From the NCBI GenBank assembly GCA_964640195.1, contig CAZXIC010000002.1:81743-145742 (forward strand): a stretch of 64,000 bases of DNA, written 5' to 3'. The notes below the pieces were generated by a model. The model did no database searches. It saw nothing but the letters and a program-made list of their open reading frames with translations, and had not been told where the DNA came from. This DNA is from an uncultured archaeon. GTDB lineage: Archaea > Iainarchaeota > Iainarchaeia > Iainarchaeales > GCA-2688035. Position numbers and translations under genes: made by a program. Numbering within the stretch: position 1 is the first letter of the stretch; the number at the start of each line of letters is the position of its first letter. Below, piece after piece: positions 1 through 64,000 of the stretch.

Positions 1-918
1 AGGGGAGCAGAGCCGCCAACACAGCCTGTGAGGGAGAGAGTCATTGAAAGGGTTATTGAGCGCCCCCATGAAAGAGGGGCAGAAGTTGAAGCCCCTAGGA
101 AGAGAGAGGCAGAGGAAAGGTTGTGGGAGGAAGCCGGAAAACCTAAGGCAGGGGAAAAGCCTGCAGCAAGGCAGCCTGTTGGAATAGCCAAGGAAAGGGA
201 AGTAGTGGAAGAAAAGCCTGTTCCAGCGCCTGTTGGAAAACCGAAGCCTGCGGAAACGCCGAAGGCTGTTGTAAAGCCGGTTGAAAAGCCGAAGCCGCCC
301 ATGCCCAAAGCCAGAGAAATCAAGAAGCCGGTGCTAAGCGAAAGAATTGGGAAGGCAATCGAGGAAAAGGCTGCCGGCAAAATAAGCAAGGAGCAGGTTG
401 ACAGGATTGAAGAGCAACTTGGAAGGCTGCTTGAAAAGTACAAGGTTCCGGAGAAAACGATTACAATGCAGATTCAATCGCTTGACAGCAGCAGGCTGGT
501 TCAGGACTTCCACAAGCTGATTGGGTTGATTCAAGTGCGGCACGAGGCACTGCGCCAAGAGCCGATTACGCCGGGGTCCCGCTATGAGCCTGGCTTGGCA
601 GTAACCTCCAGAAAAAAGGAAAAGATTGCTGCTCAGGAAAAGGAGATAGTCAAGGCAAAGATTGAAACAGATTTTGACAGGGTGCTTGACCTGGTCAAAT
701 TCAAGGGAATGATTGGGGTGGATGCGGCAGCGAAAGAGCTTGGCATTAAGGAGAGGCAGTTGCAGGAATACGCAAAGGTTTTGGAGGAAAACCACTTAGT
801 GCAATTGATTTATCCCCCGATTGGCGCTATGCGGCTTGCTTTCCCCGGATATTTGCGCTGGAAGGAAAGGGAGAAGAAAAAGAAGGCAGAGGAAAAAAAG
901 AAAAAGAAGAAAAAATAA
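1..918 (+). CDS. Hypothetical Lys/Glu/Pro-rich protein, probably 5'-truncated by the window edge
   Basis: Frame 1 is open from nt 1 (no stop before the GTG at 28). KPE-rich low-complexity N-part, helical C-part, poly-Lys tail. Lies directly upstream of the pilus-type ATPase. Confidence 0.5.
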   Translation, partial: RGAEPPTQPVRERVIERVIERPHERGAEVEAPRKREAEERLWEEAGKPKAGEKPAARQPVGIAKEREVVEEKPVPAPVGKPKPAETPKAVVKPVEKPKPPMPKAREIKKPVLSERIGKAIEEKAAGKISKEQVDRIEEQLGRLLEKYKVPEKTITMQIQSLDSSRLVQDFHKLIGLIQVRHEALRQEPITPGSRYEPGLAVTSRKKEKIAAQEKEIVKAKIETDFDRVLDLVKFKGMIGVDAAAKELGIKERQLQEYAKVLEENHLVQLIYPPIGAMRLAFPGYLRWKEREKKKKAEEKKKKKKK

Positions 919-941
919 ATTAGTTAAAGGCAGGTGAAAAA

Positions 942-2504
942 ATGTACGATGCTGAAAAAAAGGTAACAGGGGTGGAAAAGGCAAACGTGATTGAAACATA
1001 CAGCGTGAAATCAGACGCCGTAGAAGTGGAGGTAAACATAATTGACGCGGAAAAGGCGTTTGTAAGGAATTACTTCCTGAACTTTCCGTCTTATGGGTCG
1101 GGTACAATTGCTTTGCTGAATAACCTGCGGACAGCAATTCTAAGCGAAACCGCATTAAGGGCTGAGAAGATGATGGAGGCAAAATTCGTTGAGAAGACAA
1201 AACAGAGGTTCAAGCAAAGGGCAGCAGAGTTATTGCAGAGGGAACTGCCGAAAATGCCTGACGAGACAAAAAACACCCTGATTGGGATTCTGCTGAATGA
1301 AATGCTTGGCTTGGGAAAGATAGAGTTTTTGCTGAACGATGGCAACCTGGAGGAAATAGTGGTAAACTACAGCAAGGAGCCTGTCTGGGTTTACCACAAA
1401 AAATACGGCTGGCTGAAGACAAACATAACGCTTGGAAACGAGGGCGAAATAGAAAACTATGCAAGCATTATTGCAAGGCGCGTTGGCAAGCAGATAACAA
1501 TCCTGAATCCGCTGCTTGACGCCCACCTGATAACAGGCGATAGGGCAAATGCAACCCTGTTCCCGATTTCAAGCAAAGGGAACACCATAACAATCAGGAT
1601 GTTCAGGAGAGAGCCCTGGACGGTAACAGATTTCATCAGCAATAAAACAGTCAACAAGGAGATAATGGCTCTGGTTTGGCTTGCAATGGAATACGAGTTG
1701 AACATTATTATCAGCGGTGGCACGGGCAGCGGGAAAACAAGCCTTTTGAACGTATGCATGCCGTTCCTGCAACCGAATCACAGAATTTTGTCCATAGAGG
1801 ACACCAGGGAACTGATGCTGCCGGAATTCCTGCACTGGGTTCCACTGACAACGAGGGAACCAAACCCCGAGGGAAAAGGCGGCGTGACAATGCTTGACCT
1901 GCTTGTAAACAGCCTGAGGATGCGGCCTGACAGGATAATCGTCGGAGAGATTAGGCGGCAGAGGGAAGCAGAGGTGATGTTTGAGGCAATGCACACAGGG
2001 CACAGCGTTTACACGACCTTCCACGCAAACACGGCAGATGAGACAATCCGGCGGCTCATAAACCCCCCTGTGAACGTTCCAACAACAATGCTTGAAGCCG
2101 TGCACTTGAATGTTGTGATGTTCAGAAACAGACGCCTGGGAGTGAGACGCGTACTGCAAGTGGCGGAGTACGTTCCGGAGAGAAGGGGGCGAGAATCCGG
2201 GGTAAAGGCAAATGTTCTGTACCGCTGGCGGGGGGCAGATGATATGATTGTGCCCCATGGTGACAGCATCAGGTTGTATGACGAGCTGTCACTGCACACT
2301 GGCTTGAGTAAAAGCGAAATAGATGGCGAGCTTAAGCAGAAGCAGAAAATACTTGATTGGATGGTTAAATTCAATGTCAGGAATGTGACAGATGTCGGCA
2401 GGGTTATAGCCCAGTACTACAGGGACCCGGAAGCGATAGTTAAAGCAGCAGAAAAAAAACAAAAGCCTGAGTTGGAGAAAGGCCCTGCGCAGGAAAAAAA
2501 GTGA
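942..2504 (+). CDS. Type II/IV secretion-family assembly ATPase (archaeal FlaI/PilB/TadA-like)
   Basis: Walker A 'SGGTGSGKTS', 'ILSIEDTREL', Walker B-like 'DRIIVGEIR' and 'HTGHSVYTTFHA'. 520 aa, typical for FlaI-type ATPases. Confidence 0.9.
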   Translation: MYDAEKKVTGVEKANVIETYSVKSDAVEVEVNIIDAEKAFVRNYFLNFPSYGSGTIALLNNLRTAILSETALRAEKMMEAKFVEKTKQRFKQRAAELLQRELPKMPDETKNTLIGILLNEMLGLGKIEFLLNDGNLEEIVVNYSKEPVWVYHKKYGWLKTNITLGNEGEIENYASIIARRVGKQITILNPLLDAHLITGDRANATLFPISSKGNTITIRMFRREPWTVTDFISNKTVNKEIMALVWLAMEYELNIIISGGTGSGKTSLLNVCMPFLQPNHRILSIEDTRELMLPEFLHWVPLTTREPNPEGKGGVTMLDLLVNSLRMRPDRIIVGEIRRQREAEVMFEAMHTGHSVYTTFHANTADETIRRLINPPVNVPTTMLEAVHLNVVMFRNRRLGVRRVLQVAEYVPERRGRESGVKANVLYRWRGADDMIVPHGDSIRLYDELSLHTGLSKSEIDGELKQKQKILDWMVKFNVRNVTDVGRVIAQYYRDPEAIVKAAEKKQKPELEKGPAQEKK

Positions 2505-3416
2505 ATGCCCATGGCTAGAATAATTCCCTTTGCACCAATGCCAATGAGCATGTTGAAGAGAGCAAGCAGCCCGTTCATTAGGTATGCTTTTGGCTTCAGC
2601 AGGATGTTCCCAAACCTGGGGGCGAAACTGGATGCAGCCGACATAGAGGCAGACGAAAGGGAATACGCAGCGATAATGCTTTTTTTGACGGTTTTCTACT
2701 TCGTTTTCTTCACAGTTGCATCCACCCTGATTTTTTACAGGCTGCAGCTGGACCAAGCCTTGCAGGTCGCCTTGCCCTTTTGGGCGCTTGGACTGTGCGT
2801 GGGGCTGTTAATGGGCTTCATGATGGTCGTTCAGGTGCTGGTGTACCCGACGCTGCTTTTAAGGAAAAAGGTGAGAAGCCTTGAAAGAAACCTCGTATTT
2901 GCTTTGAGGGCCATTCTTATCCAGATAAAAAGCGGCGTGAGCCTGTTTGATGGAATGGCGACCATCGCAAACGGCGAGTACGGCGCGGTAAGCACTGAAT
3001 TCAAAAAAGCAGTTGACAAAATAAACACCGGAACGCCGGCTGAGGAAGCATTGGAGGACATGGCTGAAAAAAACCCCAGCCCTTTCTTTCGGAAAGTGCT
3101 GTGGCAGATAGTCAACGGGATGAAGGCGGGGGCTGACATAAGCAGTGTCCTGGCTGAAACTGTTGCATCAATGATAAGAGAGCAGAAGATTGCCATAAGT
3201 AGATATGGCTCGCAATTGAAAATCCTTTCACTGATGTACATGATGTTGGGCGTGATTGTCCCAGCATTGGGCGTAACGTTTTTAATTGTCCTCGGCTCCT
3301 TCCCCCAGATAAAAATCGATGAATTCACTTTTTGGGTAATGCTGTTGCTGGTTGTAGTTACTGAGTTCATGTACGTTGGCATAATAAAAAGCAGGAGGCC
3401 AACAATCATAGGGTGA
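2505..3416 (+). CDS. T2SS-F/TadC/FlaJ-like polytopic membrane protein (1 of 2)
   Basis: ATG immediately follows the ATPase stop. Cytoplasmic helical domain flanked by TM helices, as in TadB/TadC/FlaJ. Assignment rests on position and topology. Confidence 0.65.
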   Translation: MPMARIIPFAPMPMSMLKRASSPFIRYAFGFSRMFPNLGAKLDAADIEADEREYAAIMLFLTVFYFVFFTVASTLIFYRLQLDQALQVALPFWALGLCVGLLMGFMMVVQVLVYPTLLLRKKVRSLERNLVFALRAILIQIKSGVSLFDGMATIANGEYGAVSTEFKKAVDKINTGTPAEEALEDMAEKNPSPFFRKVLWQIVNGMKAGADISSVLAETVASMIREQKIAISRYGSQLKILSLMYMMLGVIVPALGVTFLIVLGSFPQIKIDEFTFWVMLLLVVVTEFMYVGIIKSRRPTIIG

Positions 3417-3422
3417 GACAAA

Positions 3423-4427
3423 ATGGGCATATATCAAAGAATCACTTCCCTGCTGCCGGAAGGCGTAATAGAATCGTTTAGAAAAGAGCTCAATTACGTT
3501 GGAATTCACGTTGAGGGAAAACGGTTTGTTGGCTTTTTGGTGCTGTTCGGCTTGGGCATCGCGACAGCAATTGCAATAAACCTCTACCTGTTCTTCAACA
3601 TGCCGGTTTACGCCAGCTTTTTTCTGGTATTTGCAATCTTCTGCGGCGGGGTGTACTTTTGGATTGACCAAATGGCTGAAGGGAGCGGGAGAAGGGTGGA
3701 AAGGGTGCTGCCGGACGTGCTTGAATTGATTGCAAGCAACATCAGGGCCGGCCTGACCACGGAGAGAGCTATTTTCACCTCAGCAAGGCCGGAGTTTGGC
3801 CTACTTTCAAGGGAGCTCAGGGAGGCAAGCAAAGAAATCCTCTCTGGCGAGAGAATGGATACTGCGTTGATGAAGCTGCCGAGCAAAATAAAAAGCGACG
3901 TGCTTGAGAGAACGGTTTGGCTGCTTGTGCAGGGGATGAAAGGCGGCGGCCAGATGGCAGACCTGCTGATTCAATTGGGCTCGGATTTGCGGGAAGAGAA
4001 CGCAATGCAAGACGAGATAAAGGCAAACATCAGCATGTACGTGCTGCTGATTTTCTTTGCTGCCGCATTTGGCGCCCCTATGCTGTTTGGGATAAGCAGC
4101 ATAATTGTGGGGATGCTGGCAGAGCAGACAGCAGAGCTGCCGATAACGGCAGAGCAGATGGCGCAGTACAGCCAGATGAGCCCCATCGGCAGGTTTTTCG
4201 GCGTACCAACAGTCGGGATAACGGAGGAATTTGTAACATTTTTTGCAGCCATTGCATTAATTTTAACCGCAATTTTCGCTTCTTTCACGATTGGGGCAAT
4301 AAGCGCAGGAAGCGAGAAAAAGGGCGTGAAATTCCTCCCCATAATTTTGTTCATAGGGCTCGGCTTGTTCTATGCAGTGAGAATGGTCCTAGGGGAGATG
4401 CTGGGCAGCATAACGACAATGCTCTAG
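3423..4427 (+). CDS. T2SS-F/TadC/FlaJ-like polytopic membrane protein (2 of 2)
   Basis: Same architecture as the preceding gene: N-terminal TM pair, soluble helical domain, C-terminal TMs. Tandem to the ATPase. Confidence 0.65.
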   Translation: MGIYQRITSLLPEGVIESFRKELNYVGIHVEGKRFVGFLVLFGLGIATAIAINLYLFFNMPVYASFFLVFAIFCGGVYFWIDQMAEGSGRRVERVLPDVLELIASNIRAGLTTERAIFTSARPEFGLLSRELREASKEILSGERMDTALMKLPSKIKSDVLERTVWLLVQGMKGGGQMADLLIQLGSDLREENAMQDEIKANISMYVLLIFFAAAFGAPMLFGISSIIVGMLAEQTAELPITAEQMAQYSQMSPIGRFFGVPTVGITEEFVTFFAAIALILTAIFASFTIGAISAGSEKKGVKFLPIILFIGLGLFYAVRMVLGEMLGSITTML

Positions 4428-4509
4428 GCAGAGAAAAACCAAGGATAAAATAATAAATATTTGAAGCTGTGTTAAATAATTCAATGATAGGCCTGGGTGC
4501 CCCATCAGC

Positions 4510-5994
4510 TTGAAAAGGGGGGTGGATTTGCACAACCTAAGATATGCAAAGGCGGCTGTAATAGGAATAGTGCTGCTGTTTGTTGCACTAAAAATCCCTG
4601 CAATGCAGTCGTTTTACATGGACAGGGATGAGCCGCTCTACGTCTGGCAGAGTCTGAGAATATACAAAGAGCCTGCGAGCATTCTGCTGCTGGAAATTAA
4701 CCGCCCCTATTATGCACTCTTTACTGCAACGGCAGCACCATTGCATGCGTTTTTCCCGCCGCAGGTTCCACTCAGGATTGTAACAATGGCATTTGCGCTG
4801 GTTGCCCTGTTCTTCACTTACTTAATCGGGAAAGAACTATTCTCTGAAAAAGCAGGTCTGGCTGCAATAGTGCTGATGTTATCTTCCCCTGCCTTTTTCT
4901 TCTATGCCGCAAGGGGCTTGCCGAGTGTGCCGCTTACAGCGCTGTCCGCAATTTTGATATATTTACTGATAACACTAAACAGAAGGCGGGCAATTCTTGC
5001 CGCTCTGACACTTGCTGCAATGTACCTGATAAAAACCACTTCAATGGTTGTACTGCCTGCGGTGGCTGTTTTTCTAATGCTCAAGTACAGGGAAAAGCTA
5101 AACAAGAAACAAATAGCTGCTGGGTTTGGGCTGCTGGCACTTCTGATTGCCTGCGCCATTGCATTCGCACCGGGCGAAATTGTAGGCGTTATCTTGAAAA
5201 CATTCAGCAAGCAGGATTGGGATGTCTTCTTTGCCATAGTTGGCCGTGGCATCATTTGGGCCCTAACAGGGACGTTCACTATCGTGTTTGCATTAGTAGG
5301 CATGCTTGAACTTAAGGGAAGGAGAGACTCCAATATTGCGCTTCTGCTGCTGTGGATTGTATTTATATCTGCCGCGTTCGCTCTGACCTTCAGGAGTTTC
5401 GTGCGCTACTATCTCCCAATAATGCCTGCTGTTGCGGTAATTGCCGGTTATGGCTTTGCAAGGTTAGCTGAAAGGGGGCTGCGGTTTGTGGCAATTCTGG
5501 CTGCAGCAGGGCTGCTCTTTTTTGCTTGGGGCTTCTACTGGGAGGCTATTTTCTGGAAAGCACCTTGGGAAAACCTCTATGCCAGGGGCTACATGCCGCT
5601 AAAGCAGGAGCGTTGGAGCGAGATGGGCCAATGGTTTGGTGAGAATGTAGGGGGAGAGGACAGGCTTATAGTCCTTTCAGAACAGTTTGTAGCAAGAACC
5701 ATCGTGCTTTCAGCAGAGCTTGGCTTGCCTGAGGCAAGCAGGCGGCTGGTTGTTAATCCAAGTAGGGGTGATTTTGAGATGCTTATCTCCCAGGCAGAAA
5801 GGGACTGCTTTGTAGTCAGGGATAGCACTTCACCCATAAGGCCTTTTGAGCAGCTGATTTGGCTTTACGCAGACACAAATGCAGAAGAATACCTTGCTTC
5901 AATGGGTTTTGAAGAAATAAAAGAGTTTCCGCCACAGGATGGCGCATTTTTCTTCAAAGAAACCTATTTCGCTTATAAAAAGTCAAAACAGTAG
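4510..5994 (+). CDS. GT-C-fold integral membrane glycosyltransferase (ArnT/PMT-like)
   Basis: About 11 predicted TM helices, an early 'DRDEPLY' acidic loop motif and a soluble C-terminal domain. This is the GT39/GT83-like layout. Confidence 0.55.
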   Translation: MKRGVDLHNLRYAKAAVIGIVLLFVALKIPAMQSFYMDRDEPLYVWQSLRIYKEPASILLLEINRPYYALFTATAAPLHAFFPPQVPLRIVTMAFALVALFFTYLIGKELFSEKAGLAAIVLMLSSPAFFFYAARGLPSVPLTALSAILIYLLITLNRRRAILAALTLAAMYLIKTTSMVVLPAVAVFLMLKYREKLNKKQIAAGFGLLALLIACAIAFAPGEIVGVILKTFSKQDWDVFFAIVGRGIIWALTGTFTIVFALVGMLELKGRRDSNIALLLLWIVFISAAFALTFRSFVRYYLPIMPAVAVIAGYGFARLAERGLRFVAILAAAGLLFFAWGFYWEAIFWKAPWENLYARGYMPLKQERWSEMGQWFGENVGGEDRLIVLSEQFVARTIVLSAELGLPEASRRLVVNPSRGDFEMLISQAERDCFVVRDSTSPIRPFEQLIWLYADTNAEEYLASMGFEEIKEFPPQDGAFFFKETYFAYKKSKQ

Positions 5995-6060
5995 GGATTA
6001 ACAACGGTAATTAACCTAAATAAAAGAAGAAAAAGGAAATTAAAGGAAAAATGAACGATT

Positions 6061-6516
6061 TCAGCTGCTGATTACAATGTTTGTACCGCGGCAAGTGATT
6101 GTAAGCCCTGTGTGCGTCAAGCCAGCTGCGTCAGTATAGGTGATTGTATAGACCCCTGACGTATAAGTGGCTGCTGTTGATGTCGCTGCAACGTCAAGCG
6201 TTGTGTTTCCAACCGGCAGGCTTGTTGTAGCGTTATTATCCGCGAATGCCTGACTTCCTGCAATCGTTACGCTTGTCAGCGTTCCGCCTGCTGTGTTTGT
6301 CACTATGAGGTCTTGTAGGTCTCCACTTGCAGAAGCTGCGCTCAGAAGGTTGTTTGAGACAACGTTAAGCACTGTCGGGTCTGAACTGCTGCAGGTTACG
6401 CCGCCTGTCGGCGTTGCGACAATGAACACTAGGACGCCTACGACGATTGCTATGACGATTAATGCCCATCCGTAGGTCATCAGGTATTCCAATGCTGCTT
6501 GTCCTTTCTTGTTCAT
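6061..6516 (-). CDS. Archaeal type IV pilin-like protein (class III signal peptide)
   Basis: N-terminus 'MNKKGQAALEYLMTYGWALIVIAIVVGVLVFI' gives a KGQ|A prepilin-peptidase site plus hydrophobic helix. Thr/Ser-rich beta-type C-part. GGAGGG RBS upstream. Confidence 0.8.
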   Translation of the reverse strand: MNKKGQAALEYLMTYGWALIVIAIVVGVLVFIVATPTGGVTCSSSDPTVLNVVSNNLLSAASASGDLQDLIVTNTAGGTLTSVTIAGSQAFADNNATTSLPVGNTTLDVAATSTAATYTSGVYTITYTDAAGLTHTGLTITCRGTNIVISS

Positions 6517-6687
6517 GCTTTCCCTCCTATAGGTTTTTCATTTTATTTTAATGCCTTTTCCCAAAATAAACATCAATTCTTTTGATGCTGGGAGTTTTTG
6601 TATTATAAGAAGTGTTTCTCCTTTAAAAATCTTTGCTTTAACGCAGCGGCTTTAAATTTAATTATTTGCCGAATTGCGCCTGCTTTT

Positions 6688-7176
6688 TCACTTTTTCCTG
6701 AATTTTTTCCTCAGCGCTCTTTCAACCGGCGGCGCAACAAAGCAGTCAATTCTTCCGCCAAGCGAAGCGATTTCCTTTACTGCAGTGCTGTTCAGGTAAA
6801 AATACCTCGGCGATGTCATCACAAAGACTGTTTCAAGGCTCGGCACAAGCTTTCTGTTTATCGTCGCCTGCTGGAACTCGAACTCAAAGTCCGACAACTC
6901 GCGCAGGCCCCTTAAAATCACTTTTGCATTTTTCCTTTTGACGTAGTCAACCAGAAGCCCCTGGAAAGAGTCAACCGAAACGCGCTCCATGCCCTTGGTG
7001 CACTGTTTTATCAGGGCAACCCTTTCAGCCAGCGGGAAGAGCGCTTTCTTGCGCGGGCTGGTCGTTACAGCGACAATAACCTGGTCAAACAATTGCAGGG
7101 CGCGCTTTATGACGTCCAGGTGCCCAAGTGTAACCGGGTCAAAGGTTCCAGCATAGATTGCGGTTCTTTTATTCAA
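6688..7176 (-). CDS. coaD: Phosphopantetheine adenylyltransferase, bacterial CoaD type
   Basis: 'AIYAGTFDPVTLGHLDVIKRA' is the T/HxGH nucleotidyltransferase motif, with CoaD-like sequence throughout. Start revised to TTG 7176, preceded by GGGAGG. The track start is 7200. Confidence 0.85.
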   Translation of the reverse strand: MNKRTAIYAGTFDPVTLGHLDVIKRALQLFDQVIVAVTTSPRKKALFPLAERVALIKQCTKGMERVSVDSFQGLLVDYVKRKNAKVILRGLRELSDFEFEFQQATINRKLVPSLETVFVMTSPRYFYLNSTAVKEIASLGGRIDCFVAPPVERALRKKFRKK

Positions 7177-7744
7177 AAAAATTGCCTCCCAGTTTTGCAA
7201 TTACGGCTTTTACCTGCTTCTTGGTTTTTTGCAGGCCGCCTGTGTTATTAATTAAAAAGCGGGCTTTTTTAATTTTTTTCTTTAGGGGCAACTGGGCGTG
7301 CAGCCTGAGCCCTGCTTCTTTTCTGGTAAGGCCACTGCGCTGCAGCCTTGCCAGGCACTGCTTTCTTGTTGCGAAAACAACGCAGGTGCTGTCAAAGTAA
7401 TGCTGCCACCTTGCCTCAAAAAGAAGCGGCACGTCAACCACAACAAGCCGCTTTCCCTGCTTTTTGAATTTTTTCATGCTGCGCTGCAGCTGTTTCCAGA
7501 CAAGTGGATGCAAAATTTTCTCCAGTTTTTTCCTCTTTCTTGCACTGCGGAAAACAACCGAAGAGAGTTCTTTCCTGTTGGCTGTGCCAAACAGGCGCAG
7601 CAACTTGCTTTGAATGCCTTTCTGCCTGTACAGCTTTCGCACTATTGCATCGCAGTCGATGGCTGGAATGCCACACTGCCTGAAAAAACGCAGGGCAGTG
7701 CTCTTCCCGCTGCCTGCAGAACCGGTTAAAGCAAGCGAATGCAT
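7169..7744 (-). CDS. coaE: Dephospho-CoA kinase, bacterial CoaE type
   Basis: P-loop 'LTGSAGSGKST', 'IDCDAIVRKLY' and 'VVDVPLLFE', all CoaE-typical. Overlaps coaD by 8 nt. Confidence 0.85.
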   Translation of the reverse strand: MHSLALTGSAGSGKSTALRFFRQCGIPAIDCDAIVRKLYRQKGIQSKLLRLFGTANRKELSSVVFRSARKRKKLEKILHPLVWKQLQRSMKKFKKQGKRLVVVDVPLLFEARWQHYFDSTCVVFATRKQCLARLQRSGLTRKEAGLRLHAQLPLKKKIKKARFLINNTGGLQKTKKQVKAVIAKLGGNFFE

Positions 7745-7917
7745 TGTAATGGAATTGGGTGGAAGTTAATTTAAGGAAAGGCACAGCGGTTTTGAAATAA
7801 AAAAGCTTTTGAAACCCCAACACAGAAGCATTTAAATTAGATTTGCCCGCCTTATTTATATGGGCAAGGTATAAGCAAAAACCCCTCTTTTTCAAGCAGG
7901 GCTGGAGGCGATTTAAG

Positions 7918-9117
7918 TTGAAAATAGCGTTGGTGAGCAGCTGGCCGCCGAGGCACTGCGGCATTGCAACCTACAGCCAGGAGCTGGTCAGGGCCCTGAG
8001 AAAACAGGGGCACGAGGTGCATGTTGTGACATTCAGTGATGGGGGCAAGAAAGGCGAACGCTTTGTACATAAGGCAATGAGGGTTCGAAAGAAAGGCGCT
8101 AAGTTGGTTGACCCAAACTGGGAAGAGCGGCTGTACAACGTGATTGCAAGGATAAAGCCGGATGTGGTTCATATACAGCATGAGTACGCTTTGTACGAAT
8201 ATGACAAGGACTTCAGCAGCGGGCTGTTCAGGCCATTTTTCAGGTGGGGCGTGGAAGCAGAATTCCCTGTGGTGGTGACGTTTCACAGCATCTACACTGC
8301 TTTGGAAAGGGCGCACAGCTATTACATGAATACCTGCCTGATGCTGATAGATGCAGGTGTTGTCCACGAGGAATACCAGAAAATCTACTTGCCTGAGAAC
8401 ATTGGCAGGGTTCCGCAGAATGTGTACGTCATACCGCACGGTGCCAAGGACATAAAGCCGTACAAGGGCGCAAAGGAAGCCCTGGGCTTGGCTGGAAAGA
8501 GGGTTGTCGGCGTTATCGGCTGGTGGGAGCCGAACAAGGGCTTTGAAAGAGTTGTGCAGATTTGGCCTGATGTAAGGAGGGAGTTGGGCAAGAAGGCTGT
8601 CTTGGTTGTTGCAGGCGATGCAAGGCCTGGAAGCAAAAGCGGGCAGATATACAAGCCCCTGCTTTTGCAGGCGATAAGGCAAAGCAAAGCAAAAAGCAGC
8701 ATTAAGCTTATCGAAGGCAGCTTTTCGCCGCAGGAATACGACAGGATACTTTCGGCATTTGATTTGATGGTTTTGCCATACAGCAGGGCGTCGCAGTCAG
8801 GTAACCTAGCCCATGCGTTTGCGTTGGGAATTCCATGCGTTGCAACTGCAATGGAGGGCCTCAAGGCAGAGGTTGAGAGGAGCAAGGGCGGTGTCACAGT
8901 TCCAGCAGAGGACGATGTGGAGTTGATGCACGCGATTGCACATGTGATGAAGCACGAGGAGTTGCGCAAGAGGTATGCAAGGAACGCTGCCAAGCATGTT
9001 ACGAAGCAGATAAAGTGGAGCATTGTTGCAAGAAAGCATGTTGCCCTCTACCAGAAGTTGATTGCAGAGTTGCGCGAGGAATGCAAGCCGAGGAAAAAGG
9101 AAAGCTTGCTGGCTTGA
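7918..9117 (+). CDS. GT4-family glycosyltransferase
   Basis: 'KIALVSSWPPRHCGIATYSQEL' N-terminus and a C-terminal GT-B domain ('LMVLPYSRASQSGNLAHAFALGIPCVAT'). Start revised to TTG 7918 after GGAGG. Confidence 0.8.
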   Translation: MKIALVSSWPPRHCGIATYSQELVRALRKQGHEVHVVTFSDGGKKGERFVHKAMRVRKKGAKLVDPNWEERLYNVIARIKPDVVHIQHEYALYEYDKDFSSGLFRPFFRWGVEAEFPVVVTFHSIYTALERAHSYYMNTCLMLIDAGVVHEEYQKIYLPENIGRVPQNVYVIPHGAKDIKPYKGAKEALGLAGKRVVGVIGWWEPNKGFERVVQIWPDVRRELGKKAVLVVAGDARPGSKSGQIYKPLLLQAIRQSKAKSSIKLIEGSFSPQEYDRILSAFDLMVLPYSRASQSGNLAHAFALGIPCVATAMEGLKAEVERSKGGVTVPAEDDVELMHAIAHVMKHEELRKRYARNAAKHVTKQIKWSIVARKHVALYQKLIAELREECKPRKKESLLA

Positions 9118-9130
9118 AAAGATTATATTT

Positions 9131-10300
9131 ATGGGAAAATGGGGTTGGGTCCATTTCTTGAGCAGCTTCCCGCCGAGGGAATGCGGCATTGCAACCTTTA
9201 CGCAGGACTTGCTCGGGGCTGTTGAGAGAAACAACAGCATAGGCATTGAGTGCAGGGTTGCAGCAGTAAACGATAACATGTATTCAACCTACAACTACCC
9301 GAAAAGGGTAAACATCCAAATTGATGAAGAAGATGAGGAGTCCTATCACATAGCTGCGGAGAGGCTGAATAAAAGCAACAAGACAAGGCTTGTGTGCGTT
9401 CAACACGAATTCGGCTTGTTCGGCGGAAATTTCGGCTACTATCTGATTCCCTTGCTGGAGGAGCTGGAAAAGCCTGTTGTTACAACATTCCACAGTGTTC
9501 TGCCCGGCAACCCAAAGCCGGAAAGGCACAGGAAGTACGTCGTGAAAAAAATCTGCAAAAACAGCGAGAAGGTTGTTGTAATCAGCGGCTTTGGAAAGGA
9601 AATACTGATACAGCAGTATGACATACCAGAGAAAAAGATTGAGGTAGTGCCGCACGGCGTTCCGGCTGTTCCGTTCAGGGAGGAGGCAAAGGCAAAAAAA
9701 GAGCTTGGCCTGCAGGGGAGGAAAGTGCTTTCAACCTTTGGGCTGATGAGTAGGAGGAAAGGGATTCACTTTGCAATAAGGGCACTGCCAAGAATAGTGA
9801 GCAAAAACCCAGATGTGCTGTATATGATTATTGGCGAAACCCATCCGGTTGTGAGAAAGAAGGAGGGCGAACGCTACAGGAATTATTTGAAGAGGATTGT
9901 GAAGGAACTGCGGTTGAAAAGGCACGTAAGGTTTGAAAACCGCTTCTTGCCCATGCCGGATATATGCAAGTACATCCAAGCGACAGACGTATACATAACT
10001 CCCTACTATGACCCGCAGCAGGTAAGCAGTGGAACACTTGCTTATGCAGTCGGCAGCGGCACTGCCTGTGTTGCAACGCCTTACCTGTATGCAAGGGATG
10101 CCCTGAGGCACGGCAGGGGCAGCATAGTGAAATTCAAGAGCAGCAAGTGCTTGGCTGAGGCAGTGAACAGAATTCTTTTAGACAGAAGGCACAGGCTTTC
10201 GCTTGAAAGAAAGGCATTCAATTACACCAGGGGCTGGCAGTGGTCGAGTATTGGTGAGAGATACTGTGAGCTGTTCAAGGAGGCTGCAAGAAGGGATTAA
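9131..10300 (+). CDS. GT4-family glycosyltransferase (paralog of the previous gene)
   Basis: 'FLSSFPPRECGIATFTQDL' parallels the upstream paralog. C-terminal 'VYITPYYDPQQVSSGTLAYAVGSGTACVATP'. Start revised to ATG 9131. Confidence 0.8.
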   Translation: MGKWGWVHFLSSFPPRECGIATFTQDLLGAVERNNSIGIECRVAAVNDNMYSTYNYPKRVNIQIDEEDEESYHIAAERLNKSNKTRLVCVQHEFGLFGGNFGYYLIPLLEELEKPVVTTFHSVLPGNPKPERHRKYVVKKICKNSEKVVVISGFGKEILIQQYDIPEKKIEVVPHGVPAVPFREEAKAKKELGLQGRKVLSTFGLMSRRKGIHFAIRALPRIVSKNPDVLYMIIGETHPVVRKKEGERYRNYLKRIVKELRLKRHVRFENRFLPMPDICKYIQATDVYITPYYDPQQVSSGTLAYAVGSGTACVATPYLYARDALRHGRGSIVKFKSSKCLAEAVNRILLDRRHRLSLERKAFNYTRGWQWSSIGERYCELFKEAARRD

Positions 10301-10382
10301 GCTGTTTTGCTTGCAATGGCGCCATTGGCAGTTGGCAATCGCGTTAAAAACAGGTTAAGAAAATTAAGCGCCTTGGGCTTTG

Positions 10383-10419
10383 CTGGTTTGTTTTGCAAAC
10401 CCAGAATTATTTTATTTTT
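10383..10419 (+). terminator. Hairpin plus T-rich tract downstream of the glycosyltransferase pair
   Basis: CTGGTTTG-TTTT-CAAACC(C)AG stem-loop followed by 'attattttattttt'. Confidence 0.35.
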
Positions 10420-10439
10420 CAAAAGAGACAATATTAAGC

Positions 10440-10525
10440 GGTGTGGTTGGGAACGGTGAATCGTTAATCAGAAATGATTAACCGCGGGGATTCCTTGGAA
10501 TTCCGGTTCCCGTTTTTTCCACACC
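10440..10525 (+). ncRNA. Candidate structured RNA (three-way junction), unknown class
   Basis: Outer stems GGTGTGG/CCACACC and GGGAACGG/CCG(G)TTCCC enclose two hairpins: GTTAATCA-GAAA-TGATTAAC (10463-10482) and GGATTC-CTTG-GAATTC. Lies in a 370-bp intergenic gap. Strand not determined. Confidence 0.25.
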
Positions 10526-10681
10526 ATCTGCTTTAGGACGAAAGGCATCTATTAAACCCGAAAGAGCCTAAAAGACTTTGATTGCCCTTAAAGCATTTTT
10601 TTCTTCTAATTCCTTATTCTTCTTGCAGGGAGATTAGTTTTTTAAATAAGTTAACTGTTTATATTGTGAGGCTTGCGTGAA

Positions 10682-11380
10682 ATGGTTGAACCAGAGAGAA
10701 CAAAAACAGGCGTGCCTGGCTTGGATGAGATATTGTACGGCGGCATACCAAAAAACAACCTGCTTGTAATAAGCGGCGACCCAGGCAGCGGCAAAACATG
10801 CATGTGCCTTGAATTCCTCTACTACGGGGCAGTTAAATACAATGAGCCCGGCGTATACATCTCGCTTGAGGAAAGCGAGGAGGAAATTATCGGCTTTGCT
10901 GAATTGTTTGGGTGGGATGTAAAGGGCTTAATTGAGAAGGGGCAGCTGAGCATTGTGACAGTGGAATTGTACGACTTTGACAAGCTGAAGAACACTGTTG
11001 AGGACGAAATATCAAGGCTTAAGGCAAAGCGCTTGATTATTGACCCGGGTGTCGTGTTCAGGCTGTACTTTGACAGGGAGCTTGACGCAAGGAAAAGGAT
11101 TCTCAGCTTGGGCAGGATGCTGAAGAGAATTGGGTGCACCGCCATCATTACAAACGAGATTAGCTTGGAGAAGGCTGCTTCCCTTTTTGGCCTGGAGGAA
11201 TACGTTGCTGACGGCGTAATACTGCTATACCACACAAAGCTGGAGGACAGGTTCATCAGGAGCATAGGCGTATTGAAGATGCGGGGCACGAAGATAAGCG
11301 AAAAGCTGCACCCCATAAGGATAACGAATGATGGCTTGAAGGTCTTAGCCAACCAAGAACTTTTTGAAGAAGTGAAATAG
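10682..11380 (+). CDS. KaiC-like single-domain RecA-superfamily ATPase
   Basis: 'TGVPGLDEILYGGIPKNNLLVISGDPGSGKTCMCLEFLYYG' (Walker A), 'RLIIDP' (Walker B-like) and 'IGVLKMRGTK'. ATG 10682 preferred over TTG 10673. Confidence 0.8.
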   Translation: MVEPERTKTGVPGLDEILYGGIPKNNLLVISGDPGSGKTCMCLEFLYYGAVKYNEPGVYISLEESEEEIIGFAELFGWDVKGLIEKGQLSIVTVELYDFDKLKNTVEDEISRLKAKRLIIDPGVVFRLYFDRELDARKRILSLGRMLKRIGCTAIITNEISLEKAASLFGLEEYVADGVILLYHTKLEDRFIRSIGVLKMRGTKISEKLHPIRITNDGLKVLANQELFEEVK

Positions 11381-11382
11381 CT

Positions 11383-12021
11383 ATGAGGGAACTTAAAATC
11401 TTCCCTGCAGCCAAGAAAAAAAGCAGGGCAGCTGAGATAGACGAATTGATGCAGTTTCTCAAGCCTGGCAGGGAGCTGGGCATTATGGTCAGGAGGCATT
11501 TGGAGGAGCTGCCTGAAAAATACGTGGTGCTTGTTGTAACAACCCACAAAAACTACGCGCTACTTGGCGAACAGTTAATCAAATACTTTTTGGAAAAACA
11601 AGTCGCGGGGATTTTTGTTACGACGAACAGGCCCGCAGCGAATTTGATTGAAGTACTGCAAAGGGACAAACTAAACGTTGGCAGCGTTTTCTTTATTGAT
11701 GCCGTGAGCAGAAAGAGCAGTGAAGAAAAAGCGGGGGGAAAGAATGTAATCTACATAGATTCACCGGAAAACCTAACCGAATTGGACTCCGCAATAGGGG
11801 AATGCACTGAAAAGCTGCAAAGCAAAAACCGCTTCTTTGTTTTGGACAGCCTGAGCACGCTGCTTGTATACAGCCCCCAGAGAACTTTGGAAAAGTTCAC
11901 ACACAGTTTAAGCGGAAAAATGCGGGCAGCGCAATTCAAGGTTGTTTTCACCCTTGTAAGCAAAAAGGCTGAAACCATAGGCACCCTGGGGCAGTTCTGC
12001 GACAAGGTAATAGAAATCTAG
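11383..12021 (+). CDS. Hypothetical protein, possibly a degenerate RecA/KaiC-like fold lacking a P-loop
   Basis: Starts 2 nt after the KaiC-like gene. The beta-strand/helix pattern 'VVLVVTT...IFVTTNR...FFVLDSLSTLLVY' resembles RecA-fold cores, but no Walker A is present. Confidence 0.45.
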   Translation: MRELKIFPAAKKKSRAAEIDELMQFLKPGRELGIMVRRHLEELPEKYVVLVVTTHKNYALLGEQLIKYFLEKQVAGIFVTTNRPAANLIEVLQRDKLNVGSVFFIDAVSRKSSEEKAGGKNVIYIDSPENLTELDSAIGECTEKLQSKNRFFVLDSLSTLLVYSPQRTLEKFTHSLSGKMRAAQFKVVFTLVSKKAETIGTLGQFCDKVIEI

Positions 12022-12023
12022 AA

Positions 12024-13322
12024 TCAGTCAACTAATTCAATTTTTTTTCCGGCTGCATCCTGCAAAAGGTTTTGCACTGCCTGCTTCAACTGTGGAATTT
12101 GCTGGCTTTCGCTTCTCAGCAAAGCGGTTTTTTCCTCCAAAGCTGCTCTTTTCTCAGCGCTTCTTTTCCTGTCCTCATTTGCTTGGGCAAGCAGTTCGGC
12201 TTCTTTTTTCACAACGGGCAGGTGCCTCAACTGCCCTTCAATTCCTGCAAGTTGTGAGTCAATTTGGTTGAATCTCCAAAAAACCCGCTCAAAGAAGTCA
12301 AACGAACGTGCTTCCCTTAAAGCAGACAGCCGCTTCTCTTTTTCGTGCTCCTTGAAGTCGATTAAGCCCTGCCCTATCGCTTGCTCCGTCTCCTGCAGCA
12401 GCTGCTTCAGTTTCAGGGCTTTTGGGTCCTTTTTCAGGGCATTGAACGGGTTGAGCATCACATTGTTCAAAAAATCGGCAATGTCCTTTGGCAGAACAAA
12501 TTTGCCTGCATTTGCAGCCTTTCTCATCCTGTGCAAAGGCTTCTCAACTTTTGAGAACAAGTCAATTACTTCGGTTTTCGCCTGCTGCTTTTGGTGCAGC
12601 AAAGCAGACTTTTTCTCATTCAGCGCCTTGATTTGCAGAAATTCCTTGCCCTGCCGCAAGGAGTCCAAATTCCTCTGCGTGGCTTTTAGCCTTTGCTCTG
12701 CCTCAGCAAGCCCTTTTTCCAACACACCAACTTCCTCGGACAGGGCAGAAACATGCCCTACCTTTTCCCTTAATTCGTCCAGCGCTTTCTTCACCCCCTG
12801 CTGCAAAAGGACCGGCTCAGAAGCATCAAATAACCGCTGCGCTTCCGAGAACACTGAGTCAATCTGCTTTACAACGCTGCCAATCTGCTTGACCTCCTGC
12901 TTGAGTGAAACAGAGGTGTAGGCAATGTTCTTTCCAAAAACCCTGAGCTCGCGCTGCAATAAGATGCTTGCCTCAGTGCAGTATTTGCGCACAATCTCTG
13001 CATCGCTGCTGCTGGGGGGCTGCAGCTTTTCAATAAGGGAAAGAAGCTGCCTCTCAGCATTCCTCTTCGCGGTTTCCACAATTTTCTGCAGCCTCTTGTT
13101 CTCTGTTTCAACGCTGGCATTGCGCAGCCTGCCAAGAGCTGCCCTTAACTCTGAAAGCAGGTGCTTTATTTCGGCCTTCTTTCCTGCAATGCCCTGCTCA
13201 AGCTGTTTGCCCTGTTTTTCCGTGCTGTTCTGGAGGAAGCTCTCAACTTCATCCAGCCGCAGCTTAAGCACTTTTTGCTCTCTTCTTGCAAAAATTCTGC
13301 CAAAAAAGCCCATCTGGAACAA
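12024..13322 (-). CDS. Long coiled-coil protein, unknown function
   Basis: 432 aa and strongly E/K/L/Q-rich with heptad-like periodicity. No catalytic motif recognised. Confidence 0.6.
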   Translation of the reverse strand: MFQMGFFGRIFARREQKVLKLRLDEVESFLQNSTEKQGKQLEQGIAGKKAEIKHLLSELRAALGRLRNASVETENKRLQKIVETAKRNAERQLLSLIEKLQPPSSSDAEIVRKYCTEASILLQRELRVFGKNIAYTSVSLKQEVKQIGSVVKQIDSVFSEAQRLFDASEPVLLQQGVKKALDELREKVGHVSALSEEVGVLEKGLAEAEQRLKATQRNLDSLRQGKEFLQIKALNEKKSALLHQKQQAKTEVIDLFSKVEKPLHRMRKAANAGKFVLPKDIADFLNNVMLNPFNALKKDPKALKLKQLLQETEQAIGQGLIDFKEHEKEKRLSALREARSFDFFERVFWRFNQIDSQLAGIEGQLRHLPVVKKEAELLAQANEDRKRSAEKRAALEEKTALLRSESQQIPQLKQAVQNLLQDAAGKKIELVD

Positions 13323-13451
13323 TAAAACTAATTGAAATAGGAATTTAAAGGAATTGCGATTGAAGTGCTGAAATAAAAAAATCAGCGGAAGGACACTCTT
13401 CCAAAAGGGCTTAAAAAATGTTGAGACAGGGTTCTTAGAGGCGCAGTTGAA

Positions 13452-14111
13452 ATGATTGACTTCAATGAAATGGTTTCAAGGGTGCTTGAGAGGGGAATGC
13501 GGCAGAAAAGCATCGGGAGATACTACCCAAGCGAGATAGGCAACTGCATTAGAAAGGTATGGTACAGCTACAAGTATCCGCAAAAAATTGACCCAGAGAA
13601 ATTGAAAATATTTGAGGTTGGGAACATAATGCACGGCTTTGTGGTTGAAGTGCTGAGGAGCGAAAAAAACAAGGAGGTTAAGCTGCTGCAAAGCGAATTT
13701 CCCTTGCAGATTAAGATGCCTGAATTCACTGTAAGCGGCAGGGTAGACGACCTTGTTTTGGTGAGGACAAGCGGAAAAACAATTGTCGTTGAAGTGAAGT
13801 CAACAAAGAGCATTGAGTTTGTTAAAGAGGCAAGCCAAGGCCATGTAATGCAACTGCAGCTGTACATGCACGCAACAGGAATCCACAACGGCATCGTGCT
13901 TTACATTGACAAGGGGAACCTGCAAAGCAAGCAGTTCCAAATAGAATATAGCGAAAAGCAGGTTAAAGGGATTATGCAAAGGTTTGGCAAGCTGCACAGG
14001 TTGCTTGAAAGCGACCTGCTGCCTGCAGCTGAAGCAAAGAAGGAAGAGGAAATGCGGTGGATGTGCAAGTACTGCGAGTACGCTGAAAAGTGCGAGAAAA
14101 ACGAGGGCTAA
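13452..14111 (+). CDS. Cas4-like PD-(D/E)XK nuclease with Fe-S cysteines (stand-alone)
   Basis: N-terminal Cys ('IGNCIRK'), the 'GRVDDLVLV...VVEVKSTK' D..E-x-K nuclease core, 'QLQLYMHA' and C-terminal 'CKYCEYAEKC' (CX2CX5C). Confidence 0.75.
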   Translation: MIDFNEMVSRVLERGMRQKSIGRYYPSEIGNCIRKVWYSYKYPQKIDPEKLKIFEVGNIMHGFVVEVLRSEKNKEVKLLQSEFPLQIKMPEFTVSGRVDDLVLVRTSGKTIVVEVKSTKSIEFVKEASQGHVMQLQLYMHATGIHNGIVLYIDKGNLQSKQFQIEYSEKQVKGIMQRFGKLHRLLESDLLPAAEAKKEEEMRWMCKYCEYAEKCEKNEG

Positions 14112-16765
14112 CCTGCCTTTTTCTTACCTTGCTTTTCCTTTATTGCTGCCTGCGCTGCAGCTAATCGCGCGATAGGAACCCTGTACGGGGAGCAGCTCAC
14201 ATCATTCAAGCCGATGCTGTGGCAGAACTCGACGCTCTTGGGTTCGCCGCCATGCTCCCCACATATTCCTATTTCAATGCGCTTGTTGGCTTTCCTTGCT
14301 TTTTCAACGCACAGCCGCATCAAGAGACCAACGCCGCCTTGGTCAATGCTCTGGAAAGGATCCCGCTCATAGATTCCCATTTCAACATAGTGCTTCAGGA
14401 ACTTTCCTGCATCATCCCTGCTGAAGCCGCAGGTCATCTGCGTTAAATCGTTTGTCCCAAAAGACATGAAATCTGCTTCCCTTGCAATCTCATCAGCTGT
14501 AAGCGCTGCCCTCGGAACCTCAACCATTGTCCCAATCTTGTAGCTGACTTTGCCCTCTGCGCCTGTTTCTTTTGCAACCCTGTGCACCAGCTGCTTTATC
14601 CTGAGGAACTCCTCAAGCTTTCCAACCAAAGGAACCTCTATTTCAGGCAAAGGTCTTTTGCCTGCCTTTCGTAGGGCAAGCGCGGCTTCAAAAATTGCCC
14701 TAACCTGCATTTCGTTTATTTCAGGATAAACCAGACCAAGCCTGCAGCCCCTGAAGCCAAGCATCGGGTTGAACTCGTGCAGCTCCTCAACCTTGGCTTT
14801 TAGCTTTTCCTTGCTGATGCTGATTTCCTGCGCAATAGCTGCGACCTCCTTGTCCTCCTTAGGCAGAAACTCGTGCAGGGGCGGGTCAAGCAGCCTTATC
14901 AAAACCGGCAGGCCGTCCATTACCTCAAACAAGCCCTTGAAGTCTCTCCTCTGGTAAGGCAGCAATTTTGCAAGCGCCTTCTTCCTGCCATCCAGGTTCT
15001 CGGCAAGAATCATCTCCCTGACCGCCTGGATTCTGTCGCCTTCAAAAAACATGTGCTCTGTTCTTGTAAGGCCGATTCCTTCCGCGCCAAAACCCCTGGC
15101 AACCTTTGCGTCCTTGGGGGTGTCTGCATTTGTCTTAATTTTTAGCTTCCTGAAAGAGTCTGCCCAAGTCATGAGCTTTGCAAAGTCGCCTTTCAGCTTG
15201 GGTTCAACCAGCGGAATCTTGCCCTGAAAAACCTCGCCTGTGCCTCCGTCCAGGGAAATCCAATCCATTTCCCTAAAAACAAGCCCCTGTTTTGTCCTCA
15301 TTTCACCTGCCTTTTCGTCAATTGAGATATCGCCAGCACCGGCAACACAGGGCGTTCCCATGCCCCTGGCAACCACAGCAGCATGGCTTGTGCTGCCGCC
15401 CCTTGCTGTAAGGATTCCCTGCGAGGCGTGCATTCCCTCAACATCCTCAGGGCTTGTCTCCAAGCGCACCAGAACGACCTTTTCGCCTGGATTGTCCTCT
15501 TTCATCTGCTTTGCCTTCTCTGCGGTGAAAACTACCTTTCCAACCGCAGCGCCAGGGCTTGCGTTGATGCCCTTTGCAATAACCTGGGCTTCCTTCACCG
15601 CAACCGGGTCAAGCTGCTTGTGCAGCATCTGGTCAAGCTGCTCTGGCTTGATTCTCAGGACTGCCTCCTCCTTTGAAATGAGCCCCTCGCCAACCATGTC
15701 AACGGCAATCTTCACCGCTGCATGAGCAGTCCTCTTTCCAGCCCTTGTCTGCAGGATGTAGAGCTTCCTGCCCTCAATCGTGAACTCAAAGTCCTGCAAA
15801 TCCCTGTAATGTCGCTCAAGCTTTTCGTAAACGCCAAGCAATTGCTTGTAGATGGCAGGCATTACTTCCTTTAAGCTGTCAATCGGCTTTGGTGTCCTGA
15901 TGCCTGCAACAACGTCTTCGCCCTGCGCGTTCAGCAGGAATTCGCCGTAGTGCTCCTTATCGCCGGTTGCGGGGTTTCTTGTGAAGCTGACGCCCGTGCC
16001 GCTTGTTTCACCCATGTTCCCGAAAACCATTGCCTGAACGTTAACCCCTGTTCCGGCATCGCTGCGCAGGTTATTTATTCTCCTGTAGGCAATTGCCCTT
16101 GGATTGTTCCAGCTGCTGAAAACCGCGTCAATTGACATTTTAAGCTGTTGCCAGGGCTGCTGCGGAAAGTCTTTGCCTGCCTCTTTCCGCACAAGCGCTT
16201 TATACTTCGGGATAAGTGCTTTCAAATCAGCGGAATCAAGCCCGGTGTCATACTTCACGCCCTTTGTTTCCTTTGCATTGTCAAGCAGTTCCTCAAATTT
16301 GGCGTGCTTTACGCCCATTACAACATCGCCAAACATTGTAATAAAGCGCCTGTAGCTGTCGTAGGCTGCCCTCTCGTTTTCTGTTTTTCGGGCAAACACC
16401 ACAACACTTTCATCGTTCATTCCAAGGTTCAGGACAGTGTCCATCATGCCGGGCATTGAAACATAGGAACCTGAGCGCACGCTCACAAATAGGGGATTTT
16501 GCTTGTCGCCAAGCCGTTTTCCCATCTTCTTCTCCAGAGCAGCCAGCTTTTGCCTGACCTGCTCTTGCAGGCCCTTGGGCCAGCGCCTTCCCTCCTTGTA
16601 GAAGAGGTTGCATGCTTCTGTTGTAATAGTGAATCCATGGGGAACGGGCAGACCTGACTCAGTCATTTCAGCAAGCTGCGCCCCCTTGTTCCCGAGCAGG
16701 AGAACCCATTTCGGGCTGTTTGCCTTCTTTACCTCATTGAACGAATAAACATACCTCTTGCTCAA
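14108..16765 (-). CDS. ppdK: Pyruvate, phosphate dikinase
   Basis: 'LLGNKGAQLAEM', phospho-His loop 'GGSTSHAAVVARGMG' and PEP-utiliser C-domain 'FMSFGTNDLTQMT'. Start revised to TTG 16765 after AGGTGA. The track start is 16825. Confidence 0.95.
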   Translation of the reverse strand: MSKRYVYSFNEVKKANSPKWVLLLGNKGAQLAEMTESGLPVPHGFTITTEACNLFYKEGRRWPKGLQEQVRQKLAALEKKMGKRLGDKQNPLFVSVRSGSYVSMPGMMDTVLNLGMNDESVVVFARKTENERAAYDSYRRFITMFGDVVMGVKHAKFEELLDNAKETKGVKYDTGLDSADLKALIPKYKALVRKEAGKDFPQQPWQQLKMSIDAVFSSWNNPRAIAYRRINNLRSDAGTGVNVQAMVFGNMGETSGTGVSFTRNPATGDKEHYGEFLLNAQGEDVVAGIRTPKPIDSLKEVMPAIYKQLLGVYEKLERHYRDLQDFEFTIEGRKLYILQTRAGKRTAHAAVKIAVDMVGEGLISKEEAVLRIKPEQLDQMLHKQLDPVAVKEAQVIAKGINASPGAAVGKVVFTAEKAKQMKEDNPGEKVVLVRLETSPEDVEGMHASQGILTARGGSTSHAAVVARGMGTPCVAGAGDISIDEKAGEMRTKQGLVFREMDWISLDGGTGEVFQGKIPLVEPKLKGDFAKLMTWADSFRKLKIKTNADTPKDAKVARGFGAEGIGLTRTEHMFFEGDRIQAVREMILAENLDGRKKALAKLLPYQRRDFKGLFEVMDGLPVLIRLLDPPLHEFLPKEDKEVAAIAQEISISKEKLKAKVEELHEFNPMLGFRGCRLGLVYPEINEMQVRAIFEAALALRKAGKRPLPEIEVPLVGKLEEFLRIKQLVHRVAKETGAEGKVSYKIGTMVEVPRAALTADEIAREADFMSFGTNDLTQMTCGFSRDDAGKFLKHYVEMGIYERDPFQSIDQGGVGLLMRLCVEKARKANKRIEIGICGEHGGEPKSVEFCHSIGLNDVSCSPYRVPIARLAAAQAAIKEKQGKKKAG

Positions 16766-16875
16766 CAGGCTCACCTTATGGCTCAAAAAACTGAAAAAAC
16801 TGGCTCTTATACCCCCAAACAGCAAATAAATTCAACCAAGAAAAGGGTTTTAAAAGTAATGTGAAAAGCGCGCAG

Positions 16876-17436
16876 TCAGCGCCTTCTCACAATCTTTGGT
16901 CTTTGGGCAGTCCTTCTCTTCTTGGTTTTCCTGCGTGGCTTTGTAAGAAATTTATATTCCTCCGTGGAACCTGTTGCAGTATGCTCTAGAATCCTATCCC
17001 TAACAAGTTTTCTTATGAAATTCAGCCCATCAGGGGTAAGCCCACGCAAACAGAGAGTTGTTTTACGGCCAACCCCGTGTTGCATCCAGCTGAAAAGCGC
17101 CCTCGCTGGCGTCTTTCCCCTTGCCCTGGCATAATTCAGGGTTGCCGCCTTTTTAGCACTGCTTGCAATATGAAAGGAAGCATAAGGCTTTCCAGTAATA
17201 TCGTTGACCCATTGCTTGTAAAACAACGCAGTTATCGGCTGGTTGTTTGCGAGAACAACAAGCAGGTGATTTCCCCGTTTCCTGAGAGAACTTGGCTTTA
17301 CCGGCATGACCTTCCCGATAATACGGCGCGATTTCTCAAGCAAATCCCTTTTTTCTGCGCCACTCAACTTCGGTTCGTAACCTGAAGGAGTTCTCCAGGT
17401 TGCCACATCAAGCAACTGGAATTCCACTTTCTGCAT
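16876..17436 (-). CDS. Hypothetical protein with basic C-terminal tail
   Basis: 186-aa ORF with normal composition ending in 'KPRRKTKKRRTAQRPKIVRRR'. No motif recognised. Confidence 0.5.
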   Translation of the reverse strand: MQKVEFQLLDVATWRTPSGYEPKLSGAEKRDLLEKSRRIIGKVMPVKPSSLRKRGNHLLVVLANNQPITALFYKQWVNDITGKPYASFHIASSAKKAATLNYARARGKTPARALFSWMQHGVGRKTTLCLRGLTPDGLNFIRKLVRDRILEHTATGSTEEYKFLTKPRRKTKKRRTAQRPKIVRRR

Positions 17437-17452
17437 ATAAAAACAATTGCCT

Positions 17453-18148
17453 CTACTCCTTAATAACCGCTTTCTTTAGGGGATAGCGGCCGCACGTCTG
17501 TCTCTCAGGGCAATAGCCCAGCCTGTCGCATACTGGACCAGTGTTTTCAAACAGCAGCGGCGCTGCCTTTTTGCACAGCCTGAGCATTTCCTCTGCAAGC
17601 TGCCTTATCTCCCACTGGGCTCTTGCGCACAGGCGCCTTTCAAAGAAATTGTAAAGGCTTCTTGTGTTCATTGTTACGATGATTCTTGTTTCGCAGGCAT
17701 TCGGCAGGACAAAGCGCGCGTCCTCTGCAGGCGCCGACTTCAGCAGGGCATCGTAAGCTTTTCTTGTTTCCTCAATCATCTTTTCAAAAACCTTCAATGC
17801 CTCCTTGTTCCCCTTCACCTTCGGCGGGACAACAAAGTTAAAGCCGGTTTCCTTCACATACCTCTGGCTCTGCTGAGAAAAGGAGGCAATCCTGTGCCTC
17901 ACCAGCTGGTGAGAGCAAGCCCTGCTTATTCCTTCAATCGCAAAGGTGAAGGAAGCGTGCTCAAGGGGGGAGAGATGCCCTTCCTCACCCAAGCGCTTTA
18001 ACAGCTTTTTTGCATAATCTGGATTTACCCTTTTTTTAAGCTCTTCAATTGAAACCCCCGCATAGCACAAATGCGCTGCTGTTGCAGCGGTAATCCCTGG
18101 CTGTGGCGTGAACGCAAGCAGTTGCACTTTCAGCTTTGCCTCCGGCAT
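17453..18148 (-). CDS. thyX: FAD-dependent thymidylate synthase
   Basis: ThyX signature 'RHRIASFSQQSQRY' (RHRxxSxxxxSxRY). Length is typical at 231 aa. Confidence 0.95.
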   Translation of the reverse strand: MPEAKLKVQLLAFTPQPGITAATAAHLCYAGVSIEELKKRVNPDYAKKLLKRLGEEGHLSPLEHASFTFAIEGISRACSHQLVRHRIASFSQQSQRYVKETGFNFVVPPKVKGNKEALKVFEKMIEETRKAYDALLKSAPAEDARFVLPNACETRIIVTMNTRSLYNFFERRLCARAQWEIRQLAEEMLRLCKKAAPLLFENTGPVCDRLGYCPERQTCGRYPLKKAVIKE

Positions 18149-18214
18149 TTTCTCCCAACCCTATGGAAATTAGTGGAATTCAATTAAATAACTTTCTTTG
18201 TGCAATTAAATCCA

Positions 18215-18811
18215 ATGGCAGGGATAAAGGCAGTTATTTTTGACAGCGGCGGGGTAATGCAGAAAGGCAGCTGCAGGCACTTTTTTGAAGCGGTCCGCGA
18301 GAGCACAGGGCTGAGGCCCGAGGGATGCAAAGCAACCCCTGTGAGCTTTGATAAAGATGTTAATGAGGGCAAGATAACCACAAGGCAGCTGCTTGAGAGA
18401 ATGTACCCGGAAGCAGGCGAAAAGCAGCTGCAGGAAATAATCGGGCTTTGGGCTGCTGAGTGGCCCCCAAACCAGGAAATGGTCAAATTGGCAAAAAAGC
18501 TGAAAAGAGAGTATGTTGTTTCGCTGCTTTCAAACAGCGATGACGTGCATGAGAAGGTTGCGGAACGCAGCGGCTTTTTGCCGGTATTTGAAAAGCCTGT
18601 CCTAAGCCATCGGGTTGGCCTGGCAAAGCCAAGCCCTTCAATTTTCAGGCTGGCGCTGAAGCAGCTTGGGCTGAAAGCTGAAGAGTGCGTATTTGTTGAC
18701 GATGCACTGGAAAACATTGAGGCAGCGGAAAGGCTCGGCTTCAAAACCATCCACTTCCGCAACAGGCGGCAGTGCGAAAGGGAGTTAAGGAAATTTGGTG
18801 TCAAGTGGTGA
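18215..18811 (+). CDS. HAD-superfamily hydrolase (subfamily IA-like)
   Basis: Motif I 'AVIFDSGGV', 'LLSNSDD' and motif IV 'VFVDDALENIEAAERLGF'. ATG 18215 preferred over GTG 18200. Confidence 0.8.
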   Translation: MAGIKAVIFDSGGVMQKGSCRHFFEAVRESTGLRPEGCKATPVSFDKDVNEGKITTRQLLERMYPEAGEKQLQEIIGLWAAEWPPNQEMVKLAKKLKREYVVSLLSNSDDVHEKVAERSGFLPVFEKPVLSHRVGLAKPSPSIFRLALKQLGLKAEECVFVDDALENIEAAERLGFKTIHFRNRRQCERELRKFGVKW

Positions 18812-18813
18812 TT

Positions 18814-19455
18814 ATGCAGCCTGCTATGATGCGGGAAATTGAAAAAATTGCCCTAAGCTATTTTCCAGGGCAGGGGCACCACGGGTTTGACCATACGTTC
18901 AGGGTGAGGGAGCTGGCTCTGAGGATTGCAAGGGAAGAGAAAGCAGATTTGCAGGTTGTTGAGGCAGCAGCGTTGCTGCACGACATCGCAAGGTCGCGCG
19001 AGGACAAGGGAGAGGTGGAATGCCACGCGGAGAAGGGCACTGAGGAGGCTGCAAAAATTCTTGAAGGGGTTGGCTTTCCAAAGGAAAAAATCGCTGCAGT
19101 GCAGCACTGCATTGCAGTGCACAGGGCAAGCAAGGGCTTGAAGGGAAAGACAATGGAGGCAAAAATACTGCAGGACGCTGACAGGCTGGATGTGCTGGGC
19201 GCGATAGGGATTGGCAGGTATTTCCACAGGGCTGGCGCCCTTGGCTTGGAAATGTATGATCAAAAACAATCAACAGACGTTGAATACAGGGGGCAGCGGC
19301 TGCCTGCAATAAACCACATCATAGTGAAGGGCATCAACTTTGCCAAGCCGGAGAAATTCAACACAGCAAAAGGCAGGGAAATTGCAAGGGAAAGGCACGG
19401 CTTCCTGCGGCAGTTTGTTGAAAGGTTTATTGCAGAGTGGGGGGGAGAAAAATGA
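18814..19455 (+). CDS. HD-domain phosphohydrolase
   Basis: 'GFDHTFRV', 'LLHDIAR' and 'DADRLDVLGAIGIGR'. ATG 18814 lies 2 nt after the HAD stop. Confidence 0.8.
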   Translation: MQPAMMREIEKIALSYFPGQGHHGFDHTFRVRELALRIAREEKADLQVVEAAALLHDIARSREDKGEVECHAEKGTEEAAKILEGVGFPKEKIAAVQHCIAVHRASKGLKGKTMEAKILQDADRLDVLGAIGIGRYFHRAGALGLEMYDQKQSTDVEYRGQRLPAINHIIVKGINFAKPEKFNTAKGREIARERHGFLRQFVERFIAEWGGEK

Positions 19456-19557
19456 GGGGAGCAAGGACGCGAAAGGCAGCAGAAATCAGTACAGCGCTAA
19501 TCCGAATTTCGTTCAGTTTGATTAGTTTTTAAAGCATTTTCGCCCCGGTTTTTTAGA

Positions 19558-20934
19558 ATGCTTACAGTGATGAAATTCGGCGGAAGCATCTTGTCAAGCG
19601 AAAGCGATTTGAGGAGAGCAGCAAAAACAGTAAAGCAGCGCTCGAAAAGGGAAAGGCTTGTGGTTGTGGCATCGGCGCTGAAAGGCGCCACTGATTCGCT
19701 TATTGCTGCAGGGTGCAGCAGCCTTGAAAACAGCAGGGCTGTTGAGAGGGAGGTTGCTGCAGTAAGGGAGAAGCACATTGCAATGCTTGCAGGCATAAAA
19801 AGCGACGAGATAAGGCTGCAAGCAGAGAAAAAGCTGCTGAGGAAGACCGCAATGCTGGAGAGGGCCTTGTACGGAATAGCCTACCTCAAGGAGCTTTCAC
19901 CGCGCTCACTTGACATCGTGCAGACAACAGGGGAGAGGATGAGCGTGCCCCTGATTGAGGCATACCTGCTGGATGCAGGTGTTGCCGCTGTTGCCCTGAG
20001 CGGAAGGAAGCACGGTATTGTGACAAACAGCGATTACGGGCAGGGCATCCCATTAATGCACGAAACGAGGAAAAGGCTGGGGAAAAAGGCAAGAAAACTG
20101 CTACATAACAAGGTCGTTGTTTTCCCGGGCTTTTTTGGTTCTGACAGGAAAGGAAACATTGTGAGCTTCGGCAGGGGCGGCAGCGATTTCAGCGCTGCAA
20201 TAGTTGCTGCAGCGCTTAACGCAGATGCGCTTGAGCTGTGGAAGGATGTTGACGGCTTTATGAGTGCAGACCCCAAAATTGTAAGGAATGCCGTGCTGTT
20301 GCCGCACCTCAGTTACGATGAAGCAGAGGAGCTCGGCTATTTCGGCGCAAAAATCATGCACCCGAAAACCGTTCTGCCCCTGAGAAAAAAAGGCATTAGA
20401 ATAGTTGTGAAGAACATTTTAAAGCCGGAAAAAGCGGGCACTATTGTAAGCGGGAGGAAACAGAGACATGAGAGGGTGATAAAGTCTATTGCAATCAAGA
20501 GAAACATTGCCTGCGTTACCCTGAGGAGCCCTGCCTTTGTCGGTCAAGCAGGGGTGCTGCAGAAGATTTTCTCGGCGATGGCAGATGCATGCGTTAGCGT
20601 TGACCTGGTTGCAACAAGCGAAACCGGCGTCAGCTTCACAATCGACGAGCAAAACATGCAGCTTGCGAGAAAGTCGGTTCCAGCAATAGACCTCTCCCTG
20701 GAGGAGGTTGCGTTTGACAGCAGCGTCGCAATGGTTGGAATGGTCGGCGAGGGGCTGAAACACACACCGGGCCTGGCAGGCAGGGTGTTCAGCTGCCTCG
20801 GGAAACACAAAATAAACGTTGAAATGATTTCCCAGGGTAGCAGTGAGATAAACATCTCTTTTCTGGTAAAGGAAAGGGATTTGGGAAAAGCAGTGAGGGC
20901 GCTGCACAGGGAAGTGTGCGGGGGCAGCAGATGA
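19558..20934 (+). CDS. lysC: Aspartate kinase
   Basis: 'MKFGGSIL' amino-acid-kinase N-terminus, 'FGRGGSDFSAA' and two C-terminal ACT-like repeats. Confidence 0.9.
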   Translation: MLTVMKFGGSILSSESDLRRAAKTVKQRSKRERLVVVASALKGATDSLIAAGCSSLENSRAVEREVAAVREKHIAMLAGIKSDEIRLQAEKKLLRKTAMLERALYGIAYLKELSPRSLDIVQTTGERMSVPLIEAYLLDAGVAAVALSGRKHGIVTNSDYGQGIPLMHETRKRLGKKARKLLHNKVVVFPGFFGSDRKGNIVSFGRGGSDFSAAIVAAALNADALELWKDVDGFMSADPKIVRNAVLLPHLSYDEAEELGYFGAKIMHPKTVLPLRKKGIRIVVKNILKPEKAGTIVSGRKQRHERVIKSIAIKRNIACVTLRSPAFVGQAGVLQKIFSAMADACVSVDLVATSETGVSFTIDEQNMQLARKSVPAIDLSLEEVAFDSSVAMVGMVGEGLKHTPGLAGRVFSCLGKHKINVEMISQGSSEINISFLVKERDLGKAVRALHREVCGGSR

Positions 20935-21983
20935 AAAAAACGAAGGTCGGCGTTCTGGGCGCTACAGGAATGGTTGGACAGCGCTTCCTGGCTTTGCTTG
21001 AGAACAACAGCTGGTTTGAAGTAACAGCACTGGCTGCAAGCGAGAGGAGCGCTGGGAAGACTTACAGGGAAGCGGTTGCCGGCAGATGGGCTGTTGAAGG
21101 AAACATTCCGGAAAAATTTGCTGAAATGGTTGTACAAAAATGCGAGCCTGTACTGGACTGCGAACTGGTTTTTGGTGCGCTGGACAGCAGTGTTGCAGAA
21201 CCGATAGAGCAGCGGTTTGCAAAAGAGGGCTATGCTGTTTCAAGCAACACCAGGTGCCACAGGATGTGCGATGATGTTCCACTTGTGATTCCGGAAGTGA
21301 ACCCAGAGCATTTGCAAGCAGTGGAGCAGCAGAAAAAGAACAGGAAATGGGAAGGATTTATTGTAACAAACCCGAACTGCAGCACTATTGCAATGGTTCT
21401 TGCGCTGACACCGCTGCACAAAAAATTCGGTTTGCAGAAAATCAATGTTACGACAATGCAGGCCCTGAGCGGCGCAGGCTACCCGGGGGTTGCATCGCTT
21501 GACATAATTGACAACGTTGTGCCTTTCATAAAAAACGAGGAGGAAAAGATGCAGACAGAGCCCCTGAAAATTTGGGGCAGCCTGAGCAATGGGCAATTTG
21601 AAAACGCGGAAATAAAGATTAGCGCGCACTGCAACAGGGTGAACGTCAAGGACGGTCATCTGGAAGCGGTTTCAATCGCACTGCAGCGCAAGCCAGGGCT
21701 GCGGGAAGTGGTTAAAACTCTGCGGGAATTCAGGGGAGAGCCCCAGAGGCTTGGGCTGCCGTCAGCACCAAAACATCCCGTTATTGTGCTGGAAGAGGAG
21801 AACAGGCCGCAGCCGAGGCTTGACAGGATGCTGGAAAACGGGATGGCCTCCGTTGTTGGAAGAATCAGGGAAGACCAGATAATGGACTACAAGCTGCTTG
21901 TTTTGGGGCACAACACGATTAGGGGCGCTGCAGGCTGCGCAGTATTGAACGCGGAACTGTTAAAAGCAAAAAAGTACATCTGA
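20931..21983 (+). CDS. asd: Aspartate-semialdehyde dehydrogenase
   Basis: '[14 protein letters not shown]' Rossmann motif and active-site 'NPNCSTI'. ATGA start/stop overlap with lysC. Confidence 0.9.
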
Positions 21984-21986
21984 TTA

Positions 21987-22742
21987 TTGGTGAGCAGATA
22001 CTTGATTGCAATAACAGGCCACTTTGAAAGGCCGAAAGTGAAAAGAATTGCAAAAAAGGCAGAGGCACGGCTGCAAAAACTGGGTGCAAAAGCAGTTGCA
22101 GCAGACATCAAAAAAAAGAAATTCAACGGGAAGAAAATCCGGTTGGTTATCGCCGTTGGAGGCGACGGAACCCTTCTGAGAGTGGTGCGCGAATTGAGGG
22201 CGCGAAAGGCGGTTGTCGGAATTGCGGCTGGGGAACAAAGCGCTTTAATGCAAATAAAGCAGGAACATTTGCAAAGGGCGCTGCAGAGAATTGCGAAGGG
22301 AAAATACTCAATCCAGAAAAGGCTGAGGCTTCAGGCATTGGCAGGCAGGAAACCACTGCAGGAAGCGCTAAACGAGGTAATGCTGGTGAACAGCAAAAGC
22401 GGTGCAATAATAAATTACTGCCTTTACGTGAATGGGAAAAGGCGCTACTGCTGCAGGGCTGACGCTTGCATTGTTGCAACCCCAACAGGAAGCACAGGGC
22501 ATGCGTACAGCGCCGGCGGTAAACGGCTCCCTGCCGGCTGCAAAAAAATTGCAGTGGTACCAAGCAACCCGCTTAACAGGGCAGCAAAGCCCCTGTATCT
22601 GAAGGGCGGCAGCAAAATCGCCTTGCTTGGCTTTGACGAAAAGCAAGGACACGAGGTTGTGGTGGACGGCCAGCCGCGTTTCAGGGTGAAGAAGAGGCTG
22701 CTGGTAAGTGTGGGAAAAGAAGCGCTTTTCCTGAAGATTTAG
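21987..22742 (+). CDS. nadK: NAD kinase
   Basis: 'VIAVGGDGTLL' and 'IVATPTGSTGHAYSAGG' motifs. Confidence 0.85.
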   Translation: MVSRYLIAITGHFERPKVKRIAKKAEARLQKLGAKAVAADIKKKKFNGKKIRLVIAVGGDGTLLRVVRELRARKAVVGIAAGEQSALMQIKQEHLQRALQRIAKGKYSIQKRLRLQALAGRKPLQEALNEVMLVNSKSGAIINYCLYVNGKRRYCCRADACIVATPTGSTGHAYSAGGKRLPAGCKKIAVVPSNPLNRAAKPLYLKGGSKIALLGFDEKQGHEVVVDGQPRFRVKKRLLVSVGKEALFLKI

Positions 22743-22804
22743 TTTATTGCCGAAGGGGTATTATTAAAATAAATTTGCAGGGCAATTCTGTTTGGTTGGG
22801 CTGA

Positions 22805-23869
22805 ATGGATATAGAGAAATATCTCGCGGAAAAGAAGCCCTTGATTGACAGGGAGATTGAAAAGGTGATTCCCAGAAAGCTCAGTGAGAATTGGCTGCAC
22901 GATGCCCTTGGTAAACCAGATTACAGCTATGACGCAGAGAGCATTTCGCGCAGCACTGCAGGGCCAATTTGGGATTTGTTGGACAGGGGCGGCAAGAGGT
23001 GGAGGCCTGGGCTTACGCTGCTCTGCTGTGAAGCGGTCGGCGGTGGGGAAAATGATGCGTTGCCTTTCACGCCAGTTGTGGAATTAATCCACTCTGGAAC
23101 ACTGATTTGCGATGATGTTGAGGACGACAGCCAGAAGCGGAGGGGCAAGCCCTGCATCCACTTGGTTTACGGGCAGGACACCGCGATAAACACCGGCTGC
23201 GCGCTTTACTTCATTCCCTTGACACTGCTGTACAAAAACAGGCAAGGGATTGGCTGTGAAAAGGGCAAGAAAATCTATGACCTGTACGCGGAAGAAATGC
23301 TGAGGTTAAGCATCGGGCAGGCGACAGACATTTTTTGGCACAAGGGGGAAAAGCAGGGCATTACGGAGCAGCAGTACCTGCAGATGGTTGTAAACAAGAC
23401 AGGCGTCCTTGCAAGGTTTGCGGCAAAAATGGGCGCTATTCTTGGAAACGGAAGCATGGAGCAGATTGATGCACTTGGAAAATTCGGGGAATCAGTTGGC
23501 ATCGGCTTCCAGATACAGGATGACATACTTGAGCTGACCAGCGGGCAGTTCAGGAAAGGCAAGGGCAGTTTGGGGGGAGACATCCATGAGGGGAAGATGA
23601 CGCTGCTTGTCATAAAAACGCTTGAAAAGGCTTCGGCAAGCGATAAAAAGCGCTTGATTGAGATTTTGCAATCCCACGCAAGCGATGAAAAGCGCATTAA
23701 CGAGGCGATTGCGATAATTAAAAGATACGGGGCAATTGAATACGCTGGGGAAAAAGCCAACGCGATTGTTGAAAACGCATGGAAGGAGATTGACGCAGTG
23801 CTGCCGGAAAGCGGGGCAAAGGAGCTCTTACACGGCTTGGCCCTGTACTGCACGAAAAGGGAAATATAG
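22805..23869 (+). CDS. idsA: Polyprenyl (geranylgeranyl) diphosphate synthase
   Basis: First Asp-rich motif 'ICDDVEDDSQKRRGKP' and second 'GFQIQDDILE'. Confidence 0.9.
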   Translation: MDIEKYLAEKKPLIDREIEKVIPRKLSENWLHDALGKPDYSYDAESISRSTAGPIWDLLDRGGKRWRPGLTLLCCEAVGGGENDALPFTPVVELIHSGTLICDDVEDDSQKRRGKPCIHLVYGQDTAINTGCALYFIPLTLLYKNRQGIGCEKGKKIYDLYAEEMLRLSIGQATDIFWHKGEKQGITEQQYLQMVVNKTGVLARFAAKMGAILGNGSMEQIDALGKFGESVGIGFQIQDDILELTSGQFRKGKGSLGGDIHEGKMTLLVIKTLEKASASDKKRLIEILQSHASDEKRINEAIAIIKRYGAIEYAGEKANAIVENAWKEIDAVLPESGAKELLHGLALYCTKREI

Positions 23870-23924
23870 CTGATTGCTGCAAAAAAGGTGAGGCTGCATT
23901 AAACCCAAGGGCAAAAGCATTGCC

Positions 23925-24785
23925 GTGATTGGTTCAGGGCCAGCAGGAATGCATGCAGCGCTGCTGCTTGCAAAGGCAGGCTTTGCCGTTGAGCTGTTTG
24001 AAAGGGAGGAAAAGCTCGGGGGTGCCTTGCGCTATTACCTGCCCCTTTTCAGGTTCAAGAGGGATGGCATAGAAAAGAAAGCAGCTGAATTGCGGAAACT
24101 TGGCGTGGAAATCCATCTGGGAAAAGAGATTGGAAAGCACGAAAAGCTGGATAAAATATCTAAAAGGTTTGATTCTGTTGTGCTTGCAACAGGCGAATGG
24201 AAGGAGAGAAAGCTCGGCTTGGGCGGGGAGCAGTTAAAAGGAGTGGAATATTGGACAACATTTCTGCGGAAATACAACGAGGGAAAGCAAGAACTGCTGC
24301 GTGGAGAGAATGCAATTGTCATCGGGGGCGGTGATACTGCAATAGATTGCGCAAGAGTGGCAAAAAGGCTCGGGGCAGATGCGACGATTGCCTACAGGAG
24401 GAGCAGGGAGGGAATGCCAGCGGAAAAGCAGGGGGTAGAGGCAGCCGAACAAGAAGGCGTGAAATTCAGGTTTCACTTGAGCCCGGTTGAATTCAGGGGG
24501 AAAGAAAGGCTTGAAGCGATTGTCTTTGAAAAAACACTGGGAACAGGAAGGGAAATGCAAATGACTGGAGAGAGTGAAGAGCTGCCGGCAGGCAGGGCAA
24601 TAATCGCCTCAGGCCAGCAGCCAGACATGGGTGTTTTGCATGGCACCTGCTGGAACAGCTTTGCCCAGCTGCCTGAAAAAATAGTGCTTGCCGGAGACCT
24701 TGCAAACAGGGAAAGGAGGATTGCCGCAGCAATTGGTTCAGCTGCAGCTGCAGCTGAAAAAATAAAAGAAATTATAGGCAATTGA
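23925..24785 (+). CDS. FAD/NAD(P)-binding oxidoreductase, glutamate-synthase-small-subunit-like, lacking the Fe-S N-domain
   Basis: Two dinucleotide folds, 'VIGSGPAGMHAALLLAKAG..ELFEREEKLGG' and 'IVIGGGDTAIDCARVA'. The in-frame region upstream of the GTG encodes the missing beta1 strand (see findings). Confidence 0.7.
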   Translation: MIGSGPAGMHAALLLAKAGFAVELFEREEKLGGALRYYLPLFRFKRDGIEKKAAELRKLGVEIHLGKEIGKHEKLDKISKRFDSVVLATGEWKERKLGLGGEQLKGVEYWTTFLRKYNEGKQELLRGENAIVIGGGDTAIDCARVAKRLGADATIAYRRSREGMPAEKQGVEAAEQEGVKFRFHLSPVEFRGKERLEAIVFEKTLGTGREMQMTGESEELPAGRAIIASGQQPDMGVLHGTCWNSFAQLPEKIVLAGDLANRERRIAAAIGSAAAAAEKIKEIIGN

Positions 24786-24860
24786 CGAATTTTGATTTGA
24801 CGATAACCGTAACCTTTTTATAAGGCAGCTGAATATAATTGATAAAACAAGGGTGGAAAG

Positions 24861-26156
24861 TTGCCTTCAAGCGAGATACACAGGTTCTACAAAAAAAGCC
24901 AGCAGGAAAGGCTGCAGACAGTGAAGGAATTCGCTTCATTGTCAGGAGAGGACATTGCTGTTTTACAGAAATTTGGCGCAATGGATTTTGAGACAGCAGA
25001 CAGGATGAACGAGAATGTTGTTGGAACACAGCAGTTGCCGCTTGGCATAGCAACCAACTTCCAGATAAACGGGAAGGACTACATTGTGCCAATGAGCATT
25101 GAGGAGCCGAGCATTATTGCAGCAGCAAGCAAAATTGCAGGATTGGTAAGGAAAACAGGCGGCTTTACTGCATCGGCAGACGAACCAATAATGGTAGGGC
25201 AGATTCAGCTTTTGGGGGCAAAAGATGCACGCAAAGCAAAGAAGGCAATAATGGCAAAGAAGAAAGAGCTTCTCCGAAAGGCGAATTCGTTTGACCCGGT
25301 CTTGGTGAAATTCGGCGGCGGGGCAAAGGACATCAAGGCGAGGGAAGTGAAAAGCGAACGAGGGAAGATGCTTGTAGTGCACCTGTTGGTTGATTGCAGG
25401 GATGCAATGGGGGCAAATGCAGTGAACGGAATGGTTGAAACAATAGCGCCGGAGGTTGCGGAATTGGCAGGAGGAGAGCCGCGGCTGTTCATAATCAGCA
25501 ACCTTGCAGTGCACAGGAAGGCAAGGGCAAAAGCGGTTTTAACACCTAAGGCACTGGAAGAGAGCTTCAAGGGAAAAGAAGTCGGGTTTTCCGGCAAGGA
25601 AATAATTGAAAGGATTCTGGATGTGTATGCCCTGGCTGCAGCAGACCAGTTCCGTGCTACAACGCACAACAAGGGGGTAATGAATGCGATTGACGCAATT
25701 GCAATTGCAACAGGGCAGGACTGGAGGGCGCTTGAGAGCGGGGCGCACAGCTTTGCGGCTTATGAGCGGAAATACAGCCCTTTGACGCGTTACAGGAAGG
25801 ACAAGAAAGGTAACCTTGTTGCTGAGATAGAGCTGCCCTTGGCTGTTGGGCTGGTTGGAGGGGCGGTAAAAACAAGCCCAGTTGCACAGGTTGCGATAAA
25901 AATCCTTGGCATCAAGACCGCGCAGCAATTGGCCCAGGTAATGGCAGCTGTTGCTTTGGCAGAGAACATCGGCAGCCTGAGGGAGATTGCTGTTAGGGGG
26001 ATAAGGCACGGGCACATGGAACTGCATGCAAAGAACATTGCGGTCATTGCCGGCGCAAAGGCGAAAGAGATTGACGCAGTTGCGGAGCAGATAGCAAGGG
26101 AAGGGAATATAAGGGTTAACAGGGCAAAGGAAATACTTTTGGAGTTGAGGAAATGA
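24861..26156 (+). CDS. mvaA: HMG-CoA reductase, class II (bacterial/MvaA-like)
   Basis: '[16 protein letters not shown]', 'DAMGANAVN', '[14 protein letters not shown]', 'GLVGGAVK' and '[13 protein letters not shown]'. Collinear with class II enzymes as I recall them. Confidence 0.9.
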
Positions 26157-27205
26157 TTGGGATAACTGGTTACGGGGTGTACGTGCCAAAGTACAGGATT
26201 ACGCTTGAAGAGATTGCCCTCACCTGGGAAAAGGACGGGAAAAAGATAGCTGAATCCCTGAATGTAAAGGAGAAGGCAGTGGCAAGTTTTGACGAGGATG
26301 CCTGCACTATTGCGGTTGAGGCAGCAAGAAACGCAGTGAAGATGGCTGGCATTGATGCCCAGAAGATAGGTGTAGTGTATGTGGGCAGTGAATCCCACCC
26401 CTATGCAGTGAAGCCCACTGCATCGGTTGTAGCAGACGCAATAAACGCCGGCCCGGAGCTGACAGCAGCAGACCTGGAGTTTGCCTGCAAGGCTGGAACT
26501 GCCGGAATGCAGATGTGCATGGGCCTGGTGCTGAGCGACCAGCCTGATTGGATTGATTACGGCCTGGCGATTGGGGCTGACACTGCCCAGGGCAGGCCGG
26601 GAGATGCCTTGGAGTACACTGCAGCAAGCGGCGGTGCAGCGTTTATCATTGGGAAGAAGCCAACGGAAGTGATTGCAGAGATTGACGAAACATTTTCCTA
26701 TACAACCGACACGCCTGATTTCTGGAGGAGGCAGAACGCGGAATTCCCGAGGCACGCTGGCAGGTTTACGGGAGAACCGGCATACTTCAAGCACGTTGTG
26801 AACGCAGCAGAGGGGCTGATGGCAAAAGCCAAAATGAAGGCAGATGATTTTGATTACGCCGTGTTCCACCAGCCAAACGGAAAGTTCCCAATAAGGGCTG
26901 CAAAAATGCTTGGAATCAAGCCAGAGAAGACAGTTCAGGGATTGCTCGCGCCACTGATAGGAAACACTTACAGCGGGAGCACCCTGATTGGGCTTGCGTC
27001 AATCCTGGACGCTGCAAAGCCAGGGCAAAAAATCCTTGCGGTAAGCTATGGAAGTGGAGCAGGCAGCGATGCGTTTGCCCTGACAGTCAGAAAGCCGATT
27101 GAAAGGAAGAGGGCAGGGCAGCCAGTGCTTGCTGTGATTAAGGAAAAGCAGTACATCAGCTACGCCCAGTACGCAAAATTCAGGAGGAAGCTGAAAACAC
27201 TGTAA
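26153..27205 (+). CDS. HMG-CoA synthase, archaeal type
   Basis: '[21 protein letters not shown]' N-terminus, active-site region '[11 protein letters not shown]' and 'FHQPNGKFP'. 4-nt overlap with the reductase gene. Confidence 0.9.
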
Positions 27206-27250
27206 AGGTGGAAAAATGCTGTCAGGAAAAGTAAGGAGAAGGGGGCAAGA

Positions 27251-28408
27251 ATGAGGAGCGTTTCAATAATCGGCGCGGCATGCACCAAGTGCGGCGAGCA
27301 CTGGGAGAAGGCATTCAGGGAACTGGTTGCAGAGGCCGGAGTACAGGCGCTGATGCAAAGCGGCTTGGTTGGCAAGGACATTGAGGCAATTTACGGCAGC
27401 TGCATGGCTTCAGGGCGCTTTATCGCACAGGAGCACATCGGCGCGCTGATTGTGGACCAGCTTGGTTTGGTACCTATACCAGCAACGAGGATTGAGGCTG
27501 CCTGCGCTTCAGGCGGCGTTGCGCTGAGGAATGCCTACCTTGCGGTTGCTTCAGGCGCATACGATGTGGTTGCAGTTGGAGGCGTGGAAAAGATGACTGA
27601 GGTGAGCACGAGCGAGGCGGCGATTGCATTAGGGGGAGCGGGCGACCAGGAAACAGAGCTGTTCCACGGGGCAAGCTTTCCCGCATTGTATGCACTGATG
27701 GCAAGGCGGCACATGCACGAATTCGGAACAACGGAGGAGCAGATGGCAATGTGCTCTGTCCAGGCGCACAAGAACGGCATGCTGAATCCCAACTCGCAGT
27801 TCCACAGGGAAATTACTGTTGAAGACGTGATGAATTCCGGCTGCGTTGCAAGCCCGCTCAAGCTGCTGGACTGCTCGCCCATAACAGATGGGGCAGCAGC
27901 CCTCATCCTGTGCGAAACAGGGAAGGCAAAAAAGCTCGGGGCAGACGCGATTGAAATCATTGGCTCTGCGCAGGCTTCAGATAGCTTGGCCCTGACAGGC
28001 AGAAAGAGCCTCACAGAGCTGCGCGCCACAAAGAGTGCTGCGGAGAAAGCATACTCGCAGGCAGGCGTCAGGGTAAAGGACATTGACGTGGTTGAATTGC
28101 ATGATTGCTTTTCCATAGCGAACATAATGGCAATAGAGGGTCTGGGTTTCTTCAAAAAAGGCGAAGGGGGTAAGGCTGTTGAGGAAGGAAGAACAGCCCT
28201 AAATTCAGAAATCTCGGTTAATCCCTCAGGCGGGCTGAAATGCGGGCATCCTGTGGGAGCGACAGGCGTAAAGCAAGTGGCGGAAATAGTTGGGCAGCTG
28301 CTCGGCAAATGCGGGAAACGGCAGGTTAAAGGCGCGGAAATCGGCTTGGCGCACAACGTTGGAGGCAGTGGGGCAACAGCTGCTGTCCACATACTGCGCA
28401 GGGCATAG
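27251..28408 (+). CDS. Acetyl-CoA acetyltransferase (archaeal thiolase)
   Basis: 'RIEAACASGGVALR' (active-site Cys), 'ELHDCFSI' and 'GGLKCGHPVGATG'. Confidence 0.9.
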   Translation: MRSVSIIGAACTKCGEHWEKAFRELVAEAGVQALMQSGLVGKDIEAIYGSCMASGRFIAQEHIGALIVDQLGLVPIPATRIEAACASGGVALRNAYLAVASGAYDVVAVGGVEKMTEVSTSEAAIALGGAGDQETELFHGASFPALYALMARRHMHEFGTTEEQMAMCSVQAHKNGMLNPNSQFHREITVEDVMNSGCVASPLKLLDCSPITDGAAALILCETGKAKKLGADAIEIIGSAQASDSLALTGRKSLTELRATKSAAEKAYSQAGVRVKDIDVVELHDCFSIANIMAIEGLGFFKKGEGGKAVEEGRTALNSEISVNPSGGLKCGHPVGATGVKQVAEIVGQLLGKCGKRQVKGAEIGLAHNVGGSGATAAVHILRRA

Positions 28409-28467
28409 CGAGGAGAATAAGGATAATAGCAAAAGGCGAATAAATTTGCATTAAGGTGGAATCGGGA

Positions 28468-28806
28468 ATGGTCGAAAAAATCTTGCAGAATTTCTTGGTT
28501 GGTGGGGCATTGGTTGCATTGGCTTTGGCTGTGGGTTCAGTTGCAGGGGCTGTTTTCGGCGGCTTGGTTGCTGCTCTACCAATAAGGCTAGCTGCAACGC
28601 TGCTGATAGGCGGCATGAGAGAGGGCGAGCAATTTGCACTAAAGATGGCTGAAGGCTCATTGCTTACTTATTTCGGAACTTTTGCCTTCATTGCAATTTT
28701 GTTTTTGGGAATTCCAAGAATCGGCTTTGCAAAGAGTTTTGTTATAGCAATAGTTGCAGATGCGGCAATTATCTTGTTATTGTTTAAGTTAGCTGGAAAA
28801 ATTTGA
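28468..28806 (+). CDS. Small integral membrane protein
   Basis: About 112 aa with 3-4 hydrophobic helices ('FLVGGALVALALAVGSVAGAVFGGLVAALPI...'). Inserted between the thiolase and DUF35 genes. Confidence 0.5.
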   Translation: MVEKILQNFLVGGALVALALAVGSVAGAVFGGLVAALPIRLAATLLIGGMREGEQFALKMAEGSLLTYFGTFAFIAILFLGIPRIGFAKSFVIAIVADAAIILLLFKLAGKI

Positions 28807-28817
28807 TTGGTGACGGA

Positions 28818-29222
28818 ATGACGAACGGCGGTTTGCCTTTGATTTGGAGGAAATTCCCTGAAAGGTACTTGCTGCAGGGGAACAAGTGCGAAACGTGCGG
28901 AAGCGCTTTCTTCCCAGCAAGGACAATCTGCCCGAACTGCAGGAGGAAAGGGAAGCTGGTTGAACAGGAAATGCCAAGGGAAGGGAAAATAATCACTTTC
29001 ACTGAGGTCTTCACTGCCCCATACGGCTTTGAGTTTGAGACGCCTTACTTTATCGCAATAATTGAGTTGAGCAACAAGGCAAAAGTGCTTTCGCAGGTTG
29101 TTGATTCGCCGAGGGAAAAAATTAGGATTGGGACAAAGGTCAGGAAGGTCTTCAGGAAAATATCAGACATTGACCCTGAAGGGCCGATTGCGTACGGGTA
29201 TAAATTCAAGGTTGTGGACTAA
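28818..29222 (+). CDS. DUF35-type Zn-ribbon/OB-fold protein (thiolase/HMGCS scaffold family)
   Basis: 'CETCGSAFFPARTICPNCRRKG' rubredoxin-like ribbon followed by an OB-fold-like segment. ATG 28818 preferred over TTG 28803. Confidence 0.8.
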   Translation: MTNGGLPLIWRKFPERYLLQGNKCETCGSAFFPARTICPNCRRKGKLVEQEMPREGKIITFTEVFTAPYGFEFETPYFIAIIELSNKAKVLSQVVDSPREKIRIGTKVRKVFRKISDIDPEGPIAYGYKFKVVD

Positions 29223-29237
29223 TTTTATTGGTGTGAA

Positions 29238-29567
29238 ATGCCTAAACCAAGGGATGCAAGAACCGAGATTAGGAAGCTGGTTTTCACCGCAATGGGACTG
29301 GGCCCCAGTAAAGGCATCCTAAGAGAAAAGTCAAGGTCCGATATACACGCTTTTCTACAGCCCTACGGAGGAGCAAGATATCCGTTGGTTAGGGCAGGCG
29401 ATAGAACAAAGATCGCACAGGAATACCTGCAAGCACAGCACAGGCTGCTGGAATTTTACCAGCGAGCGATGAGGGAAGTCGGGCTTATCGGGGAAAGGGA
29501 AACTCCCTTTACAATTTACCCATTAAGAAATAGCCTACTTTATCAGATAAAGGCAAGGAAAAGGTAA
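29238..29567 (+). CDS. Hypothetical protein
   Basis: 109-aa ORF with normal composition inside the mevalonate cluster. No motif recognised. Confidence 0.45.
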   Translation: MPKPRDARTEIRKLVFTAMGLGPSKGILREKSRSDIHAFLQPYGGARYPLVRAGDRTKIAQEYLQAQHRLLEFYQRAMREVGLIGERETPFTIYPLRNSLLYQIKARKR

Positions 29568-29596
29568 TCTTTAACTTATTTTGCGAAAATAAGTTA

Positions 29597-30550
29597 ATGG
29601 GTGCTCTAATGGGGAAAGGTAAGGGATTTGGGAAAACAATTCTCTTTGGAGAGCACTTTGTAGTATACGGCTTGCCGGCAATTGCCTCTGCTCTGGCTGA
29701 TATCACAACTGCCGAAGTTGAAAAAGCCGAAGAAAAAGGATTGCATTTCATTGACGAAAGACCTGCAACACCCGGCTACAAAGAAAAGAAAAAAGAGGAA
29801 ATCCAAAGGCAGCTGGATGCACTTATTGAACACTTCAAGATTGACACTGGGAAAGAAGGCACCAGGATAAGGCTTGCGGGAAACCTGACCTGCGCATCCG
29901 GTGTCGGAGCAAGTGCAGCGCTTGCAGCAAGCATCGCCAGGGCTTTGAACAAAATGCTTGGGCTTAACATGAATGACGACCAGATAAACGAAGCGGCATA
30001 CATAGCCGAAAAAGCCGGAACAGGAACGCCGTCCGGAATAGACAACACCTGCTCTGTCTATGGGGGATTCATACTGTTTGAGAAAAACCTCACAGGCGGG
30101 CCAAACAAAATAGAAAGGCTCTCGGTAAAAGAGCCTGCAGAGATAGTGCTTGCAAACACAGGCATAACACAGGAAACAAAGGTTGTGGTTGGGGATGTGA
30201 GAAAGAAAAAGGAAGCTGACGAGGCATGGTTTGGAAAGGTATGCGAAGAATACAAAGAAATGTTTGACAAAGCACTGGAAGGCTTAAAAAATGGCGATTG
30301 GAAAACAGTTGGAGAGCAAATGGACAGAAACCAAGAACTGCTCCAAGAAATTGGCGTTTCCTGCAAAGAAATAGAGGAGATAGTTAAGGCTGCCAAAGAA
30401 AACGGGGCATTTGGAGCAAAGCTCACAGGCACGGGCAGGGGTGGCTACGTTCTGCTGCTTACGCCAGGAAAAGAACTCCAGGAAAAAGTAGCCAACGCAG
30501 TAAAAGATAAGGGCTACGCAACTTTTAGGACAAAAATTGGAGGCGAGTAA
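29597..30550 (+). CDS. mvk: Mevalonate kinase
   Basis: 'GKTILFGEHFVVYGLPAIA' and GHMP motif 'SGVGASAALAASIARAL'. Confidence 0.9.
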   Translation: MGALMGKGKGFGKTILFGEHFVVYGLPAIASALADITTAEVEKAEEKGLHFIDERPATPGYKEKKKEEIQRQLDALIEHFKIDTGKEGTRIRLAGNLTCASGVGASAALAASIARALNKMLGLNMNDDQINEAAYIAEKAGTGTPSGIDNTCSVYGGFILFEKNLTGGPNKIERLSVKEPAEIVLANTGITQETKVVVGDVRKKKEADEAWFGKVCEEYKEMFDKALEGLKNGDWKTVGEQMDRNQELLQEIGVSCKEIEEIVKAAKENGAFGAKLTGTGRGGYVLLLTPGKELQEKVANAVKDKGYATFRTKIGGE

Positions 30551-31549
30551 ATGAAAGCAACGGCAAAGGCAAACGCAAACATTGCCCTGACAAAATATTG
30601 GGGGAAGAGAGACAAAAAGCTGATGCTGCCACAGAACGGAAGCACAAGCATGACATTGAGTGACCTATTTACGATTACAACTGTTGAGTTTGACAAGAAG
30701 TATGATAAAGACATTTTTATTCTTGGGGAAGAGGAATTCAAAGAAGGGAGCGAGGAATACGATGAAGTAAAAGGACACCTGGGCTTGGTAAGGGAAATGG
30801 CTGGAGTGAGTGAAAAAGCAAAGGTTCAGAGCAAAAATAATTTTCCAACAGCAGCAGGCCTGGCAAGCAGTGCTTCAGGCTTTGCTGCATTAAGTGTTGC
30901 CGCAGCAGGGGCAACGGGCTTGAAGCTGGACCAGCAGCAGCTTAGCGCATTAGCGAGGAGAGGGAGTGGAAGTGCGACCCGGTCTGTTTTGGGCGGCTTT
31001 GTTGAATGGAAAAGGGGGGGAAAGGCGGACGGCAGCGACAGCGTTGCTGTGCAGATTGCACCACCAGAGCATTGGACTGAATTCAGGATGATTACAACGA
31101 TTGTAAGCACTGTGCAGAAGAAGGTTAAAAGCAGGGCTGGAATGGCGAAGACAGTGGAAACATGCCCTTACTACAAGGACTGGCTGGCAACCGTGAACAA
31201 CGACATTGAAAACGTGAAAAAAGGCGTTAAAGACAAGAATTTCACTTTGGTTGGGGAAACCGCCGAGCACAATTGCCTGAAGATGCATGCGACAATGATT
31301 ACAACCAAGCCGCCGATAATATACTGGATGCCTGCAACGATGGCTGTAATCCACGCGGTTCTTGCCTGGAGGGAGGAAGGCCTGGAATGCTATTTCACGA
31401 TTGACGGCGGGCCGCAGGTGAAAGTGATTTGCTTGGAAAAAGACGCAGATGAATTGGAGAAGCGGCTGCAAGGAATTGAGGGCGTTCAGAAAACCATTTT
31501 ATGCAGGCCCGGAGAAGGCGCCAAATTGGTGGAAGGGCACTTGTTTTGA
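30551..31549 (+). CDS. mvaD: Diphosphomevalonate decarboxylase family
   Basis: 'ANIALTKYWGKRD', 'AGLASSASGFAAL' and 'RRGSGSATRS'. ATG directly follows the mvk stop. Confidence 0.85.
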   Translation: MKATAKANANIALTKYWGKRDKKLMLPQNGSTSMTLSDLFTITTVEFDKKYDKDIFILGEEEFKEGSEEYDEVKGHLGLVREMAGVSEKAKVQSKNNFPTAAGLASSASGFAALSVAAAGATGLKLDQQQLSALARRGSGSATRSVLGGFVEWKRGGKADGSDSVAVQIAPPEHWTEFRMITTIVSTVQKKVKSRAGMAKTVETCPYYKDWLATVNNDIENVKKGVKDKNFTLVGETAEHNCLKMHATMITTKPPIIYWMPATMAVIHAVLAWREEGLECYFTIDGGPQVKVICLEKDADELEKRLQGIEGVQKTILCRPGEGAKLVEGHLF

Positions 31550-31560
31550 GGTGATATAAA

Positions 31561-32676
31561 TTGGTTGAAGTTAAAGCGCCTGGAAAACTGCTGCTTACGG
31601 GCGAATGGGCTGTTCTTGAAGTGGGCAATCCCTGCATTGTCCTTGCTGTTGACAAGTATGTTACAGCAAAAGTTGAGGAAAGTGGCAGCATTGCAATAAG
31701 CGCAAGGGATTTGGGGGTAGAAAACAAAGAGGCAAAATTCGACGGAAAGCAGCTGCAATTTAAGCAGGCATTGAGTGACGAGGAGAAGGAAAAAATTGTG
31801 ATGGCGAAGAACTCTGTTGAGATTTGCCTGCGCTATCTGCAGGAGAAAGGCATTGAAACAAAGAAATTCTCTGCAAGCACGGAATCAGAGATAACCTCAA
31901 TAACATTAAAGGATGGTTCAACTGCAAAAGTAGGCTTTGGGAGCAGTGCTGCCGCAGTTGTTGCAATAATCAAGGGCATCCTAAAATTGCATGGCCGGGA
32001 TATTGAATCCCCTGAGGGAAAGGAAAAAACATACAAGCTTGGCTGCATCGCACATTATTTTGGCCAGGGAAAGGTTGGCTCTGCGTTTGATGTTGCAGCA
32101 TCAACTTATGGCGGAGCAATAGTATACCGCCGCTTTGACCCGGAATGGCTTGTGAAAGAGATTGAGTCAGGCAAGCCCGTGAAAGAAATTGTTGAATCAA
32201 AATGGGCTGCCTTTGAAGCAACTCCAATAAAACTCCCTGAAGACTTTATCCTATGCGTTGGGTTTGTCGGCTACAGCGCTTCAACAAAGGTTCTTGTTGT
32301 AAAAATGAGGGACTTCAAGGCAAGCAATGAAGCGTGTTACAACGAGATTTACAGCGGGATAAAAAAGGTCGTAGAGCAGATGATTGAAGCAATCAAGCAA
32401 AGCAACAGTGAAAACATAATGCGGTTAATAAAGGAAAACAGGGTTTTGCTGAAACAGCTTGCAGAGGAAAGCGGAAACAACCTTGAGACAAGGGAATTGA
32501 CTGCTCTAATTGAAGCAGCTGATGCAGCCGGCGCAGCTGCAAAGTTTTCTGGTGCAGGGGCAGGAGACTGCGGCATTGCCATCTGCTTTAACAACGAAAC
32601 CGCCGAGAAAGTGAAGAATGTTTGGAAAGAGAAGGGCATTTACTCAATAGATGTCAATGTTTCACGAAGATGTTAA
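31561..32676 (+). CDS. mvaK2: Phosphomevalonate kinase, GHMP/ERG8 (bacterial MvaK2-like) type
   Basis: 'VKAPGKLLLTGEWAVLE', 'GFGSSAAAVVAIIKG' and 'KFSGAGAGDCGIAICF'. These parallel streptococcal PMK motifs. Confidence 0.85.
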   Translation: MVEVKAPGKLLLTGEWAVLEVGNPCIVLAVDKYVTAKVEESGSIAISARDLGVENKEAKFDGKQLQFKQALSDEEKEKIVMAKNSVEICLRYLQEKGIETKKFSASTESEITSITLKDGSTAKVGFGSSAAAVVAIIKGILKLHGRDIESPEGKEKTYKLGCIAHYFGQGKVGSAFDVAASTYGGAIVYRRFDPEWLVKEIESGKPVKEIVESKWAAFEATPIKLPEDFILCVGFVGYSASTKVLVVKMRDFKASNEACYNEIYSGIKKVVEQMIEAIKQSNSENIMRLIKENRVLLKQLAEESGNNLETRELTALIEAADAAGAAAKFSGAGAGDCGIAICFNNETAEKVKNVWKEKGIYSIDVNVSRRC

Positions 32677-33455
32677 AAATGGAAATAGAGCCCCTGGAAA
32701 ACTATTGCAAGCCCATCTATGAAAGAGCTCCAAGCGTAATCCATAATTGGGGGCATGCCAAAAGAACCGCTGTCGGCGCAAAGTGGTTTGTAAAACTTTT
32801 AGGCGGCACTAAAGAAGAGGAAGAACTTGCATACATAGCCGGAATACTGCATGATATTGTAAGGCCAAACACTGAAAAGGTAGACCACGCACAGGCAAGC
32901 GCGGATGAAGCCAGAAAAATTCTTAAAAAATTTGAATTTGAAGAGGAAAAGATTCAACTAATAGTCCAAAGCGTTAGAGGCCATAGAAAAAAACCAGCTA
33001 AATGGCTGTCTCCACTTCATCAAAGCGTTTTCCTCTCAGACAAACTGCTGGAACAGATGGGAGCATATGTTGTTTTTAGGAGAGCCACTTATGCTGGCGA
33101 AGTAAAGGAATACGCGGACATGGAAGCTAAAGAGGCCATACCAATAAGATGGAATAACGCACTGAAAAAAACGGAAAAACAGTTTTTTGTGGAAAAATTT
33201 CATGAGCTATACGACTACCAAAACGCCTGGCAGATGGAGTTTATAGAAGCCTTTGAAAAAAATGAGAAATGGGCGAACAGGCTGGGCAGCTATTCCTTTG
33301 GGCAAGGAAGAAAGAAAAACAGCAGCCTCGACCAGGCAATATATGACTTTGAACCAAACTCAGAAAAAGAAGAAAAATTCAGGTCAGAAGCATTGGACTA
33401 CATGCAAGGAAAAAAGTTTGCCGAATTTAAAAAAATGGTTTTGCAGGGAGATTAG
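32670..33455 (+). CDS. HD-domain protein
   Basis: 'NWGHAKRTAV' and 'AGILHDIVRP' His/Asp metal motifs. Start at ATG 32670 or 32679. Embedded between the PMK and IDI-2 genes. Confidence 0.7.
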   Translation: MLKMEIEPLENYCKPIYERAPSVIHNWGHAKRTAVGAKWFVKLLGGTKEEEELAYIAGILHDIVRPNTEKVDHAQASADEARKILKKFEFEEEKIQLIVQSVRGHRKKPAKWLSPLHQSVFLSDKLLEQMGAYVVFRRATYAGEVKEYADMEAKEAIPIRWNNALKKTEKQFFVEKFHELYDYQNAWQMEFIEAFEKNEKWANRLGSYSFGQGRKKNSSLDQAIYDFEPNSEKEEKFRSEALDYMQGKKFAEFKKMVLQGD

Positions 33456-33496
33456 CAATTGTTGCAGGCATTTTTAACCTTTTTTGAACAAATTTA

Positions 33497-34534
33497 ATGA
33501 GGGTCAAGATGGCAAACAAAACAAAGAACAGGAAGGCAGAGCACCTGAGGATAGCTGTTGAGAAAGGCGTGCAGTTCAAGGAGAAGAAAACCGGCTTAGA
33601 AAAGATTTCCTTCAAGAATGTAGACTTGAAATATAATGCTTTGCCTGAACTTGATAAAAAAGAGGTCAAGCTTGCTACCCGATTTTTTGGAAAAAAATTA
33701 AAAGCGCCGTTACTAGTTGAGGCAATTACTGGCGGCGTGAAAGAGGCAAAGAAGATAAACAAAGATATTGCAAAGGCTTGCCAAGAGGTTGGCGTTGGAA
33801 TGTGCCTCGGAAGCCAGAGAGCAATGCTGGAAACGCCTGCATTGAAAGAAACCTACATTGTCAGGGGTGTGGCACCGACAATATTCCTGGCTGGGAACAT
33901 TGGGATAACAGAATTGGGGAAGTATTCTGCCAAAGAGATAGAAAATGCGCAGCGCGCTGTGGGGGCAGATGCCCTTGCAGTCCACATCAATGCTGCCCAA
34001 GCGGCGATGCAACCAGAGGCTGAAACCAATTTTAAAAACAGGCTAAAAGAATTGGGGAAAGTAGTGAAACAATTAAAGAAATCAGTATATGTGAAAGAGG
34101 TTGGCCATGGCATAGGGCTTGAGACAGCGAAAGCGCTTGCCAAGACAGGGATAAAGGCAATAGACGTTGCAGGCGCAGGTGGCACAAGCTGGATAGCGGT
34201 TGACTCACTTCGGGGCAAGAAAAGTTTGGGAGAAACATTCTGGGATTTTGGAATTCCAACTGCAGAGAGCATAATCCAATGCAGAAAGGCATTCAAGGGA
34301 AAAATAATTGCATCTGGGGGGATAAGAAGCGGCTTGGACTGTGCAAAGGCGATTGCATTGGGAGCTGACCTCTGCGGCATTGCATTGCCAGTACTCAAAG
34401 CACAGCAAAAAGCAGGTAGTAGCGGGGTTAAGGGATACTTGGAGAAGATTATTGACGAGCTGCGCACTGCAATGTTTCTGGTTGGGGCAAAAAATTTGCA
34501 GCAGTTAAAAAAGAAAGCAATAGTTAAATATTAA
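33497..34534 (+). CDS. fni: Isopentenyl-diphosphate delta-isomerase, type 2 (FMN-dependent)
   Basis: 'NRKAEHLRIA', 'GAGGTSW' and 'IASGGIRSGLDCAKAIALGADL'. Confidence 0.9.
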   Translation: MRVKMANKTKNRKAEHLRIAVEKGVQFKEKKTGLEKISFKNVDLKYNALPELDKKEVKLATRFFGKKLKAPLLVEAITGGVKEAKKINKDIAKACQEVGVGMCLGSQRAMLETPALKETYIVRGVAPTIFLAGNIGITELGKYSAKEIENAQRAVGADALAVHINAAQAAMQPEAETNFKNRLKELGKVVKQLKKSVYVKEVGHGIGLETAKALAKTGIKAIDVAGAGGTSWIAVDSLRGKKSLGETFWDFGIPTAESIIQCRKAFKGKIIASGGIRSGLDCAKAIALGADLCGIALPVLKAQQKAGSSGVKGYLEKIIDELRTAMFLVGAKNLQQLKKKAIVKY

Positions 34535-35302
34535 TTAACCCGGCAGCTTCCTGACGCGCAAAACAGGCAGCTGCTGCCCTGAAAGCAGTTCTTTTACCCT
34601 CTGCTTTTCCTTCCCCAGGCCCTTCCAGTCAAGGACCACTGCTTCGGGCTTCGGCTCGGTTGCCTCTATCGCCTTTTGCAGCATTTCCGCGTCAAAGTTT
34701 GAGAGGGCATACATCGGGCAGATTGCCCCAAGAGCGTACTCTGTCCGCAGGACAAGCTTTGTGAATTCAGGGCAGTAGTGCCCTCCGCCAAGGGCAATTG
34801 CAGTCTTGTAGCTGCCTTCAAGTGAGCTGCAGTTGAGAATTACACTTGCAACCGCCTCCGCTGCTTTTCTGTCCTGCCACTGCTTTTCACTGCTCCCCAG
34901 TTCAATGAAAACAGTCGGCTTTGTCAGGAAAGGACCGTGGTGAAGGCACTCCAGAGAAACATCATACTGCAAACCCATTTCCTCTTTTTGCTTGTGCAGC
35001 CCGACCAAATAATTTTTCATCAAATTTGCGTTTGTCGGCACAAGCATCCTGTCCCTTCCCCCTAATTCTGCCCTGCCCCAGTTTCCGATTGCATGAGCTG
35101 TAAGCGTGGGCTTCTTTGCTTCACTTCTGTGTAGCGAGGCAAAGATGAAAAAATCAGTAGCAATTTCATTCACAGAATCAGCAAAGCACTGGTTGCCCTC
35201 AATGAAATGCAGCTGCATGCTTTTCGGCAGGTTTCCCTGCAGGAAAGAAGCTATGTTCTTTCCCGCAGCATCTTCTTTTGAAACAATTACCGCAAAATCC
35301 AT
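34535..35302 (-). CDS. dtdA: D-aminoacyl-tRNA deacylase, archaeal DTD2 type
   Basis: 'TAHAIGNWG.AELGG', 'ECLHHGP', 'FIELGSSEKQW', 'LGGGHYCP' and 'LDWKG'. Collinear with the archaeal DtdA pattern. Confidence 0.85.
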   Translation of the reverse strand: MDFAVIVSKEDAAGKNIASFLQGNLPKSMQLHFIEGNQCFADSVNEIATDFFIFASLHRSEAKKPTLTAHAIGNWGRAELGGRDRMLVPTNANLMKNYLVGLHKQKEEMGLQYDVSLECLHHGPFLTKPTVFIELGSSEKQWQDRKAAEAVASVILNCSSLEGSYKTAIALGGGHYCPEFTKLVLRTEYALGAICPMYALSNFDAEMLQKAIEATEPKPEAVVLDWKGLGKEKQRVKELLSGQQLPVLRVRKLPG

Positions 35303-35329
35303 TTCAACCAGAAAAGAATTTTCCCTGGA

Positions 35330-35809
35330 TTACTTTTTATAGGAATCCGAAAGCTTTGCGAGAACCTTTGCGATGTCGTCCATTGCAGCGTTCGCAGGCT
35401 GCTTTATCCAATAGCTGAAAGATTCCTGCAAGCTGTCCGGCTCTGCGTAGGGGCTGTTGTTGATGAAATACCTGTTGCTCTTCCTCTGCAGCAGTTCCAA
35501 GTCAATCAGCTTGTTCAGATGATAGCGCAGCAGTTTCTCGCTTATTTTTTTGTGGTACCTGCTGTCAATGTACGCCTGCAGCTCTGCTGTCGTCGGCCTC
35601 TGTTTCTTTGCAAGGAGGAAGTGGAACAATGCATCCAAAACGTTCAGGGCAGTGTCCCTTGACTCCTGCTCTGACAGCAGGCCGAACGAAAGGGCAAACC
35701 AGCGCAGCAGGCTGCGCTTTGTCAGCTGCACGCTGGGCGGCAGGTCCATTTTCTTGATGACAAAGGTTTTTCTCACAAGCCCTGCTTCCGGAAGCGCCAT
35801 AAAGACCAC
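35330..35809 (-). CDS. Putative winged-helix DNA-binding protein
   Basis: 'ISEKLLRYHLNKLIDLELLQRKSNRYFIN' is a wHTH-like segment. ATG 35800 is an alternative start. TATA-like ATTATGTATAC lies upstream. Confidence 0.5.
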   Translation of the reverse strand: MVFMALPEAGLVRKTFVIKKMDLPPSVQLTKRSLLRWFALSFGLLSEQESRDTALNVLDALFHFLLAKKQRPTTAELQAYIDSRYHKKISEKLLRYHLNKLIDLELLQRKSNRYFINNSPYAEPDSLQESFSYWIKQPANAAMDDIAKVLAKLSDSYKK

Positions 35810-35953
35810 AGCATTATGGGGACGTATACATAATTTTGTTGGAAATAATTTATTTCCTTCGCTAATAGATTATTCTAAGGTGGTATTTATTCCTTTGCCC
35901 GGGATGCAATTGGTTTTTAAAACATTCAAACAGGGGGTTTTAGTGGTGCGGGC

Positions 35954-36310
35954 ATGATTGAGGTCAAGACAAAGTTCACTCCTTTCAGGCTGAAGCTGGC
36001 GCGGAAAGAGCCTGTGCAGCTGGCTGTTGAGCTGGTTAACAAAAACCCGGAAAATGCGATGCTGTCTCTGAACCTTGAACTCGGGGCGTGTTTCAGCCTG
36101 GAGAAAAGCGGTTACAAAACAGGCGCGGCTGAGCAAATCCCGGAATTGAAGCCGGGGGAAAGCAAGAAATTTTACTACGAGCTGTGGCCAAAGCACAGCA
36201 TCAGGGTTGGAGCGGCAAAAATCAGGCTAACTGTCCTAGAGCACTACCAGAACTTCAATTACGTTAAAAAAGAATACAAGAAAGGCCCTGAACTGATTGT
36301 TGAGGAATAA
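35954..36310 (+). CDS. Hypothetical beta-rich protein
   Basis: 118-aa ORF with an alternating pattern suggestive of a beta-sandwich. No motif recognised. Confidence 0.5.
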   Translation: MIEVKTKFTPFRLKLARKEPVQLAVELVNKNPENAMLSLNLELGACFSLEKSGYKTGAAEQIPELKPGESKKFYYELWPKHSIRVGAAKIRLTVLEHYQNFNYVKKEYKKGPELIVEE

Positions 36311-36313
36311 AAT

Positions 36314-39061
36314 TTACTGCAATTTCTTTTTCTCCAATTCAAGCAGATGGATTTTCTCCCTGTACTCGAAAAGCTTCTGCCTGAAATAGTCCTCTTTTAT
36401 TGTCTGCTTGCAGAACTCTGTTTCAAGGTTCTGCACCATATCCCTGAGCTTTGCGATTTCCGCATCAATTTCCTGCAGCCTGAGCCCTGCCTCAACGGGC
36501 TCAGCTGGCTTCCCTGGCTTGGCAAAAAGCCCCATCAGCTTGGCCGGCAGCATTGAAGCGCTGACTGCAGTTTTATGGGCAGCATACCTGGACTCAGAAG
36601 GCAGCCTTTTCCAGGCAAGGACATGCCTCTTCCTCTCAGTGCTTATTTCCGCAGCTGCCTTCCGCATCTCCTTCTCATGCATGGAAATCTGCTTCTCCAG
36701 TTCACGCCCCTGGGCCTTTCCCTTAACAACGGCTTTCTGCAGCTGCGCTTTCTTTTTCGCAATTGCAAGGCTGCCCCTCTTGTGTTCCAGGAAAAACAGC
36801 TTGTGCATTCTCTTAAGCATATACAAGGCAAACAGTATCACGACAAGCAGAACAAGCAGCAAGGCAATCAAGAAAATAGGCAGCGGCGCATAAACAGCGA
36901 AGGGAAAAGAGGTTGTGCCTTTGTTCCCCAATGAATCAATTGCGGTAATTACAAGCGCAGCTTCAGGCAGGTCTTTGTCGGAAAACACGTAATGCCCGGT
37001 GAAAACATTGCCGTCCTGCTGCAACGGGATGGAAACTCCGTTCAGGACAGCATTCACGTCAGCGCCTGGCACAGCAGCGTTGTTGGCGTAAACAAGCTGG
37101 AACTTAAACTCAAGCTTCTCGCTGACGGACACCTTAAGCTCCTTGGGTTGGAGGAGAACTGCCTTGATTGCCCCTGCATTAATGTCAAGCGTCAGCTCCT
37201 GCAGCCCTGCCAACTCGCCCTTTGCAGCAAAAAAGGAAAAGCTCTGCTTGCCGATGGGAAGGTCAACTGGCACAACATAGCTTCCGGTGTAAGAGCCGTT
37301 TCCGAGGTCCTGCAAATCAATTCCGTTTCCGTAAGCGTCTGTAAGGGAGATTGCTGCACCTTCAATAGGCTCTCCCTCAAGGTCTGTTACAAGCACGTTC
37401 AAGTCAATCGCCTGACCCCTTAAAACAGTGTTGAAGTCAGTGAGGAGCTCGATTGACAACTGCTGCTGCCCTGTATGGGTGCAGGCAGCAGAACAGGTGC
37501 CAGGAGAAAGGCATTCATCCAATGTTATCGGATTCTGGTCATCGCAGTCAGCAGTGCTGCTGCAGGCAATTGTGCAAGGTGTGTTTGAGCAAGAGGCTTC
37601 ACAAGTGCCAGCATTAAGGCACTTGTCGAGGGTCTGGGGGTCATCGTCAAAGCAGTCGCCGTCACCGCTACAGGCAACAGTGCAACCAACGTTGGCGCAA
37701 TACGAATCGCACTGCCCGGGAAAAAAGCAGTAATCACTGGTTGCCTCTATACCGTCATCACAGTCAGCATCAGCTGTGCAAGCAACAGTGCAAACAGTAT
37801 GCGTGCAGTTTGCATCGCAGGTTCCAGCATTATTACATACATCCACTGTCTCAGTGCTGTTGTCATCGCAGTCTGCGTTGCTGTAGCATGCGATTGCGCA
37901 AAGCGAGCTGCTGCAGTTTGCATCGCATGTGCCTGGGTTCAAACAAACATCGACAGTCATAGCGTTGCTATCATCGCAGTCGGCGTTGGCGTCGCATGCA
38001 ACAGTGCAGGCAATTGGCGTATTAGCGCAGTTTGCATCGCATGTGCCTGGGTTCAAACAGGTATCGGTTGTAAGGCTGTTGCTGTCATCGCAGGCAGAAT
38101 CAGAAGTGCATTCAATGGAACAGACAGTGTTGGAACAACTGGCAGAGCAGGTGCCTGGATTGAGGCAAACGTCAGTTGTAAGGGAATTGCTGTCATCGCA
38201 GGCAGCATTATTGTCACACGCGATATCGCACACAGTATGGGAGCAGTTTGCATCGCATGTGCCTGGGTTCAAACAGGTATCGGTTGTAAGGCTGTTGCTG
38301 TCATCGCAGGCAGAATCAGAAGTGCATTCAATGGAACAGACAGTGTTGGAACAACTGGCAGAGCAGGTGCCTGGATTGAGGCAAACGTCCACTGTTAAGC
38401 TATTGCCATCGTCACAGTCAGCGTTTGCATCGCATGCAATCATGCAGTAGCTGAATGTTACGTCTGCTGACGTGTCATCGTCATCGCCTGTTTCGCTGAT
38501 AAAGAAGTTGCCGCTGCCTGTTGCTGCATCGCTGCCTGTTGAAAGGACAAAATAAAAGCTTTCACTGCCGCCGCTTTTCTCAATTCTGCACTGGTCAACT
38601 GTTGGCAGGGCACACAATACGTCATTGCCGCTTAAAGAGGGTGTTCCAGCCTTATAGGTCGTATCATCCAAACAGCCGCAGTATGAAACAGTTGCATCTG
38701 AGCCTATTACATCATTTGCTGCATAAACGTTATGGAAATTGAATTGGTCTGGATAGCCGTGTTGAAACCAATCACTGTTTGAAATAGTCAGCTCAAAGCG
38801 GTAATCGGTACTTCTCAACAAATTGGTATCGCATGCTGCGCTTGCGCCAGTGACATCAATGCCTGTGCATACTGCTGTGCCACTCCCTATAACAGTGCTG
38901 CCGCTTTGAAAAACACCCAAAGAGTCAATTGAGTAATTTGGAGCAGGGGCAAGAAACAGGGAAAAAAAGCCAGCTGGCTGTCCTGGCGCAGAATACAGAA
39001 GCAGGAAAAGCGCTGCAATGGCAAGGGCAGCGGCTGCCAGGACTGCAATGCTTTTGTTCAT
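36314..39061 (-). CDS. Large type-I membrane surface protein with about 10 tandem Cys-rich repeats and a cytoplasmic coiled-coil tail
   Basis: N-terminal signal/TM. Repeats of C-x3-C-x5-C-DD-x8-C-x5-C-x3-C ('ACDDSNSLTTDxCLNPGTCxAxCS') followed by an Ig-like region. TM 'LPIFLIALLLVLLVVILFALYML' and a basic/coiled C-tail. Confidence 0.85.
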   Translation of the reverse strand: MNKSIAVLAAAALAIAALFLLLYSAPGQPAGFFSLFLAPAPNYSIDSLGVFQSGSTVIGSGTAVCTGIDVTGASAACDTNLLRSTDYRFELTISNSDWFQHGYPDQFNFHNVYAANDVIGSDATVSYCGCLDDTTYKAGTPSLSGNDVLCALPTVDQCRIEKSGGSESFYFVLSTGSDAATGSGNFFISETGDDDDTSADVTFSYCMIACDANADCDDGNSLTVDVCLNPGTCSASCSNTVCSIECTSDSACDDSNSLTTDTCLNPGTCDANCSHTVCDIACDNNAACDDSNSLTTDVCLNPGTCSASCSNTVCSIECTSDSACDDSNSLTTDTCLNPGTCDANCANTPIACTVACDANADCDDSNAMTVDVCLNPGTCDANCSSSLCAIACYSNADCDDNSTETVDVCNNAGTCDANCTHTVCTVACTADADCDDGIEATSDYCFFPGQCDSYCANVGCTVACSGDGDCFDDDPQTLDKCLNAGTCEASCSNTPCTIACSSTADCDDQNPITLDECLSPGTCSAACTHTGQQQLSIELLTDFNTVLRGQAIDLNVLVTDLEGEPIEGAAISLTDAYGNGIDLQDLGNGSYTGSYVVPVDLPIGKQSFSFFAAKGELAGLQELTLDINAGAIKAVLLQPKELKVSVSEKLEFKFQLVYANNAAVPGADVNAVLNGVSIPLQQDGNVFTGHYVFSDKDLPEAALVITAIDSLGNKGTTSFPFAVYAPLPIFLIALLLVLLVVILFALYMLKRMHKLFFLEHKRGSLAIAKKKAQLQKAVVKGKAQGRELEKQISMHEKEMRKAAAEISTERKRHVLAWKRLPSESRYAAHKTAVSASMLPAKLMGLFAKPGKPAEPVEAGLRLQEIDAEIAKLRDMVQNLETEFCKQTIKEDYFRQKLFEYREKIHLLELEKKKLQ
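38027..38389. repeat. Perfect 147-bp direct duplication at 216-bp spacing inside the Cys-rich-repeat gene
   Basis: 38027-38173 and 38243-38389 read identically. A 33-bp partial third copy starts at 37913. Confidence 0.9.
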
Positions 39062-39160
39062 TCCACACTATATACATATTAATTGGTATTTAAAAGTAGC
39101 TTTGGGTGCGATCTCCAAGATAAGAAACAATTAAATTCTGGCGAACACAAAGGATATTTA

Positions 39161-39382
39161 ATGGCTGTAAGGAAATCAAACCGTCCAACAACCTGGTTGT
39201 CTACCCCACGGGTTAGTGCCCCGGCGGAGGCAATTTTGCCAAGGGGCAGCATGAGCAGCCATGCCCTGCTCAAGTTGGCAAAAAAACAGCGCCTACCCTT
39301 GCAACGTAAAACCATACAGGACAAAATTGCTGAGATTGAGCGAACTGGGAGAATAGTGCCTGGTTCGCTAGAGACGGAATAG
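39161..39382 (+). CDS. Small hypothetical protein
   Basis: 73 aa from ATG 39161 (AAGGA upstream). The longer track ORF from 39083 is less likely. Competes with an antisense ORF. Confidence 0.35.
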   Translation: MAVRKSNRPTTWLSTPRVSAPAEAILPRGSMSSHALLKLAKKQRLPLQRKTIQDKIAEIERTGRIVPGSLETE

Positions 39383-39411
39383 ACCGACAACACAGATACA
39401 TTCTGCCAAAA

Positions 39412-39897
39412 GTGTTGTGCAAAGAACTGCTGGGAGAAGCAGAGCTAAGGAAAAAACTTCCAGCGCTGCTGAAAACCGGCGAGCTTATACCACTGTCGAA
39501 AGTCGCGCAAGACTTGGGCTTGACTACAAGGACACTTTCCAGAAGAAAGGACGTTAAAACTGTGAAGGTGGGGGGACGCGGAGCGGGAGAACGCAGTTTC
39601 ATGATAAAAACAGATGCCGCGGAATTTAAGCGAACATACCCCGAAACTAAAATTAGAAGGAAGAAGAGTGCAGCTGTAGTTGAGCAACAGCCAGCAGGCA
39701 AGGCAATGAAAATAAGAGCGACCAAGACAACAAAGACTGTGGGGAAAAAGGCGTGGCAATGGTTTAATGCACACCGCGAATTAGTATCGCCTGCCCACAG
39801 CGAGATGCTTGAAAAAATGGTGAGGCAATGCGAGAACCTACCGCTGGAGAGATGGGATAAGGTAGTTGGGTGGCTTGAAAGGGCTTTTTTCAGATGA
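39412..39897 (+). CDS. Putative helix-turn-helix DNA-binding protein
   Basis: 'LIPLSKVAQDLGLTTRTLSRR' is an HTH-like segment (excisionase/MerR style). Basic linker and helical C-part. Confidence 0.55.
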   Translation: MLCKELLGEAELRKKLPALLKTGELIPLSKVAQDLGLTTRTLSRRKDVKTVKVGGRGAGERSFMIKTDAAEFKRTYPETKIRRKKSAAVVEQQPAGKAMKIRATKTTKTVGKKAWQWFNAHRELVSPAHSEMLEKMVRQCENLPLERWDKVVGWLERAFFR

Positions 39898-39947
39898 CCA
39901 GACCGGGCCAAAGAAACTGTTACTAAAATATCTTTTAACAGCCAAGA

Positions 39948-39979
39948 ATTGTTATGTAGCTAGAATGCTACATAATAAT
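39948..39979. repeat. 32-bp near-perfect palindrome: 13-bp inverted arms with a 6-bp spacer (recombinase-core-like)
   Basis: ATTGTTATGTAGC-TAGAAT-GCTACATAATAAT. Arms match 12/13. Lies in a convergent intergenic gap. The arm sequence recurs as half-sites downstream. Confidence 0.6.
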
Positions 39980-39981
39980 AC

Positions 39982-40185
39982 CTATATTAACCCTAACTTC
40001 TTAGCCTTTGGCAACAGCCTCATAACTTGCCTTAATTCATTTAAAAGGGCCTTTTCATCTACAGCGTTTGCAGCAAAGAGTTGTGGTTCTCGTGCTTGCT
40101 CACGTGTTAAAATGCTGAGAAGCTTGTAGGCATCAACTCTTATTTCAGCGAGGCTTCTTCCGACACCATTTTTCCACAAAAACAC
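39982..40185 (-). CDS. Small hypothetical ORF
   Basis: 67 aa. Overlaps the upstream small ORF by 46 nt in another frame, so a frameshifted single gene is possible. Confidence 0.3.
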   Translation of the reverse strand: MFLWKNGVGRSLAEIRVDAYKLLSILTREQAREPQLFAANAVDEKALLNELRQVMRLLPKAKKLGLI

Positions 40186-40349
40186 CTCAATTTGCGCTTA
40201 TCAGGCCTGCCCAAAACTTCTGCCCTGCCCAGCGCCGTAACAGCATTGGCGACTGTTTTAATATCCCTAGCCAAAACGAGTTCTCTGCCCCGTCTTGCAC
40301 GGGTCTTGTTCCGCTTTGCGGCTGAGGTTAGAGTCGCCCTTGCAGCCAT
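40140..40349 (-). CDS. Small basic hypothetical ORF
   Basis: 69 aa from the internal ATG ('MAARATLTSAAKRNKTRARRGRE...'). AT-rich TATA-like stretch about 25 nt upstream. Confidence 0.3.
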   Translation of the reverse strand: MAARATLTSAAKRNKTRARRGRELVLARDIKTVANAVTALGRAEVLGRPDKRKLRCFCGKMVSEEASLK

Positions 40350-40729
40350 TGTAAAATATTTTAGGGCATTCCAAAATAAAAACCCGCCCAAAATGGGCTT
40401 TACTTATACATAACTTATATCCCGCCCTGCCCCTGCGCCGCTCCCTTTCAAGCCACCCCTATTCCGCTATTCAATTTTTCCAGTGCGTTTTTCACATTTT
40501 TTTCAAAATTTCCGAAGGAATTTTACAGTATAATGTAGAATATGTTGTATCCTGTATGCTGTTTTTAGCCACCTCCAGAAGGCGGAAATGGCTTAAAAGC
40601 GTGAAATCAGGCCTCCTGCACTAAAATAGCTGGTTTGACCTGGCTCAACTTTGTCTGGGATGGCTTTAAATTTGAGGGAGCTGCAGAACTTGCAGCAGGG
40701 AGCGCAGGGCCCGCACGGGACGCCTTATA

Positions 40730-40749
40730 GTTATGTAGAAGTTATGGGG
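40730..40749 (+). repeat. Left copy of the cassette-flanking direct repeat
   Basis: GTTATGTAGAAGTTatGGGG. 18/20 identical to 44282-44301. Contains the TAA stop (40742-40744, minus strand) of the TcmP-like gene. Confidence 0.7.
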
Positions 40750-41674
40750 CGAACAGTTTTTTCTGCGTTCCATCAACTACACTAAATCCAGTTTCAATCA
40801 TTTTACAGGTTGTTCTTTCTACCTTCTTTTTTGTATAAATAACCGCTTTGAGCCAGGGGTTCCTTCCCTTTGTTCGTCTTGTAGCAAATATGAGGTCGTA
40901 GAAAAAACTTCCTTCATCACTTTTAATTCTAATGTAGAAACACACATCACGGCCGCTTTTCTTTATGTTAGAAATATATAAATTACACAAATCATCTCTA
41001 TTTAGACCGCCCTCCTTAATCTTCTTAACCTCAACTCCAAAAAACTTTGCGAGTTTTGAATGGGGGATGTCACATTGGGCTGCTTTAATAGCCCTAGCAG
41101 CCCCACATGATTGAAAATTAATAATTAGGTCGCCTGATTTATTCAATAATTTCTGAATCGTTACCCATTCAACTTCCATGTTTTCACAATCAATGAAAGC
41201 AAGGTAGTGGCTATTTTCAGGCATTTCTTCTAGGATTTCATCGATGGCCTGGTTACAATCCTTATGAATTATTTTATAATTTATTTTTGAATAAGCAGGC
41301 AACTTTTTAAGATAACTAATTCTTTTCTCCAAAGCGCCTAATGATTTAGAATTGGTATCTACGAAGAACATTTTTGTGAAGGGTTTGTGAGTGTACAGTG
41401 TGGCTATTAAAGCAGAACCTAAAATGACCTGCTCTTTAACTTTGCACACTCCTGAATCAGCCAATAAATCAATATAATAAAAAGCCCCCCACCTTTTTGG
41501 GATTATCGCACTATAAACTGTTGATAAATAAGATTTTAAAAAAATTAATTTTTTAACCGGCCAGTAGCCATTTTTCTCATAATAGACGCTCTTGCCAAAC
41601 GGCAATAGATTTGCTAAAAGGGAGGGTTTAAGACTAAAAAGCTGTTTCTCAAGCCAAGGTTGTTTGATAGCCAT
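40742..41674 (-). CDS. TcmP-like protein (three-Cys-motif partner family, methyltransferase-like core). Tentative.
   Basis: N-terminal 'WPVKKLIFLKSYLSTVYSAI...FYYIDLLADSGV' resembles the TcmP pattern (K-L-x-L-x-YL ... YID-FAG-G) as I recall it. About 36% GC. Starts 1 nt after the upstream rSAM stop. Confidence 0.55.
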   Translation of the reverse strand: MAIKQPWLEKQLFSLKPSLLANLLPFGKSVYYEKNGYWPVKKLIFLKSYLSTVYSAIIPKRWGAFYYIDLLADSGVCKVKEQVILGSALIATLYTHKPFTKMFFVDTNSKSLGALEKRISYLKKLPAYSKINYKIIHKDCNQAIDEILEEMPENSHYLAFIDCENMEVEWVTIQKLLNKSGDLIINFQSCGAARAIKAAQCDIPHSKLAKFFGVEVKKIKEGGLNRDDLCNLYISNIKKSGRDVCFYIRIKSDEGSFFYDLIFATRRTKGRNPWLKAVIYTKKKVERTTCKMIETGFSVVDGTQKKLFAP

Positions 41675-41675
41675 A

Positions 41676-42641
41676 TCAAATCAGGCAATTACACCTTATT
41701 TTCCTATAATCCATTCCCAGTTCTTCCCACATCTCAACTGTTTCCTTGCAAAGCGCCAGTTTTCTGTATCCAAAGTTGGCTTTTAAGTAGTCCCTAACAA
41801 ATGAATACATTTCTCGTCGCGTGTTGAAGTCTATTTTCTTGCCCCAGTTTGATTTTTCGTTGAGGTATTTTACCCAGCTCTTGTCAGGGCAGCATCTAAT
41901 CGTTGAAGCTAGCCCCCTCAACGACCCGATTGTTATCCTTTCTGGCGTGTAACTATTAAACAGTTTGTCAAGCAACTTACTGTACTCTTTTTTCCAGTTC
42001 TCAATCGGTACCATAGGGTCAACTCTAACTCTTACAACATAGCTCCTCTCATGCAGTTTTTTTCCTGCCTCAATTCTATCAAATGGCGAGGGCGCTTTCT
42101 CCCATCTTTTTGAAACTTCTGGCGCATTTAAACTAAAGCTAACCACCGTCTGGTTATGCTCTTCCATCCCAAGGAGGTTCTTTACGTTAGTAGATTTCGT
42201 GCAAAGAAGCACTTTGTGTTTCCTCTGTTTTTCAAACATCGGCATGATAAACTGCGAAAAAGGTCGTTCCAGATGTTCGGTCATTAGCGAATCGGCAAGC
42301 TCGCCTGAGTTAAGCAGCTCGTTGGAAACCCCGTCATTTTGCAAAAAATAATTTACGTGGTTTGCAATTTTTTCATGGTCCTTTGGCACTGGTGCGGTCT
42401 TTGTTTTGACCATGCGCAGGGTGCCTTTTAAGAAACACCAAGAACAGTTGAAAGGGCAGCCATAGCCCCACTTCAGCTCAAGGAAGTGAGGGCATACAAC
42501 ATCTTGCGCATATTTTGGGATGGGCGTCTTATCAAAACGGGTAATTATTGAGCCATCCTTCACCCGCTCAACTAGGATTTTGGTGCTACCATCCAACAGC
42601 TCGTACTCTTTGTATTTAACAGCCGAGCCCATGTGCAGCAC
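41676..42641 (-). CDS. Radical SAM protein, spore-photoproduct-lyase-like (SplB/COG1533-type)
   Basis: 'VVCPHFLELKWGYGCPFNCSWCFLKG' gives CxxxCxxC plus the upstream Cys typical of the SPL family. About 40% GC. Confidence 0.75.
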   Translation of the reverse strand: MLHMGSAVKYKEYELLDGSTKILVERVKDGSIITRFDKTPIPKYAQDVVCPHFLELKWGYGCPFNCSWCFLKGTLRMVKTKTAPVPKDHEKIANHVNYFLQNDGVSNELLNSGELADSLMTEHLERPFSQFIMPMFEKQRKHKVLLCTKSTNVKNLLGMEEHNQTVVSFSLNAPEVSKRWEKAPSPFDRIEAGKKLHERSYVVRVRVDPMVPIENWKKEYSKLLDKLFNSYTPERITIGSLRGLASTIRCCPDKSWVKYLNEKSNWGKKIDFNTRREMYSFVRDYLKANFGYRKLALCKETVEMWEELGMDYRKIRCNCLI

Positions 42642-42795
42642 TGCTATAATTACAATCTGTTAATATTTAAAATAGGTAGAAAGAGTGGACTTCCGGTGAA
42701 TACTCATTTACAGGCTGCCGATATTAGCCTGCTAACCAGACGGCTCTTGCAGAATCCCTACTTATAAAAATAACATTCCAGATAGATACTATGGC

Positions 42796-44223
42796 ATGGC
42801 AAAGCGGATTTTGTTTGTGAATGGCCCTTCGCAGGACACCTGCGACAGGTTTTTTGGGTGGCCCACCCCATTGCTTTATGCGATAGCGCCAAGCGTTGAT
42901 GCAATCAAGAATGATGAGCTTGATTTGGAGTACGTGCCCAAAATATTTGACCCGATATGGTACGCTGAGGGAAAAAATGATGGCAGAGTAAAGAAGGAAT
43001 TCCTCAGGCAGTTGAACGGCGTTGATGTCGTTTGCGCCAGCTCAACGTATGATTCGCTTTACCCCACAATGCAGTTGTTGGCCGAAGCCAAAAGGGAAGA
43101 CCCGAACATAAGGATTGTTCTGGGCGGGCCGCATTTTGACGAAGTGCACAGCCTTGCTGGATTCAATGATGTGGAAAAGTCTCCTGAACTGGTTGACTTT
43201 GGCGTTGCAGGCGATGGGGAATTTGCATTGAAGGCTCTTCTGGAAGCAATCGCGGCAGATAGCTTGGAGAAGCTTGATTTGTCTTCAGTTCCGGGAAAAG
43301 CTTGGGTGTATTCCAAAAAGGGCGTGCAACCCACCAGCGGGAAGCCCCTTGATTTGAACAGGCTGCCTTTCATGCCCATTGAGCTTGCTGATGTTGAGAG
43401 GCACAAGCACGATTTTGACATTTTCACTGATAGCAGCGGAATACTGCCGACCTTCCAGATGGTTGCTGCCAGGGGATGCACGTATTCTTGCGATTTCTGC
43501 TCTGAAAGAAGACAACTTGCGTACCCTAATGCAAGGTCTGTTGAAAATGTCATTGAGGAAGTCCTATTGCGTAAAGAGCAGGGATTCAAGGCGATTTTCT
43601 TTGACGACAGCACCTTCGGCTTGTACCCGGAGCTGATGGAACTGTTAAAAGAGCTGGGCAAGACAGGCATGGTTTTCGGGAGCCTGAACCGCTTTAACCA
43701 CTTGGACAGGCAGGAAACAGTGGGAGCCTACAAGGATGCTGGCTTTGCCTACCTCTACTGTGCAATCGAGCAGTTCGATGACAGGGCTCTGGCAAAAATG
43801 AGGAAAGGGCAGGGAACGAAAAAAATCGCGGAATCAATGAAACTGTTGTCCAAAAACCAGTTTACTGTCGGGGTTTCCCTGCTTTACGGGCTGCCCTACG
43901 AAACCGGCAATTCAATAAAGGCAACTCTGGACTTTACAGAGGAATGGGTAAATAAGGGAACAGTAAGATTGGTGAGCGAGTCAGTGCTCTCTTTCCATCC
44001 TGCAACCCCTGCCGGAAAAAGCCTCAGGCAGGGCTTCAACCGCACTCCGCCGAACCAGGGCTTTCCCTTCAACAGGTTTGAGGAAGGCCAGTGGTATCAT
44101 CCAGAACACGTGACAGCAGAATACCTGGAAAAAATACTGAAGATGTCCGAGGAGAAATTCAGCAAGGCGATGGTGAGAAACAGGCACTCGTGGTACGCTG
44201 CACAAGGGTTAATTGTGGAGTGA
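42796..44223 (+). CDS. B12-binding-domain radical SAM protein (class B)
   Basis: N-terminal Rossmann-like cobalamin-domain pattern ('ILFVN', 'VVCASSTY', 'IVLGGPHF'), then 'AARGCTYSCDFCSE' (CxxxCxxC). Confidence 0.85.
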   Translation: MAKRILFVNGPSQDTCDRFFGWPTPLLYAIAPSVDAIKNDELDLEYVPKIFDPIWYAEGKNDGRVKKEFLRQLNGVDVVCASSTYDSLYPTMQLLAEAKREDPNIRIVLGGPHFDEVHSLAGFNDVEKSPELVDFGVAGDGEFALKALLEAIAADSLEKLDLSSVPGKAWVYSKKGVQPTSGKPLDLNRLPFMPIELADVERHKHDFDIFTDSSGILPTFQMVAARGCTYSCDFCSERRQLAYPNARSVENVIEEVLLRKEQGFKAIFFDDSTFGLYPELMELLKELGKTGMVFGSLNRFNHLDRQETVGAYKDAGFAYLYCAIEQFDDRALAKMRKGQGTKKIAESMKLLSKNQFTVGVSLLYGLPYETGNSIKATLDFTEEWVNKGTVRLVSESVLSFHPATPAGKSLRQGFNRTPPNQGFPFNRFEEGQWYHPEHVTAEYLEKILKMSEEKFSKAMVRNRHSWYAAQGLIVE

Positions 44224-44281
44224 TGGGTGGTTCAGGGAGCAATAAAAACAGCGCTTCTTTGTGGGGTTGGCACAGAGATTT

Positions 44282-44301
44282 GTTATGTAGAAGTTTGGGG
44301 G
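44282..44301 (+). repeat. Right copy of the cassette-flanking direct repeat
   Basis: GTTATGTAGAAGTTtgGGGG, 58 nt after the B12-rSAM stop. Confidence 0.7.
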
Positions 44302-44384
44302 GACGGAACCAAACTACCCCGCCTCTTTTATTTTATTTAAATTAATAAACATCCCTTGGTATTGGAATTTTCTCCCCATTTTAG

Positions 44385-45086
44385 TTACGTTTCTTTGTAA
44401 CTCGAACTCGTCAAGATTGGGTTGTCCACCAATTTGAAGAGAAGCTTATCTATCCTATCTGTTGTGCTCTTATCCGATAAAAACCTTACGAGAACGAGGG
44501 GTGTACCTTTTGCAACACGGTCGATTATGCCTTTTTGAATGTGTGTATCAGACATGGCAGTTTGGATCATGAAGCAAAACTGCCGATAATTAATTACAAA
44601 TTTATCAAAAAGGCGATTGAAAGTTAGCTCCTGTTGTGCTGGATCGCCTGTTAGTTTATCCAGATAACTCATTATTATGCCAATGTCTCCTGTGCCCACC
44701 ATATCGACAATGTTTATGCCTTTATCCTTATACTTTTTGTGTACTTCTCTTCGACGTTCTTCAGCATCGTTATGCAAGTTGTTTTCATTTAGCCACCTTA
44801 TCTGCTCTGCAATCCTCAGGATGGCGATATATTCCTGATTGACCAGTATGGACTTAAGCCTACGGAGGGTAGAGCTGGACATATCAATGGTAAAAAGCTC
44901 AGCATTAGTAGATGCCGTATCTAAACTAACTTGCTTTGTTTTGAAAAAATTTCGGACAGCCTTTTTTAATTTTGTCTTGAGTTCTTTGGGGATCAATTTC
45001 CAAACGATAAGAATTCGCTTTAAATTTGCGATGGTAATTCCATTCGTAAGTATTGCTTTAATCTCTTCCGAAAGAGGATCTACCAT
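44385..45086 (-). CDS. Hypothetical protein (AT-rich island)
   Basis: 233 aa at about 38% GC. No motif recognised. Lies downstream of a 59-aa ORF on the same strand. Confidence 0.6.
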   Translation of the reverse strand: MVDPLSEEIKAILTNGITIANLKRILIVWKLIPKELKTKLKKAVRNFFKTKQVSLDTASTNAELFTIDMSSSTLRRLKSILVNQEYIAILRIAEQIRWLNENNLHNDAEERRREVHKKYKDKGINIVDMVGTGDIGIIMSYLDKLTGDPAQQELTFNRLFDKFVINYRQFCFMIQTAMSDTHIQKGIIDRVAKGTPLVLVRFLSDKSTTDRIDKLLFKLVDNPILTSSSYKET

Positions 45087-45146
45087 TAAATCACTTAGGG
45101 TTTAAGAATTCGTTTATATACTCTGAAATGCAATACGAATAATTAT

Positions 45147-45326
45147 TTATTTTAATTTCAGAGCCAGCAACAATTGCCAATCGGTTTTCCTTAATTGGTT
45201 CTTTACTATACCTGCAAATAACTCTTTTTCTTCTGTGTCCACGACGTAACCCTTTTTATCAATAGCTAAATCAAAAATTTCGAGTACCGCCTCTCGGTTT
45301 TTATCATTAATTTCTATTACTTCCAT
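45147..45326 (-). CDS. Small acidic hypothetical protein (59 aa, absent from the ORF track)
   Basis: ATG 45326 is preceded by AGAGGTG 5 nt upstream. 'MEVIEINDKNREAVLEIFDLAIDKKGYVVDTEEKELFAGIVKNQLRKTDWQLLLALKLK'. Confidence 0.5.
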   Translation of the reverse strand: MEVIEINDKNREAVLEIFDLAIDKKGYVVDTEEKELFAGIVKNQLRKTDWQLLLALKLK

Positions 45327-45590
45327 CTAGACACCTCTTTTGCAGGCATAGTAGGGCTTGCTAGTTTATATACTTTACTTGCCCCTGAATTGTTCTTCTG
45401 ATAAAATATACTCTTCCAAACCTATTTAAAATTTATGATTTGGTACGTCATTTAACGTTGCTTTGGAGTGTAATTTTTGCCCCAAAACCCTTTTTACCTC
45501 TTTCCCGCGGGGCGGGCTGTCCGAGAATTTGGGTTCTTTGCTGTTGTGAAATGTATTAAAACCTGGAGCGGCGTATATCTTATTGGTTCT

Positions 45591-46202
45591 ATGGCTAGGA
45601 AGATTGTTGGCTCAGAGAGGATAACACATGGTTCTGTTACTAGGCATGGGATTGTGCTGCCGAACCTGCCAAAGCGGGGAAAGGCCCAAAATGCAAAGGC
45701 CGAGAAGCCGAAACAGCAGGTCTTAAATGATTTAAAAGGTAGTAAAGTGATTATCGCTGGAGAGCCAGCAGTTGCCAGAAGATGGACGGATGTGGGGGAC
45801 AAAGTGGTTTTCCACATTTCAAAGGGCAAAACATTTACTTTAACAAAGGCAGAGATGGTAAAAATTATGGGGCTGCCTATCACTATTGGCTCAAAAGGAT
45901 TCCTTCACTTTAAAGAATCTGATTCGCCTGTTAGAGGAATTACTGGAAAAAGCCTGTATGCTATATCTGTTTTAACACCGCTCGAGGCAAGGGGCAAAGG
46001 CCACGGGATGGCAATGTTTGAAAGGCTTGAAGAAGAGGCAAAGAAAATGGGGATAAGGCTTATCTGGGGCAGATTACTGAAAGAAGACTTTCAACTGCTG
46101 ACACGCCTCCAAAGAATTGGTTGGAGGCAAGTCAATCCAAGAACACTGAAAAGATGGGTTGCCTTAAAGGAATTTCAAACAATTATGATGAAAGAAATAT
46201 AG
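45591..46202 (+). CDS. Hypothetical protein with GNAT-like C-terminal segment
   Basis: 'LEARGKGHGMAMFERLEEEAKKMG' resembles GNAT motif A (R/Q-x-x-G-x-G/A). ATG 45591 preferred over the track start 45477. Confidence 0.5.
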   Translation: MARKIVGSERITHGSVTRHGIVLPNLPKRGKAQNAKAEKPKQQVLNDLKGSKVIIAGEPAVARRWTDVGDKVVFHISKGKTFTLTKAEMVKIMGLPITIGSKGFLHFKESDSPVRGITGKSLYAISVLTPLEARGKGHGMAMFERLEEEAKKMGIRLIWGRLLKEDFQLLTRLQRIGWRQVNPRTLKRWVALKEFQTIMMKEI

Positions 46203-46335
46203 ATTTAACTGCTATAAAGAAGAAGACTGGGCGAGGAAAGGGCAAGGGAAAGAAGTAGCTGCTTTTTCTGAAAGCCCTGCCGCTATCTTGCCTCTTTTGT
46301 GGAGGTATTAAGTATTTTGTCGCGCTAATTCTTGT

Positions 46336-47085
46336 ATGCTTGTTAAAGTAAAAAAGCGCGGTGGGGATAAGCGAGCTGTTCATAAGAGGAGACGGAAGCC
46401 GCGCCCTGTTTCGCGCAAGTATGGTTGCATGGAGAGGATTGACGGGGCTATCAAGTTGGGGAGAATCTGTTCTGCTTTTTATCTTCCGTTTGAAGCGATT
46501 AAGGTTTATCGCGCTGGAACGCCTGTCAGGGTGAAGAACATTATAGGCGCTGACAGGCTGCTTGTACGGATGCCCTGGCAGAGGTTTGAAGTGGTTTTAA
46601 GGGGCGCTTCGCTTCCGCAATTGAAGGCTGTTGCTGACTCAATAACCGACCTTACATCAAGGAAAAGCGGCTCGGACCAAAGGTTTATGCTGCAGAAGGT
46701 CGGGCTAAGGCAAACAATCAAAGCATATGGTTCAATAACAATCGAGAAAGGCATGAAAGGAACAAGCGTTTATTACGCAGAGTCTCCATACAAAAGCCGC
46801 GAAGAGGCCCCGCCTGGCAAATTTGTTACCGGCGACAACACCAACGGCTTTTTGGCAGGCACTGGTTCAAGGAATGACCTCGGGCTTGAAAAAGGAAGGC
46901 TAAGCCAAGAGGCAGGGAAAGTGCTCGCGCAAAAATTCGGCACTAAAAATGCAGTAAAAATGACTGACCACATCCTGCAGAGAATGGAAAACGGTACAAT
47001 AGCGGAAATAAGGTTTGCAAGATATCAGGGCAAAATACCGTGGTTTTATGACATGACAATAAGGCACTTCACGCTGTTTAGTTAG
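46336..47085 (+). CDS. Hypothetical protein with strongly basic N-terminus
   Basis: 249 aa. Starts 'MLVKVKKRGGDKRAVHKRRRKPRP'. No motif recognised. Confidence 0.5.
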   Translation: MLVKVKKRGGDKRAVHKRRRKPRPVSRKYGCMERIDGAIKLGRICSAFYLPFEAIKVYRAGTPVRVKNIIGADRLLVRMPWQRFEVVLRGASLPQLKAVADSITDLTSRKSGSDQRFMLQKVGLRQTIKAYGSITIEKGMKGTSVYYAESPYKSREEAPPGKFVTGDNTNGFLAGTGSRNDLGLEKGRLSQEAGKVLAQKFGTKNAVKMTDHILQRMENGTIAEIRFARYQGKIPWFYDMTIRHFTLFS

Positions 47086-47152
47086 AAACCGCCCAAAGCT
47101 AAGAGACCCAAAGGCCGGCGATTTTGTAATAGTGTGCAGGAAATAAACAGAA

Positions 47153-47578
47153 TCACACTTTAGAAATTACATGCTCTGTAAACTCATTGCCATTCCAGAT
47201 ATGCCTGGTGGTTTCATATTTCCAGCTTTTTCCCAAAAGATAATCTACTTTGAAGCCCATGTAGGTTTTATCCAGTTTTTGCGGCTTAACCTTTCCTTTT
47301 AATCCTGGAAAGGGGTCTGTCAAAAACCTGTAGACTATCTTTGATTCGCTAACTTCTGGGAATGAAACCTCAAGGCCAACGCTTTTGTCCCGTTCTCCAA
47401 CCACTCTTGCAAAGTCTCCAGGCGAGCCCTTTTCAAAACCGCTTGCATCATAGGATTTTTTTAACCCGAACCGCATGACTTTTGCGAAGAGTGCAAGGGC
47501 TTTTTCTTCCCCAAATTCTTCCTTTAAAACAAGAAAAACGTTTTCATACAAACCAAAGAAAGGATTGTTGTATCCCAT
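47153..47578 (-). CDS. Hypothetical protein
   Basis: 141 aa with globular composition. No motif recognised. Confidence 0.55.
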   Translation of the reverse strand: MGYNNPFFGLYENVFLVLKEEFGEEKALALFAKVMRFGLKKSYDASGFEKGSPGDFARVVGERDKSVGLEVSFPEVSESKIVYRFLTDPFPGLKGKVKPQKLDKTYMGFKVDYLLGKSWKYETTRHIWNGNEFTEHVISKV

Positions 47579-47635
47579 AAGTTAATCAACTACAAAAAGG
47601 GAATGGCTATGAAAGAAATAATTGCCTTTATTGCT

Positions 47636-47863
47636 TTAAATCGCTTTCCTTTGCCCCCACGGGCAAGAAAAAAGTTTTGCCCCTGAATCAACAGGCGGCA
47701 GTATTTTAAGGGGAGGGTAAGTAACATTAATGGAACTTGAGGCCACCATCTCACGGTGCTTCCATACGCCGGCTTTAGGCAATTTCTCTAAATTGATGCC
47801 TGCAAGCATTTCCTTTGCCTCAGACAATAAGGAATCGAAGTCGCTCAAACTGCTTCCAGCCAT
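47636..47863 (-). CDS. Small hypothetical protein
   Basis: 75 aa. Preceded by the conserved 25-bp leader element. Confidence 0.45.
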   Translation of the reverse strand: MAGSSLSDFDSLLSEAKEMLAGINLEKLPKAGVWKHREMVASSSINVTYPPLKILPPVDSGAKLFSCPWGQRKAI

Positions 47864-47905
47864 AACAAAACAAGTAATGATTTAACTCCTTTAAAACCCT
47901 CTTAC
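47864..47905 (-). promoter_or_regulatory. Conserved leader element, copy 1
   Basis: In the gene direction: GTAAGAGGGTTTTAAAGGAGTTAAA...ATG. A 25-bp block is identical to copy 2 and contains TTTTAAA and GGAG. Confidence 0.5.
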
Positions 47906-47963
47906 GGGCTTTCCGGGAGGACAGCAGTCCAAGGCAAGGAATAAAAGTTATGTTGCAATTCTG

Positions 47964-48704
47964 TTACCTATAAATCTTCTCGCCATCTGCCCGTGTTACT
48001 TCAGCTATTGTTTGCCTCACGCCCGCAAGTTGTTCTGCAACATATTGGTGCAGGGCTTTGCCTGAAAGGCCCATGGCCAGCCCCCTTCGGGTTAACCGCT
48101 CTCTGTCGCTTAAAACATACTTTTGGCTGTAGTCAAAAACTGTTTTCTTTCCCTCCTGCGGCCTTAGCTGGACAAATCGTTTTTTGTCTATTCCCCCAAG
48201 CGTCTTTTTGTTGATTATTGGCTTTATTTTATTTTTTAAAAGGTCTCTTTCAATTAGTTGAATTTCCGGGCATTTGCCCTTTCCATAGCCGCCGATTATT
48301 TCCACCCTTGTGGGTAAGGGCATTGCATTCAGCAAAGCCGGAACAATTTTTTCAGCATAAGCAAACGGCGCCCTGTGCTCGTGGGCTCTTTGTCTTGGAG
48401 GCACGTGGAAAACGATTGCTTTGGGCTGGCCTGGCTTTGCAGCACTGTTTTCAGCAATAACGCCGGTGCAGTAACTCAGCGGTATTGAAACCGCGTGTCT
48501 TGCACAGTCAAGTGCTTGCACGGGCGCTTTCTGGGATGGGGGAAAAGAGGCAATAAAGAGTTTACCTTCTCTCTCAAAAATTGCCATCGCCCTACCAGTA
48601 GTAACCAAGAGGTTAGAGATATAAGCTGGCCTAAGATTCTGTTTTGGTGAAGGTTGCACCCGCCTCCATCTGCCAACCTTCTTTTTCTTTCTGATTTTAG
48701 CCAT
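47964..48704 (-). CDS. Hypothetical protein with basic N-terminus
   Basis: 246 aa. Starts 'MAKIRKKKKVGRWRR'. Preceded by leader copy 2. Confidence 0.55.
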   Translation of the reverse strand: MAKIRKKKKVGRWRRVQPSPKQNLRPAYISNLLVTTGRAMAIFEREGKLFIASFPPSQKAPVQALDCARHAVSIPLSYCTGVIAENSAAKPGQPKAIVFHVPPRQRAHEHRAPFAYAEKIVPALLNAMPLPTRVEIIGGYGKGKCPEIQLIERDLLKNKIKPIINKKTLGGIDKKRFVQLRPQEGKKTVFDYSQKYVLSDRERLTRRGLAMGLSGKALHQYVAEQLAGVRQTIAEVTRADGEKIYR

Positions 48705-48743
48705 AAAACAAGTAGTGGTTTAACTCCTTTAAAACCCTCTTAC
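48705..48743 (-). promoter_or_regulatory. Conserved leader element, copy 2
   Basis: TTTAACTCCTTTAAAACCCTCTTAC (plus strand) is identical to copy 1. Overlaps the 3' end of the upstream 79-aa ORF. Confidence 0.5.
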
Positions 48744-48968
48744 ATCCTCGCCTTGGGTTCGAATCCAGGTGTCACTGCTGAGCTTGTATGGTGTGTTATC
48801 TGGCAGAAACTCAACTCTTGTGCTCTTGCACCACTCCCTAAACCAAACCTTTTTGAATCCTTGCAAATGCCGAGCCTTTCTCAAAACAAGCGGGGTTAAT
48901 AGCTGTCTGTGAACTGTCTTAAGGTTGAGATTGGGTGCTTTGCTCTTAGGCATTAAACAATTAGCCAT
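48729..48968 (-). CDS. Small hypothetical protein
   Basis: 79 aa. Preceded by a degenerate third leader copy (48969-48992), where AAGGAG sits 5 nt from the ATG. Confidence 0.4.
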   Translation of the reverse strand: MANCLMPKSKAPNLNLKTVHRQLLTPLVLRKARHLQGFKKVWFREWCKSTRVEFLPDNTPYKLSSDTWIRTQGEDVRGF

Positions 48969-49368
48969 TTATCTCCTTTAGAACTCTTTTACTTTCTTCT
49001 TTGGAACCTTATTTGTTTATCTTTGGCAGCACGATGAACGCGAACAGTGCGGTTGCTGCTGCAAAACCCCAGAAAATCAACGGGTTGATGTAGGCAGTCA
49101 GGGAAAGAAGTAAGGCTGAAACAAGTGCAGCTATGAGAAAAACTACCAGAATTTTGAGGGCTTTTTGGTTCATGGGGGGCAATTGAATTATGCTGAAAAC
49201 TGTTATAAAACAAGCCAGGAGAGTTTTTTGCCCTTTCCCTTGAAAGGGCGCCTGCCCGGGAATTGGCGCTGTCTTTTCCCTGCGCCAAGGCATAGCTTTC
49301 GCTGGACCGTGCAATAAAAATAAAAAAATAGAAATAGTTTTGAAGAATTCCAAACTGATTGCCTAGAA

Positions 49369-49521
49369 TTAATAGTCTCTTCTTGGTTTCCTGTGTTTCA
49401 TATAGCAGTCTTTGCAGTAAACAGGTCTTGTTCCGTCGGGCTTGAAGGGAACTTCTGTTTCCTTGCCGCAATCGGCACAAGTGACCTTGTGCATTGCCCT
49501 GCCATATTGATCTTCAGCCAT
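49369..49521 (-). CDS. CxxC-x17-CxxC zinc-ribbon mini-protein (50 aa, absent from the ORF track)
   Basis: 'MAEDQYGRAMHKVTCADCGKETEVPFKPDGTRPVYCKDCYMKHRKPRRDY'. GGTGAA RBS-like sequence upstream. A paralog lies at 57731-57901. Confidence 0.8.
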   Translation of the reverse strand: MAEDQYGRAMHKVTCADCGKETEVPFKPDGTRPVYCKDCYMKHRKPRRDY

Positions 49522-49726
49522 TGTTTTCATTCACCTTTTTTTGTTTGTTCTATCACTCAAACCAATTTGCTAAAATCAGCCAAGCAATAAGAGTATTCTG
49601 GGGGCAGGGGTTTAAAAGCGCTTTGAATGGGGCCCTTTGTGGCGCATTCCCTATTTTTGCCCTTTTCTTGTCTTTTTTACACATTTTTAGGTTTTGGGCA
49701 ATAGGGCAGGGTTTGGTTTGTTGTTT

Positions 49727-50008
49727 TTAGCCGTCCATGCTGCGCGCTTTCGGTTTCTTGGCTTTGATTCTGCCAGTAACCCTGTCGGATTCCAGCAAGT
49801 CGTAGATCCTCCGCTCCAGGGCAGAGTATTTTCTCTCCTTTAGCAATGCCTGCATTTCAAACAGCCTAGCGCGCCAGAAGTTTTGCGGCTCTGCCTTGTT
49901 TGCTTCATCCAAAAGCGCGGACAGCTTCCGCCTAGCCACTAGGATTGCCTCCCGCAAAAAAGAACCTGTGCGTTCAAAACTATAAACAACTGCTTTAGTA
50001 TAGCTCAA
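49727..50008 (-). CDS. Small helical hypothetical protein
   Basis: 93 aa with a TTG start after TAGGGG. Basic C-tail. Confidence 0.45.
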   Translation of the reverse strand: MSYTKAVVYSFERTGSFLREAILVARRKLSALLDEANKAEPQNFWRARLFEMQALLKERKYSALERRIYDLLESDRVTGRIKAKKPKARSMDG

Positions 50009-50075
50009 ACCCCTATTTTATTGTTTCGCACAGCGGTACGCCCCCTTTATCCATTCTTCCATGCCATAATCTGTT

Positions 50076-50441
50076 ATGCCAAAGCTAGTTTACAGCATTT
50101 CAAAAACAAAGGCTGAGCTGGAGAGGAACAGGCTCAGCAGGGACGGGAGGGGGCAAGCCCCCGGCTGCCAGCGCTCGGTTTTGCTTGGGTCGCACAAGAA
50201 GTCCGGAAAGCCTGCTCTTTTTACCGTGTTTGACTTTCTGGAAAAGGCGCTGACAGGAAAGGCTTTTGGCTCGAGGGCAACCTACACTGTAGAGAGGGCC
50301 AGCGGGTGGGTTGGGTATGTTTACGAAAGCGCCCACAACAACTATTTCCTTGTTGAAAAGCGCCACTTTCCCTTGGGCGGGGGCAACCCAAGAATAGAGA
50401 AGGTGCCAATGCCCAACTGCTTGCAGCCAAAGAAGGTTTAA
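50076..50441 (+). CDS. Hypothetical protein
   Basis: 121 aa. The start context CTGTTATGCC resembles the recurring motif. Competes with antisense ORFs. Confidence 0.4.
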   Translation: MPKLVYSISKTKAELERNRLSRDGRGQAPGCQRSVLLGSHKKSGKPALFTVFDFLEKALTGKAFGSRATYTVERASGWVGYVYESAHNNYFLVEKRHFPLGGGNPRIEKVPMPNCLQPKKV

Positions 50442-50520
50442 TTTCCAAAAAAGCCTTTTGCAGGGAATTTTCAAGGGTTGCTCCGCATTTGGCACTGGCA
50501 TACAAGCAGGCTGAGGAAAA

Positions 50521-50850
50521 CTAGGCTGCTGTCTTTTTCACTCCTGCACGCCTTTGCTTTTTGGCTGGCTCTGCAAGCTTTGGCTGGACAGCAGGGCTTT
50601 TTTGGGACACACCTTCTGGCTTTGCGCGCCTGTCAGGCTCAACGCGCCTTTCAACGCCGCTCCTTTTGTCAAGACCCATACGCAACTGGCCAGGAAGGGG
50701 ATTTTGAACGTAAAACCTTCCGCCAGAAACTTCCACTTCCCTCTCACGCCTGTCACGACCTGACCTTCGTTCGCGAACGCGCTTTTCCCGACCAGCACCC
50801 AAATGACCTGGTTTTGGCGATTTCACCTCAAATTTTCGCCGGTGAACCAT
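50521..50850 (-). CDS. Small highly basic protein with an internal duplicated 'F-x-V-x-x-P-x-x-G-x-L-x-x-G-x-x-KR' module
   Basis: 109 aa from ATG 50850: 'KFEVKSPKPGHLGAGREKR' plus 'RFYVQNPLPGQLRMGLDKR', RSGxxRR motifs and a Lys-rich tail. A paralog lies at 54025-54324. Confidence 0.55.
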   Translation of the reverse strand: MVHRRKFEVKSPKPGHLGAGREKRVRERRSGRDRREREVEVSGGRFYVQNPLPGQLRMGLDKRSGVERRVEPDRRAKPEGVSQKSPAVQPKLAEPAKKQRRAGVKKTAA

Positions 50851-50955
50851 AAATAGATTGTGGAAGTCAGGCAATTTAAGGGTTTGTGTTAAAAATAAGC
50901 TTTCAAATAAAACCACAGAAAGGCTTTTTAACCGGAAGCAGGCTATTTTTAGGTT

Positions 50956-51207
50956 ATGTGGATTCTCATTGCAATAGGGATATTGGCTGTAATTCTCGGC
51001 ATTGTTGGAATCATTGCCATGAAGAGGGGAAGGCGGCCGCTTGACCCAATGCCGGTTGGAATGGCTGCAGGCGGCATAGTTGGCGTTGCAGTTGGAATCG
51101 GGCTTGTTGAGCTTGCGGGCTTTGAATATCCTTTTCCCTTCATAACCTGGATGCTTGGAATGGCGGCAGGGCAAATTGTTGGGCTGTTGTGGAAGAAGGG
51201 CAAATAA
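50956..51207 (+). CDS. Small membrane protein
   Basis: 83 aa and Gly/Ile/Val-rich, with 3 predicted TM helices. Confidence 0.55.
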   Translation: MWILIAIGILAVILGIVGIIAMKRGRRPLDPMPVGMAAGGIVGVAVGIGLVELAGFEYPFPFITWMLGMAAGQIVGLLWKKGK

Positions 51208-51218
51208 GAGGTTTTTAT

Positions 51219-51383
51219 TTGAAGCATCGGCTCGGCTTGGCATTGGTTGCAATCGGCTTTATCCTCATAGTGCTGAATGCAGCTGATTACATTGTTGGCT
51301 GGAATGCTGTTTCGCCAAGCACCGGCGGCTTTGGGATAATACTAGTTATGCTTGGCATAGTGTTCGGGAAAAGGTTCAAGTAA
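51219..51383 (+). CDS. Small membrane protein
   Basis: 54 aa from TTG 51219 after AAGAGG. Two hydrophobic helices. Confidence 0.45.
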   Translation: MKHRLGLALVAIGFILIVLNAADYIVGWNAVSPSTGGFGIILVMLGIVFGKRFK

Positions 51384-51394
51384 GAGTGGTTTTT

Positions 51395-52075
51395 ATGGCT
51401 GCTGCAATGCCCTTGGCGCGCCTTCTTGGCGGCTTTGTTGTAGCAATGTTTTTCCTTGCTGCACTGCTTTTTGTTCCGGCTGGCACGCTAGATTGGCCTG
51501 AGGGCTGGCTATTGCTTTTTCTTTTCGCCTGTTATTTTGTACCAGCGGGATTATGGCTCGGAAAGCACAGGCCGGAGATAGCAAAAAAGCGCACCTCGCT
51601 GCGCAGGCCGGTAAAAGGATGGGACGCGGTTATCGTTTCCTTGCTAAGCATTGCACTGCTTGCAATAATGCCAGTTGCAGCTCTTGACGCTGTTGCATTC
51701 CGCCTGAGCGCAGTGCCATTGGAAATAAAGGCGATTGGCTTTGCGGGAGTTGCTTGCTCGCTTGTATTGGTGTTCTGGGCGATAAGGGAAAACGCTTTTG
51801 CATCGAGGATTGTTGAAGTACAAAAAGGGCAGAAGGTAGTGAGCACTGGCCCTTACGCTATTGTAAGGCACCCGATATACTCTGCTTTTGCCCTGCTGTC
51901 AGTAGGAATGGCAATCGGGCTCGGTTCCCTGTACGCATTGGCGCCTGCACTGCTGACAATTGTTGGCTTGGTTGCAAGGACAGCACTAGAAGACAAGGAG
52001 CTGCAGGAAAACCTGCCTGGCTATAAGGAGTACGCGAAGGAAGTGCGCTACAGACTTTTACCTGGCATTTGGTAA
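51395..52075 (+). CDS. Isoprenylcysteine carboxyl / phospholipid methyltransferase-family membrane protein
   Basis: 'GPYAIVRHPIYSAFALLSVG' (RHPxY motif) in a 5-TM protein. ATG 51395 preferred over GTG 51386. Confidence 0.8.
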   Translation: MAAAMPLARLLGGFVVAMFFLAALLFVPAGTLDWPEGWLLLFLFACYFVPAGLWLGKHRPEIAKKRTSLRRPVKGWDAVIVSLLSIALLAIMPVAALDAVAFRLSAVPLEIKAIGFAGVACSLVLVFWAIRENAFASRIVEVQKGQKVVSTGPYAIVRHPIYSAFALLSVGMAIGLGSLYALAPALLTIVGLVARTALEDKELQENLPGYKEYAKEVRYRLLPGIW

Positions 52076-52116
52076 GTTAAGGGATTAAAGTAGCCAGGAA
52101 TCTGTTATGTAGCAGT

Positions 52117-52893
52117 TTAGAACCTTGTTGGCTTATAGTCGCTCCATGTTTTGTTGCCAGTTCTGAAATATTTGCTTATCCTGACATAGCCGTCCCTGTA
52201 TGAGATTACCCCGAGCTCCCTTAGTTGATCCAGTATGCGAATTAATCTGACGCCCGCAAGTCCTTTATTCCCCCTGAACCGCCGCATTAGCCAGCTTTTT
52301 TTGACTGAAAGATGCGGCTTTGAAATAAGTTCATTGACCACAAAAAGTCTTGCCTTGATTACGCGCACGTTTTCGTAAACAACGGGGTTTGGGCCCGCTT
52401 GCCTTAAGACGTTTGGTCTGTTAAGCGATTCCGGCGCCTTTGCCTTGCCTTTTGCAATTGATTCTGCGGAGTAGTTTGCCATTAAGTAAGGGGTTGGCAT
52501 TATGCCGTTGGCAAGGCACACCTCTACTTTTTGCAGGATGTTCGTCGGCCTGAACTGCTTCAGCACATTGAATTTTGTCCAGCCAGGCAACAGTTTGTTC
52601 AGGCACTTTGATGCCTTGTTATCTTCAAGACACCTTTGCTCAAACCTTTTGATAAACCCCTCAAATCCCTTGTTTGGCAATGATAACCTCCAAACAAGCC
52701 CTTCTATTGGCACTCCTGCCTTCTTCATTCTTTTAATCCGCTTGGAAACAAGGCGTGGCGTGATGTTCCTGCTTGCAAGCATGTTAATGCCTTTTTTGCT
52801 AACCTCATAGGGGGAAAGAATTTTTGATATGCCAGCCTTGTTCTGCGGGAAGGTTGAGACAACCTTGTGTTTCTTAGCAATGGCAGTTTGCAT
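52117..52893 (-). CDS. Hypothetical protein with C-terminal wHTH-like segment
   Basis: 258 aa. 'GVRLIRILDQLRELGVISYRDGYVRI' is wHTH-like. The stop abuts a motif copy (52104-52116). Confidence 0.55.
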   Translation of the reverse strand: MQTAIAKKHKVVSTFPQNKAGISKILSPYEVSKKGINMLASRNITPRLVSKRIKRMKKAGVPIEGLVWRLSLPNKGFEGFIKRFEQRCLEDNKASKCLNKLLPGWTKFNVLKQFRPTNILQKVEVCLANGIMPTPYLMANYSAESIAKGKAKAPESLNRPNVLRQAGPNPVVYENVRVIKARLFVVNELISKPHLSVKKSWLMRRFRGNKGLAGVRLIRILDQLRELGVISYRDGYVRISKYFRTGNKTWSDYKPTRF

Positions 52894-52987
52894 AAGTAGA
52901 ATTAGGCATTTTCCCCTTTAAAATTGTTTTTTTCAGAGCCTTTTTGCATGGATTTCCTGTCTGAAGGAATTTGCTATGGCAACGGCC

Positions 52988-53329
52988 CTATTTTTTCGCA
53001 ACCTTCGCCCACTGCTTTGTTATTGCATTAACCATTGGGCGATTTTTCTGCAAAACCCTTCTTGCGAGGTCTGGCGGCTCAAAGCAGTGGTTGATGGCAA
53101 GCTTAATGAACTCTCCGATAAACTCTGGGCCACTTAGCGGATTGGTTTCTCTCAATCTAGCATCCAATAAACTATGGATATCAGCCCAACAGTCTTTGCT
53201 TATTGGTCTGGACGCCTCTGCCTTTCGGCTCAAAAGGCGCATATGGCGGTCACGAATTAGTTCAGAGAGATCCCCCCTACTCCCCTGCTTCCTCCCTGCT
53301 GCAGTCGTCTCTCGCCTGAGCTTAGCCAT
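52988..53329 (-). CDS. Small hypothetical protein
   Basis: 113 aa. More protein-like than the overlapping plus-strand ORF. Confidence 0.4.
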   Translation of the reverse strand: MAKLRRETTAAGRKQGSRGDLSELIRDRHMRLLSRKAEASRPISKDCWADIHSLLDARLRETNPLSGPEFIGEFIKLAINHCFEPPDLARRVLQKNRPMVNAITKQWAKVAKK

Positions 53330-53350
53330 AACACTATAAAAGGGGGCATC

Positions 53351-53938
53351 TTATTTAATTTTTTGCTTTGAATGCGCTCCAGTTGGCCACACTGGCAGCA
53401 CTTCCCTGCCACTGCTTTTGTTTATCACCAGTGCCATTGCAAGGTATAAAGCACTGAAGCCGCAGATTATCCCCTCAAAGCCTGCAATCGTTGTTATCTC
53501 TTTCACGCCTGTGAAGTTTGCTGCAGCAAGCAGGAAGAAAAGCAGTGCAAGGGAAGCGAAGACGAACTGCAGCGCCCTGTTTGTGCGCAGCGTGCCGAAA
53601 AACATGAGAAGCGTGAACAGACCCCAGAGGAAAAGGTATGCGGACATTGCAGTTGGAGTTGCTGCCTCGCCTAGGTTCAGGGCCGGAATCATTATCAGGG
53701 CTACCAATGAAAGCCAGAACAGGCCGAAAGAGGTGAAGGCAGTGGTGCCGAAGGTGTTGCCGTTCCTGAATTCAAGGATGCCTGCAATAATCTGGCCTAT
53801 GCCGCCGTAAAAAATCCCCATTGCGAGAATCATGCTGCCCAGGGCAAAAAAGCCTGCGTTGTGCAGATTGAGCAGCACTGTTGTCATGCCAAAGCCAGCC
53901 AAGCCGAGCGGCGCGGGATTTGCTTTGAGTTCAGGCAT
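53351..53938 (-). CDS. satP: Acetate/succinate transporter, GPR1/FUN34/YaaH (SatP) family
   Basis: '[23 protein letters not shown]' family signature. Six TM helices. Confidence 0.9.
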
Positions 53939-54024
53939 GGGCTCACCGTTATGGGATAAAAAAAGAGCGTTTGGTTTAAATAGGTTGGTGTTGCGCTTCC
54001 TAAAAAATTGGGCACAACCGGCGG

Positions 54025-54324
54025 CTAAGCTCGTTTTTTGGATTTTGCTCTCTTTTTGGTTTTTGCTCTCTTTTTGGTTTTTGCCCTCTTTTGGGTTGTT
54101 GTGCTCTTTTTGTCTGTTGCCCTCTTTGCCCTGCCAAAACCAAGATACCCTGTCTTGGGGTGCGAAACTGTAAACATGCCGTCTTCGACTTTTGACTTCA
54201 TAAACCGCCTTTCAGGCTCCATCTTAGTTGGCCTTGCCCCCCTCAATGTGCGTTTGTTTGGCCCGCCGATAAGCTCTCCTGATTTGGGCCTCGAAACCCT
54301 GAACATGTTGCCAATAAGGCTCAT
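54025..54324 (-). CDS. Small highly basic protein, paralog of 50521-50850
   Basis: '[19 protein letters not shown]' plus '[19 protein letters not shown]', then a (KRAKTK)n tail. Confidence 0.55.
54043..54114. repeat. 18-bp tandem repeat (2 exact plus 2 degenerate units)
   Basis: TTTTGCTCTCTTTTTGGT x2, then TTTTGCCCTCTTTTGGGT and TGTTGTGCTCTTTTTGTC. Encodes the KKRAKT repeats of the basic protein tail. Confidence 0.85.
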
Positions 54325-54580
54325 TCCCCCTTGTCTTCTCTTACCCCCCGTCTCTGGTAAACACCTAAAGGATTAGCGCTTTTGAAAAATTTAATGGTTT
54401 CGGTTTATCCTCCCGCATTGCTGCCGCACGCCCCATTGCAGGGCAGTACAGCAATCTTTTTTGCAGGCGCTGGCGGCTTAAAGTTCTTGCCTGCGCTTTT
54501 TAGATATGTTTTTATAACCAAAGCAGGCATCTTTTTCAGGGGATTTGTTTTTGGCTGCGTTTGGCGCACACCCGGTTTTT

Positions 54581-55507
54581 ATGTACAGGGCGCAGAAAGC
54601 CGAGCAGGAATACAGCTCTGGCAGCAGGGGCCCTGTTCCGGTTGGTGTGGTTATTGGGGTAATACTGCTCTTTCTGTCCATACTAATCGGCATAGTTTTC
54701 AGGAGCGCTGAAATTGCCATTATTGGAATCCTGGTTGCGTTCATTGCAATGCTGAGCATAAGGATTGCGGCAGAATGGGAAAGGGCCATTATACTGCGGC
54801 TTGGGAAGTACAGCAGGATGGTTGGCCCAGGGCTGTTTTTAATAATCCCCTTCTTTGAAACAACCTTCAAGGTTGATTTGAGGGTAAGGGTCTGGGACGT
54901 GAAGCCGCAGGAGATAATGAGCGCTGACAGCGTTCCGGTTGAAGTGGATGCTGTTGTTTATTACCAGATAACTGACCCCAAGAAGGCGATAATGAATGTT
55001 GAGGACTTTGCAGTTGCCTCAGTGAAGATGTCGCAGACAACTTTGAGGGACATTGTCGGGAAATCTGACTTGGACAGGCTGCTGATGAAAAAGGAGGAAA
55101 TAGGGAACGACATCAAGATAATTCTGGACAAGGCAACCGACCCCTGGGGCATCAGGGTTATAAGCGTTGAAATAAAGGACGTTGTGCTGCCAGAGATGCT
55201 GAAAAGGGCGATGGCAAAGGAGGCAGAGGCGACAAGGGAAAAGAAGGCAAGGCTGATAAAAGCCAGCGCTGAACAGGAGGCAGCCGCGAAATTCGAGAAA
55301 GCCGCTTCAGTAATGCTGAAGAGCCCGCCTGCAATGCAGTTGAGGCAGCTGCAGACATGGCAGGAAATTGGTGCGGAGCAGAACAGCCTGATGATTCTGA
55401 TTCCAACAGAGTTTGCCAAAAGCATGGGGAGCCTCGGCATTGTAGGCTTGGGGGACGAGCTGCTAAAGCAGATGCCGAAAAGGGAAGCGAAAAAGAAAAA
55501 GGATTAG
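54581..55507 (+). CDS. SPFH/band-7 (stomatin/prohibitin-like) membrane protein
   Basis: N-terminal TM, then 'ERAIILRLGKYSRMVGPGLFLIIPFFE...VDAVVYYQITDP' and an Ala/Glu-rich coiled region. ATG 54581 preferred. Confidence 0.9.
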   Translation: MYRAQKAEQEYSSGSRGPVPVGVVIGVILLFLSILIGIVFRSAEIAIIGILVAFIAMLSIRIAAEWERAIILRLGKYSRMVGPGLFLIIPFFETTFKVDLRVRVWDVKPQEIMSADSVPVEVDAVVYYQITDPKKAIMNVEDFAVASVKMSQTTLRDIVGKSDLDRLLMKKEEIGNDIKIILDKATDPWGIRVISVEIKDVVLPEMLKRAMAKEAEATREKKARLIKASAEQEAAAKFEKAASVMLKSPPAMQLRQLQTWQEIGAEQNSLMILIPTEFAKSMGSLGIVGLGDELLKQMPKREAKKKKD

Positions 55508-55530
55508 TTTTCTGGGGAAACGCTGGGCAA

Positions 55531-56475
55531 CTATTTTCTGAAAAGGGCTGCTTTTCCCTCGCAGCCCAGCAATTTTAGTTTCCGGGCAACAACCTCTTTG
55601 ACCATGTCCCTTGCAGGGCCAAGGTACTTTCTCGGGTCGAACTCTTCCGGTTTTTCGGCAAGCGCTCTTCTTGTTGCTGCTGTCATAGCCAGCCTCAAAT
55701 CAGTGTCAATGTTTACTTTCTGCACCCCGATCTTCACAGCCTGCCTTATCTGCTCTTCTGGCACGCCCCTGCTGCCGATTATCTTGGCGCCGTACTTGTT
55801 TGCAATCCCAACGTATTCAGGCAGCACTGAAGAAGCGCCGTGCAACACCAAGGGAATGCGCACAAGTTCCCTGATTTGCTTCAGCCTTTCAAAATCCAGT
55901 TTCGGCTCAGCCTTGAATTTGTACGCGCCGTGGGAGGTGCCGATAGCAACAGCCAGGGCATCACATTCTGTCCTTTCAACAAATTCTTTCGCCTCACCAG
56001 GGTTAGTGTACACTGCACTTGTAGATACTTTGTCGCCCTCGCCTGAATCAAACTGCTCCCCGACAAGTTTCCCAAGCTCGGCTTCCACTGAAACTTTCTT
56101 TGGATGCGCGTAATCAACCACTTTTTTGGTGAGGCTTATGTTTGCCTCAAAAGGCTCATGGCTGCCGTCTACCATCACTGAGGTGAAGCCGTCGCCAATC
56201 ACCTCTTTGCAGATTTCAAAGCTGTCGCCGTGGTCAAGATGCAGTGCAATCGGCAGCCCAGAATCCTTTTCAGCTGCCTCAGCCAACTTCAGTATGTAGG
56301 TCTTGCCGGCGTAGGACCTCGCCCCTCTGCTGACCTGCAGTATCAGCGGCGCGTCAAGCTCCTTTGCGGCAGACACTATCCCCTGGATGATTTCCATGTT
56401 ATTTATGTTAAATGCCCCAAGGGCAAAACCTTCCTCCATTGCCCTGTCCAGCAGTTCTTTATTCGTGACAAACAT
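55531..56475 (-). CDS. fba: Class II fructose-bisphosphate aldolase
   Basis: 'GAFNINNMEIIQGIVSAA', 'PIALHLDHG' and 'VLHGASS'. ATG 56475 is preceded by GGAGGGG, right after the PFK stop. Confidence 0.9.
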   Translation of the reverse strand: MFVTNKELLDRAMEEGFALGAFNINNMEIIQGIVSAAKELDAPLILQVSRGARSYAGKTYILKLAEAAEKDSGLPIALHLDHGDSFEICKEVIGDGFTSVMVDGSHEPFEANISLTKKVVDYAHPKKVSVEAELGKLVGEQFDSGEGDKVSTSAVYTNPGEAKEFVERTECDALAVAIGTSHGAYKFKAEPKLDFERLKQIRELVRIPLVLHGASSVLPEYVGIANKYGAKIIGSRGVPEEQIRQAVKIGVQKVNIDTDLRLAMTAATRRALAEKPEEFDPRKYLGPARDMVKEVVARKLKLLGCEGKAALFRK

Positions 56476-56476
56476 T

Positions 56477-57541
56477 TTACCCCTCCACGCCGAAGAAAAG
56501 CCTTGCCTCCCCATACCTTTCATCTGGCACTGTCTTTAAAGAACCAAGTGCTTCATTCATGTCCACTGAAACAATTTCTGTCCCCCTCAGTGCAGCAATC
56601 TTTCCGAATTCGCCTTTGTCAATCATCTGGACAGCGTGCAGCCCAAGCCTTGTCCCGAACACGATGTCAAAGGCAGTGGGCTGCCCGGCTCTCTGCAAGT
56701 GCCCTAATACAACGTGCCTGCACTCCTTGTCTATTAATTTCTCAATCTCCCTTGCAAGGCTCTCCGCAACCCCGCCCAGCCTTACGTGCCCGAAGGCATC
56801 TTTCTCCTTGACCTGCGTAACAAAGCAGCCTTTTTTGGGAACAGCCCCTTCGGAAACCGCAATTATGGTATGGTGCTTACCTCTTTTCTCCCTTCTCTCA
56901 ATCACTTTGCATATTTCACGCGTGTCATAGGGCTGTTCTGGAATGAGGATTATGTGCGCTCCCCCTGCCATGCCTGCATGCAGCGTAAGCCAGCCTGCAT
57001 GCCTTCCCATGACCTCAATTAAAAGAACCCTCTCGTGGCTTTGGGCGGTTGTATGCAGTTTTGTTATTGCCTCAGCGGCAATATTGGCAGATGTGTTAAA
57101 GCCGAACGCATAATCTGTTGCATTGACATCATTGTCAATGGTTTTTGGCACTCCAACAACCTTAATTCCGTCCTTGTGCAGCCTGTGGGCTATGCCGAGG
57201 GTGTCCTCGCCGCCAATAACAACAAGGTAGTCGCATCTGAACCGCTTAAGATTCCTCTTTACCTGCTCTATGCCGTTCTCTACTTTAAGGGGGTTTGTTC
57301 TGGAGGTTCCTAATATTGTGCCGCCAAGTATGTGTATGTCTTCCACCTCATCCAAATCAAGGGGGTGTTGCTCGCCCTCTCCGAGCAAACCAGCCCATCC
57401 CTTCCTGAAGCCAAGAACATCATAACCAAGGGAAATGGCTTTTGTTGTCAGCCCGCGAATCACAGCGTTCAATCCCGGGGCGTCGCCGCCGCCTGTAAGA
57501 ACCGCAATCAATTTTTTCTTTGAACCGGTAATTGCCATCAA
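56477..57541 (-). CDS. pfp: PfkA-family 6-phosphofructokinase, with residues suggesting PPi dependence
   Basis: 'LTGGGDAPGLNAVIRG', 'VVIGGEDTLG' (Asp at E. coli position 104), 'VPKTIDNDV' (Lys at position 124) and 'MGRHAGW'. Confidence 0.9.
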   Translation of the reverse strand: MMAITGSKKKLIAVLTGGGDAPGLNAVIRGLTTKAISLGYDVLGFRKGWAGLLGEGEQHPLDLDEVEDIHILGGTILGTSRTNPLKVENGIEQVKRNLKRFRCDYLVVIGGEDTLGIAHRLHKDGIKVVGVPKTIDNDVNATDYAFGFNTSANIAAEAITKLHTTAQSHERVLLIEVMGRHAGWLTLHAGMAGGAHIILIPEQPYDTREICKVIERREKRGKHHTIIAVSEGAVPKKGCFVTQVKEKDAFGHVRLGGVAESLAREIEKLIDKECRHVVLGHLQRAGQPTAFDIVFGTRLGLHAVQMIDKGEFGKIAALRGTEIVSVDMNEALGSLKTVPDERYGEARLFFGVEG

Positions 57542-57730
57542 ATTTGCCCCATAGTTTATTCACCTTATATGGGTATTTAAGGGTTATTATTGCAGGGTTG
57601 GGAACACAAGGCTCTGTTATGTATAATTTTGGTGTTTGCCTTTTTGCCTGCGGCAGCGATTAGCCTAACAGAAAATAAAAATAAAAAATTAGAAACTGTT
57701 TTGTACGGAACTTCAACTAATTGCTTAGAA

Positions 57731-57901
57731 TTAGTAGTCTCTTCTTCCACCGAAGCCGCTTCTAGGTTTCCTGTGCTTCATGTAGCACTCTCGGCAGTAA
57801 ACCGGCCTGCTCCCGTCTGGCTTGAAAGGAACTTCAGTCTCTTGACCGCACTCAGAACAGGTTACCTTGAACAGTTGCCTGCCGAACTTATCTTCACCCA
57901 T
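57731..57901 (-). CDS. CxxC-x17-CxxC zinc-ribbon mini-protein (56 aa, absent from the ORF track)
   Basis: 'MGEDKFGRQLFKVTCSECGQETEVPFKPDGSRPVYCRECYMKHRKPRSGFGGRRDY'. The flanks are also similar to the 49369-49521 copy. Confidence 0.8.
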   Translation of the reverse strand: MGEDKFGRQLFKVTCSECGQETEVPFKPDGSRPVYCRECYMKHRKPRSGFGGRRDY

Positions 57902-58104
57902 ATTGTTTTATTCACCTACGTTTTTGATTATATTGCCTGAACTAAGAATCAGGCAAGTAGATATTTTCTACGGGGCATGGTTTTAAAAGGCAATGGGAAG
58001 CCTGCAGGTGAATTCCTTTGAGGGCACTGAAATAGAGGACAGACCAGTAGAAGCGTCAACATTTGACTAAAGGGGGTTTCCCCTTTTCTTTTTTACGCGC
58101 AACA

Positions 58105-58476
58105 TTAAATTCGCAGCTTTTGGAATGCTGCCTCAACGCTTTTGCTCCCAACATGCGGCTTGTGGTGCCTGAAGCCGCCGCCAAACGAATGCGGGATGTG
58201 CAACAGCTCGTGGATTAGGGTTTTAAGCTGCTCTTCCCTGCTCTGCTTTTCAAACCTTTCACTTATCAGCTCGATTACGTAAAAGGGCCTTTGCCGCATG
58301 CCCAGCTGCATCACTTTGCCAAGCGTATGAATCCTCGCAATTACCCTTCTTGTTTTTGTGCCAGTGCTGACCACGCACGCAAGCCTGTCAAGTGGGATGT
58401 AATTAAAACCAAGCTTTTTTACTATCCCCCTTGCTTCCTCAGTCCACTCTGCAGAGAAAGAGTAGCGCATCCCCAA
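58105..58476 (-). CDS. Putative small zinc metallopeptidase-like protein (HExxH)
   Basis: 'LIHELLHIPHSFGGGFRHH'. About 120 aa, as in the archaeal predicted-metallopeptidase family. Confidence 0.6.
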   Translation of the reverse strand: MGMRYSFSAEWTEEARGIVKKLGFNYIPLDRLACVVSTGTKTRRVIARIHTLGKVMQLGMRQRPFYVIELISERFEKQSREEQLKTLIHELLHIPHSFGGGFRHHKPHVGSKSVEAAFQKLRI

Positions 58477-58552
58477 GATTTTGGAAGGAATTGATTAAAA
58501 AGCAGGCTGGCTCTTGTGAAAGGAATTGATTAAAAACAACCAGTGTGCCGGC

Positions 58553-58843
58553 TCAAAATATTGCGCCCACGTAGCCAAGGGTTTCCTCAACAAGCTGAGG
58601 AAAAAGCAGTACGGCCAATAACAACAACACAAGCAAGAGAATGCCCTCATCCAGCCTGTACCACATCACAAACATCGCTATAACCGGGATTGCAAGCAGC
58701 AGCGGGCTCAAGTGCAGGGTTGCCATCACATATCCTGCAAACATCCCAACAGTGAAAATCAGCAGCAGGAAAGTGCCTATCTTAACCAGCAGAAGGGGGA
58801 TTGCTTTTACAATGCCGCTGAAAAAGTTTGCAACAAACGCCAT
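58553..58843 (-). CDS. Small membrane protein
   Basis: 96 aa with three hydrophobic helices. Confidence 0.5.
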   Translation of the reverse strand: MAFVANFFSGIVKAIPLLLVKIGTFLLLIFTVGMFAGYVMATLHLSPLLLAIPVIAMFVMWYRLDEGILLLVLLLLAVLLFPQLVEETLGYVGAIF

Positions 58844-58869
58844 AATAAAATTAGCTGCCCTCGAAGTAT

Positions 58870-59517
58870 TTAAATTTGCTTTTTTGATGCAACACTTAAA
58901 AAGTAATCACAGCGATTCCTTAAGCCGCACTGCATGCACTTTGGATTGCGGGGCAAGCAGACATGCTGACCGAAGTGGACCATCAGATGATTCAACTCTA
59001 TCCAATGCCTTTTTGGGATTACGCACATCAACTCCAGCTCCGTCTGTGTTGGTTTTTTTGTTTTAACCAAGCCAATCCGGTTGCTGATTCTATGGACGTG
59101 AACATCAACAGGGATTGCCGGCTGCCCAAAGCCGTAAACCAGGACACAGTTTGCGGTTTTCCTGCCAACGCCGGGCAACTGCAGCAACTGCTGCATATCA
59201 CTTGGCACCCTGCCGTTGTGTTTCAGCAATAATTCCTTGCTTATTCCTATAATCCGTTTTGCCTTTTGCCTGTAAAAGCCCGCTGGTTTGATTAAGCACC
59301 TAATCTCTTCCAACTGCGCGCCTGCAATTGCATTTGCTGTGCGATGTCTGGCAAACAACTGGGCTGCCGCTTTCCTTGTGTTGCTGTCCTTTGTTCTCTG
59401 GCTTAGCACTGTTGTAATTAAAACCTTGAAAGGGCTTCCAGGGGGGAAGACGGCTGGTGATGCCGCGCCAACAGTGCGCCGCATCTCCCTCAAGATTAAG
59501 GGAATTTTTTTGTGCAT
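58870..59517 (-). CDS. nth: Endonuclease III (HhH-GPD DNA glycosylase/lyase)
   Basis: 'VLSQRTKD', 'LPGVGRKTANCVL', 'VDVHVHRISNRIG' and Fe-S cluster 'CLPRNPKCMQCGLRNRC'. Confidence 0.9.
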   Translation of the reverse strand: MHKKIPLILREMRRTVGAASPAVFPPGSPFKVLITTVLSQRTKDSNTRKAAAQLFARHRTANAIAGAQLEEIRCLIKPAGFYRQKAKRIIGISKELLLKHNGRVPSDMQQLLQLPGVGRKTANCVLVYGFGQPAIPVDVHVHRISNRIGLVKTKKPTQTELELMCVIPKRHWIELNHLMVHFGQHVCLPRNPKCMQCGLRNRCDYFLSVASKKQI

Positions 59518-59570
59518 CAGAAAAAATGTGGGGAAAACAGCTAAAAATAAAAGGGGGAACGCAAGGGAGA

Positions 59571-59738
59571 TTAAATCGTTTTAATGGGGGTAAAATATTG
59601 CTCCTTACACTCCACACTGCAAAACAACCTGCTGTAAAGATTGCCTGCCGTACCAATCGTTTTCCCGCAATTCAGGCACCGCCATTGCTTTTTCTCAGCA
59701 AAATTCGGTGCGCGCTGCTCCAGCACGGTGATACCCAA
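59571..59738 (-). CDS. Small zinc-finger protein, DUF2116-like (55 aa, absent from the ORF track)
   Basis: TTG start after GAGGTGAGG. 'WRCLNCGKTIGTAGNLYSRLFCSVECKEQY' gives CxxC...CxxxC. Lies upstream of nth on the same strand. Confidence 0.55.
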   Translation of the reverse strand: MGITVLEQRAPNFAEKKQWRCLNCGKTIGTAGNLYSRLFCSVECKEQYFTPIKTI

Positions 59739-59841
59739 CTAACCTCACCTCAAAACAAGATAGATAAGCAAAGAGAATTTAATACTATTTGCTTCAAAAA
59801 GCAAACCCTTGCTTTGCTTTTAATGTAAAAAATAAACAGGT

Positions 59842-60387
59842 TCACTGCTTTTTCTTTCTTTTTTTCTTTTTTGCCTGCTTCTTCTCCTGCGGCGCTCCGC
59901 CTTTCTCCTCTGCTTCCTCTGTCTTCCCTGCTTCAGCTGCCCCTTCCTCTGCGGCTGCCTCTTTAGCTTCCTCTTCCGCTTGGGCTTCTTCTATTCCCTT
60001 TCCCTCTGAAGGCACTTCTTCAACTGCTTCCTCTTTGCCGGCTGCCTCTTCAGCCGCTCCTTCTTCCTTGCCAGGTACTTCTTCAGACACTGCCTCTTCC
60101 TTAGTTGGTGCTTCTTCAGATGCTTCTTCTTTACCTGGTGCTTCTTCAGATGCCGCGCTTGCCTCACCAGCGACCGATCCAAAGGCAACCTTGCCCCTGA
60201 CTGCATCAACCTTCACTTTGACCCTCTGACCCGGCTTTGTGTTTGGAACAATTACTACAAAGCCTTTAATCTTTCCAATGCCGTCTCCCTTTGTGCCTGT
60301 TGCCTCTATTTCAAGGTCATAGGTTTCGCCTTCTTTTACAGGCTTCTCCCCCATGAACCTTTGTTTGTTGTATTTGCTATATGCCAC
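59842..60387 (-). CDS. TRAM-domain protein with long acidic Ala/Glu-rich extension and poly-Lys terminus
   Basis: 'PVKEGETYDLEIEATGTKGDGIGKIKGFVVIVPNTKPGQRVKVKVDAVRGKVAFGSV' is a TRAM fold pattern. The tail is (E/A/G/K)n followed by KKQAKKKKRKKKQ. Confidence 0.8.
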   Translation of the reverse strand: MAYSKYNKQRFMGEKPVKEGETYDLEIEATGTKGDGIGKIKGFVVIVPNTKPGQRVKVKVDAVRGKVAFGSVAGEASAASEEAPGKEEASEEAPTKEEAVSEEVPGKEEGAAEEAAGKEEAVEEVPSEGKGIEEAQAEEEAKEAAAEEGAAEAGKTEEAEEKGGAPQEKKQAKKKKRKKKQ

Positions 60388-60639
60388 CTAAATTCACCTC
60401 CAAACCAAAAAATGAAAGGCCAACCACGGCCCCAAAAACAGTATACTGCTTAGCCCCCCTACTGAACGAGTTGAAAGGATAAACCATGCTCCCCTTATAA
60501 CCCCAAAAAAACAGCAATTCCTTCAGATCCTTCATTATTCCCCTTCACATAATATACTAAGTAACTTAACCGGCGTAACGCTTTTAAAATTTATAGCCTT
60601 GGGTGCCCAAAAAAAGAAGGTAAAGGGCAAAAGGCTGCT

Positions 60640-61020
60640 TTATTTTGGTAGTGTAGGCGTTTTTGACAGGTTGTAGAATGCCTTCAGTGAAACAACCAAG
60701 ACTGCTGGCGCCGCAAACACTGCAATCATCTGCAAAATCTTAGACAACACAGTGCCTAATGGCGTGATGATTGTATCCAACACCAGCAAGCTGCCTGCAG
60801 GAATTCCTACAATCAACAAAGCCATGCCTGCAATCAAGAACGCTTGGACTTCTTTGTCGGCAATGTTCAAAAAGCCGACAATCAATCCTAAGATCACTAG
60901 GACCAATGGGACATAGCCGGCAGTTGTAGGGTCCAGTACGCCGGCAGCCGCACCAGCAAGTATGGCAATGATGATACCTATCAAGAAGGCCCATGAACCA
61001 ACTGCTTGTTGGTTGACCAT
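60640..61020 (-). CDS. Integral membrane protein, unknown function
   Basis: 126 aa with four hydrophobic helices. Confidence 0.6.
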   Translation of the reverse strand: MVNQQAVGSWAFLIGIIIAILAGAAAGVLDPTTAGYVPLVLVILGLIVGFLNIADKEVQAFLIAGMALLIVGIPAGSLLVLDTIITPLGTVLSKILQMIAVFAAPAVLVVSLKAFYNLSKTPTLPK

Positions 61021-61147
61021 TTTTTAGTACCTCCAAACGGTGAAAGGAAAAAAGTAGTATTTAAAGCTATCTTTTTAAGGTTCTGGGGGGGTGGGGGCAA
61101 CAATTCGCATTGCCCCCAAAAAAAACACGCTTGTAGTTATGTATAAG

Positions 61148-61294
61148 TTATGCTTTGTTTTTCTTTCTGTTTGCCCCAAAATTTGCGTACTTCCTATACT
61201 TCTGCATAGTCCATGCTGGGGGCTGCTTTTTCCTCAGCTTGAATTCCTCTTCAAGCAAGCGCGTTCTCAGCACTTCATCTACACCCATATCCAT
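61148..61294 (-). CDS. Small basic hypothetical ORF (48 aa, absent from the ORF track)
   Basis: ATG follows AAGGTGGAG. 'MDMGVDEVLRTRLLEEEFKLRKKQPPAWTMQKYRKYANFGANRKKNKA'. The stop abuts motif copy 61136-61147. Confidence 0.3.
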   Translation of the reverse strand: MDMGVDEVLRTRLLEEEFKLRKKQPPAWTMQKYRKYANFGANRKKNKA

Positions 61295-61383
61295 AACTCC
61301 ACCTTCTTTGCCTTGCTTCTCAAAACACCATAGAAAAGTAGCGGATTGTAATATTCTTATACATTAAACCCTTTAAAAATATA

Positions 61384-61632
61384 TTGTATTTATTAGTTAC
61401 CGCCATGCAGCAAATAAGAGAAATGTTCGCAAAAGGCTGCTTTTTCTTCATTGTCGGCGTTGTGCTCGCAACGCTGTTTGTTTGGGGCATGGTCCAGGGC
61501 ATACTCTCCCACCTTGGGGGCGAAGATTTCACCCTACTCTACTACTTTACCTCATGGCTGGCGGGGGTTGGCGCACTTACACTCTACCACCAAGCCAGGT
61601 CAATCCTGCACTATGCGCAGATATCGAAGTGA
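61384..61632 (+). CDS. Small membrane protein
   Basis: 82 aa with two hydrophobic helices. An internal ATG start is possible. Confidence 0.4.
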   Translation: MYLLVTAMQQIREMFAKGCFFFIVGVVLATLFVWGMVQGILSHLGGEDFTLLYYFTSWLAGVGALTLYHQARSILHYAQISK

Positions 61633-61821
61633 GCAAATCTGCTTTGGTTTTTTAAAACGGCAAACACTACGGCAAACAGGCAGCAATGCCCAGTGCCAAT
61701 CTTCTTAAAAACAACAAACAGCCGCTGCCTGCCAACAGCAAGGCCCAATACCATGCGGCTTAAACAGCGCAACCTTGCTGTCCGCGGATACTAAAAAGAT
61801 AGAAGTAGATTCTATGCCTGC

Positions 61822-62025
61822 CTAATCCCCTGCCTTCTTTGTTTTGTGGGATTTTTTAAACCCTTCCGTTTCCTCCCATTCCTCTATGTCCCCTTTATCC
61901 AATCCAAGCTTTGACAAATAATCCTCATGCTCCTTTGCATCCAGCTTGTTGAACCATTCACGCCAAGCCTTGTCTTCAGGTTTATCTATTTTGCCCCCAG
62001 GCACGGGCTTCAATCTCCTAGCCAT
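61822..62025 (-). CDS. Small charged hypothetical protein
   Basis: 67 aa, K/E/D-rich and Trp-containing ('KAWREWFNKL'). Confidence 0.45.
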   Translation of the reverse strand: MARRLKPVPGGKIDKPEDKAWREWFNKLDAKEHEDYLSKLGLDKGDIEEWEETEGFKKSHKTKKAGD

Positions 62026-62215
62026 GCCAAACCAAAAAGCGTGATACCAAAAATCATTAAAAATGCTACCCTGGGAAGAAAAAAATTAAAATCTTTTCTG
62101 TTCCGCTCTAAGCCATGCAACTGATTTGGCACCACACAGAAAAAGGGGGGAATGCTAACGCCTGCCTTAGGAAAAAAATAAAAGGGGGTAGGGCAATTAA
62201 CTTACAGGTTGGGTT

Positions 62216-63124
62216 ATGCTGCAAAACGGAGCAGGCGCCGGTGTTGAAAAAACAAAAGAGGAAACAATAAAGGGTGGCAGCCCTGCCAACAGCGAACCCG
62301 ATGACTGGCTGCGCAGATTCAAGCAGGAGCTGATTGTAAGCGGCTACAGTGTAAGGACGCAAAAAATGTACTGCTATTACCTGCGGCAGTTCCTGCGCTC
62401 AGAGCAAAGGCCGGTTGCAGACATTGAGAGGGGTGACATAATAAGGTTCCTCGCAGAGAAAAAAGAGAAGGGAAATGCGAGCAACGCCACACTTGCACTG
62501 GCACATGCAGCATTGCGTTTCTTCTTCCACAACATATTGCATAAGAAAATTGTGGACGAAATTAAAACCCCGAAAAAAGCGAAAAAGCTGCCGGTTGTTC
62601 TGACACGGCAGGAGGTCAAGGCACTGATAACCGCGGCTAAGCCAAAAAGAAACCGGCTGATTGTGCAATTCCTGTACAGCACTGGCTGCAGGGTAAGCGA
62701 ATCTGTAAAACTACAGACCATGGACCTCAATTTAAAGGAGAGAACTGGTTTAATAAAAGGCGGCAAAGGAAACAAGGACAGGACAATCATACTGTCAAAG
62801 GAATGGATAAAAGCGGCAAAGAAATATCTGGCGAGAAAGAAAGCAAAAACCCCCTTTGTTTTCAGCAAAAAAAACGGCAAACCAATTTCTGCAGACACTG
62901 TACAGAGGATAGTCAGGGGGGCTGCAAAAAAAGCAGGCATCCAAAAAGAGGTGACGCCGCACACGCTTAGGCACAGCTATGCCACCCACCTGCTCGAGGC
63001 AGGGGAAAATATTAGAAAAATACAAGAATTGCTTGGCCATTCAAACCTCAACACAACACAAATATACACCCAGATTTCGCTGCAGGAGTTGAAAAAAGTC
63101 CAAAGCCCCTTGGATAAACTCTGA
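62216..63124 (+). CDS. xerA: Tyrosine recombinase, XerA/XerCD-like
   Basis: N-terminal SAM-like core-binding domain, 'GCRVSE' (catalytic Arg region), 'HTLRHSYATHLLEAGENIRKIQELLGHSNLNTTQIYTQ' (R-H-x-x-R..H..Y). Confidence 0.9.
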   Translation: MLQNGAGAGVEKTKEETIKGGSPANSEPDDWLRRFKQELIVSGYSVRTQKMYCYYLRQFLRSEQRPVADIERGDIIRFLAEKKEKGNASNATLALAHAALRFFFHNILHKKIVDEIKTPKKAKKLPVVLTRQEVKALITAAKPKRNRLIVQFLYSTGCRVSESVKLQTMDLNLKERTGLIKGGKGNKDRTIILSKEWIKAAKKYLARKKAKTPFVFSKKNGKPISADTVQRIVRGAAKKAGIQKEVTPHTLRHSYATHLLEAGENIRKIQELLGHSNLNTTQIYTQISLQELKKVQSPLDKL

Positions 63125-63447
63125 TTCCTTAAAAAGCCGCTAGCCCCTTGATGCAACAACAACAGGGCCCCCATACTTCAAGTATTCCACTCTGGCAACC
63201 CGGCCGCCAAATAAAATAAAAATTTCCAGTGAGAATGGAAGGGGTTTGCAAGGCGGCCCCTGGTTATGTATAAGGATGAAAAATCCCCCCACTTTAAATT
63301 TTTGGTCCACTCGAAAGGCACCGCCATTCTTTCAAGTATTTTTTATTATGTAGAATTTACTGCCGGCGCTGGTTTGCAAGACAAAAGATTTATATAGGTA
63401 AACGGGTTTAATTTAATACCAATATAACGTCCCAGGAGGAATCAAAT

Positions 63448-63741
63448 ATGACAATGCGCTTGTCAAAAATGTTTGGCATGGACATCTACACTACAGACGC
63501 AGACTACAGAGGGAAGATATTTGACTTGGTTATAAACCTTGAAAAGGGCAGAATAGAAACAATAACAACCGAGGCCCTGAAAGCGAGGACAAAACAGGAA
63601 GCAAAGAAAATTATAAGTGAGAAAAGCATCCCCTACAAAAACGTTAAATCCGCAAAGGACATCCTAATTGTCGCAGGCAAGGGGAGTGCAGCGCGCAGCG
63701 AACAGCCAGAGCCGACCTACTACCGCTACAAAAGAAGGTAA
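63448..63741 (+). CDS. PRC-barrel-domain protein
   Basis: 'LSKMFGMDIYTTDADYRGKIFDLVINLEKGRIETI' matches the PRC-barrel pattern. Canonical TTTATATA lies about 52 nt upstream. Confidence 0.6.
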   Translation: MTMRLSKMFGMDIYTTDADYRGKIFDLVINLEKGRIETITTEALKARTKQEAKKIISEKSIPYKNVKSAKDILIVAGKGSAARSEQPEPTYYRYKRR

Positions 63742-63807
63742 GCCCGCCACACCAGCCAACTTCTCTCTTTTCTTTCTCTTCTTTTACATCCTTAACGTTT
63801 TTATACT

Positions 63808-63831
63808 GTTATGTTTTATATTATACATAAG
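63808..63831. repeat. Second inverted-arm site with a 6-bp spacer, related to 39948-39979
   Basis: GTTATGTTT-TATATT-ATACATAAG. Arms match 7/9 as an inverted repeat. About 700 bp downstream of the recombinase gene. Confidence 0.4.
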
Positions 63832-63878
63832 CAGGATTCTACTCTTATAAGGCTTAATAGGGGAAGTGTGGGGTGTCA

Positions 63879-64000
63879 ATGGTTTTAAAAGGCTACTTTA
63901 TCCAATACAAATTCATTATCCCAAAGACGCTTAAACATTCCTCCTATACATACCAAAAGCTTTTCAGGGCGCTGTATGGCTACACCCAAGCAGTATTTAA
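63879..64000 (+). CDS. Partial ORF running off the window end
   Basis: ATG 63879, reading 'MVLKGYFIQYKFIIPKTLKHSSYTYQKLFRALYGYTQAVF...' with no stop before nt 64000. Confidence 0.3.
   Translation, partial: MVLKGYFIQYKFIIPKTLKHSSYTYQKLFRALYGYTQAVF

Follow-up and report, generated by a model that had tools for sequence, protein, structure and literature searches.

A classical mevalonate operon with a probably exchangeable lower cassette in a Diapherotrites-like archaeon

A complete classical mevalonate (MVA) pathway packed into a single archaeal cluster, with both archaeal and bacterial-looking enzymes, raises the question of whether such a locus was acquired in one piece or inherited, wholly or in part, within its lineage. 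The cluster lies in a stretch of 64,000 nucleotides (the window) from a genome of ~1.2 Mb that is 88% complete and whose relatives are named Candidatus Diapherotrites. Pfam and NCBIfam profiles identified thirteen consecutive co-directional ORFs at positions 22805-34534 of the plus strand as an isoprenoid/mevalonate cluster (Table 1), in agreement with the initial annotation, and every core enzyme exceeded its curated NCBIfam cut-off. The co-directional run begins upstream of the cluster, with aspartokinase, ASD and NAD kinase (NADK) from position 19558. On the other side, dtdA has no part in the pathway and serves as a conserved marker of the right flank.

Table 1. Genes of the isoprenoid/mevalonate cluster and its right flank (window positions).
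Feature	Position	Strand	Evidence
idsA, short-chain trans-prenyl diphosphate synthase	22805..23869	+	PF00348 218 bits
GltD-like FAD/NAD(P)H flavoprotein	23925..24785	+	Pyr_redox_2 82 bits
HMG-CoA reductase (HMGR), class II	24861..26156	+	TIGR00532 406 bits, cut-off 260
HMG-CoA synthase (HMGCS), archaeal type	26153..27205	+	TIGR00748 552 bits, cut-off 353
Acetoacetyl-CoA thiolase (archaeal thiolase-domain protein)	27251..28408	+	NF004720 537 bits, cut-off 420
DUF3147 small membrane protein	28456..28806	+	PF11345 28.8 bits
DUF35/ChsH2-OB protein (zinc ribbon + OB fold)	28803..29222	+	PF01796, PF12172
109-aa ORF	29238..29567	+	blastp matches to 448-458-aa proteins
Mevalonate kinase (MVK)	29597..30550	+	TIGR00549 222 bits, cut-off 163
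Diphosphomevalonate decarboxylase (MDD/DMD)	30551..31549	+	TIGR01240 317 bits, cut-off 171
Phosphomevalonate kinase (PMK), ERG8/Gram-positive type	31561..32676	+	TIGR01220 239 bits, cut-off 166
HD-domain metal-dependent phosphohydrolase	32670..33455, probable start (longest ORF from 32622)	+	PF01966
IDI2, type 2 (FMN-dependent) IPP isomerase	33497..34534	+	TIGR02151 367 bits, cut-off 281
dtdA, D-aminoacyl-tRNA deacylase	34535..35302	-	PF04414 207 bits
159-aa conserved gene, second right-flank synteny marker	35330..35809	-	47-83% identical copies after dtdA in relatives

The assignment of HMGR to class II holds, as the class I model TIGR00533 gives only 49 bits against 406 for TIGR00532, and orthologues occur throughout the order with 53-79% identity. 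The HMGR and HMGCS reading frames share 4 nt at the HMGR stop. All members of the archaeal HMGCS/thiolase/DUF35 trio described earlier are present, but the trio is split by the DUF3147 gene, which sits between thiolase and DUF35, encodes four transmembrane helices predicted from hydropathy and is conserved in genome G012 only (86% identity). The DUF35 protein is the scaffold of the thiolase/HMGCS complex, and its gene is kept in all relatives compared. The idsA product, initially named a GGPP synthase, is a short-chain prenyl diphosphate synthase; its best NCBIfam model is IdsA (258 bits, under the cut-off of 468), and no chain-length-specific prenyl synthase model reached its cut-off. Its DDVED motif at residue 103 is preceded by Gly/Thr at -5/-4, with no aromatic residue at these positions, and by sequence a GGPP synthase is the likely identity. 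The idsA gene adjoins the cluster solely in one sub-clade (G000, G012, G001 and G009). In at least 14 relatives, a homologue of the flavoprotein gene precedes HMGR. The protein matches NF009410 (203 bits) over profile positions 144-445 of 566 and lacks the N-terminal Fe-S (Fer4_20) domain that is carried by the 429-aa homologue of G011. Its GTG start cuts off strand beta-1 of the Rossmann fold, and an in-frame ATT is found upstream, 4 nt after AAGGTGAGG, so this ATT, at 23898, may possibly be the true start.

Among the lower enzymes, MDD is, by its active-site residues, a true diphosphomevalonate decarboxylase with the diphospho-specific Lys/Met signature, since it carries Lys19 (YWGKRD) and Met198 together with the catalytic Asp285. 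When PDB entries are aligned, the positions of Lys19 and Met198 are occupied by Asn and His in wild-type Anaerolinea PMD (6N0X) and by Lys and Met in the 6N0Z variant; both the DMD/PMD specificity switch and the Lys/His signature have been described (PMC9254496, PMC11052028). PMK proved to be of the true ERG8/Gram-positive type and not another GHMP kinase, with Listeria Lin0012 and S. pneumoniae PMK as its best PDB matches. The decarboxylase reaches 164 bits with Sulfolobus DMD (5GMD) and 232-274 bits with its bacterial counterparts, so the description of the lower enzymes as partly bacterial-looking is justified in terms of solved structures. A non-classical route would instead combine a decarboxylase acting on phosphomevalonate (haloarchaeal type) with a PMK-like protein that belongs to a different kind of GHMP kinase and with an IPK encoded in the 12% of the genome missing from the assembly. 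The incompleteness of the assembly, the Anaerolinea PMD being the closest solved structure to MDD, and the frequent misannotation of DMD and PMD (PMC11052028) speak for it. However, MDD has the Lys and Met of DMD in place of the Asn and His of PMD and scores above the cut-off with the DMD model, compared with 199 bits for the PMD model (cut-off 475); PMK passes the cut-off of TIGR01220 and can be aligned from end to end with the Listeria and pneumococcal enzymes; and IPK occurs in 0/34 PMK-positive genomes of the phylum sample described below. This route is therefore very unlikely.

As stated in the initial annotation, the cluster contains no IPK, and none was detected in the rest of the 88%-complete genome, where the best amino-acid-kinase matches were ProB, adjoining proA, and a truncated PyrH. 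The same genome yielded no ubiX, ubiD or acnX by tblastn. At this completeness we infer that IPK is absent genome-wide, which is backed by the strict exclusivity of PMK and IPK across the phylum sample. A complete classical (MVK-PMK-MDD) pathway is thus upheld by core enzymes above their cut-offs, MDD signature residues and the lack of IPK. Gene identities, diagnostic residues, the absence of IPK, AcnX and UbiD, and synteny were all read from the sequence, from which we infer the enzyme activities and flux. The thiolase/HMGCS/DUF35 complex would condense acetyl-CoA, class II HMGR would reduce the condensation product, MVK and then the ERG8-type PMK would phosphorylate mevalonate twice, and the decarboxylase would yield IPP, which IDI2 would isomerise and IdsA extend. 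A GGGPS (288 bits, cut-off 247) and a UbiA prenyltransferase resembling DGGGPS could then direct the prenyl diphosphate to archaeal ether lipids; the search for these two synthases located both elsewhere in the genome.

The HD protein is 261 aa long in the public gene call, and therefore its start is probably at 32670. Its AF2 model (pLDDT 95) finds its best fold matches in the B. subtilis pyrophosphohydrolase YpgQ and in 2PQ7, stand-alone HD pyrophosphohydrolases with which it shares the HD fold and metal ligands (TM-score normalised to target 0.69-0.72, sequence identity just 16-19%). Unlike these proteins, it has an additional C-terminal helical extension of ~80 residues and genomic linkage to mevalonate genes. 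The family (46 homologues, the named ones from DPANN archaea) has invariant residues H25, H29, H61, D62, H105 and D124, and the gene adjoins MVK/MDD/PMK in 5/5 contexts examined. Mevalonate clusters in DPANN thus carry the HD hydrolase repeatedly as an accessory, and it would probably act as a (pyro)phosphohydrolase on a phosphorylated pathway metabolite. Clusters of archaeal type also hold a 27%-identical homologue, so the role of the HD protein is not tied to the classical route.

Comparison with relatives showed that the [flavoprotein]-HMGR-HMGCS-thiolase-DUF35-MVK...IDI2-dtdA frame is syntenic across the order, as are the flanks, with NADK upstream and dtdA and the 159-aa gene downstream. 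We read this frame as an ancient one that has descended vertically within the order. Within it, the mdd-pmk slot is variable: most relatives have ubiX-ubiD-acnXL-acnXS-ipk (archaeal type), some relatives of the same family have an M3K/M3P5K/MBD/IPK set (Thermoplasma type), and dtdA keeps its position in all three module types. The archaeal-type cluster of sister genomes (MVK, UbiX, UbiD-like AMPD, AcnX PMDh, IPK) shares locus, flanks and upper genes with the window (62-84% identity in the upper genes, up to 74% in MVK), but the window has mdd-pmk(-HD) in place of the five genes ubiX-ubiD-acnXL-acnXS-ipk. Among 41 relatives, 8 were PMK-positive, 23 IPK-positive and none had both; in the phylum sample of 161 genomes, 34 (21%) had PMK, 68 had IPK and again none had both (Fisher p = 3.7e-10), and seven genera contain both types. 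The 109-aa ORF, previously regarded as an ORFan, is not an orphan, since its residues 8-83 and 68-109 match, respectively, the N-terminus (blastp E = 5e-10) and C-terminus (E = 3e-9) of 448-458-aa proteins homologous to a 462-aa Methyltransf_12/25/31 gene (L027) located between DUF35 and MVK. By these alignments, it is an in-frame deletion relic of a ~460-aa methyltransferase-domain gene that occupies the same slot in relatives, and we read it as a scar at the left junction.

Phylogenies of the two halves of the cluster differ. The upper-module tree, built from 1301 columns, places the window among further members of its family and interleaves the cassette types, its starred branches forcing at least five changes. 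A clade of the family's classical members, chosen after inspection of the tree, was rejected by the AU test (delta lnL 736, p = 2e-5). The same genomes form a single MDD+PMK clade (support 100/99), with 76-89% identity in MDD and PMK whichever upper-module clade they belong to. This strong conflict indicates cassette exchange. The MVK tree is discordant with both, as MVK of G012 and G014 groups with another family (G038, 78-80% identity) and the neighbouring genes do not. We consider a classical isoprenoid-precursor operon in a vertically inherited frame, with an exchangeable lower cassette, to be the best reading (probability about 0.8); the lower module alone behaves as a transferable unit. 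The mdd-pmk cassette would be one of three mutually exclusive alternatives exchanged repeatedly between related lineages, the likely means being recombination across the conserved left (DUF35/mvk) and right (idi2/dtdA) flanks.

The initial annotation viewed the whole 11.7-kb supercluster as an unusual, chimeric and partly bacterial unit, transferable in one piece. The gene order of the lower module, the better scores that MDD and PMK obtain with bacterial PDB entries than with Sulfolobus DMD, and a lower GC3 in the right half of the cluster are in keeping with that proposal. The low GC3 extends over the whole mvk-to-idi2 stretch (0.41-0.54 versus a genome median of 0.57), which includes genes that archaeal-type relatives also have, and mdd-pmk is therefore not set apart by its composition. 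Against transfer in one piece are the synteny of frame and both flanks, the placement of the window within its own family, the presence of PMK in about a fifth of the sampled phylum, and the lack of tRNA genes, integrase or bracketing repeats around the cluster. Moreover, all named close homologues of MVK, and every named top one of at least 846 PMK homologues, come from DPANN archaea. The cluster is largely common and vertically inherited in the lineage, which the annotation itself had set against its proposal, and acquisition as a whole is extremely improbable.

Purely vertical descent from a multi-module ancestor, with differential loss and without lateral exchange, is unlikely as a general explanation, though possible for older events: in its favour, each module type goes far back in the order (between-family identity ~44-53% for PMK and 43-57% for IPK), and change counts on the tree are blind to gain versus loss. 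However, not one of the 161 genomes has both modules, the MDD+PMK clade is tight even though the upper modules fall in different starred clades, and the MVK of G012 and G014 departs from its neighbours. Chimeric or mis-binned contigs, produced during metagenome assembly or binning, have to be weighed as a source of the module polymorphism because the relatives are all MAGs, the contigs that carry several of the clusters are short (6-18 kb), and in G001 the upper and lower parts are on two separate contigs. Nevertheless, the genes used in the key comparisons sit together on one contig in each case (window contig 146 kb, G037 613 kb, G038 1.24 Mb, X26 and G012), so that binning is irrelevant to them, and 60-85% protein identity leaves no shared k-mers for assembly chimeras; such an origin of the polymorphism is scarcely credible.

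In Gram-positive cocci such as Staphylococcus and Streptococcus, the operons read mvaK1-mvaD-mvaK2(-fni), and the order mvk-mdd-pmk-(HD)-idi2 matches it, as had been noted. HMGR is also of class II and PMK falls under the 'Gram-positive' TIGR01220, but the upper half is the archaeal trio and not the bacterial mvaS/mvaA-C, an HD hydrolase is inserted, and the closest homologues, which number in the hundreds, come from DPANN. To our knowledge, the mevalonate genes of Sulfolobus are not in one operon with HMGR and the HMGCS/thiolase/DUF35 trio. Sulfolobales, whose classical pathway is attributed to Nishimura et al. 2013 as cited in PMC6107057, likewise make IPP via PMK and DMD. The classical (eukaryote-type) pathway and class II HMGR have already been published for some DPANN, including Micrarchaeota, with the same set of MVK, PMK and DMD and no IPK, and alternation with ipk-based routes has been described between orders of Micrarchaeota (PMC6107057, PMC11052028, PMC12892359). 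The pathway type is thus not unusual in itself, although the present cluster belongs to a Diapherotrites-like lineage that the 2018 survey called mostly MVK+IPK. A limited literature search returned no description of in-situ replacement at one conserved locus, switching within genera or three variants per family. At this locus, three interchangeable lower cassettes replace each other in close relatives.

Between 22805 and 34534, the window holds 13 consecutive open reading frames on the plus strand, with short gaps or 4-nt overlaps between neighbours (see the table). The HMG-CoA reductase (HMGR), HMG-CoA synthase (HMGCS), thiolase, mevalonate kinase (MVK), diphosphomevalonate decarboxylase (MDD), phosphomevalonate kinase (PMK), and type 2 IPP isomerase (IDI2) each score above the curated cut-off of their own NCBIfam model. 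The HMGR is of class II, as it scores 406 bits on TIGR00532 (cut-off 260), whereas the class I model TIGR00533 gives 49 bits against a cut-off of 442. All three genes of the putative thiolase/HMGCS/DUF35 complex are present and would be adjacent but for a DUF3147 gene that, among the relatives compared, is common only to the window and the relative genome G012. The gene list of the initial annotation stood apart from four details: the membrane protein gene lies between those of the thiolase and the DUF35 protein, the co-directional run already begins at the upstream genes for aspartokinase, ASD, and NAD kinase, the HD gene probably starts at 32670 (the public gene call is 261 aa), and the GGPP synthase label is unproven. 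The last correction follows from the IdsA-type protein falling under every chain-length-specific NCBIfam cut-off and having Gly and Thr, neither of them aromatic, at -5/-4 before its first DDxxD motif (DDVED); its product could be longer than C20. No RNA families were found in the window with Rfam.

Features of the window and of loci in relative genomes
Feature	Sequence	Position	Strand	Evidence
Gene 1, IdsA-type prenyl diphosphate synthase	window	22805-23869	+	Pfam/NCBIfam
Gene 2, GltD-like FAD/NAD(P) flavoprotein	window		+	Pfam/NCBIfam
Gene 3, class II HMG-CoA reductase	window		+	TIGR00532, 406 bits
Gene 4, archaeal HMG-CoA synthase	window		+	TIGR00748, 552 bits
Gene 5, thiolase	window		+	NF004720, 537 bits
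Gene 6, DUF3147 membrane protein	window		+	four predicted TM helices
Gene 7, DUF35 zinc-ribbon/OB protein	window		+	PF01796, PF12172
Gene 8, orf109 (109 aa)	window	29238-29567	+	
Gene 9, mevalonate kinase (MVK)	window		+	TIGR00549, 222 bits (cut-off 163)
Gene 10, diphosphomevalonate decarboxylase (MDD)	window		+	TIGR01240, 317 bits (cut-off 171)
Gene 11, phosphomevalonate kinase (PMK)	window		+	TIGR01220, 239 bits (cut-off 166)
Gene 12, HD-domain protein	window	probable start 32670	+	
Gene 13, type 2 IPP isomerase (IDI2)	window		+	
915-aa protein	window	36314-39061	-	
Thermoplasma-like gene set	L080 (G008:C23)	600-17400		
NUDIX gene, type-1-IDI-like	L076 (G001:C40)	2209-2742		
NUDIX gene, type-1-IDI-like	L022	9484-10008		
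NUDIX gene, type-1-IDI-like	L028 (G011:C8)	15171-15692		
SAM-methyltransferase-domain protein	L027	5576-6964		
SAM-methyltransferase-domain protein	L078	1766-3187		
ThyX gene	L028 (G011:C8)	1931-3664		

Many relatives also have the flavoprotein gene ahead of HMGR, in some cases with an N-terminal Fer4_20 domain that the window's version lacks. In the window, the gene's only canonical start, GTG at 23925, would drop Rossmann strand beta-1 (KSIAVIGSG), and an in-frame ATT is found at 23898, 4 nt past a strong AAGGTGAGG, with an in-frame TGA just before it at 23889 (window 23885-23927). The homologue in G012 starts about 30 codons earlier. For the window's gene, initiation at a codon other than a canonical one seems likely.

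The contig carrying the window is 146 kb long and belongs to a genome of 1.19 Mb that is 88% complete. The NCBI names of close homologues include Candidatus Diapherotrites, Aenigmarchaeota, and Nanoarchaeota, so the host is a DPANN archaeon. The initial annotation had assigned a classical mevalonate pathway (MVK-PMK-MDD) to the cluster, and the checks on PMK identity, MDD residues, and genome-wide IPK all came out in its favor, so that the predicted assignment is supported by the three models above cut-off, the MDD residues, and the lack of an IPK in the 88%-complete genome. Alignment with PDB entries places Lys19 (in YWGKRD) and Met198 (in AGM) of the decarboxylase at positions that are Asn and His in the wild-type PMD of Anaerolinea thermophila (6N0X) and Lys and Met in its variant 6N0Z. 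The catalytic Asp285 is also present, and all three residues are common to every classical-type relative. A Lys/His signature has been described (PMC11052028), as has a switch from PMD to DMD specificity by engineering (PMC9254496). On other models the decarboxylase reaches 199 bits for PMD (cut-off 475), 64 for MBD (cut-off 560), and 30 for M3K. Residues and profile scores together identify it as a predicted DMD, of the 5-diphosphate type, rather than a PMD or MBD. The PMK gives an end-to-end alignment with Listeria Lin0012, and the PMK of S. pneumoniae is a further match.

The archaeal IPK model yielded just two weak matches in the whole genome (88% complete), both of which were rejected: a 373-aa protein is ProB, adjoining proA, and a fragment at a contig end has archaeal PyrH (UMP kinase) as its best match. 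Searches of the same genome by tblastn with UbiX, UbiD, both AcnX subunits (large and small), and IPK from a sister cluster returned nothing but ProB for IPK, which counts against the archaeal-type route (PMDh/AcnX, AMPD/UbiD, and IPK). The presence of MVK and the low MBD and M3K scores speak against the Thermoplasma-type route. Elsewhere in the genome are genes for a GGGPS (288 bits against a cut-off of 247) and for two UbiA proteins, one of them DGGGPS-like, so the cluster plausibly feeds ether-lipid synthesis.

The cluster had been described as unusual and apparently transferable as a unit, a view that the relatives do not support. A contig from a MAG of the same family has the same order, NADK-idsA-flavoprotein-HMGR-HMGCS-thiolase-DUF3147-DUF35-x-MVK-MDD-PMK-IDI2-dtdA(-)-157 aa(-), with 63-86% protein identity to the window and without the HD gene, and a complete genome from another family of the order has HMGR-HMGCS-thiolase-DUF35-x-TerC-MVK-MDD-NUDIX-PMK-HAD-IDI2 followed further on by dtdA. 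Some twenty further genomes of the order share the frame [flavoprotein]-HMGR-HMGCS-thiolase-DUF35-(variable)-MVK-[lower module]-(NUDIX/IDI2)-dtdA(-)-159 aa(-), where the lower module denotes the genes between mvk and the idi2/dtdA flank. PMK has at least 846 homologues with E <= 1e-10, the best 120 sharing 46% identity or more, and every homologue with a name is DPANN; across the phylum, it was above cut-off in 34 of the 161 genomes sampled (20 of 66 genera). A scan of genome contigs with PMK yielded a single relative, whose contig is that of G014. Signs of a mobile island were sought in the window without success, there being no tRNA genes (ARAGORN) and no integrase, and repeats around the lower module were short, chance-level matches that outline no element boundaries. 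The same locus is filled in the relatives, none of which has an empty site. Base composition did not decide the matter, as GC3 is alike low for mvk, pmk, the HD gene, and idi2 and so does not single out mdd-pmk as foreign. As to a possible origin within the bacterial clade of the Gram-positive mva operon, the MDD and PMK of the window have higher bit scores against bacterial PDB entries than against those of Sulfolobus and eukaryotes; the nearest named PMK homologues are all DPANN. Earlier papers had documented class II HMGR in DPANN and, for some of these archaea, the classical gene set (PMC6107057, PMC11052028), and orders of Micrarchaeota alternate between mvaD- and ipk-based routes (PMC12892359). 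As first described, the cluster is ordinary for its lineage, inherited, and built of gene types already published for DPANN.

The variation lies within this frame. In relatives whose MVK is 72-74% identical to that of the window, ubiX-ubiD-acnXL-acnXS-ipk comes straight after MVK, with IDI2 or a NUDIX gene next and then the same dtdA flank, so that their archaeal-type lower pathway occupies the exact slot of mdd-pmk-HD. G008 and G017, from a further genus of the family, lack MVK and have, inside the frame with IPK and IDI2, genes best matched by mevalonate-3-kinase (M3K), mevalonate-3-phosphate-5-kinase (M3P5K), and bisphosphomevalonate decarboxylase (MBD); G001 (locus L076) appears similar. 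At these loci (L080, L081, and L076), the M3K-like (133 bits), M3P5K/2-PGK-like (107), and MBD-like (172) genes are all under curated cut-offs, and together they form a coherent but putative Thermoplasma-type lower module. PMK or MDD was found in 8 of 41 relatives and IPK in 23, with none having both; likewise, the phylum sample comprised 34 genomes with PMK and 68 with IPK, with no overlap between them, and 59 that lacked the two genes (Fisher p = 3.7e-10). Both types occur within each of seven genera (g2, g5, g22, g31, g32, g40, and g42). NUDIX genes resembling type 1 IDI (best NF002995 E = 2e-29, under cut-off) often stand in relatives' clusters without IDI2, and the type of isomerase may also vary at the locus.

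The histories of the modules disagree. In the upper-module tree (HMGR, HMGCS, thiolase, and DUF35; 1301 columns), classical and IPK types are interleaved: G012, of classical type, has the IPK-type G001 as its sister (100/99 support), and the classical genome X26 falls on very short branches within the IPK-type genomes of genus g5. At least five changes of type are forced by starred branches, and shuffled labels fit the tree at least as well. For the upper module, the AU test rejected grouping the family's classical members as a clade (delta lnL 736, p = 2e-5), a group named only after the tree had been viewed; the MDD+PMK tree unites these members in one clade (100/99). Their MDD and PMK are 76-89% identical whatever the upper-module distance; between the window and X26, for instance, HMGR, thiolase, and HMGCS are 63%, 69%, and 73% identical, and MDD and PMK 78% and 77%. 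Across families the trend is the opposite: PMK (about 50%) has diverged more quickly than HMGCS (about 67%). The history of MVK differs again, with the window's copy grouping with IPK-type genomes and those of G012 and G014 being 78-80% identical to the MVK of G038, from a different family. Since the genes compared are in every case linked on single contigs, binning errors cannot cause the conflict. For the older events, an ancestor that carried several modules and lost them differentially in its descendants is a possible explanation. From the trees and identities we conclude that the lower module, sometimes with mvk, appears to have been laterally exchanged among related lineages at a conserved site. 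The MDD+PMK tree also groups the window's family with one contig of Nanoarchaeota and one of Aenigmatarchaeota (91/93), not with other families of the order, which hints at cassette exchange between phyla.

The left junction of the variable region carries orf109, which had been regarded as an ORFan. An exhaustive HMMER search matched it to six proteins, and by blastp its residues 8-83 correspond to the N-terminus and residues 68-109 to the C-terminus of proteins of 448-458 aa, themselves homologous to a 462-aa methyltransferase-domain gene between DUF35 and MVK in relatives. These two matches identify orf109 as the relic of an in-frame deletion in such a gene. Proteins of about 450-470 aa with a SAM-methyltransferase domain recur between DUF35 and MVK in many of the relatives (L027, L078, and genomes G009, G013, G004, and G008). 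Pfam had no match for orf109, for the HD-like ORF of 298 aa in L027, or for several other ORFs that fill slots in relatives.

The HD protein has 46 homologues with invariant metal ligands, the named ones being DPANN, and its gene stands beside MVK, MDD, and PMK wherever the context was inspected, namely in the window, in G014, and on three contigs unrelated to these; a homologue with 27% identity is also found in archaeal-type clusters. The predicted structure (pLDDT 95) is most like YpgQ, a stand-alone HD pyrophosphohydrolase, and 2PQ7 (TM-score to target 0.69-0.72, identity 16-19%), and equivalent positions in other clusters are occupied by NUDIX (IDI1-like), HAD, or histidine-phosphatase genes. 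The most economical guess is a phosphohydrolase acting on a pathway metabolite, and the cluster-linked family may represent an accessory enzyme of mevalonate metabolism that is new to description. In some relatives a histidine-phosphatase domain (PF00300) is joined to MVK in a protein of 523 aa (homologue P0146), and the open frames of PMK in G107, G111, and G116 run to 539-553 aa; both cases may reflect fusion of a pathway kinase with a phosphatase.

Two side observations concern other genes. The 915-aa protein of the window is family-restricted and patchy, present in 14 of 41 relatives at 46-59% identity over parts, with a copy also beyond the dtdA/159-aa flank in G001, G012, and G020; it is not a housekeeping gene and, being so patchy and restricted, proved uninformative as a proxy for organismal distance. 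The ThyX gene of G011 is split by an intein with an HNH endonuclease (Thy1-Intein_splicing-HNH-Thy1).

We consider it somewhat probable (about 0.55) that the window represents one allele of a lower-mevalonate locus with three forms found across the phylum, together with an HD family that may be a new accessory enzyme. A single chromosomal site, between DUF35/mvk and idi2/dtdA, would hold interchangeable cassettes: the classical mdd-pmk, the archaeal ubiX-ubiD-acnX-ipk, or the Thermoplasma-type m3k-m3p5k-mbd-ipk. Swaps would be strictly exclusive, recur even within genera, and proceed by lateral exchange among relatives, leaving junction scars such as orf109.

This small-genome archaeon is predicted to be capable of synthesizing both isoprenoid precursors and the ether-lipid backbone itself, which bears on its dependence on a host. 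Of greater use is the comparative result that close relatives differ only in the lower-pathway cassette within an otherwise conserved operon, as such differences offer direct, datable examples of mevalonate-pathway replacement, for which the scenarios (archaeal to haloarchaeal to eukaryotic/Thermoplasma-type) have so far been inferred only from deep trees. Two genes with consistent pathway linkage are also pointed out, the candidate HD hydrolase and the methyltransferase-like protein of about 460 aa. The polymorphism of three cassettes at one locus and the HD family linked to it have the most value for follow-up and, if true, the three-form locus would make this lineage a natural experiment on why particular mevalonate routes are selected.

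Follow-up and report, generated by a model that had tools for sequence, protein, structure and literature searches.

Gene and domain organization

The window, i.e. the whole stretch of 64,000 nucleotides that was analyzed, carries on its (−) strand a coding sequence for a 915-residue surface protein (P0001; 36314..39061), located where a preliminary description of this DNA had placed the open reading frame. An archaeal source, a Diapherotrites/Iainarchaeota-like member of the DPANN, is supported: the closest homologues carry the label Candidatus Diapherotrites, and an archaeal DtdA is present. Full-length orthologues are 47–58% identical to the protein. The product is a conserved and membrane-anchored type-I membrane surface protein which, in the models, reads from the N-terminus as a signal peptide, a beta-sandwich head, a nine-unit stalk, two Ig/MG-like domains, a transmembrane helix and a cytoplasmic coiled coil. 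The AF2 full-length model and the Foldseek searches agree with the earlier proposal of a Cys-rich stalk followed by an Ig-like region, a membrane helix and a cytoplasmic coiled coil. Upstream of the gene, the sequence displays a TATA-like box, TTTTAAATA, at 39087..39095 (−), with its 3′ end 26 nt from the ATG. The box is presumably functional, and the transcript is probably leaderless or short-leadered.

The first 25 residues (38987..39061, (−)) constitute a hydrophobic segment that, judging from its sequence, may be a signal peptide or an anchor. In the orthologues, this segment finishes in AxA-type ends (AFA, CFA, AFG) just ahead of xYSxD, the conserved sequence with which the head domain begins. 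The head encompasses residues 40 to 205 (38447..38944, (−)), contains six cysteines and is predicted by the AF2 full-length model to be beta-rich, with strands between residues 43 and 205 and pLDDT values of about 75–85. No Pfam match was found for it.

The stalk is followed by a region, approximately residues 535 to 725 (36887..37459, (−)), which AF2 models with a pLDDT of about 90. The Ig-like character previously ascribed to it holds, yet the region is modeled as two tandem Ig/MG-like beta-sandwiches rather than a single segment. Foldseek matched it to titin Ig pairs, complement/A2M MG domains and the BIg domains of SiiE, with E-values from 2e-9 to 1e-7, whereas the Pfam matches lay below cut-off (CarboxypepD_reg, 17.9 of 32.3 bits; Big_1, 14 of 34.9 bits). 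Paralogues of the protein scored about 23.4–23.9 of 32.8 bits against MG2. The transmembrane helix, identified from the sequence and the AF2 model, spans residues 729 to 752 (36806..36877, (−)), and the KRMHK stretch directly after it is consistent with the positive-inside rule. A search with residues 535–915 alone retrieved only close orthologues.

The remaining residues, 753 to 915 (36317..36805, (−)), are assigned by the AF2 model and by conservation to a cytoplasmic helical/coiled-coil tail. The terminal 60 residues make up a helical hairpin that contains the conserved sequence NLExEFCKQTIKEDYFRxKLFEYREKIHLLELEKKK; they are conserved at 57–58%, on a par with the repeats, compared with 37% for the proximal tail. 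A CdvA-like coiled coil (PF18822), and with it a link to cell division, was rejected, as the score of 19 bits (E 0.0015) is below the cut-off of 30 bits. Weak CdvA matches occur in 7 of 20 tails beside many unrelated coiled-coil families and are taken as a matter of coiled-coil composition. There is a likeness between the C-terminal motif and a SHOCT-type helix; Pfam, however, returned no match of this kind, and the assignment is not claimed.

The six-cysteine repeat and its relatives

The stalk (aa 206–531; 37469..38446, (−)) is an array of tandem units with the pattern C-x3-C-x5-C-[DF]D-x8-C-x5-C-x3-C, as the preliminary description had it. The number of units, estimated there at about ten, is exactly nine; eight of them are 36 residues long and one is 38, and TRF reports a repeat period of 108 bp. 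In the unit frame of that description all nine units, including the first and the last, contain six cysteines, which are all invariant across 12–15 orthologues. AlphaFold modeled units 5 to 9 confidently (pLDDT 88.1), each with one helical turn and two beta-strands, and a Foldseek search with this five-unit model returned nothing from the PDB or BFVD at E≤0.001. Comparison of the whole protein, the domain fragments and the unit profile with Pfam, NCBIfam and PDB sequences left the repeats without a match. Ferredoxin-like and metacaspase matches from phmmer (E 0.3–0.5) were rejected as the product of Cys/Asp composition.

The repeat, which the preliminary description had matched to no known family, is nevertheless a divergent relative of Dicty_CTDC (PF00526), a Pfam family for which we know of no solved structure. 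It is not a member of PF00526 in the strict sense: the HMM, whose gathering score is 27 bits, matches neither the whole protein nor the repeat fragments even at E≤10, and archaeal relatives reach sub-threshold scores of 16.5 and 20.1 bits. Homology to true PF00526 units, in contrast, is evident. Two bacterial relatives, P0075 (60.4 bits) and P0087 (52.1 bits), are true matches to the family, and BLASTP aligns the archaeal protein to them in register over about nine units, with E-values of 4e-33 and 1e-33, respectively. Moreover, hhalign relates the archaeal unit profile to that of the bacterial PF00526-bearing units (A3 versus A4) with a probability of 96.3% and an E-value of 1.8e-9. Based on these sequence comparisons, the module is best described as an uncurated 36-residue variant of the Dicty_CTDC-like repeat superfamily.

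Both the archaeal repeat and Dicty_CTDC occur as tandem arrays in extracellular proteins with a period of about 33–36 residues, here as nine contiguous units between the signal peptide and the transmembrane helix. They share the core C-x5-C-[DN]-D-x-[ND]-x2-T-x-D-x-C-x3-G, which for the superfamily extends to C-x5-C-[DN]-D-x-[ND]-x2-T-x-D-x-C-x-N-P-G. The differences concern the cysteines. The family pattern C-x-D-x3-C-T-x-D-x-C, with a cysteine directly ahead of the conserved threonine, is absent from all nine units. The cysteine of its N-x-C-T element is replaced by Leu, Met, Glu or Ala in this protein, whose units have C-3 and C24 instead. At the corresponding unit position 13, leucine is found in 189 of 351 aligned units, followed by Ser, Ala and Thr, and cysteine in only four. 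With a different set of cysteines, the disulfide wiring must differ as well.

A second variant, with a 34-residue period and only four cysteines per unit, occurs in giant uncharacterized proteins (P0110, P0111, P0113 and P0115) of 2,150–6,297 residues with up to 27 units. These proteins are the top matches of the unit profile and share the core DCDD-x-[ND]-x-[LY]-T-x-D-x-C-x-N-P-G-T; their units, however, are joined to Big_7, Big_13 and Glucodextran_B domains and lack the Ig-Ig-TM-coiled-coil anchor. The 36-residue units carry both C(-3) and C24, whereas the four-Cys units carry neither. This joint presence or absence fits a disulfide, and the extra pair probably forms a third one within the unit.

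Judging from the cysteine pattern, three disulfides per unit may be expected. The 88%-complete genome yielded neither a VKOR nor a DsbA-like gene that passes the Pfam cut-off; enzymatic disulfide formation is therefore unsupported and the cysteine chemistry unproven. The same negative results would suit units that bind metal or are enzymatically cross-linked by thioethers, for instance through the radical-SAM genes at 40.7–44.2 kb, which lie 1.7–5 kb away, and the invariant Asp, Thr and Asp side chains beside the cysteines could act as ligands or acceptors. A precedent exists in archaea, where a radical-SAM enzyme has been described that forms thioethers in a repeat protein rich in Cys (PMC13692751). 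We regard this chemistry as very improbable, since the repeats lie between the signal peptide and a transmembrane helix with a positive-inside tail and are thus extracellular, and since the even number of invariant cysteines and the co-occurring extra pair fit disulfides. The nearby radical-SAM genes are of SPL-like and B12-binding types with no detectable SPASM domain and are missing from the orthologous loci, and a link to this cassette was rejected. The modified repeat proteins of the CrpA/CrpC type differ in that a SPASM radical-SAM maturase is conserved next to them and in that their N-terminus is leader-like (PMC13692751); the archaeal protein starts with a signal peptide, and no radical-SAM gene adjoins it at the orthologous loci.

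Other Cys-rich families are more distant. TNFR cysteine-rich domains and the Cys-rich region of the Entamoeba Gal/GalNAc lectin heavy chain resemble the proposed stalk in being elongated rods of modules of about 35–40 residues with three disulfides each, which link a binding domain to its membrane anchor. As top Foldseek matches they are non-significant (E 0.18 to 3, TM-score 0.12–0.2), and the likeness is one of analogy only. For TNFR/EGF-like modules no PDB match at E≤0.001 was obtained by Foldseek, with CD40 and GITR at E-values of about 3–9 and TM-scores ≤0.3. The HMM of PF13948 (DUF4215/Myxococcus cysteine-rich repeat; C-x2-G-x-C-D-D-G-N-x3-G-D-G-C) does not match the protein; in P0058 it matches residues 314–360, outside the stretch that resembles the archaeal units (residues 380–560, approximately). 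The CysRRep repeat (bioRxiv 10.64898/2026.06.07.730663) was rejected because of its different cysteine spacing, Cx6-9Cx5-7Cx8-11Cx7-8CC. A search of the literature on Cys-rich surface proteins of DPANN or Diapherotrites found nothing specific.

The unit profile matches 669 representative proteins, and those examined combine the unit with subtilase, PKD, RCC1, FGE-sulfatase, Big, CARDB, VWA and MG2 domains. Because many unrelated multidomain proteins outside the cell use the six-Cys module as a spacer, a rigid cross-linked stalk would be its most likely role here. Current domain libraries miss this family of extracellular stalk modules, which amounts to at least 669 protein clusters, with some proteins longer than 6,000 residues. 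It can now be linked to Dicty_CTDC, which is listed among the repeat families without a structure (PMC8078820), and a curated model together with one solved structure would annotate all these proteins. The module is a modest variant of a known repeat, not a new kind, and does not overturn the current understanding.

Exact DNA tracts within the array

At the DNA level, the array contains two identical tracts of 147 bp at an offset of 216 bp, as originally reported. The first copy (38243..38389, (−)) encodes residues 225 to 273, i.e. the 3′ part of unit 1 and most of unit 2, and the second (38027..38173, (−)) encodes residues 297 to 345, the 3′ part of unit 3 and most of unit 4. The tract is maximal: the very next base differs at both ends. 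The 33-bp third copy noted earlier is also exact; it is located at 37913..37945 (−), encodes CLNPGTCDANC of unit 5 and has no matches expected in shuffled sequences. In DNA, identity reaches 96% between units 2 and 4 and 78% between units 1 and 3; all other pairs are in the range of 50–70%. With tract flanks and other unit pairs at about 50–70% identity, a 147-bp exact run is not a product of chance.

The preliminary description took the identity as a sign of recent unequal recombination. A duplication of two units fits poorly, because 216 identical bases would be expected and only 147 are seen, with abrupt borders beyond which the other 69 bp are about 55–60% identical. Intragenic gene conversion would fit better, given the tract length, the sharp borders and the divergent flanks; conversion between non-adjacent units would then have produced both the exact 147-bp tract shared by units 1/2 and 3/4 and the 33-bp copy of unit 5. 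A remnant of a recent 216-bp tandem duplication, produced by unequal crossing-over or slippage in an array of polymorphic length in the population, seems rather unlikely to us. The offset is indeed exactly two units, the array has nine units as compared with eight in most orthologues, and P0009 and P0011 contain small in-frame internal duplications of their own. A two-unit crossover, however, leaves contiguous identical bases rather than the diverged 69 bp, and the gain over the orthologues is one unit, not two. This additional unit implies that a duplication happened at some time, and it may be entangled with conversion.

Shorter exact inter-unit tracts, of 47–71 bp, are found in orthologues from other assemblies. 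Their presence in independent assemblies speaks against a further explanation, that the perfect repeat is an artefact of a short-read metagenome and that the true array is shorter, longer or a mixture of strains. The genome is a MAG of 36 contigs, and a 147-bp repeat exceeds the usual assembly k-mers, such that extra loops of 69 bp plus 147 bp could have collapsed. Also against it, reads over the unique 69-bp spacer have to carry the repeat to its left and right, which implies at least two copies in some genome, the reading frame and the six cysteines are intact in every unit, and an assembly error would more likely understate the repeat than create it; we give this explanation very little weight. 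Concerted evolution within a coding repeat is cleanly exemplified by the sharp 147-bp tract.

Distribution, locus and proposed role

Full-length orthologues are present in about 11 of the 23 sampled genomes of the same family, and the distribution in the phylum sample is patchy (34 of 151). The gene is single-copy and its orthologues share a chromosomal locus in related MAGs, adjoined by a 118-residue gene, a wHTH gene and DtdA. Across the protein family, the number of repeats varies from 5 to 9 and is mostly 8. The head domain is replaced by a different Cys-rich N-terminal module in P0007, P0008, P0012, P0016 and others. The 118-residue gene (35954..36310, (+)) is a conserved convergent neighbor, which has the same position and orientation beside the P0008 and P0011 orthologues, where its counterparts are 71% and 49% identical. 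It has no Pfam match and is a possible partner of the surface protein.

DPANN archaea are believed to rely on contacts with other cells and, to our knowledge, almost none of their surface proteins has been characterized. The gene is a concrete, conserved and clearly modular candidate. Taken as a whole, the protein is probably a stalked DPANN type-I surface protein with a Dicty_CTDC-like stalk shaped by intragenic gene conversion. A Sec-type signal peptide would export the ectodomain, in which the nine six-Cys modules and the two Ig/MG-like domains would hold the head (aa 40–205) away from the membrane; the modules, as a rigid cross-linked stalk, would most likely serve to expose this variable head for adhesion or the binding of a ligand. 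The single transmembrane helix would lead to the coiled coil of roughly 160 residues that ends in the conserved hairpin, and this tail may mediate oligomerization or coupling to an intracellular partner. A role as a stalked adhesin or receptor, compatible with the host-attached lifestyle suggested earlier, is what we infer from this arrangement.

A structural component of the envelope, such as an S-layer anchor or a pillar that sets the width of the quasi-periplasm, is an unlikely alternative to an adhesin. It would be in keeping with a conserved gene that is present once and sits at a conserved housekeeping locus, with the C-terminal membrane anchor, membrane-proximal Ig-like domains and rod-like stalk, and with the origin of the Dicty_CTDC repeats, whose first description concerned structural proteins of the Dictyostelium extracellular matrix. 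The gene, however, occurs in just about half of the family genomes that were sampled and in the minority of the phylum sample given above, the coiled coil is cytoplasmic rather than an extracellular stalk, and the swapping of two unrelated head types within the family would rather be expected of a tip that binds ligands.

The stalked adhesin or receptor could also be read more broadly, as a DPANN-specific transmembrane tether, although we hold this combined reading to be improbable. The six-Cys unit and its four-Cys sister would then represent a disulfide-rich fold without a solved representative, and a swappable head would sit on a cross-linked rod, possibly stabilized by Ca2+ through DCDD-x-N-x2-T-x-D, that is homogenized by frequent gene conversion and coupled via the helical hairpin to an intracellular partner. 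Candidate partners are the 118-residue neighbor and a type-IV-pilus-like ATPase machinery, the latter hinted at by the loci of paralogues.

These paralogues are Ig-Ig-TM-coiled-coil proteins of 400–930 residues from the same archaeal order (e.g., L011 and L012); in the source genome, neither such a paralogue nor a locus of this type was detected. They share with P0001 the two membrane-proximal Ig/MG-like domains, the transmembrane helix and a short coiled coil on the cytoplasmic side with a motif resembling Y-F-x2-G/K-x-[IL]-x5-Y, and some contain three to four of the same Cys units (L011, 929 residues). They differ in their ectodomains, in a much shorter tail and in their occurrence as tandem pairs. 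In one genome, such pairs flank KaiC-like, T2SSE and T2SSF genes.

Six-cysteine repeat unit

The open reading frame of P0001 (36314-39061, minus strand) encodes, as first described, a surface protein of 915 amino acids. Its Cys-rich array comprises nine units (aa 206-531; eight of 36 aa and one of 38 aa) rather than the about ten counted in the preliminary description. Every unit, including the first and the last in the frame of that description, has exactly the six cysteines proposed and fits the pattern C-x3-C-x5-C-[DF]D-x8-C-x5-C-x3-C; the spacing is as proposed, but the position preceding the aspartate is Asp or Phe instead of always Asp.

The repeat had not been recognized in the preliminary description, and the P0001 repeats indeed have no match in Pfam, NCBIfam or PDB sequences, even at E<=10. 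Their relatives, however, include true matches to Dicty_CTDC (PF00526, the 'Dictyostelium repeat') among several bacterial homologues, for example P0075 (60.4 bits) and P0087 (52.1 bits), with which P0001 aligns unit on unit across the whole array (BLASTP, E 4e-33 and 1e-33). In the BLASTP alignments with PF00526-bearing proteins, 'CDDSNSLTTDTC' pairs with 'CNDGNACTTDSC'. Alignment of a profile of 40 archaeal units to one of 17 PF00526-type bacterial units using hhalign yielded a probability of 96.3% (E 1.8e-9, 26 columns), and two archaeal relatives display sub-threshold PF00526 matches of 16.5 and 20.1 bits. The six-Cys unit is a new, uncurated variant inside a known repeat superfamily.

A search of 1.84 billion representative proteins with the unit profile retrieved 669 proteins at E<=1e-3 (72 at E<=1e-30), some of them very long (4,351 and 6,297 aa, bearing 24-27 units). 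The retrieved units show three Cys patterns: most often a four-Cys unit of 34 aa (538 units), less often the six-Cys unit of 36 aa seen in P0001 (245 units), and a Dicty-type unit carrying 'N-x-C-T'. The four-Cys unit lacks both C-3 and C24, whereas the six-Cys unit has both, the pattern expected if these two residues pair; they probably form an extra disulfide in the latter. Unit-bearing proteins also carry subtilase, PKD, RCC1, FGE-sulfatase, Big, CARDB, VWA or MG2 domains, a variety of partners showing that the unit behaves as a general extracellular spacer. Besides P0001, the only trace of the unit found in the host genome (1.19 Mb, 36 contigs, 88% complete) is a single weak unit-like match (G000:C1:89428-89553, L002; 45% identity to aa 381-422), which lies on another contig within an open frame of 1,645 aa.

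AlphaFold2 modeling of units 5-9 together with 12 orthologues gave a pLDDT of 88.1, with three of the five models above 86. All units are modeled alike, with a single helical turn over 'xADC' that leads into two beta-strands. A Foldseek search of the five-unit model against PDB and BFVD revealed no match at E<=0.001; in PDB, the Entamoeba Gal/GalNAc lectin came closest with its Cys-rich region (E 0.18), along with TNFR-type modules (E about 3). A 2021 list of repeat families that lack a known structure includes Dicty_CTDC (PMC8078820).

Domain architecture and cysteine chemistry

In the full-length AlphaFold2 model, built with 15 family members, an N-terminal hydrophobic helix precedes a beta-rich head (aa 43-205, pLDDT about 75-85) and the repeat array, which is followed by two beta-sandwiches (aa 535-724, pLDDT about 90), a helix that from aa 729 crosses the membrane and runs on into the cytoplasm, and a C-terminal helical hairpin (aa 854-914; 36320-36502, minus strand; pLDDT about 88-92). 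The sandwiches account for the Ig-like segment noted earlier, and resemble titin Ig pairs, the MG domains of complement/alpha-2-macroglobulin and the BIg domains of SiiE (Foldseek, E 2e-9 to 1e-7). The transmembrane helix and subsequent cytoplasmic coiled coil are likewise reproduced by the model, and the sequence KRMHK...KKK after the helix puts the tail in the cytoplasm and the repeats outside. In several orthologues the last residues of the signal peptide are AFA, CFA or AFG, just ahead of the conserved start of the head. Two unrelated versions of the head exist in the family: that of P0001 is beta-rich, whereas other members have a Cys-rich module, 'CGNGxC...DCC'.

The last 60 residues are conserved at 57-58%, on par with the repeats, compared with 37% for the proximal tail. 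They include the motif NLExEFCKQTIKEDYFRxKLFEYREKIHLLELEKKK, which is more conserved across the family than any other stretch outside the cysteines and is covered by no library model. A related motif, 'LQxxYFxxGxIxxxxYxxLxxxYExEL', is present in the tails of paralogues at two other loci (L011, L012) and occurs twice in the distant family members P0016 and P0021. A CdvA-like match of the tail reached 19 bits against a 30-bit cut-off, amid many unrelated coiled-coil matches, and was therefore not taken to connect the protein with cell division.

Three disulfides per unit are favored by the extracellular location, by a number of cysteines that is even and invariant, and by the fact that cysteines are gained or lost in pairs. 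Against an easy acceptance of these disulfides, no VKOR and no DsbA-like (Thioredoxin_4) protein scored above the Pfam cut-off in the host genome, although at 88% completeness such absence is weak evidence. Yet P0001, encoded in this genome, has 54 invariant extracellular cysteines in its repeats alone. Thioether cross-links made by radical-SAM enzymes, a route described for CrpA/CrpC in a methanogen (PMC13692751), were considered instead, as radical-SAM genes lie nearby at 40.7-44.2 kb; these are, however, of SPL-like and B12-binding types with no SPASM domain detected, and the orthologous loci lack them. Speculatively, a Ca2+ site might be formed by the side chains of the unit's invariant D, N/D, T and D residues.

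The analysis shows that P0001 has a modular ectodomain, which is conserved and anchored in the membrane, and a cytoplasmic tail that is conserved as well; we infer that it is a stalked adhesin or receptor. The swappable head would be the binding tip, raised beyond the envelope by a spacer of nine cross-linked units and two Ig-like domains, while the coiled coil would oligomerize the protein or couple it to a partner. The main functional rival is a structural pillar of the envelope. The preliminary observation is confirmed and its interpretation supported in part; P0001 joins the stalked surface proteins, a broad class, as a new and uncharacterized member.

Probable sequence exchange between units

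The identity of 38027-38173 with 38243-38389 is exact over 147 bp, as reported, and extends by not one base on either side; the 33-bp third copy is also exact (37913-37945, unit 5), with none expected in shuffled sequence. The repeat period is 108 bp (Tandem Repeats Finder). The tract begins in the 3' part of unit 1 (or 3) and takes in all but the last 12 of the 108 bases of unit 2 (or 4), covering its first 96; identity falls abruptly to about 55-60% at both flanks. The DNA of units 2 and 4 shares 96% identity and that of units 1 and 3 78%, compared with 50-70% for all other pairs.

The recent unequal recombination proposed earlier fits poorly. Had unequal crossing-over taken place with an offset of two units, 216 bases in a row would be identical rather than 147, and the array would have gained two units, whereas it is one unit longer than the eight of most orthologues. 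Unit number has changed over time in the family, with a range of 5 to 9. Gene conversion between non-adjacent units, copying a 147-bp tract, would explain the sharp borders, and the 33-bp copy in unit 5 resembles another conversion tract of shorter length. An assembly error may also be envisaged, but reads of the 69-bp unique spacer must run into the repeat at either end, which implies that some genome in the sample has at least two copies; if there is an error, it is more likely that further 216-bp loops were collapsed, the true array then being longer.

Orthologues from independent assemblies likewise contain exact tracts shared between units (47, 58 and 71 bp long, offset by 108 or 162 bp); concerted evolution thus appears to be characteristic of the family. 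The orthologues P0009 and P0011 (L009 6001-8571) have small in-frame duplications of their own inside units, with 'CTDPGLCSATCTDPGLCSAS' and 'SLTVEICSDGDTCAAAC' each occurring twice, and exact DNA tracts 49-58 bp long that are offset by 51, 111 and 162 bp.

Conservation of the locus

The closest named homologues derive from MAGs labelled Candidatus Diapherotrites archaeon. Full-length orthologues (P0002-P0012) share 47-58% identity with P0001, and P0016, P0018 and P0021 are more distant members. Full-length matches were found in about 11 of 23 sampled genomes of the same family, and unit arrays in 34 of the 151 genomes of a phylum sample searched with a five-unit profile.

The neighborhood of P0001 includes DtdA, the archaeal D-aminoacyl-tRNA deacylase (Pfam E 3.5e-61). 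Beside P0008 and P0011 the layout of the locus is retained, with a convergent 118-aa gene, a winged-helix gene of about 157 aa and DtdA. The P0001 gene is therefore chromosomal and inherited vertically, and not the cargo of a mobile element. The 118-aa frame (35954-36310, plus strand) converges on the P0001 gene with stops 3 bp apart, and has no Pfam match and no signal peptide. Its counterparts at the two orthologous loci are 71% and 49% identical, unchanged in position and orientation and conserved more strongly than P0001 itself; its product may be a partner of P0001. The 159-aa protein (35330-35809, minus strand) has weak winged-helix matches (HTH_12, HTH_20, ArsR-like) and likewise belongs to the conserved neighborhood, its place at the orthologous loci being taken by genes of 156-157 aa.

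A TATA-like box, TTTTAAATA, at 39087-39095 (minus strand) ends 26 nt upstream of the P0001 ATG, and a second TATATA occupies -14 to -9; the two boxes suggest a transcript that is leaderless or has a very short leader. In a related genome (L012, G003:C3:4000-16500), two tandem paralogue pairs (599+395 aa and 594+404 aa) with the Ig-Ig-TM-coiled-coil module flank a KaiC-like ATPase, a T2SSE-type ATPase and a T2SSF-type membrane protein, an assembly locus like those of type IV pili or archaella. Three such paralogues stand in tandem without these genes at L011, in another genome.

Follow-up and report, generated by a model that had tools for sequence, protein, structure and literature searches.

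The locus

The window analyzed here is a 64-kb stretch of DNA (C2:81743-145742) from an uncultured archaeon of the order Iainarchaeales, whose genome is available as a 1.19-Mb assembly of 36 contigs that is 88% complete. A first-pass annotation had singled out a 32-bp palindrome, here termed P1 (Table 1), and the sequence is as it was described, with 13-bp arms matching at 12 of 13 positions around a 6-bp spacer; the inner 9 bp of the arms (TTATGTAGC/GCTACATAA) contain no mismatch. P1 also lies, as annotated, in a convergent intergenic gap, between the stop codons of a plus-strand ORF (39412-39897) and a minus-strand ORF (39982-40185). The HTH/excisionase-like label given to the first of these ORFs finds no support in Pfam at E ≤ 0.01. 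Beyond P1 lie a slot holding a single gene, copies of a short polar word related to the P1 arms, a second palindromic site (P2) and the gene of a XerA-type recombinase. A search of the window found no tRNA gene.

Table 1. Positions of P1, P2, the polar word copies and associated genes in the 64-kb window.
Feature	Positions	Strand	Sequence or remark
Word, left-arm orientation	20097-20109	-	Inside an ORF, antisense to it
P1	39948-39979		ATTGTTATGTAGC-TAGAAT-GCTACATAATAAT
P1, conserved core	39952-39975		TTATGTAG-CTAGAATG-CTACATAA
Single-gene slot, P1 to innermost word	39982-40457	-	Frameshifted homologue of a ~160-aa protein
Word, innermost left	40402-40414	+	ACTTATACATAAC on + strand; points at P2
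Palindrome abutting P2	40506-40523		AAATTTCCGAAGGAATTT
P2, canonical-type dif candidate	40523-40550		TTACAGTATAA-TGTAGA-ATATGTTGTAT
Word, innermost right	40730-40742	+	GTTATGTAGAAGT on +, ACTTCTACATAAC on -; points at P2
Word, right-arm orientation	44282-44294	+
Word, right-arm orientation	52104-52116	+	GTTATGTAGCAGT
Word, one mismatch, right-arm orientation	57616-57628	+
Word, right-arm orientation	61136-61148	+
xerA orthologue	62216-63124	+	Phage_integrase and SAM-like N domains
Word, one mismatch	63263-63275	+	Directly downstream of xerA, as in G019

How unusual is such a repeat? Counting inverted repeats with 13-bp arms, at most one mismatch and a 4-10-bp spacer, the window holds three of the quality of P1, and five shuffles of it hold none. 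By itself P1 is therefore unusual rather than unique, and the case for it rests on the comparison between genomes. In that comparison of sequences it is conservation that sets P1 apart from the other inverted repeats of the window.

Conservation of P1

The conserved part of P1 consists of 8-9-bp arms around a spacer of 7 bp in relatives and 8 bp here; the 13-6-13 parse is valid in this genome alone. An exact match to TTATGTAG-N4-10-CTACATAA occurs in 26 of the 151 genomes of the order, one copy in each and spread over at least ten families, against 1/151 for the reversed control. With up to one mismatch and an N7 spacer, the core is found in 57 of 151 genomes, mostly as a single copy (reversed control, 4/151). 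P1 is thus conserved in relatives and, as expected of a dif site, it is intergenic and usually single-copy; G018, G004 and a few further genomes have more than one. Its asymmetric spacer, often TTAAATG, keeps the same direction with respect to P2.

An exact-pattern scan of all species in GTDB returns 114 stretches, with ~139 expected by chance. Among the 80 matches listed, at least 30 fall in Iainarchaeum/Diapherotrites-type archaea, where ~0.1 would be expected; the bacterial matches are noise and the signal is limited to these archaea. Exact-pattern scans of metagenome contigs gave no P1 match. One groundwater Iainarchaeum MAG, JACQPB01 (L047, L069, L074), has three exact P1 cores on three contigs and with different spacers, which could reflect a strain mixture or real multiple copies.

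Are the arms conserved as sequence or as a stem? The latter would be expected of a bidirectional terminator or RNA hairpin, an option raised in the first-pass annotation. The convergent stops that flank P1 here fit such an element, as does the single-stranded fold, a 13-bp stem at -8.2 kcal/mol (z = -3.6). However, the commonest change in the arms among the 57 genomes, G to T at position 8, affects one arm only and is never compensated; the pair is broken, which indicates that the arms are conserved as sequence and not as a stem. Nor is the transcriptional context kept between relatives, and there is one P1 per genome rather than one per operon. P1 lacks a T-tract of the archaeal-termination type, and Rfam yields nothing relevant either in the window (gathering threshold) or at five of the loci described below (E ≤ 1). 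A terminator is hardly credible in the face of these features.

The two halves of P1 are not equivalent. The half on the P2 side, AATGCTACATAAT, is an almost complete and correctly oriented copy of the polar word described below, while the half far from P2 is a bare inverted 8-9-mer (a 9-mer in this genome). Among relatives the P2-side half has the consensus AATGCTACATAA, one base off the word variant ACTGCTACATAA and again in the right orientation for its side, and the G/T wobble at position 8 of the arms is also seen in the word (TTATGTAK). The ATAA ends of P1 point outward, as do its GTT and AAC ends, and the site measures 23-32 bp. An integron attC site was rejected on this polarity and size.

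A polar word converging on the locus

The arm of P1 forms the core of a word of 11-13 nt, ACTTMTACATAAC, which reads on the strand opposite to the arm. As TTATGTA[GT][AC]AG it has 32 copies in the genome (reversed control, 2), and the 13-mer GTTATGTAG[AC]AGT has 6 exact copies and 13 with one mismatch (reversed control, 0). Most of 30 relatives carry 10-36 copies, with 0-4 for the control, and the density is about one per 40 kb. It is therefore the half-site, and not the palindrome, that occurs many times genome-wide. Within ORFs the word occurs in two reading frames, 13 of the 18 copies being antisense, and intergenic copies keep no fixed distance or relation to gene starts or stops, so that the word acts at the level of DNA rather than as a promoter or terminator. 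Two other identities were discarded: a promoter or TATA element, as the intergenic k-mers of the lineage are of the TTTAAATA type and the word has no fixed spacing to genes, and a conserved peptide, given the two frames and the mostly antisense reading.

The strand of the word depends on the side of P2. In four long contigs 49 of 52 copies are concordant (p = 5e-12), and 41 of 44 when the innermost pairs are left out. On this contig six of the seven copies left of ~40.5 kb are on the minus strand and all five exact copies to the right are on the plus strand; the corresponding figures are 7/7 and 3/3 for G004:C14, 5/5 and 5/6 for G019:C2, and 14/15 and 4/4 for G034, a complete genome in one contig. 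In the ACTTMTACATAAC reading the copies point toward one another, and their density peaks by the convergence point: the 24 kb to its right hold eight copies, three of them variants with one or two mismatches. Over-represented, frame-independent and switching strand at dif, the word in these respects behaves as KOPS-type sequences do. The half-sites at 40730, 44282 and 52104, which had been read as bounding downstream gene blocks, are real; they are, though, copies of this genome-wide word and not block-specific boundaries, and none has an inverted partner.

Could the word mark the direction of replication or segregation independently of Xer, with P1 as part of an origin, a fork barrier or a centromere-like site? 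The words do cluster and flip strand at the module formed by P1, P2 and the innermost words. Fork traps of the Ter/Tus type and the inverted-repeat terminator of B. subtilis are likewise opposed polar sites near the terminus. In G034, moreover, one of the two orc1/cdc6 genes (G034:C1, 839789-840895) precedes the module by 124 kb and the other (1127072-1128109) follows it by 163 kb, which puts the module (P2 at ~964.0 kb) near their midpoint. Yet the word does not change polarity at these genes, and the other strand switch of G034 falls somewhere in 46-224 kb. No orc1/cdc6 gene adjoins the module, the nearest in this genome being 112 kb off, and there is no AT-rich unwinding element. GC skew, which had been put forward as a way to place the terminus, merely tracks gene orientation and gives no independent origin or terminus signal. 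The strand switch itself is occupied by a dif-type site, with xerA. An origin at the module was rejected, orc1/cdc6 genes being 90-210 kb off, and we regard the wider reading, barrier and centromere-like site included, as improbable.

P2 and XerA

P2 is placed between the innermost opposed words, i.e., at the strand switch, 543 bp from P1 here; across loci P1 is 0.45-0.6 kb off the switch. P1 is therefore not where a dif site would be expected: the polarized words invert around P2, and P1 is outside the nearer copy. The P2 equivalents at 14 loci of relatives have an 11-6-11 layout with the consensus nnCGGTATAA-TNNNNA-TTATACCGnn; TAA-N6-TTA is intact in 12 of the 14, and 6-10 of the 11 arm positions are palindromic. 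Known archaeal dif sites have the same layout, as in P. abyssi (ATTGGATATAA-TCGGCC-TTATATCTAAA; PMC2958812) and T. kodakarensis (TTTTGATATAA-TGTACC-TTATATGACAA; PMC11840125), and TAA-N6-8-TTA is their most conserved feature (PMC11840125). TAA-N6-8-TTA is absent from P1, and so is an 11-6-11 layout. Judged by sequence, P2 and not P1 bears the archaeal dif hallmarks, and its arms resemble those of the Pyrococcus and Thermococcus dif sites.

The P2 of this genome aligns with that of G019 (TTGACGTATAA-TGGTTA-TTATACGACAT) but is degenerate, its arms matching at 7 of 11 positions and its right arm having ATA instead of TTA (ATATGTTGTAT here vs. TTATACYGnnn in relatives). The site may tolerate the change, the consensus of the MAG may be in error, or dif function may have shifted elsewhere. 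No better canonical dif emerged when the whole 88%-complete assembly was scanned for ATAA-N6-TTAT palindromes. The word (..CTACATAA) and the P2 arms (..CGGTATAA) have only C...ATAA in common, so little that XerA need not read both. The 18-bp palindrome abutting P2 has an equivalent in G019 (AAATTCCCTAAGGGATTT; L001 ~4612-4629) and, in family f1, the block TTTTTTGAAAAGTTCTAGAGGTRGA; it is possibly a further protein site of the module.

The recombinase that the annotation had placed at 62216-63124 is confirmed as a XerA orthologue by Pfam (Phage_integrase, 1e-46, plus the SAM-like N domain) and by its best solved relatives, XerA of P. abyssi (4A8E, 8e-56) and of T. acidophilum (5HXY). It is by far the best of four tyrosine recombinases in the genome, the other three being longer and located elsewhere, and one orthologue is present in each of six relatives examined. 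In all six long contigs xerA is 0.6-42 kb from P2, with a variable interval that contains accessory genes.

Some further features accompany the recombinase gene. The order xerA, one word copy, ~100-aa PRC-barrel-like gene is common to the window (62216-63741) and G019 (L001 5229-6624), and downstream of the PRC-barrel-like gene the window has a weak inverted pair of the word core (CTGTTATGT-N10-ACATAAGCAG, 63808-63831). A 141-aa gene (47153-47578, minus strand) is homologous to G019 L001 4096-4530 (plus strand), beside dif on the other side, which suggests an inversion around dif.

Architecture of the module and its gene slot

The order P1, 385-480 bp, innermost word, P2, opposed word is seen at 12 loci, in four 20-kb regions, in the complete genome G034 and at about a dozen further GTDB loci. 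The P1 spacing of 385-480 bp holds at all loci with enough flanking DNA, the words flank P2 at roughly 70-250 bp, and in six of six genomes P1 is on the side of P2 away from xerA (xerA...P2...P1). In G019 xerA, P2 and 17 word copies are kept and the P1 position holds the P2-proximal arm only, and in many word-bearing genomes (G019, G028, G029, G007) P1 is missing or one-armed and hence would be dispensable; nearly all genomes compared are incomplete MAGs, and some of these absences may come from that.

The slot between P1 and the innermost word has a near-constant length (~0.4 kb) and a changing content. In G001 and G009 it encodes the ~160-aa protein; in G018, G154 and G013 the product is cyclophilin-like, and in G011 and, by DNA similarity, probably G004 it is a basic protein. 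The slot genes are unrelated between genera, and even within genus g5. Since the length is kept though the content is not, a spacing constraint is suggested, which fits an architectural role. In the window the upper limit of the slot crosses the word copy at 40402-40414, and the ORF matches the 159-aa protein of G001 (L012) in two different frames, so either the gene is frameshifted here or the assembly contains an error. If the N-terminal region of this gene is real, the polar word forms part of its coding sequence (G-Y-V-E-V). On the outer side of P1, the window encodes a 118-aa protein without Pfam match (35954-36310), homologues of which lie immediately beyond P1 in two further families (L002, L013); the genes for a 915-aa Cys-repeat surface protein and the HTH-like protein thus appear to be inserted between the 118-aa gene and P1 in this genome.

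The setting of P1 bears on the suggestion of a dimeric-regulator operator. A palindrome with invariant arms and a free spacer would suit a dimeric transcription factor acting on the neighboring gene, and in some relatives P1 is immediately upstream of the slot gene or of the next gene. The one-mismatch copies in G018 and G004, which overlie the predicted ribosome-binding region and GTG start of surface-protein genes, also favor an operator. However, the genes that flank the dif-linked P1, and their orientation, vary: P1 is 3' of both neighbors here; G018, G154 and G013 have it 5' of the slot gene, and G009 has it between one 3' and one 5' end. What is conserved is the distance and orientation relative to P2 and the word. 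Control of a neighboring gene is accordingly quite improbable; the idea of a dimeric-protein site survives in another form, as a possible site for a protein of chromosome architecture.

The one-mismatch sites themselves (TTATGTAGCAnnGTGATACATAA) number four in G018 and one in G004 (L020 1717-1739 and 10055-10077; L021 5052; L022 5748; L024 4664). They lie 12 nt past AGGAG and overlap the likely GTG start of paralogous genes for giant (>1000 aa) surface proteins, within 600-bp repeats that are 80-87% identical, and their spacers are all different.

Is P1 a crossover site?

A true tyrosine-recombinase crossover at P1 could be the working dif of this genome, or an attachment or cassette site at which the adjacent slot is exchanged by XerA or another integrase. 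Part of the Xer/dif reading of the first-pass annotation stands. P1 belongs to a XerA/dif neighborhood, is usually single-copy, is conserved across many families and is linked to xerA in 6/6 genomes; it also has the look of a core, with inverted 9-13-bp arms and an asymmetric 7-8-bp spacer in a fixed orientation relative to its neighbors. The slot gene has been swapped between genera and inside g5, and P1 and the word copy are the exact points at which blastn homology between relatives begins and ends, as would fit a recombination junction too. Accessory genes also occupy the variable xerA-dif interval, and the degenerate P2 leaves room for P1 as the active site in this genome.

What finds no support is the identity of P1 as the core. 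The hallmarks it lacks, TAA-N6-8-TTA and the 11-6-11 layout, are found together with the polarity switch at P2. If the P1 arm is of the Xer type, its outward ATAA ends are the reverse of every known Xer core, and G019, with xerA and P2 present, retains a single P1 arm. On these grounds P1 is probably not the crossover site. The half-sites proposed to bound gene blocks, being without inverted partners, cannot be cores; no second site of the P1 or P2 type closes the accessory region, and the P1-like copies of G018, with four different spacers, could not recombine with one another. Homology breaks of the kind observed would also be given by a conserved island amid fast-diverging flanks, and the near-constant slot length points to a spacing constraint. 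Taken together, we consider a crossover at P1 unlikely, though of the alternatives it is the most probable.

P1 as a proposed accessory docking site

The reading we prefer, to which we would give roughly an even chance, is that P1 is an accessory protein-docking site of the XerA/dif module of Iainarchaeales (DPANN) and not its crossover site. The module would comprise the canonical-type dif P2, two opposed words, a one-gene slot of ~0.4 kb and, away from xerA, P1, in which a near-complete, correctly oriented word is abutted by an inverted 8-9-bp word core. Two molecules of a word-reading factor would bind P1 head-to-head. This reader may be XerA in a non-catalytic mode, as XerD at the XDS of B. 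subtilis, or another protein. In T. kodakarensis an SMC boundary arises in the DNA surrounding dif and requires neither XerA nor dif itself (PMC11840125), which makes a non-Xer reader a real possibility.

What could such a site be for? As an element held at a fixed distance, P1 would be architectural, a boundary or one edge of the dif zone. A candidate role is to halt or unload a DNA motor or SMC; alternatively, P1 could be an accessory site that biases XerA toward resolution without FtsK, which archaea are reported to lack (PMC2958812). Both the protein that would bind P1 and the function of the site are what we infer from the sequence, copy number, conservation, offset, orientation, polarity and xerA linkage of P1. 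More tentatively, the ~30 polar half-sites might steer the reader toward dif and the double site ~0.4-0.5 kb off might serve as a one-way gate, an unloading point or a topological filter, with the slot and the xerA-dif interval capturing genes; we hold this extended scheme to be possible but doubtful.

How archaea direct Xer recombination and locate dif without FtsK is an open question (PMC2958812, PMC8371274), and in the literature that could be searched no paper treats XerA or dif of DPANN or Diapherotrites. The module of this lineage is compact and defined by sequence: dif with words on both sides and, at a constant offset, the conserved double site. Should the words and P1 be bound by XerA, the XDS idea of a recombinase as a chromosome-architecture factor would extend from Firmicutes to archaea; should P1 instead prove recombinogenic, gene turnover beside dif would be driven by a second site of the Xer type.

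Comparison with known systems

The closest relatives are the archaeal XerA/dif systems of P. abyssi, T. kodakarensis and T. acidophilum (PMC2958812, PMC11840125). The recombinase is of the same family (best PDB matches 4A8E and 5HXY), each chromosome has a single conserved inverted-repeat site in intergenic DNA to which polarized sequences point, and P2 matches the 11-6-11, TAA-N6-TTA layout. P1 departs from them in its 8-9-bp arms, its 7-8-bp spacer, the missing TAA-N-TTA and its offset of 0.45-0.6 kb from the switch. The polar element here is a specific 11-13-mer with about one copy per 40 kb, whereas theirs is the 4-mer ASPS, and xerA is linked to dif, unlike in Thermococcales.

The KOPS and SRS of FtsK and SpoIIIE are likewise over-represented, frame-independent words that flip strand at dif and are denser nearby. 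The word described here is longer, 10-100 times rarer, AT-rich and recombinase-arm-like, and archaea are reported to lack FtsK (PMC2958812). Differently to P1, KOPS systems have no palindromic double copy beside dif.

Integron attC/attI sites and Acinetobacter pdif modules also combine variable genes beside a tyrosine recombinase gene with short, related bounding sites. An attC site has the structure R''(RYYYAAC)-L''...L'-R'(GTTRRRY), with the AAC and GTT ends facing inward, over 55-140 bp. P1 has no such R''/L''/L'/R' structure. The boundaries here are single half-sites in one orientation, in contrast to the full 28-bp sites of pdif modules, which alternate in orientation.

The word core TACATAA equals the inner portion of the XerD arms of bacteria (B. 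subtilis AGTTTACATAA). The XDS of B. subtilis are described as a full XerD arm and a short XerD core in inverted orientation around a 5-6-bp center; XerD binds them in the absence of XerC, and they unload SMC (PMC9226527, citing Karaboja 2021; PMC11840125). The XDS at the terminus of B. subtilis and S. aureus resemble P1 in being recombinase-arm-like sites outside dif, made of a full arm and a short inverted core, and they are used for binding (SMC unloading) rather than recombination, as is proposed for P1. P1 itself is a near-complete word and an inverted 8-9-mer around a 7-8-bp center, with the polarity everted: the CATAA/TTATG ends face the center in XDS, and they face outward in P1, so that the analogy is structural and not exact. 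The word is also unlike the arms of the lineage's own dif (P2), and the ~30 half-sites here are dispersed with a chromosome-wide polarity, compared with eight terminus-local XDS.

In the plasmid Xer sites cer and psi, accessory sequences that bind PepA, ArgR or ArcA abut the core (~180 bp). The likeness lies in a stretch of DNA that binds protein and flanks a Xer core on one side, a short and constant distance away, an arrangement that could give resolution selectivity without FtsK. The accessory DNA of cer and psi differs in abutting the core directly, and it is not known to have a palindromic repeat of a genome-wide word. Weighed by analogy, an accessory role of the cer/psi type would be just as compatible with P1 as a role of the XDS type.
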